From an uncultured Holophagales bacterium (GTDB lineage Bacteria > Acidobacteriota > Thermoanaerobaculia > Multivoradales > UBA5704): a stretch of DNA of 64,000 bases. Below are positions 1-64,000 of this stretch, piece by piece. The stretch lies in NCBI GenBank assembly GCA_963842525.1, contig CAWJGT010000032.1, positions 96,001 to 160,000 on the forward strand. Reading direction: 5' to 3'. Made by a program: the position numbers and the translations under genes. Under the pieces are notes generated by a model. It made no database searches and was not told where the DNA came from. It worked only from the letters and a program-made list of their open reading frames with translations. The first letter of the stretch is position 1, and the number at the start of each line of letters is the position of its first letter.

Positions 1-2
1 TC

Positions 3-3000
3 TTGCTGTGTGATGGCAAGCCTGTCGCCATCACACCCAAGGCTTTCTCCATCCTCCTGGCCCTGATCGACCGGCACGGCGAGGTGGTGGAGAAGAGGGG
101 GCTGATCCAGCGGGTGTGGCCGGACAGTTTCGTCACCGAGGCGAACCTCACCCAGAACATCTCCTCCCTGCGTAAGGCGCTCGGAGAGCGGGCCGGGGAG
201 CACCGCTACATCCTGACCGTGCCCGGCCAGGGGTACTCCTTTGCGGCGGAAGCCTTCGAGGTGGTCGAGGTGGAGGCCGCGGAGCCCGAGCCGGCCGAAG
301 CCCCCAGCGCGCCGGAGAGCGCGCCGGAGGACGACCCGCCGGAGGAGATCCTCGCCCCGGAGCCTGTCGCCGCCCCGAGCACCCCGGCCAGCACTCCGAT
401 CCAAGCTCCGGCCCGCCGCCGGAGACCCTGGGCCGTGGCGGCCCTGCTGGTGGGCGCCCTGGCGCTCGGAGCGGCCTTGGCGGTGCTCGCGACCTGGCGC
501 GACGGGCCGGTCCCGGCTGCCGGGCGCGACGAGGCGGGACCGGGGTCGCGGCGCCGCGCGGTCGCCGTGCTGACCTTCCGCAACAGCTCGGGCGACCGGT
601 TCCTCGAGTGGCTCGGTCCCGCACTGACCGACATGATCAGGACGGATCTGGCGGCAGGGGCCGGCCTGCGGGTGATCTCGGGGCAGGAGGTGACGCACGC
701 CGGAATGGCGCTGTCGGGCCCCGAGGCCAGACCCGGGGTTGCGAAGACGTTGGAGGCGCTGCGCACCCGGTTCGGCGTGGACCTCGTCGTCGAGGGCTCG
801 TTCGTGTCCCTCTCCCTGCCGCTCGGCGAGCGCCAGCTCCGCCTGGACCTCAGGGTCGTGAACCTCCGGAGCGGCGAGGTGGAGGCCTCGATGAACGAGA
901 CCGGGAGCTACTCCCAACTGCTCGATCTGGTGACGCGGGCCAGCGAGAGGCTTCGCGACGCCCTGGAGATCGAGCAGCTCTCGCCGGAGGGCCTGCGGGC
1001 GGCACGCGCCGCGCATTCGACCAGCACCGAGGCGACGCGCCTTCACACCCAGGCACGGGAGTTCCTGCGGGCCTCGAACCCCGCGGCAGCGCTCCTGCTC
1101 CTGGAACGAGCGGTCCAGGCCGATCCGGGCTCGGCACTGATCCGCTCCACCCTCTCGCGCGCCTGGTCGGAGCTCGGCTACGAGGGGCGGGCCGCCGCCG
1201 AAGCCCGCGCGGCCATGGCGCGCTCCCGTTCTCTGCCCATGGCCGAAAAGCTCGCGGTCGAAGGCTGGTCGCATGAAGCGGCCAAGGACTGGCCGCAGGC
1301 GACCGAGGCCTACCGCTCGCTGTGGACCTATTTCCCGGACGACGTCGAATACGGCCTGCGACTGGCCCAGGTCCTCACCATGGGAGGGCGTGCGGCGGAG
1401 GCGCTCCAGGCGCTGGCAGAGCTGCGCAAGCTCGACCCGCCGGACAGCGAGGACCCGCGGATCGACATCGCGGAGGCCTCTGCCGCCCAGCGGCTCCCCG
1501 ATCCCAACCGGCAACTGAGGGTCGCCCAGGCCGCCGAGGCCAAGGGCCGGCGCCGGGGCGAGGACCTCGTCGTCGGCCAGGCTCTCCTGCTCCAGGGGTC
1601 GGCGCATATGGACGCCGGCAGGATGAACGAGGCCGCCGTCGCATTCCAGCAGGCGAAAGAGATCCATCAGAGAGTCGGCGACCGCTGGGGTATTGCCCGG
1701 TCTCTGATGTACCTCGGGGTCCTTCGACACCGCCTGGGGTACCTCGACCTCGCCGGGGAGTCCCACCTGAACGCGTTGAAGATTGCGAAGGAGCTCGACA
1801 ATGCTCGCGGCATCGCCGTCGAGCTCGCCAATCTCGGTTGGCTGTACCACGACCGGGGAGACCTGACCCAAGCCCAGCGTTATCTCGAGAGGTCTCAGGC
1901 CAAGCTTGCCGAGATCGGGGACCGGCTGACGGAGCAGCGGATCATCGTCCTGATCGCAGCCATCCTCACCGCCCGCGGCAATCTCGACGCCGCCGCGACC
2001 CGGCTCGACCAGGCGCTGGTGATGAGCCGCAAGGTCGGCAGCCGCTTCGACGAGGCGGGGGCGCTCGCGGACCTGGGGAGTGTGGCCGCGGCACAAGGCC
2101 GCCTGAAGGAAGCTCTGCGCCGTCACGAGGAGGCCCTCCGGATCTTCCGCGAGTTGGGCAGCTCGACCGTCTCCAACTTACTTTGGAAGTCGGGCGACGT
2201 CCTGGTCAGCCTCGGTGAGCTCGCCGCGGCACGGGAGAGGTACGATCAGGCGCTCGCCGCCAAGCGGGAGGAGGGCGATCGGATCGGCGCCGGCCGCGTC
2301 CTAGGCTCTCTCGCCCGGCTGGCGTTCTATACGGGAGACCTCGCGTCGGCGCGGGCGTGGAGCGCAGAGCTGCTCCAGATCGCGCGAGCCACCGGAGCCC
2401 GCTCGCTCGAGGCCCGCGCCCTCAAGGAGATGGGCCGGGTCGACCTGGCGACGGAACCGGCCAGCCCCCGCGCGCAGCAACGGCTGGAAATGTCTCTGCG
2501 GATGAGCCTCCAGATGGAAGAGACGCTGACCGCGGAGGAGACCCGGCTCGACCTGGCACGCGTGTTCGAGGCCCAGGGAAAGGTCGCCGAGGCGCTGCGG
2601 ATCACGGGGGAGGTCGCCGCCTGGTCCCGCACCCGGAGGATTCCCGCCTGGGAAGCACGGGCCCTGGAGGCCCGCGCCCGGATGCTCCTCGGCCGGGGAG
2701 ACCTCGACGGGGCCGTGACAGTGGCCGTCCGGCTCCGCGAGCTGGTCCGCACCTACAGCGAGGACCGCCTGCTGCGCGCCCTCGTGACGCCGGCGCTGGC
2801 GCGCGTCCAGGCCGCGCAGGGCGATCTGGAGGGAGCCCGGGGTGAGCTGCGGCAGGCCTTCGCGGAGGCCGCGAAGCTGGGGATCGTGCCGGCGTCTCTG
2901 GAGGCGCGCCGGGCCCTGGGCGAAATCGAGCTGGCGCACGGAGACCGCGAGAAAGCCCTCCGGGACCTCGACGGGGTCCGGCAAGAGGCCGAGTCCCGCG

Positions 3001-3038
3001 GCTTCCACGGGCCGGTGCAGAAGGAAGCAGGACGCTGA
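3..3038 (+). CDS. OmpR/CadC-like winged-helix + TM + TolB-N/FlgO-like + TPR regulator (5' truncated by window edge)
   Basis: [56 protein letters not shown] is a wHTH signature. A TM segment ([23 protein letters not shown]) follows, then [15 protein letters not shown] and many TPR-like helices. Confidence 0.85.
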
Positions 3039-3040
3039 CC

Positions 3041-5767
3041 GTGATCGGACATTCCGGGAGTGATCTCTATGAATTCGACGAGTACCGCGTCGATCCGCTC
3101 AAGCGGCGGCTGTTGCGTGGCCGCGAGGTCGTCCCGCTCACGCCCAAGGCCTTTTCCATCCTCTTGGTGCTGCTCGAGAACCGCGGCCAGATGGTGGAGA
3201 AGAAGGACCTCGTCGCAAAGGTCTGGGCCGACTCCTACGTCACCGAGGCCAACCTGACCCAGAACATCTCGTCCCTGCGCAAGGCGCTGGGCGAGCGCGC
3301 GGGCGAGGCTCGCTATGTCGTCACCATCCCCGGCCGGGGCTACTGCTTCACAGCGGACGTCGCGCTGGTAGACCGGGAGCCGACCGGGTCCTTCCAGATC
3401 CCGGTGTTCCCCCCGGCGCCGTCCCTCGACGACACGCTGTCCCGGCTGCCGGAGCCGGCCGTCCTCCCGGAGCCAGGCCGCGTCCGGCGTCGCCGGCTCT
3501 GGCTGGTCTCGATCCTCGTCCTCGCTCTCGCGGGGGTGACGGGAGCGGCCTATCTTCTTCTCCAGGACCGGCAGCCTGCGGAGACTCCCGAACAAGCCGG
3601 CACGGCCCAGCCGCGCCGCTGGGCCGTTGCCGTGCTGGGCTTCCGCAACCTCTCCGGGAACCGCTCGGTGGACTGGCTCGCCGACGCCCTGACCGAGATG
3701 CTGACCACCGAGCTGGCCGCCGGCTCCCAGGTGCGGGTGGTCGCCGGCGAAAACGTCGAGCAGGTGCGGCAGTCCCTGTCGCCGCAACAGGCGGACTCCC
3801 TGGCCAGGCAGGACCTGGAGCGGCTGTACTCGCGGCTCGGCGCGGACATGGTCGTGACCGGCTCCTACATTGTGCTGCCGGCCGGAAGCAGCCGCCGCAT
3901 CCGCCTCGACCTGCGCATCCTGAAGCTCCCCTCGGGCGAGGCCGCGACCATCCCGGCCCAGGTGGCCGACGAGGCGGCGCTGTTCGACCTCGTCTCCCGG
4001 TCGGGAGCGGAGCTGCGGCTGGCACTGGGCGTCTCGGACCTCTCGCCGGCGCAGCAGCAGGAGGCGCGCGCCCTCCATCCCGCGACGGCCGAGGCGGCCC
4101 GCCTCTACACCCAGGGCCTGGCGCGGCTGCACAGCTCCGATCCCCTGGCAGCCCAGGACCTGCTCCTGCAGGCGGTCGAAAGGGACCCGAATTCAGCGTC
4201 GATCCATTCGGCGCTGGCCGAGGTCTGGTCCACGATCGGCTACGACGCCCGGGCGATGGAGGAGGCGCGCAAGGCTGTGGAGCTTTCCAAGCTCCTCGCC
4301 CGCGAGGAGCAACTGGCCATCAAGGCGCGCTTCGAGGAAGTCAGCAAGCATTGGGCCGAGGCCGCCCGGTTGTACCGCTCCCTCTGGACCTTCTTTCCCG
4401 ATGACCTCGAGCTCGGGCTCCACCTGGCGCTCAACCTGTCGTTGGCCGGACGGGGAGCCGAGGCCCTGCAGATCCTCGCCGAGCTGCGCCAATTGCCGCC
4501 GCCCGCCGGCGAGGACGCCCGGATCGATCTGACCGAGGCGCGGACGGCCCTGCGCCTGTCCGACTTCGTCCGCGTGCGCCAAGCGGCCAAGGCCGCCGCT
4601 GAGAAGGCCAGCCGCTCGGGTGCGACGACAATCCTGGTGCAGGCTCTCGCCTATGAAGGGGACGTGCTCCGCCAGGAGGGCCACAGAGAGCAGGCCGTCA
4701 TGATCCTCCGGAAAGCCCGAGACCTGGCGCGGGAAGCAAGGAATCCGTTCACCCTGGGCATGGCCTTGTCCATCCTCGGTCGCGCCCTGCAGAGCACGGG
4801 CGACATCGACGGGGCCATGGAGGCCCAGACGGAGGCTCTGGAGATCGCCCACCAGATCGGCAGCCTCCTCGGGATTGCGTCCCAGACCCAGATGCTGGGG
4901 GAGCTGTACCGGAGCCGTGGCAGCTTCGACAGAGCCTTGTCACTGCTGGAGAAGAGCCTCGCGGCCTTTGGCGAGATCGACGACCTGTGGCGGCAGGCCG
5001 GGATCCTGCGGGTGATCGGCTCACTCTTGTCCCTCCGGGGCGACCTGAAGGGCGCGCAGCGGCGGTTCGAGCAATCGGTCGACATCGCCCTCAAAATGGG
5101 GAACCGTCTCGAAGAGGCGAATGCCCGGGCAGCGCTGGGCTCGACCCTGGTCCGGCAAGGGGGCCTCGCGGGGGGCCGGCGCGAGCTCCAGAAAGCCCTG
5201 GAGCTCCTGCGGGATGCGAAACAGGGGGCCGCGGCGGCGGATGCAACGTCGAACATCCACCTCGAGCTGGCCCGGCTGAGCCTCGCCGAAGGCGATCCGT
5301 CGACCGCATCCAGGCTCGCGCGGGAGGTCACCCTCCAGACCGGCGCCGCCACCGAACCGGGAACGCGGGCCAGGGCTCTCGCCCTCCTCGCCGAGGCCCT
5401 CCTGCGGCAGCGAGACTTGTCGAAGGCCCGCGAGGCCGCGGACCAGGCCCGGGCCATCATGGACAAGGGTAAGGATATCGAGCTGCGCCTCGCGCTCGCT
5501 CCGGCGCTGGCACGGGTCGATGCTGCCGTCGGCGCGGCGGAGAAGGCGATCTCCGATCTCCGGCAGGCGCTCGGCGAGGCCGAGAAGGGGGGCCTCCTGC
5601 AGTCTGTCTTCGAGCTCCGGCTCGCCCTCGGCCAGATCCAGCTCGGTCAGCTCGGTCGGGGCAACCCGGCCGCGGGCCGCTCCACCCTGCAAGCCCTGCG
5701 AGAAGAGGCCGCCTCCCGCGGCTATCGGACGCTGGAGCGAGAGGCCGCCGCGGCGCTGAAGGAGTGA
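3041..5767 (+). CDS. OmpR/CadC-like winged-helix + TM + TPR regulator, paralog of upstream gene
   Basis: [53 protein letters not shown], a TM segment, AVAVLGFRNLSG, and the YRSLWTFFPDD motif shared with gene 1. Confidence 0.88.
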   Translation: MIGHSGSDLYEFDEYRVDPLKRRLLRGREVVPLTPKAFSILLVLLENRGQMVEKKDLVAKVWADSYVTEANLTQNISSLRKALGERAGEARYVVTIPGRGYCFTADVALVDREPTGSFQIPVFPPAPSLDDTLSRLPEPAVLPEPGRVRRRRLWLVSILVLALAGVTGAAYLLLQDRQPAETPEQAGTAQPRRWAVAVLGFRNLSGNRSVDWLADALTEMLTTELAAGSQVRVVAGENVEQVRQSLSPQQADSLARQDLERLYSRLGADMVVTGSYIVLPAGSSRRIRLDLRILKLPSGEAATIPAQVADEAALFDLVSRSGAELRLALGVSDLSPAQQQEARALHPATAEAARLYTQGLARLHSSDPLAAQDLLLQAVERDPNSASIHSALAEVWSTIGYDARAMEEARKAVELSKLLAREEQLAIKARFEEVSKHWAEAARLYRSLWTFFPDDLELGLHLALNLSLAGRGAEALQILAELRQLPPPAGEDARIDLTEARTALRLSDFVRVRQAAKAAAEKASRSGATTILVQALAYEGDVLRQEGHREQAVMILRKARDLAREARNPFTLGMALSILGRALQSTGDIDGAMEAQTEALEIAHQIGSLLGIASQTQMLGELYRSRGSFDRALSLLEKSLAAFGEIDDLWRQAGILRVIGSLLSLRGDLKGAQRRFEQSVDIALKMGNRLEEANARAALGSTLVRQGGLAGGRRELQKALELLRDAKQGAAAADATSNIHLELARLSLAEGDPSTASRLAREVTLQTGAATEPGTRARALALLAEALLRQRDLSKAREAADQARAIMDKGKDIELRLALAPALARVDAAVGAAEKAISDLRQALGEAEKGGLLQSVFELRLALGQIQLGQLGRGNPAAGRSTLQALREEAASRGYRTLEREAAAALKE

Positions 5768-5771
5768 GGCC

Positions 5772-7967
5772 TCAGCGCGCTCCCACCCCCATCTCGTCCA
5801 ACAGCGGGCGCGCCGCGGCGCCGTGGAGGGTGTCCAGGATCCAGAGCAGGAAGCGGGTATCGGCGCTGACGTTGCGGGCGATGTCGGGGTTGTAGCCGAA
5901 GTCGTTGGCCACGTTCTCCCAGACGCGGTCGAAGTTGACGCCGACCAGCTCGCCGCGCTGGTTGAGGACCGGGCTCCCCGAGCTGCCGCCCGTGGTGTCC
6001 GCGTCCGCCAGGAACGCGACCGGCACGTCGCCGAGCTTGGGGTCCGCCCAGCGGCTCTTGGACGCAGCCGGCGCCGCGGCGAGGAGCTCCTCCGGCGCGT
6101 CGAACGGCTCTTCGCCCGTGTCCTTCTCGACGATCCCGCCGACCGTCGTCTGCGGCTCCATCCGCATGCCGTCGCGCGGGATGTAGCCGCGCACGTGGGC
6201 GAGGCTCACCCGCAGCGTGTTGTTGGCGTCCGGCGCCACCGGTTTGCCGGCGTGCGCCCGCACCGCCCGCTGCCAGGCGGGGCGCAGCCGGGACACCGCG
6301 CCCTGGAAACGGTCGTCCCGCTCCTTTTTCGCGCGCAGCTCCGGTTCGAGGGCAAAGGCGAGGTCGAGCAGCGGGTCGCGGCGCGCGCGGAGCTGCTCCA
6401 TGGTCTCTGCAAACATCTTCTGCCGCTCCTCGGCATCGGCGACGCGCGTGCGGGCGAGGAGGTGGGCCGCCCTGGCGCGGATCGCGGTGGGATCGGGATC
6501 GCGGCCGGCGCCGAGGAGGGCGTCCACGGCGGCCACGCGGCTCCCCGCGGGGAGCTTCGCGAAGCGGCCCAGGACGTCGGCGAGCAGGGCCTCCTCCGTG
6601 GGCAGGTGCAAGCGCTTCTGATCGAGGCGCAGACGCTCCGCGAGGCGGTCCTTCTCGCGCTCCATGTAGTCCGGCTCCCGCTCGAGGTCGGGCTTGACCT
6701 TCTCCCCGGCCCAGCGGACGAGGGTCAGGGCCAGCTCGAGGGGCTTCGGGCCACCCTTCGCCTGGTCCAGCAGGAAGTCGCGCTCCCAGCTCGCCCGCTG
6801 CTTCGCGACGAGCTGCGCCATCTCCCGCTGCGCCGCCACGGCCGCCGCCTGATCGGACTGCCGGGCCGCCCAGGCGAGCACCTCCTGCTCGGCGGCGTGC
6901 TTCTTCTCCAGGATCTGCCCGCGCCGGATGCCGTCCACCTGACCGCGCGAATTCTTCTCCCGGTTGGCGAGCGTCTTGAGGCGGTCAGCCAGCGCGATGC
7001 GGGCCTCTTCTGCCGTCGCGGAGGGCGCCTCCATCAGGTCCATCCAGGCCCGGTAGAGCTCGGCGCGGCGGGGATAATACAGATCCGCCCTCTCCCGCAT
7101 CTCGGCCTCGGTGTACGAGCGCAACGTCGTGCCCGGATAGCCTGCCACCAGGACGAAGGCGCCGGACTCGACCCCGACCCCCTGCTTCGCCACCGGGAAG
7201 AAGTGCCGCGGCTGGTAGGGCACATTGCCGGTGCTCCAGGGGGCCGGGTTGCCGTCCGGGCCGGCCCAGACCCGCAGCAGGGCGAAGTCGCCGGTATGGC
7301 GGGGCCAGCTCCAGTTGTCCACCTCGCCGCCGTACTCGCCGACCGAGCGCGGCGGGGCCCAGACCAGGCGCACGTCGAGAAACTCCAGCCCCTCGAACAA
7401 GAGGTACTGGATGCCGCCGTCGAACGCCTCCACCTGGCAGCGGCGGTTCGGCTGTTTCTCGCAGGCGGCGATCAGCTCCTTCTTCTTGCGGTCGATCGCC
7501 CGGAAACGCGCCAGGTCGTCGGCGCCGGCGGCGCCGGCGGACACCGCGGCCTCGACCTCGGCCGTCACGTCCGTGACCCGGTGGGGGATGGTGATCCGGG
7601 TCCCCTTGCCCGGCAGCTCCCCGGCGCGCGATCCGGCGAGGAAGCCCCGGGCGATGACGTCGTTCTCCGGCGTCGAGTGCTGCTGCAGGATGCCGAAGGC
7701 GCAGTGGTGGTTGGTGACGACGAGGCCGTCGGGGGAGATGAAGCCGCCCGAGCAGCCGGTGCCTACCCGGACCGCGGCCGACAGGAGACCAGCCCCTTCG
7801 CGGCTCCACAGATCCTCGGGCGGGATCTCCAGCCCCAGCTCACGCAGCCACTTGGGATCGAGCTCCAGGATCTGCTGCGGCGTCCACTTCCCTTCCACGG
7901 CGAGAGCCCTCCCGGCGGCGAGCGCGCAAACCAGAGCGAGGATGGAGATAGACCAGGTGCGTCTCAT
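5772..7967 (-). CDS. S46 family dipeptidyl peptidase (DPP7/DPP11-like), secreted
   Basis: Signal peptide MRRTWSISILALVCALAAGRALA; motifs EGKW, GCSGGFISPDGLVVTNHHC, DNWSWPRHTGDF, DANNTLR and DTTGGSSGSPVLN. Confidence 0.92.
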   Translation of the reverse strand: MRRTWSISILALVCALAAGRALAVEGKWTPQQILELDPKWLRELGLEIPPEDLWSREGAGLLSAAVRVGTGCSGGFISPDGLVVTNHHCAFGILQQHSTPENDVIARGFLAGSRAGELPGKGTRITIPHRVTDVTAEVEAAVSAGAAGADDLARFRAIDRKKKELIAACEKQPNRRCQVEAFDGGIQYLLFEGLEFLDVRLVWAPPRSVGEYGGEVDNWSWPRHTGDFALLRVWAGPDGNPAPWSTGNVPYQPRHFFPVAKQGVGVESGAFVLVAGYPGTTLRSYTEAEMRERADLYYPRRAELYRAWMDLMEAPSATAEEARIALADRLKTLANREKNSRGQVDGIRRGQILEKKHAAEQEVLAWAARQSDQAAAVAAQREMAQLVAKQRASWERDFLLDQAKGGPKPLELALTLVRWAGEKVKPDLEREPDYMEREKDRLAERLRLDQKRLHLPTEEALLADVLGRFAKLPAGSRVAAVDALLGAGRDPDPTAIRARAAHLLARTRVADAEERQKMFAETMEQLRARRDPLLDLAFALEPELRAKKERDDRFQGAVSRLRPAWQRAVRAHAGKPVAPDANNTLRVSLAHVRGYIPRDGMRMEPQTTVGGIVEKDTGEEPFDAPEELLAAAPAASKSRWADPKLGDVPVAFLADADTTGGSSGSPVLNQRGELVGVNFDRVWENVANDFGYNPDIARNVSADTRFLLWILDTLHGAAARPLLDEMGVGAR

Positions 7968-8154
7968 GGCCGGGTAGTGTAGAGGAAGTGACCGGGCGTA
8001 TGCTCCCGCCTCATGGCCCTCGCCCGCCGAGGGCGCGGCGTCCACGTGCGCATTCTTACAAACTCACGAGGATCAACGAGCGCGCCGTTCGTCAAACGGC
8101 AGCTCTGAGGCGGGTTGAGACGGGATCGGCTATCCTCTCCACGGAGGATCTGCC

Positions 8155-8478
8155 GTGCGCTTCGGGCTCTACCAACCCTACCGACTGACCGTCCGTTGCG
8201 TGCTCTGGGCCGCGTGGGTGGTGATCGTGCTCTCGGTGATGACCATCGGTAGCCAGAGCCCCAAGTCCAATCACCCGGTTGGGTTGCTCCTGCTCGGGCT
8301 CGGTTGCGCCGGCTCGGGCATGCTCTCACTGCTGACGCTCTTCAGACCCGCCGTCTGGGAGCGTTTGGTCGATCCCAATGTCGACGCCCGGGAGGCGAGG
8401 ACCCACCTCTACGGGCTCTCGGGCCTTGGAGTCATCGGCGCCATCCTGGTCACGATGGCGCTGGTACGGCTCGTGTAG
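8155..8478 (+). CDS. small membrane protein (3 TM), hypothetical
   Basis: 107-aa ORF with three hydrophobic segments filling an intergenic gap. Confidence 0.5.
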   Translation: MRFGLYQPYRLTVRCVLWAAWVVIVLSVMTIGSQSPKSNHPVGLLLLGLGCAGSGMLSLLTLFRPAVWERLVDPNVDAREARTHLYGLSGLGVIGAILVTMALVRLV

Positions 8479-8579
8479 GGACAGACCGGCAGGGCGGACG
8501 GCTCTCCCGCGCGCCCGCAGTGACCAACTCGCAAAGAACGGGGCACAGGGGCGCGAGCCGCCCGTGCCCCTCCGTTTGT

Positions 8580-8928
8580 CTAGTACCGGCGTCCGCCGCC
8601 GCCGCCGTAGCCGCCCCCACGTCCGCCGCCACCCCCGTAGCCGCCACCGCCGCCCTTGCCGCCACGTCCGCCACCCTCTTCCCTCGGGCGCGCCTCGTTG
8701 ACCGTTAGGTTGCGGCCCTCGAGCTCTCTGCCGTTGAGGGCGCTGATGGCCGCCCGCGCGTCCTGGTCGCTGGCCATTTCCACGAAGCCGAACCCTTTGG
8801 AGCGGCCTGTGTCGCGGTCCATGATCACCTGGGCGGACTGTACGGAGCCGTGGGCTGCGAAGAGCTGCCTCCAGATCACTGTCCCTGACGCTATAAGCCA
8901 AGTTTCCGACGTACAACTTCTTGCCCAT
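8580..8928 (-). CDS. RRM RNA-binding protein with Gly-rich tail (one frameshift near 8870)
   Basis: RNP2 KLYVGNL is in one frame. RNP1 (DRDTGRSKGFGFVEM), LNGRELEGRNLTVNEARPR and a GGGGYGGG tail are in another. Removing one G joins them. Confidence 0.88.
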
Positions 8929-9147
8929 GGGAGGCTCCTCGCTTGGACCGTCGCCCGGTCTCTACCGGGACGACTCTGTGAATGCCTGACTTCTGCTTGC
9001 ACGTGAGGCGGGGTTCCGGGGCGTCGTTCCTCGACGAGCCGGACTCGCTAGGGCAAACCCTAGCACATTGCGGGCCATCCGCAACGGCTTCGATGCAGTT
9101 GACCCGAATTCTCTTCTCCAGATACCTTCAAAGGGACGCAGCGACGC

Positions 9148-10044
9148 TTACCCGCCGCCGATCAGCTTGCGGTAGGTCTTGAGGTGCCCGAAGGCCTCCT
9201 GGCGGCGGCCGAGCTCTTCGTAGACGACGGAGAGGTTGTAGTGCGCCTCGGTGAAGGTGGGGTCGAGCTCCAGGGTGCGCTCGTAGGCTGCGGCGGCCTC
9301 GGCACGGCGGCCGAGGTCCTGGAGGACGACGCCGAGATTGTAGGCCGCGGTGGGCTCATCCGGCTGGAGGGCGACCGCGCGGCGGTAGGAGCGCTCGGCT
9401 TCGGCGAGCTCGCCGTGCTCGTGGAGGAGCCGGCCCAGGTTCAACCAGGCGTCCGGCAGGTCCGGGTCGAGCTCGAGGGCCCGGCGGTAGGCCGCCATGG
9501 CCTCCCGGACCCCTTCTTCAGAACCGTCGCACTCGAGCTCGCAGCCGTGCGCGAACCAGCCGTCGGCGGTCTCCGGGGCGTTGCTCTGCGGCCTGCGGTC
9601 GGTGCGCACGGCGAGCGTCAAAGCCTGGCGCTCGAGGTCGGAGACCTGGAAGTCGAGGAGTGTCTGTCCGGACTCGGGATTCCAGACCTCCGCGCCGTCG
9701 CGCACGACCACGTGATGCCCCTGGGCCGTGATGCGGACGCCGGTCAGCGGCTTGCCTGCCGGGAGCTGGTCCTGCAGATTCTGGAGAGCCAGCCGGATCC
9801 GCCGGCGCGGCACCTCGGCGGCCATCAGCCCCTTGGCCGTGCGCAGCAGGATCAGATCCTGGAAGGAGAAGCGGTGCTCACCGCGAGGACCCTGGGCCGG
9901 AGAGATGAAACCGTCACGGATATAGGAGCGCACCTGCGCGACCGACAGGCCGAGCAGGGCGGCGACATCGCGCGTCGCATAGCCGGACACCGGCGCCAGG
10001 CGTTCCGGCGCGCCCGGCGGACGGAGAGAAGCGACCTGGCTCAT
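9148..10044 (-). CDS. MerR-like HTH + TPR protein, downstream of ku
   Basis: GYATRDVAALLGLSVAQVRSY..HRFSFQDLILLR is MerR-like. C-terminal TPRs include AYRRALELDPDLPDAWLNLG and AHYNL. Confidence 0.85.
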   Translation of the reverse strand: MSQVASLRPPGAPERLAPVSGYATRDVAALLGLSVAQVRSYIRDGFISPAQGPRGEHRFSFQDLILLRTAKGLMAAEVPRRRIRLALQNLQDQLPAGKPLTGVRITAQGHHVVVRDGAEVWNPESGQTLLDFQVSDLERQALTLAVRTDRRPQSNAPETADGWFAHGCELECDGSEEGVREAMAAYRRALELDPDLPDAWLNLGRLLHEHGELAEAERSYRRAVALQPDEPTAAYNLGVVLQDLGRRAEAAAAYERTLELDPTFTEAHYNLSVVYEELGRRQEAFGHLKTYRKLIGGG

Positions 10045-10066
10045 CGGCCTTCAGTGTAACTCCGGA

Positions 10067-10150
10067 AAGGACGAAAAGGACAACAAGGACACAAAGGACA
10101 GCGGAAGACGAGCACCAGGCTCGTCCCTGTTGTCCTTGTTGTCGTTGTCT
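10067..10150. repeat. inverted pair of 9-bp-unit microrepeats (AAGGACAAC / GTTGTCCTT)
   Basis: aaggacgaa-aaggacaac-aaggacaca-aaggacagc is followed by gtccctgtt-gtccttgtt-gtcgttgtc, between ku and the MerR-TPR gene. Confidence 0.6.
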
Positions 10151-10158
10151 TCTGAGGC

Positions 10159-11052
10159 CTACCGCTTCGAGCCTGTCTTCTTCCGCGGCGCGACCGCGGG
10201 CGCCGTGTCGGCCGTGGTGCGCGGCGACGGCTTGGGGCCTTTGCGGGCCGAGATGGACACGGGCTGGGCCGCGGGCTTGCCCGAGGACGAGAGGCTCGCC
10301 TTCAGAGCCTCCATGAGATCGATGATCTGGGCCTTGGGCGCCTCCTGCGGCGCGGCGGTGATCTCCTCGCCCTGGACCTTCTGGTCGATCAGGCTGCGGG
10401 TACGCTGGCGCACGTTGTCCTCGTACTCCTCGGGCTTGAACTCGTCGTTCGCGATCTGCTCGATGAGCTGGATGGCGAGCTTGAGCTCCGGCTCCTTGAC
10501 CTCCGACGGCGCCAGCGGCACCTCGGAGAAGGGACGGATCTCGTCGGCGTAGCGGAGCTGCTGCAGGATGAGGCCCCCGTCGTAGGGGCGCAGCAGCACG
10601 AGGTAGTCCTTGCCGCGTGCCGCATAGCGCGCCAGGGCCGCCCGGCCGGTCCGCTTCATGGCCTCGGAGAGCAGCAGATAGGGACGGTCACCGTTGCGGT
10701 CCGGCCCCAGGTAGGTGGCCTTCTCGTAGAAGATCGGATCGACCTGGTCCAGGGGGACGAACTCGGTGATGTCGATCGAATTGGTCGGCTCGGGGGTGAT
10801 CGCCTTCAGCTCTTCTTCGCTGAACAGAACATATTGCCCCTTCGCGTACTCATAACCTTTCACCATGTCTTCCCGGCCGACGACTTCGTTGTCCGTTGGA
10901 CAAAAATATTGTTGCCGCAACCGGGTACCGCACTTTTTGTGCAACATGTTGAGAGTGATGCCAGACGAGCTTTCCCCTGTGGAATAAAGCTTTACAGGGA
11001 TCGTTACGAGTCCGAAGGAGATGGTTCCGGAGGCGAAAGATCGGGCGCTCAT
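10159..11052 (-). CDS. ku: Ku protein (NHEJ)
   Basis: MSARSFASGTISFGLVTIPVKLY..MVKGYEY..IDITEFV..FYEKATYLGPD..IIDLMEALKASL, with a basic C-tail. Only the last ~297 aa of the 1109-aa track ORF are real. Confidence 0.95.
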   Translation of the reverse strand: MSARSFASGTISFGLVTIPVKLYSTGESSSGITLNMLHKKCGTRLRQQYFCPTDNEVVGREDMVKGYEYAKGQYVLFSEEELKAITPEPTNSIDITEFVPLDQVDPIFYEKATYLGPDRNGDRPYLLLSEAMKRTGRAALARYAARGKDYLVLLRPYDGGLILQQLRYADEIRPFSEVPLAPSEVKEPELKLAIQLIEQIANDEFKPEEYEDNVRQRTRSLIDQKVQGEEITAAPQEAPKAQIIDLMEALKASLSSSGKPAAQPVSISARKGPKPSPRTTADTAPAVAPRKKTGSKR

Positions 11053-11076
11053 TCCCATAATATTAAACCCATTGCA

Positions 11077-13149
11077 ATGGACGTGCAAGCCAAGCGGAAG
11101 AAGGGTCAAATCAATTTTGCGCCGGAGCTCGAAAAACTTGGAGCGGTGCAAAATGATCTCGATGTACGCGACGTCGAGGTCATGAAACCGGAGACACGCG
11201 AGCGGCCCTTCAGCCATCCGGCCTGGATCTTCGAGCTCAAGTACGACGGCTTCCGCGCCCTCGCCGGACGCCGCGGCGGCGAGGCGCGCATCGAGTACCG
11301 CAGCGGGCGCGACGCCACGGTCACCTTTCCCGAAGTCGCGCGCGCCGTGGCGGCGCTGCCGTTCGATCTGATCCTCGACGGCGAGATCGTGGTGCTCGAC
11401 GCCTCCGGCCGGCCGAGCTTTCAGGACCTCCAGCGCCGCGGCCAGCGCACCCGCCGGATCGACTGCGAGCACGCCGCGGCGGCGACGCCCGCCACCTTCT
11501 TCGTCTTCGACCTGCTGGCCCTTGAAGGGTACGATCTGCGTCCGCTGCCGCTGGCGAAGCGCAAGGACCTGCTTCGTCGGGTGCTGGCCGCGAGCCGAGC
11601 GGCTGAGCAGATCCGGAGGATCGACGAAGTGCCGGAGCGTGGAGAGGATCTCTATGCCGCGGTGGCCGAGCTGGGCCTCGAAGGCATCGTGGGCAAGCGC
11701 GCCGACGCGCCATACCGCGCCGGGTATTCGGCCGACTGGGTGAAGGTGCGGGTCGACCAGACGGCCGACTTCGCGGTGCTGGGGTTCGAGCCGGTCCCGC
11801 GGTCGCGCTCCGGCCTGCGCTGCCTGCACCTGGGTGTGCGCGAGGGCGCGGGCTGGGCCTACGTGGGGACGGTGGGCACGGGCTTCAGCAACCAGGAGAC
11901 GACGGAGATCCGCGCCCGCCTGGAGCCGGCCCGGCGTCCGCAGCCTGTCCTCCCAGGCAAGCCTCCCGGCGACCGCAGCGCGGTCTGGGTGGAGCCCGAG
12001 TTGGTCTGCGAGGTCCGCTTCAAGGAGCGGACGCGGGGCGGCCACCTCCGCCAGCCGGTCTTCCTGCGGCTGCGCGACGACAAGACGGTCGAGGAGTGCC
12101 TGCCGCCCCCTCCCCCAACCCCTCCCCCGCACGGCCACCAGCCACCCACCCCGAGCGGGAGAGGGGAGCCCACTCCCGACAGGGCACTGCGGGAGGGTTC
12201 CCGTGATGCATTGAGCCGGGTGGCGGCGCCCCTCTCCCGTTCGGGGCGGAAGAGTGGGGGCCGCACGGGGGAGGGGTCGGGGGAGGGGGTCTCCCTCACC
12301 AACCTCGACAAGGTCTTCTGGCCTGACGAGGGCTACACCAAGGGCGACCTGATCGAGCACTACCGCGCGGTGGCGCCGTGGCTCCTGCCGTACCTGAAGG
12401 ACCGGCCGCTGGTGCTCGACCGTTATCCCAACGGCATCACGGGCAAGTCGTTCTTCCAGAAGAACGCGCCGGAGCTGGCACCTTCGTGGCTGCGCACAAT
12501 CGCGATCGGCTCGATCGACTACTTCCTCTGTGATACCGCGGAGGCGCTCCTCTATCTGGCCAACCTGGGGACGATCCCTCTCCATATCTGGTCGAGCCGG
12601 CTGACGTCGCTCGACCGGCCGGACTGGTGCATCCTGGACCTCGATCCCAAGGGAGCGCCGTTCGAGCACGTGGTGCGGATCGCCCTGGAGATCCGCAGCC
12701 TGTGCGAGGAGATCGAGCTCGAGAGCTTCGTCAAGACGAGCGGCGGCAGCGGGATCCACGTGCTGCTGCCGCTCGGCGGGCAACTCGAGCACGACGCGAC
12801 GCGCCAGCTCGGCGAGCTGCTGGCGCGCGTGATCGTCGACCGGCTGCCGGAGATCGCGACCACGGCGCGGGCCATCCCGGCACGCCGCGGCCGGGTCTAC
12901 ATCGATGCCCTGCAGAACGGGCGCGGCAAGCTCCTCGCCGCACCGTACAGCGTGCGTCCCCGGCCGGGAGCGACCGTTTCGACGCCGCTCTCCTGGAGCG
13001 AGGTCGGCCCGCGGCTCGACATCGGAAGCTTCACCATCCGCACCGTCCCGCAACGGCTGAAGAAGAGGAAGGACGATCCACTGCTGCCGGTCCTGGAGAG
13101 AGTGCCGGACCTGGCGCGGTCGCTGTCGCTGCTGGCGGACCGGGTGTAG
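11077..13149 (+). CDS. ligD: DNA ligase D (ATP-dependent ligase + OB + primase/polymerase domain; no PE domain seen)
   Basis: Ligase motifs WIFELKYDGFR, LDGEIVV, FDLL, EGIVGKRADAPY and HLRQPVFLRLRDDK. Polymerase motifs LTNLDKVFWP..YTKGDL, LDLDP, KTSGGSGIH and APYSVR. The start codon is uncertain. Confidence 0.93.
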   Translation: MDVQAKRKKGQINFAPELEKLGAVQNDLDVRDVEVMKPETRERPFSHPAWIFELKYDGFRALAGRRGGEARIEYRSGRDATVTFPEVARAVAALPFDLILDGEIVVLDASGRPSFQDLQRRGQRTRRIDCEHAAAATPATFFVFDLLALEGYDLRPLPLAKRKDLLRRVLAASRAAEQIRRIDEVPERGEDLYAAVAELGLEGIVGKRADAPYRAGYSADWVKVRVDQTADFAVLGFEPVPRSRSGLRCLHLGVREGAGWAYVGTVGTGFSNQETTEIRARLEPARRPQPVLPGKPPGDRSAVWVEPELVCEVRFKERTRGGHLRQPVFLRLRDDKTVEECLPPPPPTPPPHGHQPPTPSGRGEPTPDRALREGSRDALSRVAAPLSRSGRKSGGRTGEGSGEGVSLTNLDKVFWPDEGYTKGDLIEHYRAVAPWLLPYLKDRPLVLDRYPNGITGKSFFQKNAPELAPSWLRTIAIGSIDYFLCDTAEALLYLANLGTIPLHIWSSRLTSLDRPDWCILDLDPKGAPFEHVVRIALEIRSLCEEIELESFVKTSGGSGIHVLLPLGGQLEHDATRQLGELLARVIVDRLPEIATTARAIPARRGRVYIDALQNGRGKLLAAPYSVRPRPGATVSTPLSWSEVGPRLDIGSFTIRTVPQRLKKRKDDPLLPVLERVPDLARSLSLLADRV
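12106..12289. repeat. palindromic (REP/MITE-like) element inside the ligD linker
   Basis: Outer arms CCCCCTCCCCCAACCCCTCCCCCGCACGGCC / GGCCGCACGGGGGAGGGGTCGGGGGAGGGGG. Inner arms CCCCGAGCGGGAGAGGGG / CCCCTCTCCCGTTCGGGG, which recur at 22791-22938. Confidence 0.8.
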
Positions 13150-13215
13150 ACGACCCTTCTGCAACCGCCTGCCCTGCGCCCTGGTGTGCCGGCCCCCAGA
13201 CCTCTCCAAGCCGCC

Positions 13216-13425
13216 CCTGAAGGCCACGTACCTGCCCCTGGGGGCCAAGTGCTCGCCTTCAGGGGCCAAGTGCTCGCCCCTGAGGTCAAGGTGTTCAACC
13301 CTGAGGTCAAAGTGTTCGACCCTGAGGGCGTCCGGCCTGCCCCTGAGGGCCACATGCTCACCCTCAGAGGCAAGATGCTGACCTCTGAGGGCCATGCGTT
13401 CGACCCTGAGGGCCATACAACGAGT
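13216..13425. repeat. 10 x 21-bp degenerate tandem repeat (consensus approx. CCTGAGGGCCANGTGCTCGCC)
   Basis: Units start every 21 nt at 13216, 13237, 13258, 13279, 13300, 13321, 13342, 13363, 13384 and 13405. Confidence 0.85.
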
Positions 13426-13457
13426 CGCTTGGCGGGAAGGGTGTAGCCGGAACGGAG

Positions 13458-13484
13458 GGCGGCGGACCCGGGAGGTCCGCCGCC
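13458..13484. terminator. GC-rich hairpin between convergent genes
   Basis: GGCGGCGGACC-cggga-GGTCCGCCGCC forms a perfect 11-bp stem with no U-tract. Confidence 0.45.
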
Positions 13485-13496
13485 TCAAGTGGGGGG

Positions 13497-16086
13497 TTAC
13501 GGCACGCAGGCCGTGACGGTCACGTTGTCGAGGAACCAGCCGTCCTCGTTGACCGAGCAGTCGCTGATCGAGGTGAAGCCGATGCGCACCGCCTGGCCGG
13601 CGCAGCCGCCGGTGCCGCCGGTGGCCGCATTGCAGGCCGCGTCGAGGTCGACCGTCGTGGAGGTGAAAGAGGTCGCCACACCGGTGAAGACCGAGATGCC
13701 GCCGGCGCCGGTGGGCGGGCAGGAGGTGCTGGTCGTGCCGTTGTAGGAGGTGCCGGAGAGGATGGCCGAGGACGGCACGAGGAAGTAGTTGGTGCCGTTG
13801 ACCGAGACCGCCAGCGTGCCGCCGTCGAAGCCGCTTTCGAACCGCCGCCGGTGGCCGAACGAGAGCCGCGTGGTGCTGGAGCCGGCCGGGACGGAGATGC
13901 CGCCCGTGCCGTTCGGCTGGGCATAGGTGAAGCGGCTGTTGCCATAGTTGGCAGTGCAGTTATTGCCGCCGAAGCGGAAGATCTTGCTGCCGCTCTGGGC
14001 GGTGCAGGTCTGGATGCCGCGCCAATCGGCGGTGTTGCCACCGCTGACAAAGGAACCCTTCACCCAGTCGGCCATGCCGCTGCCGGTCTCGAAGCCGTTG
14101 GTGTAGAGCGTGGTTGTGGTGCAGGCCGGGCAGGCGCTGGTCGTCGCCGAGGCCTGGCTCGAGTTGGTCGACTCGCAGCCGAGGAACGCGCGGACCACGT
14201 AGAAGTAGCCCGTGTTGCAGGTCAGTCCGGTGTCGGGGAAGGTCGTGCCCGTGGAGGTGCCGACCTGGCTGTACGGGCCGCCCGAGGTGGCGGAGCGGTA
14301 GATGCGGTACTCGGTGGCGCCGGCGACCGCCGACCACGAGAGGTTGATCTGGTTCGGGCCGGCCGCGGTGGCGGACAGGCCGGACGGGGCGGCCGGCGGC
14401 GTGCAGGGGACGCCGTTTTCCTGGACGTTGGCGGTCCAGATCTCTTCATTGCCGCCGCTGCGCCGGTCGGTCCATGACGGCCAGAAGCTGTTGTTGATGC
14501 CGGACAGGCCGTTGTAGTCGCCGTACTGGTTGCCCGAATCGGAGCCGGCGATGGTCTCGTCCGTCTGCGCGCTGGTCACCCGGAACGGTGTGGACCAGGT
14601 CACGCCGTCGTCCTCGGAGATCTGGTAGTAGACGTGGGTCTTCTTGCGGCCCGGATCGTCCACCGTGTCGTAGTAGATGATCGCGATCTTGCCGTTGGTC
14701 TCGTCCACCGCCAGCGCCTGGTTGAACTGGTCGTTGTTGCGAGCTCGGGTTGTTGATCTTGACCGGCGTCGCCCAGGTGGTGCCGCCGTTGGTCGAGCGG
14801 GAGAACCAGATGCGGGTCTTGCAGGTCGAGGCGGCGTTGGAGCCGGGCTCGTTGGCGGCCGCGGTGCAGCCGGTGTCGCCGGAAAGGTCGGTCCAGGCCG
14901 CGTAGACGTTGTCCTTGGTCGCCGGTCTCGTAGGCGCCGCCCGAGACGTAGATCAGGATGCGGCGGTTGTTGAACGACGGCACGCCGATGTCGAAGGAAT
15001 CGAAGGTGGTGCGTGATGATGATCGGCGTGGCGATAGCTGGTGCCGCCGTTGGTCGACTTCGCCATCAGGATGCGGCGGTTGCCCGTGGCCGGCCAGAAG
15101 ACGAAGACGTCGCCGGAGCTGTTGGTCTTGACGTCGCAGCCGATGGCGGTGCCGGTGGTCTCGGTGCCGCTGATCTGGATCGGCGTCGCCCCAGCCCGCC
15201 GGCGGTGCGGCGGTTGACGAACTGCGGCAGCGCCGTTGTGCCAGCAGACGTAGATGCTGGTCCTTGAAAGCCGACGTGGCGCTGTGGTCGACCCACATCA
15301 TCTGCTTGTCGGCGCTCGTCTGGGTGCCCGAGAAGGTGGCGTCGAAGGTCCAGGTGGCGCCGTTGTTGGTGGACAGGTAGGACGCGCATCCTGAGCTGGG
15401 TGCCGGTCGAGTTGATGCCGATGGTGGTCGACCAGGCGGTGCCGTCGGAGGTCCAGTCCACCGTCGGGTCGGAGTGGAAGGCGTCTCCGGTCTGGCAGCG
15501 GCAGGGTGGTCTGGCCCCAGGTGGCGCCGGTGTCGGTGGAGTAGTACTGGGCCTGCTGGCCGCTGCCGCCGATGTTGTTCGAGCCGGCGATGATCTTGGT
15601 CGGGTTCCAGTAGTTGACCCGGATGTCCGACTCGCTGCGGCCGGCTGTCTGGGCGCCGGAGATGCGGATGTTGGTGCCGCCGGTCGTGGCCTCGTCAAAG
15701 ATCGACCGTGCATGCCCGGGGGCGATGTCGGGCTCGGTGATGCCGGGGACGAGGTCCTGGTGGGTGGTCATCCACTCGTGGATCTCCTTGAGGACGAGCG
15801 GATAGCCGCCCGTGGGGTCCAGCCGCGAGTAGGTCAGCTCGGGATGGGCCTTGCGCCACCAGACGCGCAGCCAGAGGGGGACCGGGATCTTGTCCTTCGC
15901 CTCCTCGGCGCGCAGCACCGCGAAGTCCTGGTTGTCCTCGATCAGGCGCTGGAGGGCGCTGTCGGGGACGACCCGGTCTGTCCGGAGTTGCTCGTTCATG
16001 GAGGGCCACCGGACCGGCGGAGCCGCGGACGCCCCGGCGAGAGAGAGCACCGACAGCAGAAGTACGGCAACAACGACGTTTCGCAT
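13497..16086 (-). CDS. secreted sialidase/BNR(Asp-box)-like propeller + FN3 + C-terminal beta-sandwich (multiple frameshifts)
   Basis: Signal MRNVVVAVLLLSVLSLAGASA; Asp-boxes YYSTDTGATW and SEDDGVTW; QYGDYNG; WTDRR; FN3 PPAAPSGLSATAAGPNQINLSW. The pieces lie in alternating frames. Confidence 0.75.
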
Positions 16087-16319
16087 CACTTCCTCTTCCT
16101 CCTCTCCGGATTTCCGGAGATATGAAAACCCCTCACCTGGAGCACCCTGCTCCAGGTGGACTCTGGCTGTCGTCTTTCGCGTTCCGACCCGAGATGAGCC
16201 CCCGAGCTGTGAGGGCACCCAGAAACAAGGTGCTCGAAAGGGAGAAAAGCGAGCCGACCCCATCCCACCCCTCCTCTCCGGCAAGAGGAAAGGAGGGGTG
16301 GGGGGCCCAGGGGTGAGGG

Positions 16320-19575
<3,256 letters not shown>

Positions 19576-19807
19576 TTCAGTGTCTCCTCCTTCGAGAGAG
19601 ACGGGGTAAACGTTTTAAGACGATCATCCATTGCAACAGGGGCTCCTGCAAAGGCAAAAGACCTGCGAATGGTCTGCCGGAAAGGAGGCGGGCCGCGCGA
19701 TCGCCGGCTGCTATACTCGCCGGCCGGCGATGTGCGCAGTTCTTCCTCTTCTTCGAGACTGCTCCCGGGTGTGGCGCAATTCTGGGATTGGGTCACTAAA
19801 CATATCA

Positions 19808-21922
19808 GTGCGTCGGAGGCCAAAACGAGCCGCGGCCGCGTGGGTTTTTTTTGCCGCAGCCTGCGCCGCGTTCCTGGCGGAGGCCGCTCCGGTCCGGCAG
19901 GCCAGACACGCACCGCCGCCGGCCGCCCGCAGCGTGGTCCTGATCACCCTCGACACGACCCGCGCCGACCACCTCGGGGCCTGGGGCTGGCCCCACGCGC
20001 GGACGCCCGTCCTGGACGCCCTGGCCGCGCGCGGCGCCCGCTTCTCGCGCTGCGACACGGCGGCGCCCTTGACCCTGCCGAGCCATGCCACGCTGCTGAC
20101 CGGCCTCTATCCGCCCCGGCATGGAGTGCGGGACAACGGCACCTTCACGCTCGCCGGCCGCTTCGAGACCGTGGCCGAGCGGCTGGCGGCCCGCGGCTGG
20201 GACACTGCCGCCGTGGTCTCGGCCGTGGTCCTGGCGCGCCGGCACGGCCTCGCCCAGGGCTTCCGCCTCTACGACGACGACCTGGGAGCGGGCTATGCCC
20301 AGGGCACCGAGGTCAGCGAGCGCACCGCCGAGGCGGCGACCGATACCGCCCTGGCCGCCGCCGGGAAGCTGCGCGCCCCCTTCTTCCTCTGGGTGCACTA
20401 TTTCGATCCGCACCGGGAGTACCGGCCGCCCAGCCGTTTCGCCGATGCCGCGACCGGGCCGCACCGCCTCTACGACGGCGAGATCGCCTTCATGGACGAG
20501 CAGATCGGCCGCCTCCTGGCGGGCCTGCCCAAGGACGCCGCCGTCGTGGTGGTCGCAGACCATGGCGAGATGCTCGGCGAGCATGGCGAGGAGGAGCACG
20601 GGCTGTTACCCTATGGCGGGGCGCGGCGGGTGCCGCTGCTCCTCGCCGGCCCCGGCATCCCGGGCGGCCGCAGCGTGGACTGCCTGGTGCGGACCGCCGA
20701 CGTCGCGCCCACGCTGCTCACCCTCGCCGGCGGACCGGCCCCCGCGGGGCTCGACGGCGAGGATCTGCTCCCCCTCCTCCATGGCAGAGGAGGCTGCGAC
20801 CGGATGAGCTATAGCGAGGCCTTCCTGCCGTTCTTCTCCTACAAGTGGTACCCACTGCGGGCGCTCTCGACCGACCGCTTCCTCTATGTTCACGGGCCGA
20901 CGGGGAGCCTCTACCAGCTTCCTTCCGATCCCGAGGAGGACGAGGACCTGGCGCCGCAGCAGCCGGCTGCGCTACGGCTCTGGGAGCGGCGGCTGCGCGA
21001 TCTCCTGAAGAAGTCCGGCGAGGACCTTGATGCCGAGGTGCGCGCCGGCGCCGACCTCAGCGCCGGGGAACGGGAGCGGCTGGCGAGCCTCGGCTATCTC
21101 GGCGGATCGTCCGGCGGCGCCGTGGGGAAGGGGCTCCCGGACCCGCGGCGGATGATGGACGTCAAGCGGGCCCTCGACGCGGCCGTGGCGACCGTGCAGC
21201 AGGGGAAGTGCTCCGCGGCCCTGCCGGCGCTCCAGGACGTCGTCCGCCGCGACCCGCGCAACGTTCCTGCCCTCAACCTGGCGGGTTTCTGCCTGAAGCA
21301 GGCCGGGCGGCACGAATCGGCGCTCGCCCTGTACCAGCGGGCGGAGCGGGAGAACGGGAGGTCGGCCACCCCGGTGGCCGGCGCCGCGGACTGCCTGCTG
21401 GCCCTGGGACGGCGGCAGGAGGCGGAGGCGGAGTACCGCCGCGCCCTGGAGCTCGATCCGACCCTGGGAGAGGCGGCGGTGAGCCTGGCGCGCCTGCTGC
21501 GCGGGCGGGGGGACCGGGCGGGAGCCTTGCGGATCCTCGACGCTTCGGTCGAGGCCGGGAGCCACACCGCCGAGGTTTATCTGACGCGCGGGGGGGTCCA
21601 GGCCGAGAGCGGCCGGCTGGCCGAGGCGCTGCGCGACTTCCGCGAGGCCGCGCGGCGGAGCCCCCTCGACCCCTCACCCCTGGAGAGCGCGGCCCAGGCC
21701 GCCTTCCAGCTCGGCCGGCACCAGGAGGCCGTGCAGCTCTACGAGCAGCTCCTGCGCCTCCAGCCGAACCGGCTGGACGCCTGGAAGACGGCGGGCGCGA
21801 TCTATTACGAGACGCTGGACGACCGTCCCAACGCCCTGCGCTGCTTCCGCCGTGCCCTCACCCTGGAGATCGATCCGCGCGAGCGGGACCAGCTCGCGGA
21901 CCTCATCCGCGAGCTGGAGTAG
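19808..21922 (+). CDS. sulfatase-like hydrolase/transferase + TPR
   Basis: VVLITLDTTRADHLG, APLTLPSHATLLTGLYP, FFLWVHYFDPH, VADHGE and C-terminal TPRs. The start is uncertain. Confidence 0.88.
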   Translation: MRRRPKRAAAAWVFFAAACAAFLAEAAPVRQARHAPPPAARSVVLITLDTTRADHLGAWGWPHARTPVLDALAARGARFSRCDTAAPLTLPSHATLLTGLYPPRHGVRDNGTFTLAGRFETVAERLAARGWDTAAVVSAVVLARRHGLAQGFRLYDDDLGAGYAQGTEVSERTAEAATDTALAAAGKLRAPFFLWVHYFDPHREYRPPSRFADAATGPHRLYDGEIAFMDEQIGRLLAGLPKDAAVVVVADHGEMLGEHGEEEHGLLPYGGARRVPLLLAGPGIPGGRSVDCLVRTADVAPTLLTLAGGPAPAGLDGEDLLPLLHGRGGCDRMSYSEAFLPFFSYKWYPLRALSTDRFLYVHGPTGSLYQLPSDPEEDEDLAPQQPAALRLWERRLRDLLKKSGEDLDAEVRAGADLSAGERERLASLGYLGGSSGGAVGKGLPDPRRMMDVKRALDAAVATVQQGKCSAALPALQDVVRRDPRNVPALNLAGFCLKQAGRHESALALYQRAERENGRSATPVAGAADCLLALGRRQEAEAEYRRALELDPTLGEAAVSLARLLRGRGDRAGALRILDASVEAGSHTAEVYLTRGGVQAESGRLAEALRDFREAARRSPLDPSPLESAAQAAFQLGRHQEAVQLYEQLLRLQPNRLDAWKTAGAIYYETLDDRPNALRCFRRALTLEIDPRERDQLADLIRELE

Positions 21923-22042
21923 GGGCCGGGCTTGCCGGAACGGCCGAGACGCAACACAATACGGGGCGTCTTTTTTGAAAAGCTCATCCCTTGACTCCGC
22001 CCGCACGGGCCAGAGGGGGCGGCTTGGAGACGGAGGGCCGTT

Positions 22043-22786
22043 TTGCTGAGAGAGTTTCTGCGGAAGGTGGCGCTCTTCCAGGAGCTCCCGGAAGACCAGC
22101 TCCAGCGGCTGGAGGCGATGGCTCGCGAGGAGTCGCTCCCGCCGAAGCAGATCGTCTACCGGGAGGGTGACCCGGTCGATGCCTTCTATCTGGTCCGGGA
22201 GGGGCTGGTGACCGTCTTCCGGGAGGAGAAGGGCAAGCCGATGGAGGTGCTGGCGCGCCTGGAGGCCGGCGGCTTCTTCGGTGAGATGGGGCTGCTCAAC
22301 GACAAGGCGCGGCGGATCGCCTCGGCGCGCACCGCCCTGCCCACGGTCCTGCTGCGCATCGACCGGGGCGACCTGATCACCCTTTTGGCGGACAACCCCA
22401 TGGTGGAGCTCAAGTTCCGTGCCGAGGTGATCCGCCGGCACGGGATGAGCGTTTCCGCCCTGCTGGGGCTCGCCGGGCAGCGGGACGTGCGCATCCACCT
22501 GGGAGCCGACGCCGAGATCACGCTCGACGACGGCACCGTGCTCCCGGTCCAACTGGAGAACGTCTCGCTCGGGGGCATCGGCATCTCCGGAGCGCCGGAC
22601 GCCTGGGAAACGCAGCAGCCGGTCCGCTTCACCCTGGGGCTCCCGGGCGAGCCCCCCCTCCTGCGGGTGATCGGGACCATCACCTGGCTGGAAGGCACCT
22701 ACGCGGGCATCGCCTTCGGACCCGACACCGCCGGCGACGCCCACCTGATCCACCAGGTCGTGCGGCGGTTCCTGCGGAGGAAATGA
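22043..22786 (+). CDS. cyclic-nucleotide-binding domain + PilZ domain protein
   Basis: LRKVALFQEL..YREGDPVDAFYLVREG..FFGEMGLL..RIASARTA is the cNMP domain. QRDVR..LENVSLGG..GTITW..AGIAF is the PilZ domain. Confidence 0.85.
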   Translation: MLREFLRKVALFQELPEDQLQRLEAMAREESLPPKQIVYREGDPVDAFYLVREGLVTVFREEKGKPMEVLARLEAGGFFGEMGLLNDKARRIASARTALPTVLLRIDRGDLITLLADNPMVELKFRAEVIRRHGMSVSALLGLAGQRDVRIHLGADAEITLDDGTVLPVQLENVSLGGIGISGAPDAWETQQPVRFTLGLPGEPPLLRVIGTITWLEGTYAGIAFGPDTAGDAHLIHQVVRRFLRRK

Positions 22787-22790
22787 CGGG

Positions 22791-22938
22791 GCCCCTCCCC
22801 TGCCCCCTCCCCCGCGCGGCCACCACCCTTCCACCCCGAGCGGGAGAGGGGCGCCACCACCCAGCCGATTTTTCTCCCCCTCTCCCGTTCGGGGAGGGGG
22901 GTGGTGGACGCAAGGGAGAGGGAGTAGGGGGAGAGGGC
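22791..22938. repeat. intergenic palindromic element, same family as the one in ligD
   Basis: Contains the identical cores CCCCGAGCGGGAGAGGGG and CCCCTCTCCCGTTCGGGG, with C-rich and G-rich outer arms. Confidence 0.8.
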
Positions 22939-22945
22939 TCTCTCC

Positions 22946-23050
22946 TCACCCTTCCGGTGCGATCGCCACCTCGACGCGCTGGCCGAGCTTGAGCGGCGTA
23001 GGCCCGGCGAGGGCGAACCTGACCCGCAGGACGCGGGTGCCCGCCGGGTC
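22946..23050 (-). pseudogene. C-terminal stub resembling HlyD/efflux adaptor end
   Basis: Hand translation gives DPAGTRVLRVRFALAGPTPLKLGQRVEVAIAPEG*, with no N-terminal part present. Confidence 0.35.
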
Positions 23051-23126
23051 GCCGGCCTCCCGTGCTCGCCGGCATTGGTGAAACGGGTGAGCCGAATCTC
23101 CCTGGGAAGGTCTCACAACGACGGCG

Positions 23127-23548
23127 CTACAGGTGGCTGAGAAAACCTTCTACGCCCCATATTTCCACGCCATGCTCGGCCATCTCTCGCGCAGTCGATC
23201 ATCTGCTCGAAGATCGGAGTCTCCGGAGACGATGGCGTCAACACGGCCATCGATGGCGGTCGCCAGTACAGGTTCATCCTTGAAGTCCCGGCAGCGGGGC
23301 GGAGTCGTGGTGACCACCACCTGTTCCCCCCGGAAACGCAGTTGCCGCAGGAGCTTGCGCACCCTCTCGTGCGGGATTCGCTTCCTCAGCCGTGGGCGGT
23401 GCGAGACTTCCTCAAGCTCGTCAAGGAGAGGTTGACTGATGACGACTCGAAACCTCCCGGATCGCCAAGCCTCAAGAATCGGTAGAGTGAACGGGCCAGC
23501 CAGCAGTATTCGAATCCAGATGTTGGTGTCGATCACGACCCTCTTCAT
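23127..23548 (-). CDS. PIN-domain toxin (putative TA toxin; probable frameshift near C-terminus)
   Basis: MKRVVIDTNIWI..CRDFKDEPVLATAIDGRVDAIVSGDSDL. The shifted frame ends EMAEHGVEIWGVEGFLSHL*. Confidence 0.85.
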
Positions 23549-23796
23549 CGAGCTCTCGACTGGCGCACCGCTCGCACCTCGGCTTGGATCTCGGCGTCGG
23601 TGATGTCGTCGGCCGGTGACGTTTCTGAAAGCTCCAGCAAGAGGTGGCGCAACTCGTCGTCCATCTTCGACTCGAGAAGGACCCGGGCGATCAACGCGCG
23701 ACCCGGTTCGTCGAGCTGCCGGATGACCGCCAGTAATTGGTCGAAGCTCATCTTTACGTTTGGGACGGTAATCTCGACCGCAGCCTGGCCAGACAT
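23545..23796 (-). CDS. putative antitoxin of the PIN toxin
   Basis: 83 aa, its stop overlaps the toxin ATG (ATGA), and it ends in the antitoxin-like ITDAEIQAEVRAVR. Confidence 0.7.
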   Translation of the reverse strand: MSGQAAVEITVPNVKMSFDQLLAVIRQLDEPGRALIARVLLESKMDDELRHLLLELSETSPADDITDAEIQAEVRAVRQSRAR

Positions 23797-24038
23797 GTCT
23801 AAGTCCTCCTCATTGCTGAGATGGGCGTGCCTCTGACAGACGCCCGGAGGAGTCCGGTGCTCCCCTGGCCGGGCCAGCCCGGCAGAATTATACCGCCTGC
23901 TGTCGCGGAATCGCACCCGCCTGGACCAAGTGCCAGGGCGAACCCCTTGGGGTGCGCAGCGGCAGGCGTTGAAAGACCTCCCGCCGACGGCTTCCCCTGC
24001 CGGGGTGTAAACCGTCGGGGAAGCCACGCGCGCAATCG

Positions 24039-24953
24039 TTACCGGGAGTCGAGGAACTCCTCGATCAGCCGCGCGGTTAGCTCGGGATAGCGGGTGTCCT
24101 TCTGCGTCATCACGGCTTCGCCAAGATAGTCCCCGTGTCCACCGGGCAGGATCAGCAGGCGTGCACCCGAAATCAGGCGAGTCAGCTCGACGGCATGCTC
24201 AGGTTTCACGATGTCTTGATCTCCAAGGACGATCAGCGTCGGCGCGCGGACCGACCGAACCAGGTCGTCTGGTACATCCTTGAAGCTCTGCATCCTCGCG
24301 GCGTCCTTGTCGTGCATGGTCTTGAGCTTCTGCATGTCCGGGTTCACCCGCAGGAACGCGTCCTTGAGCGGCTGCGGCATGTTCGAGAAGTCCGCCTGCT
24401 TCATGAACTCCCACAGCTGCGGCTGAGCACCGTCCCTCTTGGTCATCGATGAAGCGAAGACCATCTTCCGCACGAGCTGCGGATGTCGTATGGCGACTTG
24501 GAGAGCGACGCTGGCCCCGTTGCTGAATCCAAAGATGTCCGCCTTGTCGACCTTCAGGTACCGAAGGAGGGCCGCGACGTCGTCCGCGGAGGACTCGAAC
24601 GTGACGGGCGCATCACGATCGGTCGTACGGCCATGCCCCTGCTCCTCCACCGCAATGACCCTGCGGCTGCCGGCGAAGACCGGGAGCACTCTGCTGAACG
24701 TGACCTCAATGGTGGACCCGCCGCCGTGCAGCAGGACGAGCGGAACGCCGTCTCTGCGACCATGCACTTCGTAGTACATGTTGATGCCGTTGACTGGGGC
24801 ATGGCCGCTCTCGAACGGTTTCGATTGAAGGGTTGACACGTTCTCTCCAGGTCCCATGGCGCCACCAGGTGCGTAGCCGCTGATCGCCAACAGTATCGCA
24901 ATCACAATGGTGCCGATCGGGCGAAATGTGAAGGTGGCAGTCGGCGGTTCCAT
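24039..24953 (-). CDS. alpha/beta hydrolase
   Basis: VNGINMYYEVHG, LLHGG, QGHGRT, GFSNG nucleophile elbow, GDQD and LPGGH. Confidence 0.9.
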   Translation of the reverse strand: MEPPTATFTFRPIGTIVIAILLAISGYAPGGAMGPGENVSTLQSKPFESGHAPVNGINMYYEVHGRRDGVPLVLLHGGGSTIEVTFSRVLPVFAGSRRVIAVEEQGHGRTTDRDAPVTFESSADDVAALLRYLKVDKADIFGFSNGASVALQVAIRHPQLVRKMVFASSMTKRDGAQPQLWEFMKQADFSNMPQPLKDAFLRVNPDMQKLKTMHDKDAARMQSFKDVPDDLVRSVRAPTLIVLGDQDIVKPEHAVELTRLISGARLLILPGGHGDYLGEAVMTQKDTRYPELTARLIEEFLDSR

Positions 24954-25056
24954 GGCAGATGAAGACTATCCCAGGCTGGCTGTTCCTGAAGTGAATCTCG
25001 GAAGACCGCCGCTCAGGGGTACAATGCGGTCCACCTTCGCAGCGGAGGAGGCCTCG

Positions 25057-25659
25057 ATGGCAGACGACCAGAAGCCCTTCATCACCCTGCCCACGGACGA
25101 GGAGATGCGCGTCCGGAGAGAGGGGTCCGGTATGAAGCCGACCTACAACTTCGGTTTCATCGGCGGGATGTCCCGCCTGCTCGCCGCGCACGAGCGGATC
25201 GGCAAGGCCCTGCAGACGGCGTTCTACGAGATGATGTTCGCGCCTGGAGCGCTCGACCGTGCTGAACGGGAGATGCTTGCCGCGGTCGCTTCGGCGGCCC
25301 AGGACTGCGAGTACTGAACGGAATCTCACGCAGAGTTTCTGCGTGTCGAGCACAACGATCGGGAGCTGGTCGAGGCGATCAAGCGGCGCCGCTGGCGCGA
25401 GCTGACCCACCTCACTCCGCGGCAGCGGGCACTCTGCACGCTCGCCGAGAAGATGACCCTGACCCCGACGGAGATGACCGCCGCGGACTGGCAGCCGTTG
25501 CGCGAGGCCGGGCTCGACGAGCAGGGCCTCCTCGAAGTCGCCCACATCGTGGCCATCTTCAACTACTTCCCGCGCATGGCCGACGGCTTCGGCCTGAAGC
25601 CCGATCCCAAGCTGCGCGAAGCCGCCGTAACCGGTATCCCACTCCAGCGGACCACCTGA
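25057..25659 (+). CDS. AhpD/carboxymuconolactone-decarboxylase-like peroxidase, probable selenoprotein (CxxU, in-frame TGA 25315-25317)
   Basis: LDRAEREMLAAVASAAQDCEY-TGA-TESHAEFLR..LTPRQRALCTLAEKMTLTP..LREAGLDEQGLLEVAHIVAIFNYFPRMADGFG is one continuous frame and one family. Confidence 0.85.
25318..25345 (+). promoter_or_regulatory. putative bacterial SECIS hairpin
   Basis: Stem-loop CACGCAGA-GTT-TCTGCGTG starts 9 nt after the UGA, with the loop G at +18. Confidence 0.65.
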
Positions 25660-26021
25660 GGAGTCTGAAGCCCTGTTCGCAGAGCCGGCCCGAGATCACG
25701 TTGACTCGAGTCCATATGCCACGGACCCGGGTCCTTCAAGCATTGACTACAGGAAACGTCCCGCGGGGGTCCGCGAGACCTGCAGCCGGCCCAACGTCGT
25801 GCTTTTCGGAGCCGCGACTCCATCGAGCCCGGCGCCTGGCGCGCACTCTCTGGATGGAGGAGCAGGCACTCCGGTCGCCGGCAGCCGCACTCTGGCCTGC
25901 CTCAAGAAGGGTCCTGCGCTCATGAGCCGTCGCACGCTCCGCGAGAGTCTCAACGCACTGCGAAAGCCCGGTCCTCCGGCTCCTGCGATATCGTCACCGC
26001 CGAAACGGGGGAGAAGGTGCC

Positions 26022-26651
26022 ATGGATCGGATCCCGGACGGGAATCCTGATTTTCGACAACGTGGAGGTGCTCGACTTCGCCGGCCCCTTCGAGGTGTTC
26101 TCGCGCACCCGCCTGGCGCCCGGGCTCGACTCCCGCCGTTCGGAGGAGACGGCGCCCTTCGACGTCTTCACCGTAGCCCGGACCCGCGATCCGATCACGG
26201 CCACGGGAGGCCTCGAGGTCGTGCCCCGCTATGGCTTCGCCGACGCCCCGGAGATCGACCTCCTGCTCGTCCCCGGCGGCTTCGGCACCCGCGCCCTCCT
26301 CCACGACGAGGAGACCCTGGACTGGATCCGCCGCACGGCCGGCGCTGCCCGCCATGTCACCTCGGTCTGCACCGGTTCCCTCCTCCTGGGAAAGGCCGGC
26401 CTCCTCCGCGGCCGGCGGGCCACCACCCACTGGGGCGCGCTCGACCTCCTCGACGCGCTCGACGCGGGCGTCACGGTGGAGCGCGAGCTGCGCGTGGTGG
26501 ACGACGGCGTCATCACCTCCGCCGGCGTGGCCTCGGGGATCGACATGGCCTTCTACCTCGTCGAGTCGCTCTTCGGCAAGAGGTGGCGGACGAGACGGCG
26601 CGGTACATCGAATACCGGAGGGTGCCGATCTCTCCGGCAAGGTCAGCCTGA
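26022..26651 (+). CDS. DJ-1/PfpI family protein (frameshifts near both ends)
   Basis: GILIFDNVEVLDFAGPFEVF, LLVPGGFG, SVCTGS, ATTHW and ITSAGVASGIDM. The end ADETARYIEY lies in the adjacent frame. Confidence 0.88.
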   Translation: MDRIPDGNPDFRQRGGARLRRPLRGVLAHPPGARARLPPFGGDGALRRLHRSPDPRSDHGHGRPRGRAPLWLRRRPGDRPPARPRRLRHPRPPPRRGDPGLDPPHGRRCPPCHLGLHRFPPPGKGRPPPRPAGHHPLGRARPPRRARRGRHGGARAARGGRRRHHLRRRGLGDRHGLLPRRVALRQEVADETARYIEYRRVPISPARSA

Positions 26652-26850
26652 GCTCTCCGCGTTCCGGCGCGCCTCGGCTTCCGCCAGCCAGCCGCGGCGG
26701 AGCTGTTCCTCCGGGATGCTCGAGAGGTAGGGCTTGAGATCGAGCACCGGCGTGCCGTCCAGCATGTCGACGCCACGGACGGAGAGGACGCGGCCTTCGC
26801 GGCGGAGGAGCTCGACGACCGTGAGCGCCAGCGGGTTCGGCTGCCGCCGT
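26643..26850 (-). pseudogene. tsaA: C-terminal fragment of TsaA/TrmO tRNA methyltransferase
   Basis: PNPLALTVVELLRREGRVLSVRGVDMLDGTPVLDLKPY is present, but the N-terminal half is absent. Confidence 0.7.
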
Positions 26851-26918
26851 CCCTTTTCGTGTTCTGTTCTGCTAGAATATAGACACTTTCGAGTAGCTTT
26901 CTTTGCGGAGGAGAGATC

Positions 26919-27355
26919 ATGACCAGCTTGCAGCAGGTCCGTGGCTCCGGTATCCGGCTCACCCTTCCGTACGTCCTGCGCTTCTCGGGGATGTGGCTGC
27001 TGGTGAGCGTCTTGATCCTGCTGGTGTTCAGCGTCACCTGCTATACGGCGCTGTTCCTGCGCGCCCCCAGCGAGTCGCGGGATACCCTCATCCTCGTCCT
27101 GACGGTGCAGACGGTGTTCGTGCTGCTGGCGCTGGTGGCGCTGGCGATCTTCAGCACGCACCGGCTCGCAGGGCCTATCGTGGCGATGCGCCGGGCTTGT
27201 GACGAGGTCAAGGCGGGGAACCTCGACCGGCCGCTGCGGTTCCGCCGTTCCGATCCGCACCTGTTCGAGCTCGAGAGCCCTTCAACGAGATGGTGGCCGC
27301 CGTCCGCGCCCGGGTGGACGCCGCCCCGGCGGCCGGCTCCGAGCGCGCTCAGTAG
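26919..27355 (+). CDS. small 2-TM + HAMP domain membrane protein (frameshift near 27280)
   Basis: Two TMs, then THRLAGPIVAMRRACDEVKAGNLDRPLRFRRSD..ELE/FNEMVAAVR..AQ*. Confidence 0.75.
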
Positions 27356-28260
27356 CGGGCCGCGGCGGTGCGGAAAAGGAGGGGCTGCTCTCCGAAAGGG
27401 TGGTACCATCAGGACCATCGATGAGCCCCTCTGGCCGCTCCCGCGTCCCGCCGCATGTGCCTGGCAAGCCGGCCGAGGTTCCGGTCGTCCAGGCGAAGAA
27501 GGTAGCCTCGCCGGAGGTTCATTGGCCCCATCGGCTCCGAGCCGCGCAGGCGAAGCTGCCGGCGGTTGCTCCTCCGCCCTTGCCTCAGCAGAAGAGCGTG
27601 GCGCCGCCCCCGGTTCGTTTCCCGCGACAGCCGGCTCCTTCTGTCGGCGGGCGGGTCCTTCAGCAGGCGGCGAATCCGGTGACGAAGAAGAAGGCAAAGC
27701 CGAAGGCGATGTCCCTGGGCGCTTTCTACAAGGAGGTGGACGCGAAGGCTCCCGCGAAAGCTCCCGCGAAAGCAGCACCGCTCAACTTCGCCGCTGCAGC
27801 CAAAGCCGGGGCCGGCGCGCCTGCAGCCGCGGCGGCAGCGCCTCCCTTGATGCCCACGGTTTTCGATGGAACCTGTTCTCCCGAGGGGTGGAGCAATGCC
27901 CGGATCGTAGAGCTCGTCGCTCTGGCTGCGCGCCCCGCCCGTTTCCGGGCGTCGGGCCTTACGGATGGTGGCGGGACTGAGGAGACGCACTATTGGAGCT
28001 TCGATGCCTTGTGGGTGATATCTGGCGTCGTCTCCGCGGCCGGCAGGCTTTCTGGCGGTACCTACGTGGAGGGCACATTGCAGTTGCACTACCATCCGCA
28101 CGCCAGGCCCACGGACAACTATCTGCACATCAAGAAGAGCGATGGATCGGACCCGGGGGCGGGTGCGTTCAAGAACAATCACTGGCTCGTAGCGGCGATC
28201 GGTCTGACCGCAGCAGCTCTCACGCCGGACGGCGTCTGACGCTCAGTAGCGGGCCGCGGC
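27346..28260. repeat. exact 21-bp direct repeat CGCTCAGTAGCGGGCCGCGGC at 27346-27366 and 28240-28260
   Basis: Read directly. The left copy contains the HAMP gene stop and the right copy abuts the orphan gene's stop. Confidence 0.85.
27421..28239 (+). CDS. hypothetical protein: low-complexity P/A/K/Q N-terminus + His-rich C-terminal domain
   Basis: 272 aa. The N-terminus has VVQAK, AAQAK and RVLQQ motifs; the C-terminus has LQLHYHP..NYLHIK. Confidence 0.6.
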   Translation: MSPSGRSRVPPHVPGKPAEVPVVQAKKVASPEVHWPHRLRAAQAKLPAVAPPPLPQQKSVAPPPVRFPRQPAPSVGGRVLQQAANPVTKKKAKPKAMSLGAFYKEVDAKAPAKAPAKAAPLNFAAAAKAGAGAPAAAAAAPPLMPTVFDGTCSPEGWSNARIVELVALAARPARFRASGLTDGGGTEETHYWSFDALWVISGVVSAAGRLSGGTYVEGTLQLHYHPHARPTDNYLHIKKSDGSDPGAGAFKNNHWLVAAIGLTAAALTPDGV

Positions 28261-28324
28261 CTTCCGCATCTGTGGAGGCCCCACCACCGCGTGTATACTG
28301 ACACAGACGAACGGAGGCACGCGC

Positions 28325-28594
28325 ATGGAGATCCATGAGCTGGTGATCGAGATGAAGCTGCTCGAGCGTCGGATGACGCTGTATGAGGAGAAGTACGGAA
28401 TCCTCAGTGGAGACTTCTACTCGGCGCTGATGGCAGGAAAGCTGGAGCGTTTCGACGAGTTTGACGAAACCCGGGCGGACTTCAGCCGCTGGAAGGGTAT
28501 CTACGAGACATGGTCGAGGCGCAAAAGGACCTACGACGAGCAGTTGAAAGGGCGTGAAGTCTCAGAAACCCTGCGCTTCCAGCCTGCCTACTGA
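28325..28594 (+). CDS. TumA-like antitoxin
   Basis: [20 protein letters not shown] pattern, located directly upstream of a DUF6516 gene, with RBS GGAGG. Confidence 0.75.
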
Positions 28595-28596
28595 GA

Positions 28597-29007
28597 ATGC
28601 GCGAGTCTCCTCTGAGGTCGCTCGCGGAGTACAGTCGCTTTATTGCCGAGCTATTCGATCAACCGCAGGTCGAGCACTCTACGGTTGCCATCTGGTCAGA
28701 CAGCCCATACACCGGAATTGCTGAGGGAGAGGTGTTCTTCAATGGTGGCATTCGTCTGCGGATGCGGGAAGAGATCGATTTTGCGGAGGGCCTGATCGTC
28801 TCGTACGGATACGAGGTCTATCGGGGCGAGGCACGGTTGTACTGGTATGACGACTTTCCTCATCCCGGAGATCCCTCTCTAGCTTCCACATTTCCGCATC
28901 ACAAGCATGTACCGCCCAACCTGAGGCAGAACCGGATTCCTGCACCGGGGCTGAGCTTCGATCAGCCGAATCTCCCTCTAGTCTTTCGTGAAATCGAGCA
29001 GATCTGA
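28597..29007 (+). CDS. DUF6516 / TumE-like toxin
   Basis: [26 protein letters not shown] motif. Confidence 0.8.
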
Positions 29008-29075
29008 TCGTGAGGCGAGCACGCCAGCGCCGACACCAGAGCGACCAGCGCGACGGTCAGGAGAAACTGGGCCAT
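29008..29075 (-). pseudogene. truncated lipoprotein start (signal peptide only)
   Basis: An ATG overlapping the cat stop reads MAQFLLTVALVALVSALACSPH and then runs into the antisense of tumE. Confidence 0.35.
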
Positions 29076-29740
29076 CAGACAACCTCCTCCGCGAGGCCGA
29101 GAAGGGCGGAGGGGCGGGCGAAGGAGCTCTCCAGCCGTTCGAGGTACCGTCCGACGTGCAGGCCGTCCATCAGCGCGTGGTGCACCTCGACCGAGACCGG
29201 CATCATGAAACGGTCGCCGTCCGCGAAGTACTTGCCGAAGACGATCTTCGGAACCGAGTCCTGCCCGTCCCCTTTCCGGGCGTTGGAGAAGCTGGTGAAG
29301 GAGATCCAGGGCAGGACCGAGCAGTGGATCAGGTCGTCCCGATCGTCGCGCGGCTCCAACCGGCCCCCGCCGGCACGGAGGCTCTCCAGCGCGTCCCTGG
29401 CCTGCTCCGCGAACCGCGCGAAGTCGTCGTCGTACTCGAAATAGCAGAAGGCGAAGCGCTCGCCGTCGACCAGGGTCGTGGTCCCGGCATGGATGCGGTC
29501 GTGCACGAGGACGCGGTCCCCGCGCAGCCGGTACCGGAACGGCTCCAGCTCGTTGGCCGCCCGCAGGGCCAGATAATGGTAGAAGAGGAAGAACGGGAGG
29601 CCCTCCCGGGAGCGGACGAGGTGGAGGAGGCCCGTCACGTCCAGATTGGCGCAGACGCTGAAGAAGGGGTTGGCGTAGCCCTTGAAGAAGTGGAATTGCT
29701 GGCGCCGGGGCCAGTTTTCCAGATCCAGATAGGCAGGCAT
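29075..29740 (-). CDS. CatA-type chloramphenicol acetyltransferase-like protein
   Basis: WPRRQQFHFF..NPFFS, CSVLPWISFTSFS, VPKIVFGKY and catalytic VHHALMDGLH. Confidence 0.9.
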   Translation of the reverse strand: MPAYLDLENWPRRQQFHFFKGYANPFFSVCANLDVTGLLHLVRSREGLPFFLFYHYLALRAANELEPFRYRLRGDRVLVHDRIHAGTTTLVDGERFAFCYFEYDDDFARFAEQARDALESLRAGGGRLEPRDDRDDLIHCSVLPWISFTSFSNARKGDGQDSVPKIVFGKYFADGDRFMMPVSVEVHHALMDGLHVGRYLERLESSFARPSALLGLAEEVV

Positions 29741-29750
29741 CGTCGTTCGG

Positions 29751-30435
29751 TTACTCGGCCGGCGGCGCGCTCGACTGGCTCCTGATCAGAGCGAGCCACG
29801 CGAGCTCCGTTTCGAAAGCCCTGGCCGCTCCCGCCCAGAACCTCCGTTCGGCCTCTTTGTCCCGAGTCTGGTTCTTGAGGCTCGCCAGAAACGTAGCCTC
29901 GCCGCTCAGCCCATAGCCGAGCCGTCCTTTGGCGGCTGCTTCCGGCGCCACCAGGCGGAAGTAGTGGGCCTGGGCGGCATCCATCTCTTCGGATCTGGTC
30001 GAGCGGGTGACCACGAGCTTCCCCCGCGAACGTCATCGCCCCCGGCTGTACCATGATGGCCGTCAGGGGGATCATCTGCTGCGCGAACAAGGCCTTGAAG
30101 GGAATGCCGTAGCCCCGGGCGTGTGGCATCGTCGCCGCCACCGCGACGTAGCGGCCGGGCCGGACGTTGAGGAGGTACGCCTGGCCGTGCTTCTCGAAAG
30201 TCGACGGGATCAGGCTCTCGCCCGCCAGCATGTCCGCCTCGTCCTCGACGCGGACGAAGTACACCTGAAGAGCCGGCATGGTGTTGTGGAAGAGGGGGAC
30301 CTCGTACTGGACGACGATGCCGATCGAGCCGCGCTGAGGATTGGGAGGTGGTAGAGAAGGCTGCCGGGCGCCCGCCGCTCGCCCCAGGAGCGCGTGGACC
30401 ATCAGAGACAGGATTGCGGCGGCTCGAACGCTCAT
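29751..30435 (-). CDS. secreted hypothetical protein (frameshift near 30020), paralog of next gene
   Basis: Shares RGSIGI, YFVRVE, YLLNVRPGRYVAVAA, PLT..PG.M.FAGE, AQAHYFRLVAPE and AERRFW with 30445-31128. Confidence 0.7.
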
Positions 30436-30444
30436 CGGGCTCTC

Positions 30445-31128
30445 TCACGGTTGCTGCAGCGCAGCCAGTCGCCGCTCGACCATCTCCAGCCAGGCTTTCT
30501 TGGACTTGAACACCTCGGCGCGAGCCTCCTCCCAGAATCTCCGTTCCGCCGCGGGCTCCCGGCTCATGCTCTCGAGGTCGGCCAGGTAGGCCCCCTGGCC
30601 GCTGAAGGAACGCGCGAAGTAGCCCTTCCGCTCCATTTCGGGTGCGATCAGGCGGTAGTAGTGGGTCTGCGCCGGGTCGCCCTTCTCCATGCCGAGGTGG
30701 GTGGCGATCAGGTATTCGCCGGCAAAGACCATCTCCCCCGGCGTCACGGTCACCTCGGTGAGGGGGATCAACTCCTGGGAGAAGACGGCCTTGAGGTCCA
30801 TGCCGGAAAGAGGGGCCGCCTTCAAATCCGCGGCCACCGCCACATAGCGTCCGGGCTTGGCATTGAGCAGATAGACCTGCTTGCCCTGCGAGAAGTTCGA
30901 TGGAATGACGGCATCCGCCGCCAGCGGGTCGATGTCTTCCTCGATCCGCACGAAGAAGATCTGGGTGGCCGACGAGCGGATCGCGCGCATGGGCGCCAGC
31001 GAACGGACCGTGATCCCAATCGAGCCGCGCTCGGCATCCGGCTGCGGCATCGGCAGCGTTTTTGCCACGGCAGCGGTGGCCAGAAAGCAGAGTCCGAGAA
31101 GGAGGATTTTGGGGAATCGTTCCATCAT
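30445..31128 (-). CDS. secreted hypothetical protein
   Basis: Signal peptide MERFPKILLLGLCFLATAAVA; paralogous to its neighbour. Confidence 0.75.
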   Translation of the reverse strand: MMERFPKILLLGLCFLATAAVAKTLPMPQPDAERGSIGITVRSLAPMRAIRSSATQIFFVRIEEDIDPLAADAVIPSNFSQGKQVYLLNAKPGRYVAVAADLKAAPLSGMDLKAVFSQELIPLTEVTVTPGEMVFAGEYLIATHLGMEKGDPAQTHYYRLIAPEMERKGYFARSFSGQGAYLADLESMSREPAAERRFWEEARAEVFKSKKAWLEMVERRLAALQQP

Positions 31129-31233
31129 CGAAGGCTCCCTCCTTGCGCGAGGTGGGGGTGTACATCGCTATTCTATAAGGAGAGTGGCCGTTGGCAGACG
31201 GACGTTTCATCTGAACTTTCGCAACCGCGGCCG

Positions 31234-31479
31234 GTGATCCTCCGTAATCTCCTTCAGCGCGAGGGCTACAACAGTCTCGACGAGGTCAGAGCCGATGGCG
31301 AGGTCCAGGGCCTCCGCAATGCCGTCGTCGAGGTTCTGATGGCTCGCGGCCTCGCGGTGGACGATGACCTGCGGGCCACTCTCGACGGGATCGACGATCC
31401 GGCGCTCCTCACGTCCCTCCTGCGCCAGGCGGCGACCGCCGCGACGGCAGTCGATCTCCTGGCGTCCGTCGCAGGCTGA
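31234..31479 (+). pseudogene. C-terminal stub typical of Uma2/Rpn-type proteins
   Basis: LRNLLQREGYNSLDEVRADGEVQGLRNAVVEVLMARGL..IDDPALLTSLLRQAATA, with no nuclease domain upstream. Confidence 0.5.
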
Positions 31480-31593
31480 CCCCCTGGTTTGCCCTTCCGG
31501 CGGTCCCCTGCTACAATCTCCACCCTTTGCGCCGTCCCGTTCGGTGGGGCGGTGAAGTCTGCCTCTCCTTGAGAGCCCCGGAGGTTTGAGAAC

Positions 31594-31836
31594 ATGCTGA
31601 AGATTCGGCTGCGCCGCATGGGCGCGCGGAACAATCCCTTCTACCGCGTGGTCGTGTCCGACTCGCGCAACACCCCCACGGCCTCGTCCGTGGAGGAGAT
31701 CGGCCACTACGACGTGACCAAGAACCCGGCGCAGGTGCACATCGACGTCGAGCGGGCCCGCTACTGGGTCGGCCTTGGCGCCCAGATGTCGCCGACGGTC
31801 AAGAAGCTCGTGAACCAGGTGGCGAAGAGTGCCTGA
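31594..31836 (+). CDS. rpsP: 30S ribosomal protein S16
   Basis: MLKIRLRRMGARNNPFYRVVVSDSR..IGHYD..YWVGLGAQMSPTV. Confidence 0.97.
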   Translation: MLKIRLRRMGARNNPFYRVVVSDSRNTPTASSVEEIGHYDVTKNPAQVHIDVERARYWVGLGAQMSPTVKKLVNQVAKSA

Positions 31837-32074
31837 GCTGGTCGACGATTTCCGGGAGCTGGTCCGCCTCCTGGTGGACAAGCCCGACGAGGTGGAGGTC
31901 ACCGAGATCCCGAGCCGCCGCGGTGGCGGCATCCTCGAGCTGAAGGTCGCTCCCGACGATCTGGGCAAGGTGATCGGCCGCCAGGGCCGCACCGCCCGCG
32001 CCCTGCGCACCCTGCTGGAGACCCGGGAGGACCGGCGAGGCGTGCGCTATGAGCTCGAAATCCTCGAGGACTGA
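31829..32074 (+). CDS. khpA: KH-domain RNA-binding protein KhpA
   Basis: LVDKPDEVEV..LKVAPDDLGKVIGRQGRTARALRTLL, positioned between rpsP and rimM. Confidence 0.93.
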   Translation: MPELVDDFRELVRLLVDKPDEVEVTEIPSRRGGGILELKVAPDDLGKVIGRQGRTARALRTLLETREDRRGVRYELEILED

Positions 32075-32613
32075 GACCCGCGAGCTGCCCGCGCGGGTGA
32101 CCGTCGGCCGCGTGCTGCGGCCGCACGGCGTGCGCGGGGAGCTGGTGGTCGAGGTGCTGAGCGACGTGCCCGGACGCCTCGGTCCCGGACGCTCTCTGCT
32201 CGCCGCCCGCGAGGAAGGCGGGCCGGCGAGGCCGCTCGAGGTGACCGGGCACCGTCCCCACAAGTCCGGGGCGCTGCTCACCTTCGCGGGGATCGGCGAC
32301 CGGGACGCGGCCGAAGGGCTGCGCGGCCTCTGGCTGGAGGTGGACCGCTCGCAGGTGCCGGCGCCGCCGCCGGGGACCTATTACCACTACGAGCTGCTCG
32401 GCTGCCGCTGTTACGACGGCGCCGGCGACCTCGGCGAGGTGGTGGACCTGATCGAGGACGGCGGCGGGCTGCTCCTGATCGTGGCGGACGGCGAGCGGCG
32501 GGTGCCGTTGCCGTTCGTTCGAACTGTTCCTGCGGGAGGTCGACGTGGAGGCGGGGCGCATCGTTTTCGAGCTGCCCCCGGGCCTGCTGGACGCATGCGC
32601 ATCCAGGTCCTGA
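32049..32613 (+). CDS. rimM: ribosome maturation factor RimM (frameshift near 32522)
   Basis: VGRVLRPHGVRGEL..DRDAAEGLRG..YYHYELLG..LPFV, and the shifted frame continues FLREVDVEAGRIVFELPPGLLD. Confidence 0.9.
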
Positions 32614-33371
32614 CGATCTTTCCCGAGCTGTTCGGCCCCTTCCTGGCGACGAGCCTCGTGGGCCGGGCGATCGAGAAGGGTCTCCTGGAAGTCCGGGTGG
32701 CCGATCTGCGGGACTTTACGGAGGACCGCCACCGCAGCGTCGATGACGAGCCGTACGGCGGCGGCGGCGGAATGGTGATGACGGCACCCCCGTGGATCCG
32801 CGCGGTGCGTTCTTTGTCGGGCGAAGCGGGAGAGGGAAGTGGTCCCCGGAGGATCCTGTTGTCGCCCCAGGGCCGGCGGCTCGACGACGCCAAGGTCCGG
32901 GAGCTCGCGGGACGCGGCGACCTGCTCCTCCTCTGCGGGCGCTACGAAGGAATCGACGAGCGGGTGCGGCAGACGGTGGTGGACGAGGAGGTCTCGATCG
33001 GCGACTATGTGCTTTCCGGCGGCGAGCTGCCAGCCATGGTGCTGATCGAGGCGGTGTCGCGGCAGATCCCGGGAGTGGTCCAGCTCGCCGAGTCGGTGGA
33101 GCAGGACAGCTTCCGCGCGGGCCTGCTCGACCACCCGCACTACACCCGGCCGCCGCTGGTCGAGGGGCTGCCGGTGCCGGAGGTGCTCCTGTCGGGCCAC
33201 CATGCGGAGATCCGCCGCTGGCGCGACCGGGAGGCGCTGCGAGCCACCTGGGAGAAGCGGCCGGACCTGCTGGAGCAGCCGGAGGTGCGGGAGCGGCTGA
33301 CGCGGGAGCAGCGGCGGAGCTCGAAGAATTGGAGGGGATGGGGTGAGGGCCGGGTTGCGCGGCGATGCTGA
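32595..33371 (+). CDS. trmD: tRNA (guanine37-N1)-methyltransferase
   Basis: MRIQVLTIFPE, VDDEPYGGGGGM, LCGRYEGIDERV, SIGDYVLSGGE and HYTRP. The true end may be 33346 if a terminal indel is corrected. Confidence 0.96.
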   Translation: MRIQVLTIFPELFGPFLATSLVGRAIEKGLLEVRVADLRDFTEDRHRSVDDEPYGGGGGMVMTAPPWIRAVRSLSGEAGEGSGPRRILLSPQGRRLDDAKVRELAGRGDLLLLCGRYEGIDERVRQTVVDEEVSIGDYVLSGGELPAMVLIEAVSRQIPGVVQLAESVEQDSFRAGLLDHPHYTRPPLVEGLPVPEVLLSGHHAEIRRWRDREALRATWEKRPDLLEQPEVRERLTREQRRSSKNWRGWGEGRVARRC

Positions 33372-33434
33372 AATAGAAATAATGACGGAAAACGTCCCCC
33401 AGGCGGGCTCCGTCGGATTCGGACGAGGTGAGCC

Positions 33435-33797
33435 ATGAACCAGTTGGATCAGGTCGAGAGTGTCTATCTGCGGCAGGAGGTTCCCAGCTTCAATTCGGGG
33501 GACACGGTCCGCGTCCATGTGAAGGTCAAGGAAGGCGACAAAGAGCGCATCCAGATCTTCCAGGGCGTGATCATCGCGCGCCGCGGCGGCGGCACGCGGG
33601 AGACCTTCACCGTGCGCAAGATCTCGGGCAGCGTCGGCGTGGAGCGGATCTTCCCGCTCTGCTCGCCGTCGGTCGACCGGATCGAGGTCGTGCGGCGGGG
33701 CAAGGTGCGGCGCGCCAAGCTGTACTATCTGCGCAACCTGCGCGGCAAGGCGGCACGCATCGAAGAGCGGCGCGACGAGCCCCGCCCCCGCGGCTAG
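33435..33797 (+). CDS. rplS: 50S ribosomal protein L19
   Basis: [49 protein letters not shown]. Confidence 0.97.
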
Positions 33798-33835
33798 GGC
33801 GCACACGCGGCGCAGGGCTCGAGAAAGGAGTCGCG

Positions 33836-34564
33836 GTGCCCAGGGCGACGACCGCAGCGGCAAACCCGGCGAGCCCGGCAGCCCCGGCTACCCCGGCTAC
33901 CCCGGCAATGATTGAGCTGTTTGCCGAGGCCTACCGCCTCCACCTCCTGCGAGGCCTGGAGGAGCGGCTCTCGCGTTGCGGCTTCTGCCGGATCGCAGGC
34001 GTCGACGAGGCGGGGCGCGGCTCGCTGGCCGGTCCCGTCGTAGCCGCCGCCGTCGTCATGGACGGCCGCCGTCTCGTGCCCGGGGTGGACGACAGCAAGC
34101 GCCTGACGGCGCCGGAACGCGAGCGGCTGGCGGACGCGATCCGTGCCAGCGCGCTCGCCTGGACCGTCGCGCAGGTGCAGGCGGACGTGATCGACCGGAT
34201 CAACATCCTGGAGGCCACCCGCCGCGCCATGTGCCAGGCCCTCTCCGGGATCCGCCCCTGCCCCGACATCGCGGTCATCGACGCCGTCGCCCTCGCGGCG
34301 GTCCCATGCCCCTGCCTCCCCCTGATCCGGGGCGATGCGGTCAGCTATGCGGTCGCCTGCGCGTCGATCCTCGCCAAGGTCGAGCGCGACCGGCAGATGG
34401 TGGCGCTCCACCAGCAGTATCCGCAGTACGGGTTCGCCGCCCACAAGGGCTATTCGGTGCCCCAGCACCTCCATGCCCTCGAAACCTTCGGCCCCTGCCC
34501 CGTGCACCGCCTGACCTATCGCCCGGTCCTCCCCCGCACCGGGTCGCCGGAGGCCCGCTGCTGA
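33836..34564 (+). CDS. rnhB: ribonuclease HII
   Basis: IAGVDEAGRGSLAGPVVAAA, DDSKRL, INILEAT, ASILAKVERD and HKGY. The start is either GTG 33836 or ATG 33908. Confidence 0.95.
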   Translation: MPRATTAAANPASPAAPATPATPAMIELFAEAYRLHLLRGLEERLSRCGFCRIAGVDEAGRGSLAGPVVAAAVVMDGRRLVPGVDDSKRLTAPERERLADAIRASALAWTVAQVQADVIDRINILEATRRAMCQALSGIRPCPDIAVIDAVALAAVPCPCLPLIRGDAVSYAVACASILAKVERDRQMVALHQQYPQYGFAAHKGYSVPQHLHALETFGPCPVHRLTYRPVLPRTGSPEARC

Positions 34565-37119
34565 TGGCCGTCTCCCGCGAGCAGATCGTCCAGTCCGCCG
34601 AAAAGTACGTGGCGCGCGGCAAGATCGAGCCGGCGATCCGCGAATACCGCAAGCTCCTGGCGGAAAACCCGAACGACATCAACACCCTGAACCGGGTCGG
34701 GGACCTCTACGCCCGCATCCAGCGCAACGACGAGGCCATCGATTTCTTCACGCAGATCGCCGAGCAGTACACGGCCGAGGGCTTCTTCGTCAAGGCGATC
34801 GCGATCTACAAGAAGATCATCAAGCTCGACCCGACGCGGCTGGAGGTCTACGAGCAGCTCGCCGAGCTGTACGGCAAGCAGGGCCTGATCAACGAGGCGC
34901 GCACCCAGTATCAGGTGCTCGCCGACTACTACCAGAAGCACGACAATGCGGCCTCGGCCATCGCCATCTATCAGAAGATGGCCCAGCTCGAGCCGGACAA
35001 CCCGACCTATCACGTCAAGCTCGCCGAGATCTATCACCAGCAGCAGCTCATCGAGAAGGCCATGGGGGAGTACCGCGTCATCGCCGAGCTGATGCTGCAG
35101 CACGGCCGGCCGCAGGAGGCGGCGCAGGTCTACGAGCGGGCCCTCGACATCGACAGCCAGAACCTCGTCTTCATCGAAGAAGCTGCGGACAGGCTGCGCG
35201 GCGCGGGCCACGCCGCGGGGGCCGACCATTTCCTGGTGATCGCGGTCGAGCGCAATCCCAAGGCGCAGGAGATCGCCCGCCGGCCCCAGCCGGCGCAGGA
35301 CGACCGGACCACCCGCACGCTCGATCTCGCGCCCGAGCCCGATGTTGATGTCATTGCCGAGCCCGAGCCGCCGCGGCGCCGGGCCGCTCCGCCGGAGCCG
35401 GAGGAACCGGACGACCAGCTCGATCTCACCTTCGGCGGCGACGACCTGGCGCGCGCCATGGCGGAAGCCGAGGCCGCGGTCGCGGGCGCTCCAGCCCGGG
35501 CTGCCGCGCCGGCTGCCGACGCGGCCGACGAAATCGAGCTCGACCTCGAGCTCGACCTCGACCTGGCGGACGTGTTCGAGGTCGACCTGCCGGATGAGGA
35601 CGAGGCGCCGTCCAGCCTGGTGCGGCCGCCGGCAGACCTCCTGGAGGCGCCGCGCCGGCCGGCCTGGTCGCAGGAGGCCGGGCAACCCGTGGAAGCCGCG
35701 TCGCCGGCGTCGCCGACATCGCCAGTTACCGAGCCCGAAGCCGAGGTCGAGCTGTCGCTCGACGACGACGCCTTTCTGCTCCCGGAGATCGAGATCGAGC
35801 CGGCTTCCGCCGTGGAGGAGCCGGCCGAGCCCGCCCTGGAGCTGGAGCCCGAGGCGGAGGCCGCGACGCAGGAGGCCGAGCGCGAAGAGGACCTCGTCTC
35901 CGAAGCCGAGGTGCTGGCCAAGTACGGGCTGGAGGACAAGGCGGTCGAACGGCTGGGCGAAGCCCTGCGGCTGCGGCCCGATCACCTGCAGGCCCTTGCC
36001 CTGCTCCTCCAGATCCACCTCGGCAAGGGGCACCACACCCACGTGGTGGAGCTGGCGAACCGGATGGCCGGAGCCGCCGAACGGAAGAAGAACCGCGATC
36101 CCTGGCAGAAGGTCCGCAAGAAGCTGCTGGACGCCGGCTACCGGCTGGACGGCGACCACGTGGCGTCCGGTCCGCAGGTGGCGCGCATCTCCGCCTCGGC
36201 CGATCAGGTGGACGAGCTGCTGCGCGGGCTGGTCGACAAGGCCCCGGCCACGCCGCGCCCGCGGCCGGCAGCGCCTCCGGCGGCTCCTCCCGAACCCATG
36301 GCGCCCTCGTCGCCGCCGGCCCCGCCGCCCCCTCCTCTGCCGGCCGGACGGGCCATCTTCAACCCGCTCCAGATCGCGGACCTGGTCGAGCGCGAGGGGG
36401 AGGAAGTGGACTGGCTGCCGGTGGAAGAGTCGGTCCTTCCCGGGAAGCCGGCCCCGCCCCAGCTCGTCTCCGACTTCGCCTCGCTGGACGACACCGGCAG
36501 CATGAGCTGGCTCGACGAGGCGGACCGGACCCGGGAGGAAAAGGCGGCTGGGGGGGCGGGAGGCGCGGAAGCCAGCGCGGCCGAGCTGTTCGCCGAGGAG
36601 GACGACTTCTTCGACCTGGCGGGCGAGCTCGTGGAGGAGCTGTCGAAGGAGGAGGTCTTCCAGCGCGACGGCGTGATGGTCCAGGCGGAGCAGACGCTGG
36701 AAGAGATCGTCGAAGGCTTCAAGAAAGGCGTCGCCGAGCACCTGTCGCCGACCGACTACGACACCCATTTCAACCTGGGGATCGCCTACCGCGAGATGGG
36801 GCTCCTCGACGAGGCGATCGGCGAGTTCCAGCTCGCCGCCAAGGACGTCCGGTACTTCGTGCTCTGCTGCTCGATGCTCGGCCTCTGCTTCCTCGACAAG
36901 GGCCTGCCGGAGCTGGCGATCAAGTGGTACCGCCGCGCCCTGGAGGCGCCCGGCATCAGCGAGGACGACAGCCTCGGGATGCTCTACGACCTGGGCAACG
37001 TCTACATGCAGATGGGCGATCAGGCGACCGCCTACAAGACCTTCGTGGATCTGTACGGCATCAACAGCAACTACCGCGACGTCGTGGCCAAGCTCGAAGA
37101 GCTCGGCCGGCCGCGCTAG
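34564..37119 (+). CDS. large TPR protein with acidic linker (SgmX/FimV-like architecture)
   Basis: N-terminal TPRs (GFFVKAIAIYKKI), an acidic low-complexity middle, and C-terminal DTHFNLGIAYREMGLLDEAIGEFQ..YRDV. Confidence 0.85.
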   Translation: MAVSREQIVQSAEKYVARGKIEPAIREYRKLLAENPNDINTLNRVGDLYARIQRNDEAIDFFTQIAEQYTAEGFFVKAIAIYKKIIKLDPTRLEVYEQLAELYGKQGLINEARTQYQVLADYYQKHDNAASAIAIYQKMAQLEPDNPTYHVKLAEIYHQQQLIEKAMGEYRVIAELMLQHGRPQEAAQVYERALDIDSQNLVFIEEAADRLRGAGHAAGADHFLVIAVERNPKAQEIARRPQPAQDDRTTRTLDLAPEPDVDVIAEPEPPRRRAAPPEPEEPDDQLDLTFGGDDLARAMAEAEAAVAGAPARAAAPAADAADEIELDLELDLDLADVFEVDLPDEDEAPSSLVRPPADLLEAPRRPAWSQEAGQPVEAASPASPTSPVTEPEAEVELSLDDDAFLLPEIEIEPASAVEEPAEPALELEPEAEAATQEAEREEDLVSEAEVLAKYGLEDKAVERLGEALRLRPDHLQALALLLQIHLGKGHHTHVVELANRMAGAAERKKNRDPWQKVRKKLLDAGYRLDGDHVASGPQVARISASADQVDELLRGLVDKAPATPRPRPAAPPAAPPEPMAPSSPPAPPPPPLPAGRAIFNPLQIADLVEREGEEVDWLPVEESVLPGKPAPPQLVSDFASLDDTGSMSWLDEADRTREEKAAGGAGGAEASAAELFAEEDDFFDLAGELVEELSKEEVFQRDGVMVQAEQTLEEIVEGFKKGVAEHLSPTDYDTHFNLGIAYREMGLLDEAIGEFQLAAKDVRYFVLCCSMLGLCFLDKGLPELAIKWYRRALEAPGISEDDSLGMLYDLGNVYMQMGDQATAYKTFVDLYGINSNYRDVVAKLEELGRPR

Positions 37120-37129
37120 CCACCCCCGT

Positions 37130-37424
37130 CCAGCGCATGCTCCGCAAACCCAGCGTCACCTCACGCTGGCGCAGCGTCCCGAGACGCTGGCCCAGCGTAC
37201 GCTCCGCAAAACCAGTGTGAGCTCACGCTGGCGCAGAGTCCCGGGACGCTGGCCCAGCGTGCGCTCCGCAAAACCAGCGTGAGCTCACGCTGGAGCAGAG
37301 TCCCGGGACACTGGCCCAGCGTGCGCTCCGCAAATCCAGCGTGAGCTCACGCTGGCGCAGAGTCCCGGGACGCTGGCCCAGCGTACGCTCCGCAAAACCA
37401 GCGTGAGCTCACGCTGGCGCAGCG
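37130..37424. repeat. ~4.7 x 62-bp tandem array built from three ~21-bp palindromic sub-units
   Basis: GCTCCGCAAA recurs at 37139, 37201, 37263, 37325 and 37387. The unit includes the palindrome CCAGCGTGAGCTCACGCTGG and the near-palindrome CAG(A/C)GTCCCGGGACGCTG. Confidence 0.9.
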
Positions 37425-37445
37425 GGCGAGCCGAACGGTCCATTC

Positions 37446-37539
37446 TAGCCCCGCGAGGGGCGACCGGAATTAGCCCGGGATTTCAATCCCGGGAATCCAG
37501 GCCCCCCACCCATCCCAAGCCCCGCCAGGGGCGACAGGA
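37446..37539 (+). repeat. REP-like element, left of tnpA
   Basis: TAGCCCCGCGAGGGGCGAC..TAGCCCGGGATTTCAATCCCGGG..AGCCCCGCCAGGGGCGACAGGA. Confidence 0.85.
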
Positions 37540-37613
37540 CCCTCCGCTCCCGTTGCGAGATCCCGCAATCCGCATTACGATCTCCCGCACAATCTGGCCA
37601 TTGGACCAAGACC

Positions 37614-38069
37614 ATGCGGGACACATACTCGAAACTCAACTACCACCTCGTCTTCAGTACGAAGAACCGCGTCCCTCTGATCAAGGACACCTTCCGTGAT
37701 GCGCTCTATGCCTACATGGGAGGGATCCTTCGAGGCAACGGCGGTGTCCTTCTGATTGCGGGAGGTATGCCGGACCATGTCCACCTCCTGACGGGATGGG
37801 GGACGAGCATCTCGGTCGCCAAGATGCTGCAACTCATCAAGGGAAACTCCTCGAAATGGATGAATGAGCGGCCCGACGCGCCGGTGGGAGGCTTCAATTG
37901 GCAGCCCGGCTACGGAGCCTTCACGGTGAGCGCCTCAAAGATTCCGGAGGTACGAAATTACATTCGAAACCAGGAGGAACACCACTGGAAGATGACCTTC
38001 GAAGAGGAGCTCATGGAGCTGTTGAGGCGGCATGGAGTCGAATACAATCCGGAGGATTTCGAGGAATGA
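37614..38069 (+). mobile_element. tnpA: IS200/IS605-family Y1 (HUH) transposase, RAYT-like
   Basis: YHLVFSTKNR, GGMPDHVHLL (HUH), IKGNSSKW, FNWQPGYGAFTVS and YIRNQEEHH. No tnpB is present. Confidence 0.92.
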
Positions 38070-38070
38070 T

Positions 38071-38160
38071 TCCTGTCGCCCCTGGCGGGGCTTCGGCGTT
38101 GGGGGGCCCGGTCCCCGGGATTGAAATCCCGGGCTAATTCCGGCCGCCCCTGGCGGGGCT
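38071..38160 (-). repeat. REP-like element, right of tnpA (inverted)
   Basis: TCCTGTCGCCCCTGGCGGGGCT..CCCGGGATTGAAATCCCGGGCTAATTCCGG..GCCCCTGGCGGGGCT is the reverse complement of the left copy. Confidence 0.85.
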
Positions 38161-38176
38161 GGGGAGCAGCGTGTGC

Positions 38177-38285
38177 TTGCCGCTCTTCCATCGCTACATC
38201 GGGATCGACGACTTCGGCGCTGCAAAGCCTTCGAGCCACCTGCGTGGACTGACGGCCTTCGTCGCCGACCGCGAAAACGAGCTGG
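38177..38285 (+). pseudogene. diverged inverted copy of the 5' end of the DUF429-like gene
   Basis: Translates PLFHRYIGIDDFGAAKPSSHLRGLTAFVADRENE, versus PLFHRYIGIDYSGAATPSSLLRGLTVFVADRESE at 39698 (-). Confidence 0.75.
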
Positions 38286-38313
38286 CTCCGCGGCAACTCG
38301 CCGCGATCCTACC

Positions 38314-38621
38314 TGTCGGCTTCCAAATTATTTCGTGACCGCCGTGCCGTTTCTGGCCGGATTCCACCGCCCCGTGAGTACGGTTTCGCACTCTCCCGTC
38401 TTCACCTCGTACCCAGCCTCCTCAGACGCGAGTTGGCGGGGTCAAGGGCGAAGCCGCGTAGCGGGCGACGAAGTCGACCCTTGACCCCGCCAACTCGCGT
38501 CGAGACAATCCGGGAAACGAGGTGAAACAGCGCGAGAAACGCCTCCCTCGAGTGCCTCACGGTCAAGCCCCACACCGAAATAAACCGGAAAAGCGGCCAC
38601 GGAATTACGCGGGGCTCGACA
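38314..38621. mobile_element. 308-bp non-autonomous element (MITE) with TGT..ACA ends and 5-bp TSD
   Basis: CTACC|TGTCGGC...GCTCGACA|CTACC, imperfect ~30-bp terminal IRs, and an internal perfect 24-bp IR GACGCGAGTTGGCGGGGTCAAGGG / CCCTTGACCCCGCCAACTCGCGTC. Confidence 0.7.
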
Positions 38622-38722
38622 CTACCCTGGTGGAGCAGTCGCCTATGCTAGCTGCTTGAAGTCCCTGGCATCTCTCTCGGGCAGTCCATCCTAGCCCCAA
38701 TACCGTTCACTTTAGCTGAAAT

Positions 38723-38773
38723 GTAGGGGCGGGGCTTGCCCCCGCCCCGGGAGGGGACGAGCCCCTCCCCTAC
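38723..38773. repeat. GTAG-family REP doublet (REPIN-like)
   Basis: GTAGGGGCGGGGCTTGCCCCCGCCCC...GGGGACGAGCCCCTCCCCTAC. Confidence 0.65.
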
Positions 38774-38806
38774 GCAGAGAATCGCTTAAATGAACAGCAT
38801 TGATCC

Positions 38807-38900
38807 TAGCCCCGCTGAGGGGCGACCGAAATTAGCCCGGGATTTCAATCCCGGGAACCCAGGCCCCCACCAATTCCAAGCCCCGCCAGGGGCGACAGGA
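38807..38900 (+). repeat. third copy of the tnpA-flanking REP-like element
   Basis: TAGCCCCGCTGAGGGGCGAC..TAGCCCGGGATTTCAATCCCGGG..AAGCCCCGCCAGGGGCGACAGGA. Confidence 0.85.
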
Positions 38901-38927
38901 ACCTTCCGCTCGCTCCGCAAACCAGCG

Positions 38928-39698
38928 TCAGCTTACCCCCAGAATCCACCCCTCCACCCGGGCCTGCCGGGCCTCCGCGTCATCCAGAGGCGGCTGGAAG
39001 TACGGTGCCAGACAACCCTTCTCGTCCCGGTCCTTCAGCCACCGGCATACCAGCCAGGCGTCCCGCTCGTCCGGATTGAGACGAGGAGGATCGTAGCGCC
39101 GCCGGAACACGCGCGGATACACCTCGGCGACAACCGACCGTCCAGTGGGCACCGTGAAACCGTCGAACGGCCAGAAATGGACCGTGCCGGCCGTTTCCTG
39201 GCGGAGCCACCGCAGCCAGGGAATCCCCGCATGGGTCGAGAAGAACACATTCGGACCTTGCGCCCTCCAGCCGGAGCACAGCGGCATGGCCGTGGGAGCC
39301 CAGCGATCGGTGAGCCGCAAGGTCCGCTCGTGCCGTCCCAGCATCTCCAGATTCGGTTCAAGACACGCCTTGACGGGCAAATCCCGGGTCGGCCAACGCC
39401 CCTCGAACCACTCCAGAAACTCGTCCCACGAGCCCAGACCCGCCTCATCGAGGGCCGCGAGCGGATAGGAAAACGCGTGGTCGATCCCAACGACCGTCGG
39501 AACATCCTCCAGGAGACGCTCGCGGAGCCAGAAGGCGAGATCCTGGCGGCCCCACTTCCGGCTCCTGGAACCCGGAGAGCCCTGTTGCCGAGGCTCGCTT
39601 TCGCGATCCGCGACGAAGACCGTCAGGCCGCGCAGAAGGCTCGAAGGCGTTGCGGCGCCGGAGTAGTCGATCCCGATGTAGCGGTGGAAGAGCGGCAC
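38928..39698 (-). CDS. DUF429-like predicted RNase H-fold nuclease
   Basis: Acidic motifs YIGIDYSGA, VVGIDHAFSYP, HFWPFDG, VVAEVYP and DERDA. Confidence 0.65.
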   Translation of the reverse strand: MPLFHRYIGIDYSGAATPSSLLRGLTVFVADRESEPRQQGSPGSRSRKWGRQDLAFWLRERLLEDVPTVVGIDHAFSYPLAALDEAGLGSWDEFLEWFEGRWPTRDLPVKACLEPNLEMLGRHERTLRLTDRWAPTAMPLCSGWRAQGPNVFFSTHAGIPWLRWLRQETAGTVHFWPFDGFTVPTGRSVVAEVYPRVFRRRYDPPRLNPDERDAWLVCRWLKDRDEKGCLAPYFQPPLDDAEARQARVEGWILGVS

Positions 39699-39793
39699 GG
39701 CGACGTCAGAGTAGCGAAAGCGGTCACTTCTGAACAACAACGAGGCTTTGGGTGTCTCTCTCTTCAGGAGTTGTCTGGATGGGTAGCTGGAGT

Positions 39794-40213
39794 ATGTGGC
39801 CTCGCCGAAGCAGGAGCCCGAGATTTCCTAACCGGGGAGCCGGCACCCTGCTCGTTCTCGCCGTAGCCGGGATTCTCTTCACCACCTGGAGGGTCCTCAC
39901 TCCAACAGAGCGGCAGGCCAATCCGCCCGAGAGGCCGGTCGAACTGCCGCCGCGCCCTCTCCTGCCAAAGCCAGCGACGGAGGAGCCCCCTGAGGACCCG
40001 GAGCCATCAGAAGCATGCCCGGAGGGTTGCACCTCTTCGAAGCCCGGGTGCGTCATCAAGGGGAACAGCTCCCGGAGGACGGGAGAACGCATCTACCACT
40101 TGCCCGGCCAAAGGTACTACGACAGGACAGTGATCTCGCCCGAGGACGGGGAAAGGTGGTTTTGTACCGAGGAGGAAGCCGAAGCGAACGGCTGGCGGCG
40201 GGCGAAGGTGTGA
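39794..40213 (+). CDS. membrane-anchored protein with C-terminal ExoI/'sunset'-type domain (often appended to nucleases)
   Basis: A TM segment and Pro-rich linker, then CVIKGN..GERIYHLPGQRYYDRTVI..GERWFCTEEEAEANGWRRAK. Confidence 0.75.
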   Translation: MWPRRSRSPRFPNRGAGTLLVLAVAGILFTTWRVLTPTERQANPPERPVELPPRPLLPKPATEEPPEDPEPSEACPEGCTSSKPGCVIKGNSSRRTGERIYHLPGQRYYDRTVISPEDGERWFCTEEEAEANGWRRAKV

Positions 40214-40402
40214 GGCAGACCGGAAGGCGCGGGATTGCTGACTCTACCCCATCACCCTCCTGCATCGAGCACTCGGAGAACCGATTGACGCAACGAGGGA
40301 CTGTGTTATAGAGTGAGCGCAAGCTGAAGAAGTGCAGGTTACCAAGCGAGTTAGGGTGCCCTTTGTTTCCGCTTGGCCCTCGCGATCGGAAGAATATAAA
40401 GC

Positions 40403-42283
40403 ATGAACGCAAACGCAATACCACTTCTTGCGATATTCGGGGCGAAGATGCGTCTCGAGGTTCCTCTATTCCAGCGCCAATACGTCTGGGGAAGAGATCA
40501 GCAATGGGACCCTCTATGGGAGGATATTGAACGCAAATTCAGAGAGTATCTCGAAGGGCGCAATGACGCGCCTGTTCACTTTCTGGGAGCCATGGTTCTA
40601 GATCAGAAGCAAACGCCGACAACCCATGTAGAAAAACGCCAGGTTATTGACGGTCAGCAACGTCTTACAACTATCCAAGTTTTCCTGGCCGCCTTCCGGG
40701 ACGTTTGCCGAGAAAGTCAGTGCACCGATCTTGCGGATGAGTGTGAATCATTCACGTTGAATCGAGGGATGATGGCTAACCCAGAGGCAGATCGTTTTAA
40801 GGTCTGGCCAACTCAGCTTGATCGACAGCAGTTCGCCGATGTCATTCTTTCTGGATCTCGATCAGCATTAGAAGAAAAGCATCCTCTCGTCAAGCGGAAG
40901 TATGCCCACAAGCCGATGCCCCGACCGCGCATGGTCGAAGCGTATCTTTTCTTTCACGACAGGTTGTCAGAGTTTTTCCTGGGTTCTGTTGAAGAGCCGC
41001 CTCTCGCGGCCGATGCGCCTCTTTCTGCACGAATGGAGGAGTGCTTCCAGGCACTGAAAAATTCTTTTAAGGTTGTTGTAATTGATCTGGATCATGATGA
41101 CGATGCCCAGGTTATATTTGAAACTCTGAATGCTCGGGGCGAGCCGCTGTTGCCAGCCGACCTGCTCAGAAATTATATCTTCTTGCGCGCGGCCAGGCGC
41201 GGCGAAGAGTCCGAGGAACTATATAATCGTTACTGGAAAAATTTTGACGATCCATTTTGGCGCGAGGAAGTCCGCCAAGGAAGACTCAGTCGTCCGCGCA
41301 GCGATCTGTATATGCAGCACTTCCTCACTGGCCGCCTTGGAACCGATATCCCTGTTAAGCACCTCTTCGTAGAATATAAGAATTGGATCGAACGAAGGCA
41401 GCCATTTTCCACAGTGGGCGAGGAACTGGCTACGCTAGCAAGGCAGGGCGATCATTTTCGTCGCATCATCGCACCCCAAAAAGACGATGTACTCTATAGT
41501 CTCGTAACATTTCTGGACCTCTTTGACATTCGGTCCGCTTACCCACTCCTCCTCTGGTTTCTTAATGCAGGCCTTGATGAGTCGGAATGGCGGCAAGTAT
41601 CCAGAATTTTAGAATCATATCTGCTTCGACGCGCCATCTGCGGCATGCACACAAAAAACTACACTCGTGTTTTTCTCACGCTCACGAGAGGTCTTCAAGC
41701 AGGTAGTTCTTATGCAGAGCACATTGCCAGGCATTTGAGTAGCCTCACGAGCAGCTCAGGAGAGTGGCCAAAAGACGAAAATTTTCAAAATGCTTGGGAG
41801 ACCGGCCATATCTTTCAGAGACTTCAGAGCCCAAAGATAGTTCACATCTTCCGTCGCCTGAATGAGACATATCTGACAGCCAAAAGCGAGAGTATCAGCA
41901 TTGTCGGTCAACTCACAATTGAGCACATCCTTCCACAGAACTGGCTTGATCATTGGCCTCTCGCAGACGGTTCGCGGGGTCTCACTCCGCAGGAGATGTC
42001 GTCGGCTTCTGAAGATGATTTGAGAGCAGCGGCAACACGCCGGAGAAGCTTAGCGCTCCATACACTCGGGAACCTCACCATTATGACTCAGCCTCTGAAC
42101 TCTGCGACTTCCAACAACTGTTGGCATCTTAAAAAAACGGCTCTCCTGGATTCTTCGCTCCTGCCCCTCAATCAGCAACTCCGTGATGTCGAACAATGGG
42201 ACGAAGAAGCCATTCAACGGCGCGCTAAGGAACTTTTTCGTCGTGCCTTACAGATCTGGCCAGCTCCACCCGCAATCAGCTAG
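40403..42283 (+). CDS. GmrSD-family (DUF262 + DUF1524/HNH) modification-dependent restriction endonuclease
   Basis: VPLFQRQYVW, HFLGAMV, VIDGQQRLTT, IFETLNARG, TIEHILPQ and LGNLT. Visibly AT-richer than the flanks. Confidence 0.9.
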   Translation: MNANAIPLLAIFGAKMRLEVPLFQRQYVWGRDQQWDPLWEDIERKFREYLEGRNDAPVHFLGAMVLDQKQTPTTHVEKRQVIDGQQRLTTIQVFLAAFRDVCRESQCTDLADECESFTLNRGMMANPEADRFKVWPTQLDRQQFADVILSGSRSALEEKHPLVKRKYAHKPMPRPRMVEAYLFFHDRLSEFFLGSVEEPPLAADAPLSARMEECFQALKNSFKVVVIDLDHDDDAQVIFETLNARGEPLLPADLLRNYIFLRAARRGEESEELYNRYWKNFDDPFWREEVRQGRLSRPRSDLYMQHFLTGRLGTDIPVKHLFVEYKNWIERRQPFSTVGEELATLARQGDHFRRIIAPQKDDVLYSLVTFLDLFDIRSAYPLLLWFLNAGLDESEWRQVSRILESYLLRRAICGMHTKNYTRVFLTLTRGLQAGSSYAEHIARHLSSLTSSSGEWPKDENFQNAWETGHIFQRLQSPKIVHIFRRLNETYLTAKSESISIVGQLTIEHILPQNWLDHWPLADGSRGLTPQEMSSASEDDLRAAATRRRSLALHTLGNLTIMTQPLNSATSNNCWHLKKTALLDSSLLPLNQQLRDVEQWDEEAIQRRAKELFRRALQIWPAPPAIS

Positions 42284-42410
42284 TCCGATCACAAGCGAGG
42301 CCGGAGGTGCCGGGGGGATGGGATCGGGTTCCCCATCGCTGGATGCAACGAGGAGCGCCCCCTGGACCGGACTGTTGTGCGTGTCCGACTATAATTGCTC
42401 GCGCTCGCCC

Positions 42411-42972
42411 TCACGTGCGGCGTCTCCAGAGCCAGTCCTTCGGCTCCCAAGTCCCGCAGTTGGCCGAATCGAGCACGGGGTCGAGAAACGCAGAGACGGC
42501 TCCCGTGACCTCCGCGAGCGTTCTCCAGATCAGCCAAGCGAAGTTTTGCTCCTTCGATCGGGCCAGTCGTGGCGAGGTTCGGCCGATCCCTCGGCAAGGT
42601 GAGGGCATGCAGCTTCTCGGCGATATGGGAGACGACCGGGTACAGGCGCAGCATCGGAGGCGCAATGCCCGCGAAGTTAAGGAGGTCGTCGGCCACCGCC
42701 AGATCGGGCTCGCCGACGAGCGGATCCCCAAAGGCCACGTCGACTCCAAAGGGGCGGCTGTAGATCGCTCCGGCGAGCCGGCATTCATTTCGAGGACCAG
42801 CCCGCCCTTGAGCGTCACCGTCGCCAACGACCGAGACGACGCGAGCGAGAAAGCGGTCGAAAGCGAGCACTTGGCGACGGCGTGCGAAGTCGGCGCCAGT
42901 GGTCGACGAGGACTTGATCCGCTGCTCGAGCGCCTGCTTGAAGGCGAGAGGCGTCGCGTAGCGCCGGATCAT
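42411..42972 (-). pseudogene. AbiEii-family nucleotidyltransferase toxin, frameshifted and internally deleted
   Basis: YATPLAFKQALEQRI..FDRFLAR, then LKGGLVLE in another frame, PFGVDVAFGD and YPVVSHIAEKLHA. Large expected segments are missing. Confidence 0.7.
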
Positions 42973-43562
42973 CGGGCGCTCTCAGACGGGCGGTCAAGGG
43001 CGGCGTTGAGCTCGGCGTTGTCCTTCTCTGAGATGAGCCCGCGTCGCCGCGCCTGGAGCACAGCCTGGCGCACGAGCTCGGGGGAGACGTTCGCCTCGAC
43101 GCAGTCTCGCAGGGTTCTTTGCGGCGACGTGATGGGCACGGCCGAGAACCCCGTTCGGTCGACTTCACCGATGCCGGCGTAGTGCAGAACGAGGCCAGCG
43201 GGCACCTGGAGCCGCCGGCGCCGCCAGCTTACCGGGATCGTCATGTGGACCTTGGAGGGCAGTGCGTCGGAGAGGTCGTGCAGTGCGAGCGCGGTCTCGT
43301 GAGAGAAGACGCCGGCCTGATCGGACCAGAGCCAGAGCATGATGAGGTCCTCGTGATCGCTGGACGGGAAGTGAACGAGGCGATAGATGCCTCGCGGCAC
43401 GCGCGCCATCTTCCCGTTCGCGATGTATTTGTGGAGTAGCGGTCGCGAGTAACCTGCCGCGGCGGCCTGCGTGGTGGTGAAGTAGCCACCTTGGGCCTGC
43501 GCAGCGGTAAAGAGCGCGCCCCAATCCGGAGCTCTCACGTGGGGTGTGGCTGCCGTCTCCAT
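42969..43562 (-). CDS. AbiEi-family type IV TA antitoxin
   Basis: AQAQGGYFTTTQAAAAG..RVPRGIYRL..VFSHETALALHDL..VPITSPQRTLRD; overlaps the AbiEii start. Confidence 0.88.
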   Translation of the reverse strand: METAATPHVRAPDWGALFTAAQAQGGYFTTTQAAAAGYSRPLLHKYIANGKMARVPRGIYRLVHFPSSDHEDLIMLWLWSDQAGVFSHETALALHDLSDALPSKVHMTIPVSWRRRRLQVPAGLVLHYAGIGEVDRTGFSAVPITSPQRTLRDCVEANVSPELVRQAVLQARRRGLISEKDNAELNAALDRPSESAR

Positions 43563-43596
43563 GCACAAATGTTAACCCAGGGTTAACTTTCGTGCA
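43562..43596. promoter_or_regulatory. inverted repeat immediately upstream of abiEi (putative autoregulatory operator)
   Basis: TGCACAAAT-GTTAACCC-A-GGGTTAAC-TTTCGTGCA. Confidence 0.6.
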
Positions 43597-43607
43597 ATCC
43601 GGGGCCG

Positions 43608-44075
43608 TCACCTCCAGATGATCTTCTTCAAGTACTTCCGGAGCCGTTCCATGAGGAGATTCTGGTCCTCCTGTGAAGGCGTGGTGACGAAGATCGTGTC
43701 TTCTCCGGCGATGGTGCCGGCCACTTCGGGCCAGCCGGCGGCGTCGATGGCCCAGGCTACGGCGGAGGCGGCGCCTGGGCTTGTCAGCACGACGGCGATG
43801 TAGGGGCCGGACCGGTGCACCTGCTGCACAAAGCCGACCACGTCCTCGAAGGTCCCCTCGTCCACTTCCCGCCAGGCCCGGAAGATGTAGCGGCCCTTCA
43901 CACGCTTGATGCCGAGCTCCTGCAGGTCGCGGCTGAGGCTCGGCTGCGTCGACTCGATTCCTCTCTCCGCCAGGAGCGTTTGCAGCTCCGACTGGCTGCG
44001 GATGTCCCGCCTCTCTGTGACGAGCTCGACGATGGCGTCCTGGCGCCTCCTGCGGATCTCCCGGTCTCCTGGCAT
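43608..44075 (-). CDS. argR: arginine repressor ArgR-family protein
   Basis: RRQDAIVELV..SQSELQTLLAERGIESTQPSLSRDLQELG..PGAASAVAWAID..GTIAGEDTIFV, with RBS AAGGAGG. Confidence 0.85.
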   Translation of the reverse strand: MPGDREIRRRRQDAIVELVTERRDIRSQSELQTLLAERGIESTQPSLSRDLQELGIKRVKGRYIFRAWREVDEGTFEDVVGFVQQVHRSGPYIAVVLTSPGAASAVAWAIDAAGWPEVAGTIAGEDTIFVTTPSQEDQNLLMERLRKYLKKIIWR

Positions 44076-44338
44076 GCCTCCATCCTCCTTTGATTCCAAT
44101 ACTATATGCATGCGCCGCAAAAAAGTCCAGAAAGCCCCTTGACAGCCTCCAAAGTATGGCGCATCATCTCGCCATAGTAGTTGGATAGTTGCACCGGATC
44201 ATTCGTCAAGCAGCTCCCCTTGGCCGTGGCGCTTGCAGTGGCTCTGATGCTGGCCGCAGGGTTCCGGAGATCAGATTTCCGGCGTCGAGACGGCGCCGGA
44301 TGTTCGAGCCCTGCGGGGCTCAGAAAGGAGTCGAAGTC

Positions 44339-44743
44339 ATGGCCAGGCAGGAAAGGACGTATTCGGGGATTCTGGGCTTCTTGCAGCGTCTGCTGATGGC
44401 GCTGGAGGCCAACAGGGCCGAGCTTCCTCAACTGGAGCCGTTCCTGACCAAGCTCGCGGCGCTGCTGTCGCAGGCTTTGGAGATCAACCAGCAGCAGGCT
44501 GCCCTCAGGGCCAGCAAGCAGGAGGCCTCGAGGCAGCTCCGCCGGCTCATCAGCGACGGGTTGCGGCTGAGCAACGTGGTGCTCACGGCGGTCCGGGAGC
44601 ATTACGGCAGCCGCACGGAGAAGATCGCCGAGTTCGGCCTGCAGCCGTTCCGCGGCCGCAAGGTGAAGCCGGTGCTGGAAGAGCCGGAATCTTCCATCCC
44701 GCCGCCTGGCGAAGAGGTGGTGGCCGCCCACGCCGGTCCGTAA
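44339..44743 (+). CDS. helical hypothetical protein
   Basis: RBS AAGGAG; amphipathic helices ending HYGSRTEKIAEFGLQPFRGRK. Confidence 0.7.
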   Translation: MARQERTYSGILGFLQRLLMALEANRAELPQLEPFLTKLAALLSQALEINQQQAALRASKQEASRQLRRLISDGLRLSNVVLTAVREHYGSRTEKIAEFGLQPFRGRKVKPVLEEPESSIPPPGEEVVAAHAGP

Positions 44744-44770
44744 TCACCGGTCCGTAATCACACCCACACC

Positions 44771-44797
44771 GGGAGCGCGGTCTCCGCGCTCCCTTTT

Positions 44798-44798
<1 letters not shown>
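44771..44798 (+). terminator. rho-independent terminator
   Basis: GGGAGCGCGG-tct-CCGCGCTCCC-TTTTT. Confidence 0.75.
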
Positions 44799-45925
<1,127 letters not shown>

Positions 45926-46342
45926 GGCTCGGGGTCTCTCCGTGGCAAAGAGGTGGTGGGCGAGCGGCGGGGCAGGACCCGCCGGGGCGCCGGGATTCTA
46001 GCACCGCGGACGAGAAGGGAACGGTCGATCGCGTAGCAGCAGATTCCATTGCGTGCGTAGTTGTTTCATTTCTTTGCTTTTGTCCCCGCCGCGTTCATCT
46101 CCGAAAGCTCCGAAAGCTCCGAAAGCGCCGAGAGGCCGCCCCCGGTGTCCGGGCTCGGCCCCGACCTCTGCTCGGCCGCGCGCTGCAGCCCCTGCCGGAG
46201 GGTGTTCCGGGCGAGCTGTGCGTGGCGGGGGCCTCCCCCAGGGGACGCCCGCCAGGACGCCCGCCATTTCGGCGGACCCGCAGGAAATGGCCTCCCCATG
46301 GGTTCAAGGATCAGTTCGTGATCTCTGAAAGGAGCTGATCCC

Positions 46343-47842
46343 ATGAGCCTGCCTTCTGCCCCGGCCTTGCTGTACCGCACCCACGGAATCGTCGCGCTGT
46401 TGATCTCCGCGGTCCTCGGGTGCGGCGCCGTATCGGCGCAACCGTTGACGCCGGCGCTCTGCCCGGCCGGAAGCCCGTTCAACATGAATACGACCTTCTC
46501 CACCTTTTTCCCCGGGATGCCGGGCATCCCGCTGCTGCGCCGCACGATCGACACCGTGCTCTTTCCGGACGCCCAGTGCAACAACGGAACGCCCGCCGTC
46601 ATGTACATCCGCCCTGCAAACGCCGCCTATGCCGGTAACCCGATCGTGAACCCGAGCAGCAAGTGGGTGATCTTCCTCGACGGCGGCGGGGGCTGCGAGG
46701 ATGCGGACTCCTGCCTGCTCGAGCGCTGGTGCAGCGGTGGCGGACAGGTGTTCGACCGCGCCGGCAAGATGAGCTCTTCCGGTGCCGCGCAAGCGATCAA
46801 CTCACCGGGCGGGATCTTCAATCTCGTTCCGCCGACCCCGCTGATCAACCATTTCGCCGACTACAACCATGTGCTGGTCCACTACTGCAGCTCGGACAAC
46901 TGGATCGGCTCCGGCGTCAAGGCCGGCATCGTGACCACGACCGGCGTCGCCTACGACATCGAGTTCAACGGCGAAGCGATCGTGAATGCGGTCTTCGGCA
47001 CGCTGCAAGCCGGCGCCACGGCGGCCGATGCCCTGCCCGCGGCCAACTTCTACGCCACCGCGCTCCCCGACCTGCGCGACGCATCCGAGATCATCCTGGC
47101 GGGGGAATCGGCCGGCGGTGGCGGCCTGCGGCACCACCTCGACCGGCTGCGCGAGGCCGTGATCCTGCCGGTGGCCAACAATCCCAACGTGGTGGTGAGC
47201 GGCCTGATCGACGCCGGCGCGCCACCGTTCATGGGCGGCGCCACTCTCACCTATGGCGCGCCGGGAGCTCCGGTCAACTACAGCGACTTCCTGCTCAGCT
47301 TCAGAGAGCCCATCGTGCGCGGCTTCTGGGAGGCCGACGACAGCGCTCTCGATCAGTCCTGCCTCAGTCCGGCCTGGGCGCCCTGGCACATCCTGGCCGG
47401 CGGTCATCCGCAGGTCTGCTACGACACCACCTACACGCTACTCAACCACATCACCACGCCCTTCTTCCTGCGGCAGGACATCAACGACCCGCTGGGCGCG
47501 ACACGCTACGTGACCTGGGCGCTGTTCCCCACCCCGGACCCCTTCTGGTCGGCGACGTTCAACCAGCAGACGCTCTTCGGCAGCTACACCCCGGCCCTGG
47601 GTGGGCTCGAGCCGCCTCTCGCCTCACCGGGAGTCCAGGGGCCCAACTGCGGCCTGCACGTGGCGGTGCAGACCCACAAAGGCTTCTACCGGCACACTGT
47701 CGTGGCGCCGGGGCTTGTCGGCCTTTCGTTTCACGACCTGTTCGTAAACTGGTTGAACGGTCTCCCGCCGGGGACGGACACGATCCAGATCCAGACCGAC
47801 AACCTGGGCGCCGGCCTCTACACAGCCTCGTTCTGCCCGTAG
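46343..47842 (+). CDS. secreted pectinacetylesterase/Notum-family hydrolase
   Basis: Signal peptide; CNNGTPAVMYIRP, WVIFLDGGGGC, HYCSSDNWIG and LAGESAGG. Confidence 0.82.
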   Translation: MSLPSAPALLYRTHGIVALLISAVLGCGAVSAQPLTPALCPAGSPFNMNTTFSTFFPGMPGIPLLRRTIDTVLFPDAQCNNGTPAVMYIRPANAAYAGNPIVNPSSKWVIFLDGGGGCEDADSCLLERWCSGGGQVFDRAGKMSSSGAAQAINSPGGIFNLVPPTPLINHFADYNHVLVHYCSSDNWIGSGVKAGIVTTTGVAYDIEFNGEAIVNAVFGTLQAGATAADALPAANFYATALPDLRDASEIILAGESAGGGGLRHHLDRLREAVILPVANNPNVVVSGLIDAGAPPFMGGATLTYGAPGAPVNYSDFLLSFREPIVRGFWEADDSALDQSCLSPAWAPWHILAGGHPQVCYDTTYTLLNHITTPFFLRQDINDPLGATRYVTWALFPTPDPFWSATFNQQTLFGSYTPALGGLEPPLASPGVQGPNCGLHVAVQTHKGFYRHTVVAPGLVGLSFHDLFVNWLNGLPPGTDTIQIQTDNLGAGLYTASFCP

Positions 47843-47964
47843 TGGGGGCGTACAGCCCGGCGAAGCCAGCGGGCGGGTCATCCTGAGTACGCCCGGGCTC
47901 CCGTGATAGCCTAGCCAGTCCCGCCGCACCGGTACGGAGGGGCGAGGGGAAACGGGAGCCCACC

Positions 47965-48999
<1,035 letters not shown>

Positions 49000-49034
49000 A
49001 GAGACGGCTGCTTACCCGCGGAAAGGAATCGAAC

Positions 49035-50168
49035 ATGGGGAGTGAGGTTCGCGAGGGGCTGGAAGGGGTCGTGGCGGCCACGACCCGGTTGAGCAGCGTG
49101 GACGGCGAAGCGGGTGTGCTGCTCCTCGCCGGTTTTCCGGTGGAAGAGGTGGCGCCCCAGGCGACGTTCGAGGAGCTCACCTGGCTGCTGTGGCACGGCG
49201 CGCTGCCCAAGGCCGCCGACCGCGAGGCCTTCACCCGGCGCCTCGCCGCGCGCCGGACGCTCCCGGCAGCCACGCTCGACCTGCTGCGGGGCCGCGGCGC
49301 TCCGGCGCTCCGGCGTGATGGACGCCCTGCGTATGGCCGCCGGCACTCTGAGCCTCGCCGAGGGAGCGGGGGAGCCGCAGGAGGATGCGGCGCTCCTGGT
49401 CGCAGCGTTCCCCACGATCGTCGCTTCCTACTGGCGCCTCCTCCAGGGCCAGGAGCCCCTTGCGCCGCGCGAGGGCCTCGGCCACACGGCGAGCTATCCT
49501 CCACCTCCTCACCGGACAGGAGCCCGACCCCGAGCGCGTCCGGGGCCTCGAAACCTATCTGAACACGGTGAGCGATCACGGCTTCAACGCCTCCACCTTC
49601 ACGGCGCGCGTGATCGTCTCGACCCGTTCGGACCTGATTTCGGCGATCACCGGTGCGGTCGGCGCGCTGAAAGGTCCGCTGCACGGCGGCGCCCCTGGAC
49701 CGGCGCTCGACATGGTCTTCGAGATCGGCTCGGCGGACCGCGCCGAGGAGGTGCTCCGCGACAAGCTCGGCCGGGGCGAGCGGCTGATGGGCTTCGGCCA
49801 CCGCGTCTATCGCGTACGCGATCCGCGCGCCGACGTCCTGGGCGCGGCGGCGGAACGTTTCTATCGCCGAGCCGGCGACATGGCGCTCTACGACCTCGCC
49901 CGCTCGGTCGAGGCCACGGCACTGCGCCTCCTGCGCGAGCACAAGCCGGACCGGAAGCTGGAGACCAACGTCGAGTTCTACACCGCCTTGCTGCTCCACG
50001 GCCTGGAGCTGCCCACCGAGCTGTTCACGCCCGGCCTTCGCGGTCGGCCGCGTCGCCGGCTGGACCGCGCACGCCTTCGAGCAACTCGAACGGGGCCGGC
50101 TGATCCGGCCCCAGTCCGAGTACGTGGGCGAGCGGGACCGCCGCTGGGTGGCTCTCGAGGATCGGTAG
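49035..50168 (+). CDS. citrate/2-methylcitrate synthase (three frameshifts)
   Basis: GLEGVVAATTRLSSVDGEAG, DHGFNASTFTAR, LKGPLHGGA, MGFGHRVYRVRDPRA, NVEFY and FAVGRVAGWTAH..LIRPQSEY. Confidence 0.9.
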
Positions 50169-50222
50169 CACCCTGGGAGCGCGGGCGTCTCGCCCGCACC
50201 AGGGCCTCGCGAGTCGCAGGGC

Positions 50223-50657
50223 TCACTGCTCGGTTGTGGATTTCCAGGGATTCAACAGGGGGAGGCCAAGCTTCAAGAAGTCCTGAACATTGCGGGTCAC
50301 CAGAGTCAATCGATGGACTTCCGCGGTGGCGGCGAAGAAAGCATCCAAGATACCGAGATTGAGCCCGGCTTTTTTGCCACGTGCCATGAAGATCCCCCAG
50401 GCTTCGGCAATCCGGCCGTCGATGTCGAGGATACGCCCTTCGAAGCGGGCCGGCAGATCTCCAGTCAACCAGGAGGCCAAGCGGTCGCGGCGCTTCCCTT
50501 GAGGCATCAACTCGACTCCCCGGCGGATTTCGGCGAGGGAGGCGACGCTCAGGAATACCCGGTCCTCATCCACCGCCTTCAGCCACGCAACCACTTGCGG
50601 ATCAGGCTGCGGTTTGACCCACTCGGAGACGACGTTCGTGTCGAGCAGGAAGCTCAC
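50223..50657 (-). CDS. vapC: VapC PIN toxin
   Basis: MSFLLDTNVVSE..AEIRRG..DAFFAATA..LTLVTRNVQDF. Confidence 0.92.
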   Translation of the reverse strand: MSFLLDTNVVSEWVKPQPDPQVVAWLKAVDEDRVFLSVASLAEIRRGVELMPQGKRRDRLASWLTGDLPARFEGRILDIDGRIAEAWGIFMARGKKAGLNLGILDAFFAATAEVHRLTLVTRNVQDFLKLGLPLLNPWKSTTEQ

Positions 50658-50929
50658 AGATCGAGCTCGCGAGGACTGTCTTGGGGGCGCTCAACCTCCA
50701 GGCCCGAATCCCGCAAAGGCGAGGCCGCGAAGAAATCGGCCAGGGTTCCCTGGCGGCGCGCTTTGCGCTCCCACTCTTCGGCCGCCACGACGACGACTGC
50801 CTTCCGGCCATGCCGGGTGATGATCTGAGGCCCTTCCTCTAAGGCGCTTTCGACGACTTCGCTCAGATGCGCTTTCGCGGCGGCAAGGGTCCAGGTTCTG
50901 TCATTCTGAGAGATGGTCATAGTGGTCAT
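50654..50929 (-). CDS. Phd/YefM-family antitoxin
   Basis: WTLAAAKAHLSEVVESALEEGPQIITRHGRKAVVVV; overlaps the vapC start. Confidence 0.9.
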   Translation of the reverse strand: MTTMTISQNDRTWTLAAAKAHLSEVVESALEEGPQIITRHGRKAVVVVAAEEWERKARRQGTLADFFAASPLRDSGLEVERPQDSPRELDL

Positions 50930-51069
50930 TTTAAGGGCAGAGCCCCGTCTACGCAAGTTCCTCCGCATCCTGGACCTCGCATCCCAGGCCCATCTCCGAG
51001 GGTCCGCGGCCGTTTGCGGATTGTCAATCCGATCTGGATTGCCGAACAATACAGATCCGACCGGAGGAC

Positions 51070-52188
51070 ATGATGACCGAGACGCCACAGCACCCGACGC
51101 TCCTGAGCCCGGTGCGGCTCGGCCCCTATACGCTGCACAACCGGCTGGCGATGGCTCCGATGACGCGCAAGCGCACGCCGGGGGAGGGGAACGTCCCGAA
51201 CGGAATGATGGCCACCTACTACCGCCAGCGCGCCTCGGCCGGCCTGATCATCACCGAAGGCTCGCAGGTCTCTCTCCAGGGTGTTGGCTATCCCGATACG
51301 CCGGGCATCCACACGGACGCGCAGGTCGAGGGCTGGCGGCGGATCACCGCGGCCGTCCACGAGCGCGGCGGCCGGATTTTCCTCCAGCTCTGGCACGTGG
51401 GACGGGTCTCCCACCCCTCGATCCAGCCGGGTGGGGCCCTCCCGGTGGCACCTTCACCCATCGTCCCGGAAGGCGCCTGGCACGGCGCCACCGGACCGCA
51501 GCCCTGGGCGGTTCCGCATGCTCTGGAGCCTGACGAGATCCCCGGCGTCGTGCGGCAGTTCGCCGAGGCCGCCCGCTGTGCCCTGGACGCCGGCTTCGAC
51601 GGCGTCGAGGTCCACGGCGCCAACGGCTACCTGCTCGATCAGTTCCTACGCGACGGGACCAATCATCGGACCGATGTCTACGGCGGACCGATCGAAAACC
51701 GCGCCCGTTTCCTCCTCGACGTCACCGAGGCCGTGGCCGCGGTCTGGGGTATGGACCGGGTCGGCGTCCGCCTCTCGCCGCTCAGCCCCTTCAACAGCAT
51801 GAGCGACTCCGATCCTGAGGCGACCTTTGGACATGCCGCCGAGGCCCTGGGGCGGCTGCGGATCGGATACCTGCACGGCGCCGCATTGGTGGGGAGCCAC
51901 GATCCATCGACCCGCGAGCATCGAATGGCGGCCCTGCTGAAGGAGAGGTTCGGGGGCACGTTCCTCCTCAATGGCGGCTTCGACCAGGCGAGCGGCGACG
52001 CGGTCGTCGCCTCCGGCCTCGCCGACATGGTCGCTTTCGGCGCCCTGTTCCTGGCCAATCCCGACCTGCCGGAACGCTTCGCCGAGGGAGCGCTCCTCAA
52101 CGTGCCGGACCGCGGCACCTTCTACGGCGGCGGCGAGCGGGGCTACATCGACTATCCGACCCGCGACGCCGTACCTGCGGCCGTCTGA
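51070..52188 (+). CDS. old yellow enzyme alkene reductase (NemA-like)
   Basis: NRLAMAPMTR, YYRQRASAGLIITEG, QLWHVGRVSH, EVHGANGYLLDQF and FYGGGERGYIDYP. Confidence 0.93.
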   Translation: MMTETPQHPTLLSPVRLGPYTLHNRLAMAPMTRKRTPGEGNVPNGMMATYYRQRASAGLIITEGSQVSLQGVGYPDTPGIHTDAQVEGWRRITAAVHERGGRIFLQLWHVGRVSHPSIQPGGALPVAPSPIVPEGAWHGATGPQPWAVPHALEPDEIPGVVRQFAEAARCALDAGFDGVEVHGANGYLLDQFLRDGTNHRTDVYGGPIENRARFLLDVTEAVAAVWGMDRVGVRLSPLSPFNSMSDSDPEATFGHAAEALGRLRIGYLHGAALVGSHDPSTREHRMAALLKERFGGTFLLNGGFDQASGDAVVASGLADMVAFGALFLANPDLPERFAEGALLNVPDRGTFYGGGERGYIDYPTRDAVPAAV

Positions 52189-52265
52189 CCTCGACAGATT
52201 CTTTTTTTCGCCAGCGCTCGGCGTCTCGGCGCTATAATCAGGACCATCTGCGAAAGCGCCGGTGG

Positions 52266-52919
52266 ATGGAGACCGAGGCGATGCAAGAAGAGGTCCGCCG
52301 AGCCCTGGCCGGGGACGAGCCCGCGCTGAACCGGCTCGTCCAGATCCTGACGCCGGTCATCCAGAGCCGGGTGGCCCGCGGCCTCCTCCTGCGGCGCGTC
52401 GGGGCGGCCAGCGGGCGCAACGTCCGGCAGGAGGTCGAAGACCTCACCCAGGACATCTTCCTGGTCCTGTTCGCCGACGGGGGTAAGGTGCTCCGGAGCT
52501 GGCAGCCGGACCGCGGGCTGACCCTGCCCAATTTCGTCGGTCTCGTTGCCGAACGGCAGACAGCCTCGATCCTGCGCAGCGGCCGGCGGAGCCCCTGGAA
52601 GGAAGACCCCACCCTTGCCGAGGATCTCGAGCAGGTGGCCACGGAGAGCGGCCCTGAGGAGGTGACCGCGTCCCGCGAGCAGCTTCGGCTCCTCCTGCGC
52701 AGGCTTGGCGAGGAGCTGAGCCCCCTGGGAAGACATCTCTTCGATCTCCTCTTCCTGCGCGAGATGCCGTTCGACGAGGTGGTCCGGCAGACGAGCATGA
52801 GCCCTGACGCCGTCTATGCCTGGCGCAGCCGCCTGCGTCGCCTGGCCCGCCGGCTGCTCGACGAGATGTCAAAAGAAGGCCTCGACTCGCGAAGACATCT
52901 GAGGGATGGACGAGTATGA
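52266..52919 (+). CDS. ECF-type sigma-70 factor
   Basis: VRRALAGDEPALNRLV..VEDLTQDIFLVLF..LRSW; region 4 LSPLGRHLFDLLFL..AVYAWRSRLRR. Confidence 0.85.
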   Translation: METEAMQEEVRRALAGDEPALNRLVQILTPVIQSRVARGLLLRRVGAASGRNVRQEVEDLTQDIFLVLFADGGKVLRSWQPDRGLTLPNFVGLVAERQTASILRSGRRSPWKEDPTLAEDLEQVATESGPEEVTASREQLRLLLRRLGEELSPLGRHLFDLLFLREMPFDEVVRQTSMSPDAVYAWRSRLRRLARRLLDEMSKEGLDSRRHLRDGRV

Positions 52920-53713
52920 ACGATGACCGATGGCTTCGAGAGCTGGCCCAAGTGAATCGCGAGACGGAAGCCGAGGAACGGTCCCATCTCGATGAGCGCT
53001 GGGACCGGTTGAGCGCCGGAGAGCTCACCCCGGAGGAGGAAGCGGAGCTGCGAGCCCTGGCCGAAACCTCCGAGGAGGCCCGCGAAGCCTACGAGGCGTT
53101 CCGGCCGCTCGGACTGGACTTCCAGGCCAGCGTGGTGGGCGCTATCCAAAAAGCCCAGAAGCCGCCGCCCAGGGTCTTGCCCTTTCCGCAGCCTGCCGCC
53201 TGGCTATGGAAAGCCGCAGCCGCGACGGCTGCTGCGGCCGCCGCCCTGTTCCTATTCGTGCGTACCCCGGCGCCGCTGCCCGCGCTGCCCGCCTACACCG
53301 CCCATCTGAGCGTCGGAGCCCAGAGCTCCCGCGGCACCGCAGAACCGTCCTCCGGGCTGCCGGTCTTTATCCCCGGCACGCGGTTGACCCTGGACCTGAG
53401 GCCGGAGCAAGCCGTTGCCGAATCCGTCGAGGCGCAAGCCTTCCTTGCTCGTGGCGCAGACATCTTTCTCTGGAAGCCCGAGCCACCCCTCGACCTCCCC
53501 CCCGGGGGTGCCGTGCGTCTGCAAGGCAGGCTGGGAGAGGAGATCCGACTGCAACCTGGGGAGTGGAGGATCTGGATCGTCGTCGGCCGCCCGGGAAAGA
53601 TTCCACCCGCGGACAAGATCGTGGCCGAGTTGCGTGCAGGACGGACCCGGCATGCCGATTGGCATGCAGTGGTATCGGAGAACCTGCGGGTCGCAGACCG
53701 CGCATCGCCATGA
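52916..53713 (+). CDS. putative membrane-anchored anti-sigma factor
   Basis: ATGA overlap with the sigma gene; cytoplasmic GELTPEEEAEL helix, a TM segment (AAAATAAAAALFLFV) and a beta-rich C-terminal domain. Confidence 0.7.
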   Translation: MNDDRWLRELAQVNRETEAEERSHLDERWDRLSAGELTPEEEAELRALAETSEEAREAYEAFRPLGLDFQASVVGAIQKAQKPPPRVLPFPQPAAWLWKAAAATAAAAAALFLFVRTPAPLPALPAYTAHLSVGAQSSRGTAEPSSGLPVFIPGTRLTLDLRPEQAVAESVEAQAFLARGADIFLWKPEPPLDLPPGGAVRLQGRLGEEIRLQPGEWRIWIVVGRPGKIPPADKIVAELRAGRTRHADWHAVVSENLRVADRASP

Positions 53714-56463
53714 AAGGGTGCCGGACACGAGGTCGTCTTGGCCGGGTGCTCCATCTGGTGAGCCTCGCCGCTCTCCTGTCCTCCTGTCGCTCCGATACTT
53801 CCGTCCCACTCCCGGAAGTCGAATACAGCGGCTGCTGGGCGGTTTACTTCCCAGGGCCCGTCTGCGCTCTCTGGCCAGTCTCTAACCCAGTGCTCAGGCT
53901 CTGGGTGAAGGCCGATCCCGGCGCGAAGGTGGAGATCCGGGCAGGGGACCGGCTCCTGACCGCGAGCGGTGAGGAGTGGGCCGGAGGCCGGCGCTATCGC
54001 CTGTCGCTCCCGCAGGAAGACTCCGGGCTCACGGTGCGGCTGCGGCAGGCGGACGGCGCCTACGGTCCATCCTGGTCGATGGCGCTGACCAGGACCGAGA
54101 TGCCCGCCTGGTTGAGCCGGTTCGGCGAGCTTGCAGGCAGCGGCAAGAGAAGGGCGGCTCGAGAACTGCTGCAACAGCGCTGGAAAGAGGCGCCCCGGAG
54201 CGAACAAGGGATCCTCCTGCGATCCTTCGCCCTGCTGGCCCGCCTGGAGGGCAACTCCGGGGAGCACGAGTCCTATCTCCAGCGGGGGATTGCGGCAGAC
54301 CGTGCTGAAAACTGCCTGAGCTGCGAGGTCGAGAAAGCGACCTTGCTGGCGGATTCTTATATGGGTCAAGGGCGCTTCAGCGAAGCGCGCAAGGTGTTGG
54401 AGAGCCTGGCGCTCCCTCCCGGGGCTCCGGTCGACTCGAAGTGCCTGGTGGCTTATCTGAAAGGCGTTCTTGCCAGCAGGGTCGGTGACTACCGCACGGC
54501 CCTGGAGCAGCTTCGGAAGGACATCGCCCTGGCGGAAAAGGTCTGGATGGAGAAGGCGCGCTGGAAAGCCGAGCTGGCCCTAGCCAACCTGCTGCAGGAT
54601 CTCGGCCGCTCGCACGACGCCTCGTTACTGTTCAAACGCCTTCACACCGCCCCTCATGTCGAGACTCCCTGCGACAAAGGGGACCTCTTGACCAGTTGGG
54701 CCTGGTCCTGGCTGCTCGCGCGGGAAGCGGGCGAGGAAGCCGAGGATCCGACGCCCATGCTGAAGGAAGCCCTGGCCGCCTACAACCCCTCTTGCGCTCC
54801 GCCGGAGCGGCGGTTCAACGCCCGCCTCAACCTCGTTCTGGCATTGCAGCAGGCGGAGCGGTGGAGCGAGGACCGGCAGGCCCTGGACCAGGCCCGCCCC
54901 CTGGCTTCCCATGCGAGCCTGCGCCAACGCCTCTGGTGGTATGACCTCGAAGCGCGGACCGCGATCGCCGCGGGGCGGCCGGAGCGTGGGTTGCGTCTTT
55001 ATGAGGAGCTCGCGGAGCTGGCCGAGCGCTCGCAGTCGTTCGAGGGTCGCTTTCGCGCCGCGTTCGGCCGGGCCCGCGCCGAGCTCGCCCTCGGCCGCCG
55101 GGCCGCGGCGCTCGCAGCTCTCGCCCAGGCGGACCGCTGCATCGACGAGCAGAGCCGGAATGTTCCGGCGTACGAGGGTCGCGACACCGTCGTCGGGCAG
55201 CGGGAGCAGGCCACGCGGCTCTACCTCCAGCTCCTCCTCGACGCGGGGCAGACGCAGGAAGCCTTCAGGCTGGCACGCCGCGCCCGTTCGCGGCTGCTGC
55301 GCCAGCTCACGGTCCGGGACCGGCTGGCGCTGCTGACCCCTCGGGAACAGGGGATCTGGGACCAGGCTCTGTCCGGGTATCGGGCGTTGCGCAACGAGGT
55401 CGATCAGCAGACGGCCGACGAATGGCAGCTTCCCGGGGACCAGAGGGAGCGCGCTCGGAAAGACCGGGCTTCGCAACTCGCTCAGGCCCGGGAGGATCTC
55501 GATCGCGCGATGGCCGAACTCGGAATCCCCAGGGACGACGACGAGATCCACCTTCTTCCGCCGCGTCCTGGCGAGGTCGTCCTGACCTACCATCCATTAC
55601 CCACGGGATTGTGGGCGGGATTTGCTGCCGATGAGCGAGGGCTCGAGGTCAGAACCTTCAGATTGCCTGCCAAGGGGTCCGCCGATTCCGTGGCGCTTGC
55701 CCAAGTCGTGCTCGAACCTTTCCGCCCGGCTCTTGAGCGAGCCGAGCGCGTGCGGGTGCTGCCCTATGGTCTCTTGCGGCTCGTTGATTTCCACACCCTG
55801 CCTTTTGGCGGAGAGCCGCTGCTCGCCCGGCACGTCGTGGTCTACGGACTCGACCTGCCGGCCCGGTCCTTCCCGGTCGACATGGACCGGCGTACGGCTC
55901 TCCTCGTCGCGGATCCGCAGGGTGACCTGGCGGCGGCGCGCCAGGAAGCATCAGTAGTTGCCGCGGCGGTTCGGACCTGGAAACCCGGCTGGACCCTGAA
56001 GCCGCTGGAGGGCACCGCGGCCCGCGCCGAGGACGTTCGCGCGGCGCTCCCTGACGCCGGTCTCTTCCACTACGCCGGCCACGGGACGTTCGCGGGCTTT
56101 GCCGGATGGGACAGTGTGCTCCCGCTGGCGGACGGCTCGTCTCTGACCCTCGGCGACCTTCTGGCCCTCCCCCGGGCTCCGGCCTGGGTGCTGCTCTCCT
56201 CCTGTGACGCCGCCCGCTCGTCCGAGCAGGCGCCGGGCGAAGGCATCGGCCTCGCCCATGCGTTCCTCCTGGCCGGTTCCCAGTTCGTAATCGCGGCCAC
56301 GCGGGAAGTCCCCGACCGCACCGCGCGCGACCTGCTGAGCGAGCTATATCGCGGATGGCAGCCGGGTGTGGACCTACCGCGCGAGTTCCAGCGGGCTCAG
56401 CAAATATGCAGCCATAGCCATTCTGCTTCTGATTGTGCGAGTTTTCGCCTGCTCGAGCCCTGA
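53710..56463 (+). CDS. TPR-CHAT (caspase-like) protease with lipoprotein signal
   Basis: MKGCRTRGRLGRVLHLVSLAALLSSC lipobox; TPR-like helices; CHAT motifs VADPQGDLAAARQE, FHYAGHG, LLSSCDA and GLAHAFLLAGS. Confidence 0.88.
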   Translation: MKGCRTRGRLGRVLHLVSLAALLSSCRSDTSVPLPEVEYSGCWAVYFPGPVCALWPVSNPVLRLWVKADPGAKVEIRAGDRLLTASGEEWAGGRRYRLSLPQEDSGLTVRLRQADGAYGPSWSMALTRTEMPAWLSRFGELAGSGKRRAARELLQQRWKEAPRSEQGILLRSFALLARLEGNSGEHESYLQRGIAADRAENCLSCEVEKATLLADSYMGQGRFSEARKVLESLALPPGAPVDSKCLVAYLKGVLASRVGDYRTALEQLRKDIALAEKVWMEKARWKAELALANLLQDLGRSHDASLLFKRLHTAPHVETPCDKGDLLTSWAWSWLLAREAGEEAEDPTPMLKEALAAYNPSCAPPERRFNARLNLVLALQQAERWSEDRQALDQARPLASHASLRQRLWWYDLEARTAIAAGRPERGLRLYEELAELAERSQSFEGRFRAAFGRARAELALGRRAAALAALAQADRCIDEQSRNVPAYEGRDTVVGQREQATRLYLQLLLDAGQTQEAFRLARRARSRLLRQLTVRDRLALLTPREQGIWDQALSGYRALRNEVDQQTADEWQLPGDQRERARKDRASQLAQAREDLDRAMAELGIPRDDDEIHLLPPRPGEVVLTYHPLPTGLWAGFAADERGLEVRTFRLPAKGSADSVALAQVVLEPFRPALERAERVRVLPYGLLRLVDFHTLPFGGEPLLARHVVVYGLDLPARSFPVDMDRRTALLVADPQGDLAAARQEASVVAAAVRTWKPGWTLKPLEGTAARAEDVRAALPDAGLFHYAGHGTFAGFAGWDSVLPLADGSSLTLGDLLALPRAPAWVLLSSCDAARSSEQAPGEGIGLAHAFLLAGSQFVIAATREVPDRTARDLLSELYRGWQPGVDLPREFQRAQQICSHSHSASDCASFRLLEP

Positions 56464-56593
56464 TCTTTTCCGTTCCTTGTCAGAAACAATTCCCCGGCCG
56501 CAAAAGCCTAATGTGTAGTCGCGGCATTGGATCAGTCCCGGAAGCCCGCTCAACGAGGAGCGGCCTTCTTGCCGCGGCCGGGAGGATAAATCC

Positions 56594-58690
56594 ATGAGAT
56601 TCAAGGCCTTCTGCATCCTGGTCGTTCTTCTGGGATTCAGCGCTGTAGTCAGCCGTGCCGCTGTGCAGCCGCCTGCTCCTGCGGCCGGGCTCGAAAACAT
56701 CGAGAAGAAGTGCGTGGCCACGAAGCCGGAAAACCCTGATTCTGAGGGCGCATGCGTCCAGTGGCGCCAGATCGGCTTCTTGAAGAAGGGAGTCAAGGAC
56801 GGCTGCCCGGCCGCCGATGGTTGGGAGGAGCCCCACTCGCTGTTGAAGCTGGCTCTCCTCGAGGCAAATAAAAAAACCGAGGAAGAAATCGATCAGGAGA
56901 GAAATGCATATTTAGCTCAGGAAGGCTTGCCCAAGCCGCAGATGGTCAGGATCAAACCGGCCGATCGCGCCCAGCTTCGCAAGCTGGGGCTCGACCGGGT
57001 TTGCGTCTACGAGGCGGAAGCCCCAGGGGAGCCGAATCTGAAGTCCTTGCCACCCCAGATCAAGCCGAAGCCGGACCGGCTGGCGCTCTCCACCACCAGT
57101 GCCGGAGGTCTTCCCATGGACTCTCTCAGCCAGGCGGTCTGGCAAGCCCTGGCGATTCGTTTTCGGGACCAGACGCTCCAAAGCGATGCAAACGGCCCGA
57201 GTCGGGTCCCCATTCCTTTGCCGGTGGAGCCCAGCGTCCGGCTGACATTCATCGACAGCCAGCCGGATGGCGAAGGGTTTCCCCTCGCGCCGCACAACGG
57301 CTCGCCGCACGGTTTCACCCTCGCCTACCTCGCTCGTGGCATGGTCTGTCCCGTTCCCGAGCGCTGCGCGGCCCTGGTCGTGACGCGGCGCGCTCTGAGC
57401 TTCGGAGACTTCACCCCGAGGGCCGTAATGCCCTCGAACGAGCTCCCGAGCGACCAGAGCGGTCACGTGGGCCTGATGAGCGACCTCGCCGTTAAGATTG
57501 TAGCGGAGGTCTTGTACTGGCGGCACTTCGACCCGGACAAGAAGCTGATTCTCAACCTTTCGCTCGGCTGGGACGGCGAGCTGTTCGGGGATCTCAAGAA
57601 ACACAAGCTTTCGAAGCTCGATCCCTCGGTACAGGCGGTCTACAAGGCCCTCCGCTTCGCCCGCCGCTCCGGTGCTCTCGTGATCGCCGCCGCGGGTAAC
57701 CAACGGGGCGGCAAGGTACCGTCCAACTCGCCGCTCCTTCCGGCAGCTTGGGAGCTGAAACGTCCCACCTGGCTGCCGTTCTTTCTCAGCCGCAAGCCGG
57801 TTTATGCCGTCGGCGGTGTGGACGGGCAACGCATGCCGCTTTCCAACTCTCGCCGCGGCGGGCTCCCGCGGCGAGCCACCTATGCGGACCATGCCGTGGC
57901 CGCAACCGAGGACCCCAACGATCCTACGGCGCTCTACACCGGTACGTCGGTCTCGGCGGCCGTAGCGTCCTCGATCGCCGCGATGGTCTGGCACCTGCGG
58001 CCGGATCTCAGCCCTTCCGAAGTGATGCGGCTGGTCACCCGGTCCGGCGACCCATTGCCCTTCCGGGCCGACTTCTACCCCTGGAAGAAGCTCTGGCCTC
58101 TCTCCAAGATCCTTAAGGCGCCGCACGCGAGGCGGCTTTCGCTCTGCCGGGCCGCCGAATCGGCCTGTGGCCCGGACGGCAGCAGGTGCCTCGCTCTGTC
58201 CTCCCTGCCGGCGTGTTCTGACCCTCCCGCCCCGTCACATGAGATCGAGGCGATCCTGCGTAGTCTCCCTGCCACGAAGAGCTCGGCGAGCCCGTCATTA
58301 AGTCCCCCTGAGCTCGTGGATGTGGCGAGCCAGCGGTGGGTCACGCCCCAACCGGAGGCGACTCCCTGTCCCAGTTGCGCGCTGGTTCCCGAGCCGTCTG
58401 GCTTCAGCGCGGCCGGTGCGCGGCTGGTGCTGGAAATCAGCAATGACTGGGACCCCGAGCAGAAGGTCCTTCTCACCGGCGCTACGCTTTACATCGATGG
58501 CTCGCCATCCTACGAGCTGACACACGACCAAGTGGTCCGCGGATCGGTGCACAGGATCTCGGTCGCGGCCGGAGGAAGACTGCTCCGAGCCCGGAGTGCT
58601 CAGATCACGTTCATGGCGAAAGACATAGCGACGGGAGAGCCGATGTCGATTCTGAACCCGGTCCTCGTCGTTGAACCCGTGGCACGATAA
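56594..58690 (+). CDS. secreted S8 (subtilase) family peptidase
   Basis: Signal peptide; FIDS (Asp), SPHG (His), LNLSLGW, AAAGN (oxyanion) and YTGTSVSAA (Ser). Confidence 0.8.
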   Translation: MRFKAFCILVVLLGFSAVVSRAAVQPPAPAAGLENIEKKCVATKPENPDSEGACVQWRQIGFLKKGVKDGCPAADGWEEPHSLLKLALLEANKKTEEEIDQERNAYLAQEGLPKPQMVRIKPADRAQLRKLGLDRVCVYEAEAPGEPNLKSLPPQIKPKPDRLALSTTSAGGLPMDSLSQAVWQALAIRFRDQTLQSDANGPSRVPIPLPVEPSVRLTFIDSQPDGEGFPLAPHNGSPHGFTLAYLARGMVCPVPERCAALVVTRRALSFGDFTPRAVMPSNELPSDQSGHVGLMSDLAVKIVAEVLYWRHFDPDKKLILNLSLGWDGELFGDLKKHKLSKLDPSVQAVYKALRFARRSGALVIAAAGNQRGGKVPSNSPLLPAAWELKRPTWLPFFLSRKPVYAVGGVDGQRMPLSNSRRGGLPRRATYADHAVAATEDPNDPTALYTGTSVSAAVASSIAAMVWHLRPDLSPSEVMRLVTRSGDPLPFRADFYPWKKLWPLSKILKAPHARRLSLCRAAESACGPDGSRCLALSSLPACSDPPAPSHEIEAILRSLPATKSSASPSLSPPELVDVASQRWVTPQPEATPCPSCALVPEPSGFSAAGARLVLEISNDWDPEQKVLLTGATLYIDGSPSYELTHDQVVRGSVHRISVAAGGRLLRARSAQITFMAKDIATGEPMSILNPVLVVEPVAR

Positions 58691-58753
58691 ACTTTGAGTC
58701 TGGCCTTGAAGCTACCTCCAGTCCACCCCTGAGCCTTCTACGATCACACCCTG

Positions 58754-58790
58754 AGCGCCGGCCTCCGTCGACACGGAGGCCGGCGCTTCT
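58754..58790 (+). terminator. hairpin downstream of S8 gene
   Basis: AGCGCCGGCCTCCGT-cgac-ACGGAGGCCGGCGCT followed by TCTCTT. Confidence 0.6.
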
Positions 58791-58882
58791 CTTGATAGCC
58801 GTTGTTTCCTGTCAGAAATCCACCACGAAGCGCGAAAAGCCCTTTCAGAAGGACCTCGAAGTCCGCTCGAAAGGAGCTTCGT

Positions 58883-61825
58883 ATGCGCCTCGCAAGAAAG
58901 AAGGGATTTCTCCCGGCACTCCTCGTGCTGTCCCTGTGGTTTCCGGGCCAGGCCTGGGGTGTCCCTCCCCGGGTCGAGTGTGCCCATGCCCCGGCCCACC
59001 TATCCACTTTCACCCCTGATTGCAGCGACGTCCTCGACTGCGACCCGCTGATCAATGTGCCAGGCTTCGTGCGCATCGGAGATCCGGTCGGCGCTCCGGG
59101 CGACGAGGAGCCGCGCTTCTTCTTTGACGAGGCGGGCGCCGGTCGCTTCCACACCGAGCTCTTCTCCCGCATCTACAACAACGGCGGCCATCCGGCGCCG
59201 AGCGGCCAGGTGACGGTGCGCTTGTCGGTCAAGGCCAACGCGACCGGACCCGGCGACACCTCCGATCCCTTCACGACGATCGGCGATTACGTGATGGATA
59301 TCCCGGTCATGCCCGAAGACTGGCTCACCGCCAACGCCTCCCATGATCAGCCTATGACGAAGCCGGTGTGCTGGATCCTGGGCGCCGGAGAGCTGTTTCC
59401 CAAGAAGTTCCTGCTCAAGGCGGAGGTGCTCTGGCCCCAGGACGAAGCTCCGGGCAACAACACCCTGTATCAGTTTTATGACCTGACCGCCGAGGCCCTC
59501 CCTGCCGACATCGCCTTTTCCATGGATCTGTCCGGCAGCATGGCCATTGCGGTCCCTGGCGGGGGCTCCCGCCTCGCCGTGGCCCAGGACCGGGCCCGGA
59601 TGTTCATCGATCTGATCGAGATCGAGGATGGGGTACCTCACAACCGCCTGGGCCTCTTCGGCTTCGCCACCGGCATGCCGGCGGCGGTGAAGAGCGACTT
59701 CACCGGCACCTGGAAGTCTTCGGCCGCAGCGTCGCACTCGAGCCTCCTGAGCGAAACGGCGGTGCTCTTTCCTTTCCAGGAGATTGGCTCCGCCGCCGAC
59801 AGGCTGGCCGGACGGATTGCAGTTTCCGACCCCGTGGTAGTCAGGCCCTATGGCTGCACGCCGGTGGGGCAGGGCCTGCTGCGCGCGAAGAGTGAGCTTT
59901 TGAGCCTCTCTGATCCGCCGGGCACGGAGCGGAGCCGGGCAATCGTGCTCTTCAGCGACGGATTTCAGAACGTCGGTCCCTACGTGAACGAGGTGCCGCC
60001 GGAGCTGTGCGGCGGCCCGAGCTCGCTCGCTCTGATCCATGCCGAGGAGACGTTCAAGAACAACACCCCCACTCTGCCGATCTACTCCGTCTTCTTCGGC
60101 GCCGAGAGCGGTTGGGCTCACCAGCTCATGCTGGACCTCCAGGCCCAGACTGGCGGCGACTACCTCTATTACACCGGCACTTCGCTCGAGCTGGCCGCCG
60201 CCTACTACCAGATCCGCCATCTGGTGGCGTCCAACGCCCTGCTCTTCCTGGAGGAGGACGGCAAGGCCGTCGGCGCGAGCCCGACCGCGGCTGTCCCGGT
60301 CTACTTCGATGCCGCCTCCTTGACGGCCACTGTGGGCCTGGCCTGGCCGGTGGGAGCACAGGGCACCCTTCTCACCGTCGAGGCAAGGCCGGCAGGGGGG
60401 AACAATCAGCAGCCCTGGCAAGACCTGGGCGGCCAGCTCGGCACGGCCAGGGTCGACCCGCCCGGGAAAAACCGCTTCCATGATGCGTACCGGGTCTTCC
60501 GCTTCACTCCGGGCACTAGCAAGACCTGGGAGCTGAGGGTGCGGCAGGTGGCGCCGGGCCAGGGGACGGTCCCCTACACGCTGGCCGTCTTCGCCCGCAC
60601 CGAGGAGGTGCGCCTCAAGGCCTCGCTCGGAGCGGAGGGCTTCGCCGCCGGCAAGGCCCTGCCCATCTATGCGGATCTCCGGAGCGCCGGCCATCCGGTG
60701 CCGAACGCGGACGTACGGGCGACCGTCACCGCGCCGGCCCGGCCTTTCAGCACCACCCTGCGGCGCTATGCGGACCGGCTGACCGTCGATCGTGGAGCCG
60801 GCGACCAGACCGTAGCCCGCCTGGCCGCGCAGCTCCAGGGAGTCCTGGCGCAGGAGGTGGGCTCTCCGGATCTCTACCCGGTACGGCAGCTCACGGTCAC
60901 CCTCAACGACCGCGGCCAGGGCGCGGACCGGCTCCCCGGCGACGGGGTGTACACCGGCGAGGTCCCCGCGGCCGAGACCACGGTGGCAGGCAACTACGGC
61001 GTCATCGTGACCGCCACCGGCAACCGGTCCGGCGTACCGTTCGAGCGCACGGAGAAGCTGGGCTCGATCGCGGCCATCGGGCCGATCGATCCGGAGCGGA
61101 CCGAAGTTCGCTTCTCCGCTCCCCGGCAGCTCGGTGACCAGTTGCGCGCCGTGGACGTCACCGTGCTCGCCATGGATCGCTTCGGCAATGCCACCTTCCC
61201 AGGGGCGGCGTCGACGATCACCCTGCTTCCTCAGCCTGGGGGCGGCACCCTGGCCGGCGCGCTGGCCGACGATCTGACCTCTACATACAGCCAGACGCTG
61301 GTCCTCGCCCCGGGCGAACAACCCGCGGTCACGTTGCGGATCGATGGGCAGGACCTGGGCAGCTTCCAGCCCGGGTCCAAGCCGGGTGCGTTCGCGCGCT
61401 TCGAGGCGAGCGTCCATGCCGGGCTGGCCGTACCCCATGGGGTTTTCGGGGAGAGCCTGGACGAGGGGCCGGCCTTCGCCGTGGATGCCACCTATCGCTT
61501 TACATCCTATGTCGCCCTACGGAGTGAGCTCGGCTTCTCGCTCTTCGACGATCCGGTCGGCGGCGACCGGCGGATGATCCATTTCGTCCCTTACCTCCAG
61601 CTCCGCAACCCGGTGCCGGTCTGGCAGCCCTATTTCGAAGCGGGGCCGGGCGTCTATGACCTCGAGAGCGCCGGCACCGCCGGAGGCTTCTCGGCGGGCG
61701 TCGGCGTGCAGCGACAGATCGCGCCGCACTGGCGGCTGGACCTGGCCCTCCATGGCCACCATGCCGGCGGCGGCCTCGACGCCACCTACAGCCAGACCAA
61801 GATCGGTTTCCAGATCACCTTTTAG
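58883..61825 (+). CDS. secreted VWA-domain protein with Ig-like repeats and C-terminal outer-membrane beta-barrel
   Basis: Signal peptide; MIDAS DLSGS..TP..FSDG; DRLPGDGVYTG motif; ~150-aa amphipathic strands ending IGFQITF. Confidence 0.8.
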   Translation: MRLARKKGFLPALLVLSLWFPGQAWGVPPRVECAHAPAHLSTFTPDCSDVLDCDPLINVPGFVRIGDPVGAPGDEEPRFFFDEAGAGRFHTELFSRIYNNGGHPAPSGQVTVRLSVKANATGPGDTSDPFTTIGDYVMDIPVMPEDWLTANASHDQPMTKPVCWILGAGELFPKKFLLKAEVLWPQDEAPGNNTLYQFYDLTAEALPADIAFSMDLSGSMAIAVPGGGSRLAVAQDRARMFIDLIEIEDGVPHNRLGLFGFATGMPAAVKSDFTGTWKSSAAASHSSLLSETAVLFPFQEIGSAADRLAGRIAVSDPVVVRPYGCTPVGQGLLRAKSELLSLSDPPGTERSRAIVLFSDGFQNVGPYVNEVPPELCGGPSSLALIHAEETFKNNTPTLPIYSVFFGAESGWAHQLMLDLQAQTGGDYLYYTGTSLELAAAYYQIRHLVASNALLFLEEDGKAVGASPTAAVPVYFDAASLTATVGLAWPVGAQGTLLTVEARPAGGNNQQPWQDLGGQLGTARVDPPGKNRFHDAYRVFRFTPGTSKTWELRVRQVAPGQGTVPYTLAVFARTEEVRLKASLGAEGFAAGKALPIYADLRSAGHPVPNADVRATVTAPARPFSTTLRRYADRLTVDRGAGDQTVARLAAQLQGVLAQEVGSPDLYPVRQLTVTLNDRGQGADRLPGDGVYTGEVPAAETTVAGNYGVIVTATGNRSGVPFERTEKLGSIAAIGPIDPERTEVRFSAPRQLGDQLRAVDVTVLAMDRFGNATFPGAASTITLLPQPGGGTLAGALADDLTSTYSQTLVLAPGEQPAVTLRIDGQDLGSFQPGSKPGAFARFEASVHAGLAVPHGVFGESLDEGPAFAVDATYRFTSYVALRSELGFSLFDDPVGGDRRMIHFVPYLQLRNPVPVWQPYFEAGPGVYDLESAGTAGGFSAGVGVQRQIAPHWRLDLALHGHHAGGGLDATYSQTKIGFQITF

Positions 61826-61840
61826 AAAGGAGCAACGGTC

Positions 61841-63529
61841 ATGATCAGACAAGTACGGCATCAGCCCCGCTTGCGCCGGGCCGGGTTGCGAGCCTGCGCC
61901 GCCTTCATCGCCCTGCTGGCGTTCTCCGTGAACGCAGCCGCCGATCCGTTCACCCTCTATGGCCAGGTCTTCCAGGTCGATCCGGAGTTGGCCGCGGACG
62001 AATCCATCGAAGACGCCGACCTGCCGGTCGGTCTGCGCGTGCCCTTCGTCCAGGTCCAGGTGGTGGACCCGGACACCGGCGAGAGCCGGGGAGCCCCGGT
62101 CTTCGCCGGCGCCAACGGCAACTTCACCCTCCACTTCGACGCTCCGGCCGGATCCACCGCGGCGATCCAGGTCTTCCGATCGGTCAATACGACGACGGGC
62201 GATCCGGAGGTGCAGATCTATCCGGAAGCCCGGAAAGACCTCAATACCTTTCCTCTCACCAATGCGCCTACAGGAGTGGCCGTCAAGGTGGCCAGCGAGG
62301 AAACGCTTCTCCTCGACCCGGGCAGCAGCTTCAACGCTTCCGTGGGCATCGTCTTCACGCAGGTCGGATTGGTGGAAATCCCCTACATCTCCCAGGATCT
62401 GGCTCGGCCGGACAAGGGGCGCATCGGCCTGGCCGATCTCTCCGGCGACCTCACCCGGGCCGCCGAGCAGAACCTCTCCAGTGACCCGTCAGCGGCCAGC
62501 TACAATGCCGTCTTCAAAGACGCTCCATTCGGCGGCCTGCTGCATGTCTTCGGCGCCTTCGGCAAACTCTCCGGAATTCCGCCGTGCACCGGCGCGGTCG
62601 ACTGGTATCGCGTGAAGATCCGTCCGGTCAGCTTCGACGGTGCCGGCAATCCAGTCTATGGCGCGGCCTTCGAAGGCACCGACCTGCTGCGCAAGATGCG
62701 TTTTGAGGTTGACTATGTCCCCACGTTCCGGGCCGATTCCTTTCTGGAGAAGATCGGACCCTACGACGGCGACGACCTGACCTCAGGCGTGGCAGTGCCG
62801 ATCCACAATCTGTACCGGGTCAACCCTTCTCCCACTACACCCGGCCAGACCGTGGTCTATAGCATGGCCGACCAGCGCTACAGTTGGGCGACGGGGGGAA
62901 ACCCTCCGGGCCTCTACGAAATCAGCCTGGAGTACTTCCGGGACGCAGGGACCACGGACCCCACCCAGCCACGCGTGACGAAGATCGCCGACGCTCCATG
63001 CTTCGGCGGCACCCTGCCACCGGAGGACGCGGACGAGGTGGCTTTGCACAAGCTCCTGGTCCGCATCGACAACACCCCCCTGGAGTCCAGCATGGATGGG
63101 CTCTTCGTACGCACCGGCGCTTCCCGTTCTTTCAACTATCTCGAGCCGGGGCACCTATGCGACATCATCGACCTCAACGCCGGAAGCACGATCGAGATCG
63201 ACTTCAAAGCCTGGCACAATGCCGGATATCTACGCTCCTACAGACTCACCGCCATTTCCAATGCAAAGGACAACGTGCCCTTTGCCGCGGCAGCGGACAA
63301 CTACGACAACCACAGCGCCTGTGGCCCCCTCTGGCGGGGCGGCACGGGCGCCTGCCCGGCAGTCGCTCCGCCAGGGGCCGCGCCGGTCATCACGGCTACC
63401 AGCACGTCACCCTTCCCCAGGTGCGCCTACGGCTTCGATCTGGTAGTGCAAGGGCGGGCGCAGAACGGCTACGGCTATCTCCAGGGCGCCCATCATCGGC
63501 AGATCTACTATGTAAACCCGCTGCCGTAA
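61841..63529 (+). CDS. secreted hypothetical protein (beta-rich, Cys-containing)
   Basis: RBS AAGGAG, signal peptide ..LLAFSVNAAA, 562 aa, operonic with the VWA gene. Confidence 0.75.
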   Translation: MIRQVRHQPRLRRAGLRACAAFIALLAFSVNAAADPFTLYGQVFQVDPELAADESIEDADLPVGLRVPFVQVQVVDPDTGESRGAPVFAGANGNFTLHFDAPAGSTAAIQVFRSVNTTTGDPEVQIYPEARKDLNTFPLTNAPTGVAVKVASEETLLLDPGSSFNASVGIVFTQVGLVEIPYISQDLARPDKGRIGLADLSGDLTRAAEQNLSSDPSAASYNAVFKDAPFGGLLHVFGAFGKLSGIPPCTGAVDWYRVKIRPVSFDGAGNPVYGAAFEGTDLLRKMRFEVDYVPTFRADSFLEKIGPYDGDDLTSGVAVPIHNLYRVNPSPTTPGQTVVYSMADQRYSWATGGNPPGLYEISLEYFRDAGTTDPTQPRVTKIADAPCFGGTLPPEDADEVALHKLLVRIDNTPLESSMDGLFVRTGASRSFNYLEPGHLCDIIDLNAGSTIEIDFKAWHNAGYLRSYRLTAISNAKDNVPFAAAADNYDNHSACGPLWRGGTGACPAVAPPGAAPVITATSTSPFPRCAYGFDLVVQGRAQNGYGYLQGAHHRQIYYVNPLP

Positions 63530-63694
63530 CAGGGTCCCTCCCGCTCCCCAATCCCGGCCGGGACGATCTCCCGGCCGGGTCCGCCTCCGCACCGCCACAA
63601 TCTTCTCCACATCTTCATCATCGGTTCATACTGCCTCCTTGTTTGAACCGCATCCTCGTCCTTGGCAAGGCTGCGGCCTGCCAAGGAGGAATCC

Positions 63695-64000
63695 ATGAAA
63701 CGGTTCTGGAAAGCAGTTTCCCTGTTGATCCTCGGGCTGGTGCTCCTCATGGCACGCCCGGCATCCGTCCCCGCGACGACCACGCCTCGGGACGGTACCC
63801 TCTCGCCCTACTTCTTCGTCGAGAACGGCGACCCCGAGGTCGACCGGCTGCCGCTCAAGGAGACGAAGGCCGACGTCGTCATCGCGGGCGTCATCGCCGA
63901 CGTCGTCGTCACCCAGGTCTATCGCAACGAAGGTAACCGGCCGATCCATGCGCGCTACGTGTTCCCGGCCTCCACCCGGGCCGCGGTGCACGGCATGACG
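63695..64000 (+). CDS. VIT-domain (inter-alpha-trypsin/VWA-type) protein, 3' truncated by window
   Basis: Hand translation gives MKRFWKAVSLLILGLVLLM..LSPYFFV..LPLKET.ADVVIAGVIADVVVTQVYRNEG..ARYVFPASTRAAVHGM, with RBS AGGAGG. Confidence 0.85.
   Translation, partial: MKRFWKAVSLLILGLVLLMARPASVPATTTPRDGTLSPYFFVENGDPEVDRLPLKETKADVVIAGVIADVVVTQVYRNEGNRPIHARYVFPASTRAAVHGMT

Follow-up and report, generated by a model that had tools for sequence, protein, structure and literature searches.

We analysed a 64-kb stretch of DNA (the window) whose + strand carries a cassette of four genes, encoding a divergent ECF sigma factor, a single-pass anti-sigma candidate, a TPR-CHAT lipoprotein and a secreted S8 protease. 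The cassette is conserved in soil Acidobacteriota (Thermoanaerobaculia-type) and Myxococcota. Its first three genes very probably form a sigma/anti-sigma/exported TPR-CHAT sensor module with the S8 protease as a sigma-dependent output, and the whole looks like a split version of the DdvA system of M. xanthus, not a wholly new kind. We put the full explanation, a self-contained extracytoplasmic signalling unit that comprises this module, a site-1 role for CHAT and the S8 output, a little under an even chance.

Gene order and conservation of the cassette

All four open reading frames are present on the + strand:

52266..52919, +: divergent ECF-type sigma factor, 217 aa (orthologue profile, family hits, position upstream of CHAT)
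52916..53713, +: single-pass anti-sigma candidate, 265 aa (AF2 model, pLDDT 85.9)
53710..56463, +: TPR-CHAT lipoprotein, 917 aa (Pfam, alignment, AF2, Foldseek)
56594..58690, +: secreted S8 (subtilisin-like) serine protease, 698 aa (Pfam, alignment, neighbourhood)

The earlier note had claimed translational coupling by two ATGA overlaps. Both are present in the sequence, one at 52916-52919 (sigma stop and anti-sigma start) and one at 53710-53713 (anti-sigma stop and CHAT start). Among relatives, automatic start calls put a 4-nt overlap at the sigma/anti-sigma junction in 28 of 63 cases and at the anti-sigma/CHAT junction in 33 of 67. The ORF list has a longer ORF in the CHAT frame, from 53206, which reaches upstream into the anti-sigma gene; M1, at the ATG at 53710, is kept in at least 90% of 68 aligned CHAT proteins (the window protein and 67 relatives). 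GGGAGG lies 8 nt before the ATG of the S8 gene.

A census of the neighbourhood, which had been suggested along with the coupling, found the gene order conserved across dozens of species-level genomes. With their two overlaps and joint retention in 63 of the 69 related loci that have both flanks, sigma, anti-sigma and CHAT are tightly coupled and conserved. Where at least 1700 bp were available upstream of CHAT (72 loci), sigma was found in 68, anti-sigma in 67 and both in 66; where at least 2200 bp were available downstream (76 loci), an S8 homologue directly followed CHAT in 68. The protease is missing from the other 8, and sigma and anti-sigma are kept in six of these, all from Polyangium and Sorangium (L052, L063, L065, L071, L072 and L079). 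Small lipoproteins follow CHAT in four inspected S8-less loci of these genera. The window's flanking genes had no homologues at related loci (80 loci compared), and besides the cassette genes no gene family was present in more than 10 of them.

Adjacent genes need not interact, and this general caution would allow the four to be chance neighbours that do not work together. The census already refutes that reading, which we consider negligible: 56 of the 69 loci, spread over two phyla, keep all four genes in order amid changing flanks. Moreover, the cassette genes overlap, fused forms exist, and a common motif ties the sigma/anti-sigma/CHAT module to the S8 protease.

The sigma factor, the anti-sigma candidate and the TPR-CHAT protein

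The window sigma factor had no Pfam match at E<=0.01 and remained below the NCBIfam cut-off for TIGR02937 (35.7 vs 42.9 bits). A profile of 65 family sequences matched the structure of the ECF sigma ShbA (9isn_F) over its full length (E 4.9e-9), and Sigma70_r2 and Sigma70_r4_2 were detected in 31/65 and 28/65 members, respectively.

The AF2 model of the anti-sigma candidate has four N-terminal helices at 3-80, a helix at 102-115 that coincides with a hydrophobic segment read from the sequence (about 96-116), and a predicted periplasmic beta-sandwich at 127-259. Structural matches were generic Ig-like folds (E about 1e-3); the window protein had no Pfam match and no PDB sequence match. As leads only, zf-HC2 was matched by 1 of 68 family members, and Atlas neighbours (score 0.93) carried zf-HC2 in 18% and DUF4384 in 33%. 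Across the aligned family R139 is invariant (68/68) and G140 is kept in 50/68. R139 sits in a lower-confidence loop of the model and could be structural instead of a cleavage site.

The TPR-CHAT protein comprises a signal with a lipobox (C26), a beta-sandwich (37-127), a TPR superhelix (133-603) and the CHAT domain (622-917), modelled by AF2 with pLDDT 88 and pTM 0.86; Pfam CHAT was matched at 98.4 bits (cut-off 24) over residues 662-904. The earlier note had described an intact His-Cys dyad, a lipoprotein start and independence from CRISPR, and these descriptions were borne out. H791 (in HYAGHG) and C832 (in LSSC) are each found in 68/68 proteins. Of the 68, 63 retain the lipobox Cys and 59 have A, S, T or G at -1; C42 and C52 are invariant (68/68). 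Because the signal and lipobox Cys are conserved, the Cys pairs are invariant and natural fusions join the protein to the periplasmic end of the anti-sigma, CHAT is predicted to be exported. No CRISPR or Cas family was found among the neighbouring genes by Pfam or PADLOC, in scans that covered genes only.

DdvA gave the best Foldseek PDB matches of the TPR-CHAT protein (8rw5, 2.6e-14; 8rot_A, 7.5e-14), followed by Csx29, whose chains occupy ranks 3 to 11 in the structural match list, and separase. DdvA was also the best match of the CHAT family profile (8rot_B, E 2.1e-7). In addition, four natural proteins of 1121-1249 aa (P0115, P0116, P0318 and P0342), all with CHAT present, fuse an anti-sigma-like N-terminus to TPR-CHAT, as in the DdvA layout; P0115, P0318 and P0342 account for 3 of the top 150 matches out of 3400. 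All four lack a hydrophobic stretch where the two parts join and have thus lost the lipoprotein signal. Aligned with window CHAT residues 36-917, P0115 shows 40% identity.

A model of the complex between CHAT and the anti-sigma was another suggestion of the earlier note. The prediction used the orthologue pair of locus L075 (CHAT 19-841 and anti-sigma 113-249), not the window pair, and scored 0.54 (runs 0.54, 0.53 and 0.57) against 0.00 for the best of three controls, with at least 39% of contacts agreed between runs and a partner pLDDT of at least 74. Of 157 solved complexes 116 passed the mark applied, as did 2 of 215 mismatched pairs; among those that passed, only 18 solved complexes but both mismatched pairs scored 0.60 or under. 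The result supports an association weakly; it gives no interface and cannot place the Arg139 loop near the CHAT active site.

The promoter-like motif and the place of the S8 protease

Regulatory features and downstream genes of the cassette are as follows:

52233..52238, +: TATAAT, -10-like hexamer 33 nt before the sigma start (read from sequence)
52865..52895, +: degenerate motif copy in the sigma 3' end, TGTCAAAAGA-N12-GCGAAG (PWM 6.3 bits)
56476..56506, +: ECF-like motif before S8, TGTCAG at 56478-56483 and GCAAA at 56500-56504 (PWM 35.4)
58753..58788, +: perfect 16-bp hairpin, then UUCUCUU (-35.2 kcal/mol, z -5.8)
58808..58838, +: second ECF-like motif copy, CCTGTCAGAAAT...GCGAAAA (PWM 25.8)
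58883..61825, +: 980-aa secreted protein with a C-terminal outer-membrane beta-barrel domain (Pfam OMP_b-brl)
61841..63529, +: 562-aa ORF starting 15 nt past the 58883..61825 gene (ORF list)

The TATAAT at 52233 is a candidate housekeeping promoter of the sigma/anti-sigma/CHAT operon. Upstream of sigma, a TA[TC]A[AC]T hexamer was found in 41/65 sequences, in most cases 23-57 nt from the start codon; a sigma-70 scan returned 0 sites in 51900-59000 and hence no -35 partner for the window hexamer.

The CHAT-S8 spacer of 55 loci contains a bipartite ECF-like motif, TGTCAG-N17-CGAA. The whole window holds just two PWM matches of at least 13 bits, at 56476 and 58808, and the latter copy lies 45 nt before the ATG at 58883. 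At 18 bits or more, 1.316 Mb of loci yielded 133 matches on the + strand and 3 on the - strand, and three dinucleotide shuffles yielded 0. By place, 55 matches lay before S8, 49 downstream of S8, 5 upstream and 27 elsewhere, 25 of the last in the sigma 3' end; the PWM was built from 51 S8-upstream sites, and only the remaining 81 matches are independent of it. The sigma 3' end scored at least 10 bits in 43 and at least 18 bits in 25 of 68 sequences (window and 67 loci), and control windows 300 nt further upstream did so in 0/67. The copy in the window sigma gene begins 51 nt before the anti-sigma start.

The motif stands before the S8 gene and the gene after it in the window, before variable cargo in other genomes and, in many cases, before the anti-sigma gene, which suggests that the S8 protease is an output of the sigma factor. 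From the placement of the motif, the sigma factor would be the protein that reads it. Against this, the window has no copy before the sigma gene, and its internal copy is degenerate. Within 300 nt upstream of the sigma genes detected in the 80 loci, no PWM match of 18 bits or more was found.

The S8 protease matched Pfam Peptidase_S8 at 46.9 bits (cut-off 21.8), over profile positions 93-272 only. A long N-terminal region (about residues 1-210) without Pfam coverage precedes the catalytic Asp. The protease looks active and secreted, in line with the signal peptide and full triad described earlier: D221, H239 and S452, and the oxyanion N369, are each conserved in 69/69 sequences (window and 68 orthologues), and 58/70 orthologues have a hydrophobic N-terminus, many with a lipobox in place of a plain signal peptide.

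The hairpin at 58753..58788, which 0/200 shuffles matched in folding and which is missing from the list of a simple terminator scan, probably terminates the S8 transcript ahead of the following gene. That gene, preceded by AAAGGAG, is probably a second member of the regulon. Its product has a signal-like N-terminus read from sequence, MRLARKKGFLPALLVLSLWFPGQAWG, and matched OMP_b-brl at 33.8 bits (cut-off 28.7) over residues 856-976; none of the 80 related loci yielded a homologue. The 562-aa ORF, possibly co-transcribed with it, had one weak homologue in the 80 loci (L067) and no Pfam, NCBIfam or PADLOC match.

Trigger, substrate and output had all been proposed as roles for the S8 protease. 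Output is favoured by the promoter-like motif that S8 shares with downstream genes, by its own probable terminator and by its absence from 8/76 loci. Were it the trigger, basal secreted S8 would cut the anti-sigma or activate CHAT, giving positive feedback because S8 would itself be sigma-dependent. S8 is the most conserved motif-bearing gene (55 loci), its product is predicted to be extracytoplasmic and catalytically intact, and the lipoprotein form of many orthologues would keep it at the envelope. Nevertheless, we regard a trigger role as quite improbable: in the eight loci CHAT stands without an adjacent S8, six of them retaining sigma and anti-sigma, S8 is a separate transcription unit, and no fusion or other link between S8 and the anti-sigma was seen.

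Proposed mechanism and relation to known systems

In our model, sigma, anti-sigma and CHAT would be made from one operon behind the housekeeping-type -10. The anti-sigma would span the inner membrane once, holding sigma with its N-terminal helices and exposing its beta-sandwich to the periplasm, where the TPR-CHAT lipoprotein would associate with that domain; together the two would correspond to DdvA split into two polypeptides. The TPR part would bind a signal, probably a protein or peptide, that activates the His-Cys dyad, and the CHAT protease would clip the periplasmic part of the anti-sigma, possibly in the Arg139-Gly loop, which carries the invariant Arg and lies about 22 residues out from the membrane. 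Cleavage would be completed by a site-2 protease, and the freed sigma would read the TGTCAG-N17-CGAA promoters before S8, the next window gene and the variable cargo genes. The motif inside the sigma gene of many genomes, placed before the anti-sigma gene, would give negative feedback. We rate the site-1 role of CHAT in this model as somewhat less than evenly likely.

Alternatively, CHAT could act on the anti-sigma through binding alone, as a sensor or co-regulator, with its protease aimed elsewhere (for example at the S8 zymogen, cargo or the signal molecule) and a general envelope protease making the site-1 cut. The invariant dyad shows selection for activity, not the identity of a substrate, the S8 N-terminal region is compatible with a prodomain needing removal, and the fusions and complex prediction suit binding as much as cleavage. 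In DdvA, the one relative that has been studied, dyad mutants are described as behaving like the wild type in unperturbed cells (PMC11506125). We consider this reading unlikely, as the CHAT gene lies together with those of sigma and anti-sigma instead of only behind the target promoter, and stays with them in the six Polyangium/Sorangium loci without a downstream S8; S8 therefore cannot be the universal CHAT substrate.

A site-1 role for CHAT has been proposed before. The earlier note knew of no characterised system with this layout, which needs correcting: DdvA/DdvS is a fused form, and ECF54 has subtilase and TPR-CHAT neighbours. DdvA is described as a transmembrane anti-sigma fused to a periplasmic TPR-CHAT, and its authors proposed CHAT as a site-1 protease ahead of RseP; that role is unproven in their account, in which variants H862A and C907A kept ddvS repressed and DdvA autoproteolysis was not induced by phage Mx4 (PMC11506125). 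Both systems place a periplasmic TPR-CHAT of the separase/craspase type, with a His-Cys dyad, on an ECF sigma/anti-sigma switch. Unlike DdvA, the window anti-sigma and TPR-CHAT are two proteins, the latter predicted to be lipid-anchored, and the anti-sigma has its own periplasmic beta-sandwich and an N-terminus without Cys, which rules out an equivalent of DdvA's CHCC zinc domain there. Only the CHAT domain shows sequence likeness (profile 762-908 vs DdvA 835-984), and the sigma profile did not match DdvS even at E<=10. Whereas the DdvA regulon includes CBASS and CRISPR, that of the cassette would consist of a secreted protease and variable cargo.

ECF54 of Actinobacteria is described with subtilase and TPR-CHAT neighbours (Huang et al. 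2015 per Casas-Pastor et al. 2021, PMC7826278; PMC8999054), and the same sources propose proteolytic regulation and report the group as 100% actinobacterial and without an anti-sigma. Its published -35, GTATCAG, resembles the TGTCAG of the cassette, whereas its -10 is CTCC vs CGAA and its +1 gene is described as carrying a carboxypeptidase-regulatory-like domain. The nearest solved relative of the window sigma is ShbA, of ECF40.

In type III-E CRISPR, the TPR-CHAT protein Csx29 reportedly cleaves Csx30 and thereby frees a sigma factor. This craspase acts in the cytoplasm, guided by RNA and in complex with Cas7-11. The cassette would share with it the TPR-CHAT fold and a caspase-like cut tied to the release of an ECF-type sigma. 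It differs in its predicted export of CHAT, its membrane anti-sigma and the lack of Cas families in the neighbour Pfam scans.

Classical regulated intramembrane proteolysis of RseA by DegS and RseP (summarised in PMC11506125) likewise involves a single-pass anti-sigma whose periplasmic domain would need removal first, and the candidate cut in the cassette would also lie a short distance outside the membrane. Unlike DegS, a general PDZ serine protease, the proposed site-1 protease would be a dedicated caspase-family lipoprotein of the same operon.

With respect to biological role, DdvA, the closest structural relative, controls CBASS and CRISPR-Cas (PMC11506125), and the cassette might similarly regulate an anti-phage defence island, with CHAT sensing a phage protein in the periplasm. 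Such a role is compatible with the proposed mechanism. The cargo downstream of S8 varies, as in defence islands, and one cargo gene, in L025, encodes a TIR protein with a PADLOC match to ThsB (E 3.1e-7). We find a defence role improbable, however. None of six window proteins matched PADLOC, and metabolic genes neighbour the cassette in the window. Of 38 scanned proteins (36 first ORFs after motifs in related loci and two window proteins), 1 was defence-like and six were secreted-type proteases (papain x2, S8 x2, trypsin x2). The conserved output, a secreted protease, is a better fit to the sensing of nutrient or prey protein.

Organization and conservation of the cassette

The earlier note had placed genes for a sigma factor, an anti-sigma factor, a CHAT protein and a secreted subtilase within 52266-58690. 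The ORF list and translations confirmed all four at the coordinates given there:

52266-52919, + strand, divergent ECF-type sigma factor
52916-53713, + strand, putative membrane anti-sigma factor
53710-56463, + strand, TPR-CHAT lipoprotein of 917 aa (CHAT)
56594-58690, + strand, secreted subtilisin-like protease of 698 aa (S8)

Both ATGA overlaps that it had described are present, joining the sigma stop to the anti-sigma start (52916-52919) and the anti-sigma stop to the CHAT start (53710-53713). CHAT and S8 are separated by 130 nt, with GGGAGG ahead of the S8 ATG, and the G+C content is ~64-70% across the region without a compositional break. The genes upstream are metabolic (by Pfam, an isocitrate/isopropylmalate dehydrogenase, a citrate-synthase-like ORF and an OYE flavin oxidoreductase). 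The ORF with the citrate-synthase C-terminal domain (49385-50362; 48986-49999) matches profile positions 146-330 only and is overlapped by long ORFs on both strands; this gene may therefore be mis-started in the ORF list or truncated.

A longer ORF in the CHAT frame, 53206-56463, shares 508 nt with the anti-sigma gene and was for this reason not taken as the CHAT gene. The ATG at 53710 encodes M1, which is kept in at least 90% of 68 aligned CHAT proteins. Whereas the ORF from 52266 encodes 217 aa, a public protein identical to the window sigma (P0233) has 212 aa; its deposited call probably starts at the second Met (MQEEV...; 52281 instead of 52266). The orthologue alignment favors neither start.

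We collected 85 near-full-length cluster representatives related to CHAT (E ≤ 1.3e-138, window protein included) and scanned one genome per species. This yielded 226 stretches encoding CHAT relatives, of which the best 80 loci were kept. By record titles, these come mostly from MAGs of Thermoanaerobaculia and other Acidobacteriota, along with Myxococcota (Pyxidicoccus, Polyangium, Sorangium, Chondromyces, and Kofleriaceae) and a few unclassified bacteria; no Actinobacteria appeared among the titles. The genes were counted by tblastn with the window proteins, and home-made gene calling was applied only to genes outside the core. Where at least 1700 bp was available upstream (72 loci), the sigma gene was found in 68, the anti-sigma gene in 67, and both in 66. 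S8 adjoined CHAT in 68 of the 76 loci with at least 2200 bp downstream. Among the 69 loci with both flanks, 63 carry the first three genes and 56 carry all four in the order seen in the window. The cassette is real, conserved, and abundant. Automatic start calls gave 4-nt overlaps at the sigma/anti-sigma junction in 28 of 63 cases and at the anti-sigma/CHAT junction in 33 of 67.

Eight loci lack S8 (three Polyangium, three Sorangium, one Kofleriaceae, one Polyangiales), and six of them, from Polyangium and Sorangium, keep both sigma and anti-sigma. In four Polyangium/Sorangium loci without S8 that we inspected, CHAT is followed by one or two small lipoproteins of ~145 aa (e.g., L052, L065, and L071, at ~10700-12000). 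Apart from one weak match, in L067, to the 562-aa ORF of the window, the genes flanking the window cassette have no homologues in the 80 loci, and no other gene family is common to more than 10 of them.

The encoded proteins and their characterized relatives

The window sigma has no Pfam match at E ≤ 0.01 and stays under the NCBIfam ECF cut-off (35.7 versus 42.9 bits). A profile of 65 sequences (the window protein and 64 orthologues) matched, over residues 8-195, the ECF sigma structure 9isn_F (E 4.9e-9), described as the Streptomyces sigma factor ShbA of group ECF40 (PMC12019637). Sigma70_r2 was detected in 31/65 members and Sigma70_r4_2 in 28/65. The ECF architecture, sigma2 and sigma4 only in ~200 aa, is thus recognized for the family profile, whereas the window protein alone falls under the curated cut-offs. 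The best 120 of 2030 matches to the profile in a protein search were close orthologues only and gave no placement in an ECF group.

The product of 52916-53713 looks like a membrane anti-sigma factor. In its AlphaFold2 (AF2) model (pLDDT 85.9), four helices make up the N-terminal part (3-80), another helix (102-115) falls within the hydrophobic stretch read from the sequence at ~96-116, and a confidently modeled beta-sandwich (127-259) would be periplasmic. The window protein has no Pfam match, its family profile found nothing meaningful among PDB sequences (best E 0.18), and Foldseek returned generic Ig-like sandwiches only (E ~1e-3), which do not name the periplasmic domain. Class I membrane anti-sigmas are transcribed together with a neighboring sigma gene and have one transmembrane helix and a helical anti-sigma domain at the N-terminus. 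Of these features, adjacency to and overlap with the sigma gene are present, and domain identity comes from two leads only: a zf-HC2 match in just 1/68 members and Atlas neighbors carrying zf-HC2 (18%) or DUF4384 (33%) at a score of 0.93. Two residues are invariant in the family. One of them is R139 (68/68), which is followed by G, S or A and sits in a lower-confidence loop of the model, ~22 residues past the membrane.

CHAT scored 98.4 bits against the Pfam CHAT profile. Its AF2 model (pLDDT 88, pTM 0.86) consists of a beta-sandwich (37-127), a TPR superhelix (133-603), and the CHAT domain (622-917). The His-Cys dyad and the lipoprotein signal that had been read from the window protein both recur among its 67 relatives: H791 and C832 are kept in 68/68, the lipobox Cys in 63/68, and A, S, T or G at -1 in 59/68. 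C42 and C52 are also invariant (68/68), which would suit disulfides formed outside the cytoplasm.

The best PDB match of the CHAT model was DdvA of Myxococcus xanthus (E 2.6e-14), ahead of Csx29 and separase (Foldseek). The family profile likewise ranked DdvA first (E 2.1e-7), with the match confined to the CHAT domain. In DdvA, a periplasmic TPR-CHAT region is fused to a transmembrane anti-sigma; per its authors, DdvA is the sole characterized anti-sigma of its type (PMC11506125). A DdvA-type CHAT active site is without the three-helix motif of separase and craspase. Like DdvA, the window CHAT is a predicted periplasmic TPR-CHAT protein with a His-Cys dyad. However, DdvA combines anti-sigma domain, transmembrane helix, and TPR-CHAT in one polypeptide, whereas in the window these are divided between two genes that overlap by ATGA, and we found fused forms in four relatives only. 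DdvA has a CHCC zinc-binding N-terminal domain, while residues 1-95 of the window anti-sigma are without cysteine. The sigma profile did not match DdvS, the ECF partner of DdvA, even at E ≤ 10.

A second precedent is actinobacterial ECF54, whose neighboring genes specify a carboxypeptidase-regulatory-like protein, a subtilase, and a TPR-CHAT protein; the account of this group in PMC7826278 reports no anti-sigma, and a review places ECF54 under proteolytic regulation (PMC8999054). The subtilase and TPR-CHAT genes beside the sigma gene are shared with the window. In contrast, the window protein at +1 has no carboxypeptidase-regulatory-like Pfam match and resembles a membrane anti-sigma, and the cassette loci are mainly from Acidobacteriota and Myxococcota, not from Actinobacteria. 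Type III-E craspase (Csx29/Csx30/sigma) is cytoplasmic and works with Cas7-11, unlike the window CHAT with its export signal; Pfam found no Cas families in the neighboring genes.

The statement in the earlier note that no characterized system has this layout therefore needs correcting. In outline the combination is known, in fused form from Myxococcus (DdvA) and as a neighborhood from Actinobacteria (ECF54). Our literature searches, including one for CHAT lipoprotein and sigma factor, found no paper on the split lipoprotein form, and the papers found on CHAT domain, ECF, and anti-sigma all concerned DdvA or craspase.

S8 has the features of peptidase family S8. The Pfam Peptidase_S8 match (46.9 bits versus a cut-off of 21.8) covers profile positions 93-272 only, and the triad noticed in the window protein is invariant, with D221, H239, S452, and the oxyanion N369 each kept in 69/69 (window and 68 orthologues). 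The N-terminus is hydrophobic in 58/70 orthologues, many of which have a lipobox. Just past the signal peptide, at residues ~40-60, the orthologues conserve a KACADWRWIG motif (GACVQWRQIG in the window). The N-terminal region of ~200 aa outside the Pfam coverage has several conserved Cys and may be a prodomain.

A promoter-like motif and the genes behind it

The CHAT-S8 spacers share a bipartite element, cTGTCAGAAAc, 12 nt, and GCGAAg, which, read as promoter elements, would correspond to TGTCAG-N17-CGAA. We built a weight matrix from 51 spacer sites and searched the loci (1.316 Mb) at a threshold of ≥18 bits. The gene strand had 133 matches and the opposite strand 3, compared to 0 in three dinucleotide shuffles. 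By place, 55 matches lie ahead of S8 and 49 farther downstream of it, 5 are upstream of the module, and 27 are elsewhere. Of these last, 25 are within the sigma gene at its 3' end, and in most loci they begin at a constant distance of 51 nt ahead of the anti-sigma start; this position scored at least 10 bits in 43/68 (window and 67 loci) versus 0/67 control windows. Just two sites in the 64 kb of the window exceed 13 bits, and a hairpin lies between S8 and the second of them:

56476, motif, 35.4 bits, ahead of S8
58753-58788, hairpin, perfect 16 bp with a U-rich tail, -35.2 kcal/mol
58808, motif, 25.8 bits, 45 nt ahead of the next gene's ATG (58883)

A simple terminator scan did not list this hairpin. 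The copy inside the window sigma gene is degenerate (6.3 bits), with its spacing kept. An Rfam search over 51900-59100 returned no match at E ≤ 1, so the motif is not a known RNA element. It resembles ECF promoters, for example that of Bacillus subtilis sigma X (TGTAAC-N17-CGAC). The -35 of ECF54, GTATCAG, also resembles TGTCAG (PMC7826278).

Upstream of the detected sigma genes, no site of ≥18 bits occurred within 300 nt. A TATAAT-like hexamer is present in 41/65 sigma upstream regions, while a sigma-70 promoter scan over 51900-59000 gave 0 sites and there was no recognizable -35 upstream of sigma; a housekeeping promoter for the sigma operon is thus suggested by the conserved -10-like hexamer alone. 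In L062 a motif copy precedes the detected sigma ORF by 320 nt, and Sigma70_r2 is found in the first ORF called after this copy. The three Sorangium loci have the motif upstream of sigma on the opposite strand, facing a divergent gene. In the scheme that we propose, the switch genes would be made constitutively, the sigma would drive S8 and adjacent cargo, and in many genomes it would also boost anti-sigma and CHAT.

The earlier note had left S8 as trigger, substrate or output. The motif ahead of S8 favors output, which we adopt; a rival would make S8 the trigger within a feedback loop. The most likely reading of the cassette is an ECF switch with a periplasmic TPR-CHAT lipoprotein sensor acting on or with a separate anti-sigma, and with S8 and neighboring secreted proteins as its output.

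Pfam was run on 38 proteins, namely, 36 crude first ORFs after motifs in related loci and two window proteins. Matches were found in 12: papain-like (2), S8 (2), trypsin (2), transthyretin-like (2), outer membrane protein barrel (2, one of them the window gene), TIR (1), and the L062 sigma ORF (1). In several loci, three to five motif copies follow one another downstream of S8, and every copy precedes a different gene (e.g., L018:13211-18675, L032:13051-16300, L028:12254-18341). It would seem that the cassette stands at the head of a small regulon island whose cargo is exchangeable.

In the window, the gene after S8 has its own motif copy, and the two together span 58808-61825. The gene product is a secreted protein of 980 aa that ends in an outer-membrane barrel and has no homologue in the 80 related loci. 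A DLSGS stretch in it is reminiscent of a von Willebrand A metal site, a domain not called by Pfam. A recurrent cargo family of ~700-780 aa occurs in L006, L016, L022, L028, L036, L040, and L043 (e.g., L016:7911-10247). Its members share a conserved N-terminal ERANFKALVL-NPN-FGN and are without a signal peptide; the family (~770 aa) had no Pfam or PADLOC match, and its Atlas neighbors were all "hypothetical protein" clusters.

Alternatively, the module could regulate defense genes. The TIR-domain cargo behind a motif in L025 (4810-5556) matches ThsB (PADLOC, E 3.1e-7) and was the sole defense-like cargo seen. Against this reading, that protein was the single PADLOC match among six window and nine cargo proteins.

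A possible site-1 step

Searching longer proteins with the anti-sigma profile recovered P0115 (1179 aa) and P0116 (1121 aa), both with CHAT; the long proteins among the best 150 of 3400 profile matches were P0318 (1249 aa), P0342 (1156 aa), and again P0115. CHAT is C-terminal in all four, with H791 and C832 kept. A hydrophobic stretch at the fusion junction is absent in 4/4. P0115, P0116, and P0318 have a single hydrophobic segment each, near residues 89-129, and P0342 has none above threshold. In P0115 the sandwich runs straight into the equivalent of window CHAT residue 36, and the signal peptide is gone. Since the junctions carry no signal, these four proteins are real fusions with the DdvA layout, which argues that the window anti-sigma and CHAT work together in the periplasm.

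Complex prediction was run on the orthologous pair from L075; the window pair has more than 1000 residues. The prediction lent a CHAT/anti-sigma contact weak support and gave no interface: the score was 0.54 (runs 0.54, 0.53, and 0.57) compared to 0.00 for the best of 3 controls, the runs agreed in at least 39% of contacts, and partner pLDDT was at least 74. The mark is reached by 116/157 solved complexes and 2/215 mismatched pairs, and scores ≤0.60 include 18/157 solved complexes and both passing mismatches.

That CHAT is the site-1 protease of the anti-sigma is plausible, though somewhat short of probable, and the same role is unproven in DdvA as well. The DdvA authors propose signal-induced CHAT autoproteolysis as the site-1 step ahead of RseP, and they report the signal as unknown and dyad mutants as like wild type (PMC11506125). 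A rival explanation makes CHAT a binding sensor only, with another substrate. Within the site-1 reading, the R139 loop is a candidate cleavage site. We put forward tentatively, as a possibility against which we would still lean, that a stand-alone protease of the caspase family, lipid-anchored in the periplasm, serves a separate membrane anti-sigma as its dedicated, ligand-gated site-1 protease, cutting at the invariant Arg139-Gly loop, and that the freed sigma turns on a private regulon made up of secreted proteases and exchangeable cargo. If true, it would be the first site-1 protease of the caspase type to act in trans on an anti-sigma, and a widespread one, with 3400 cluster representatives in the anti-sigma family alone (E ≤ 0.001; exhaustive profile search of public data).

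Regulated proteolysis of anti-sigmas, usually begun by a general protease, is a main bacterial route for sensing the outside. DdvA suggested a caspase-like domain in that position, with self-cleavage unproven (PMC11506125). Because protease and substrate are two proteins in the split form, the site-1 idea is easier to test: either can be mutated, titrated or purified on its own. The predicted promoter offers a ready reporter, and S8 a conserved read-out. In soil Acidobacteriota the cassette is abundant, and it may explain when protein-degrading or predatory bacteria choose to secrete proteases. It is also carried by cultured Myxococcota (Pyxidicoccus, Polyangium, and Sorangium), so an experimental host exists. 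Some genomes have two copies (L026 with L028 and L053 with L078, each pair in one MAG), a parallel to the DdvA-like pairs reported in Myxococcota.
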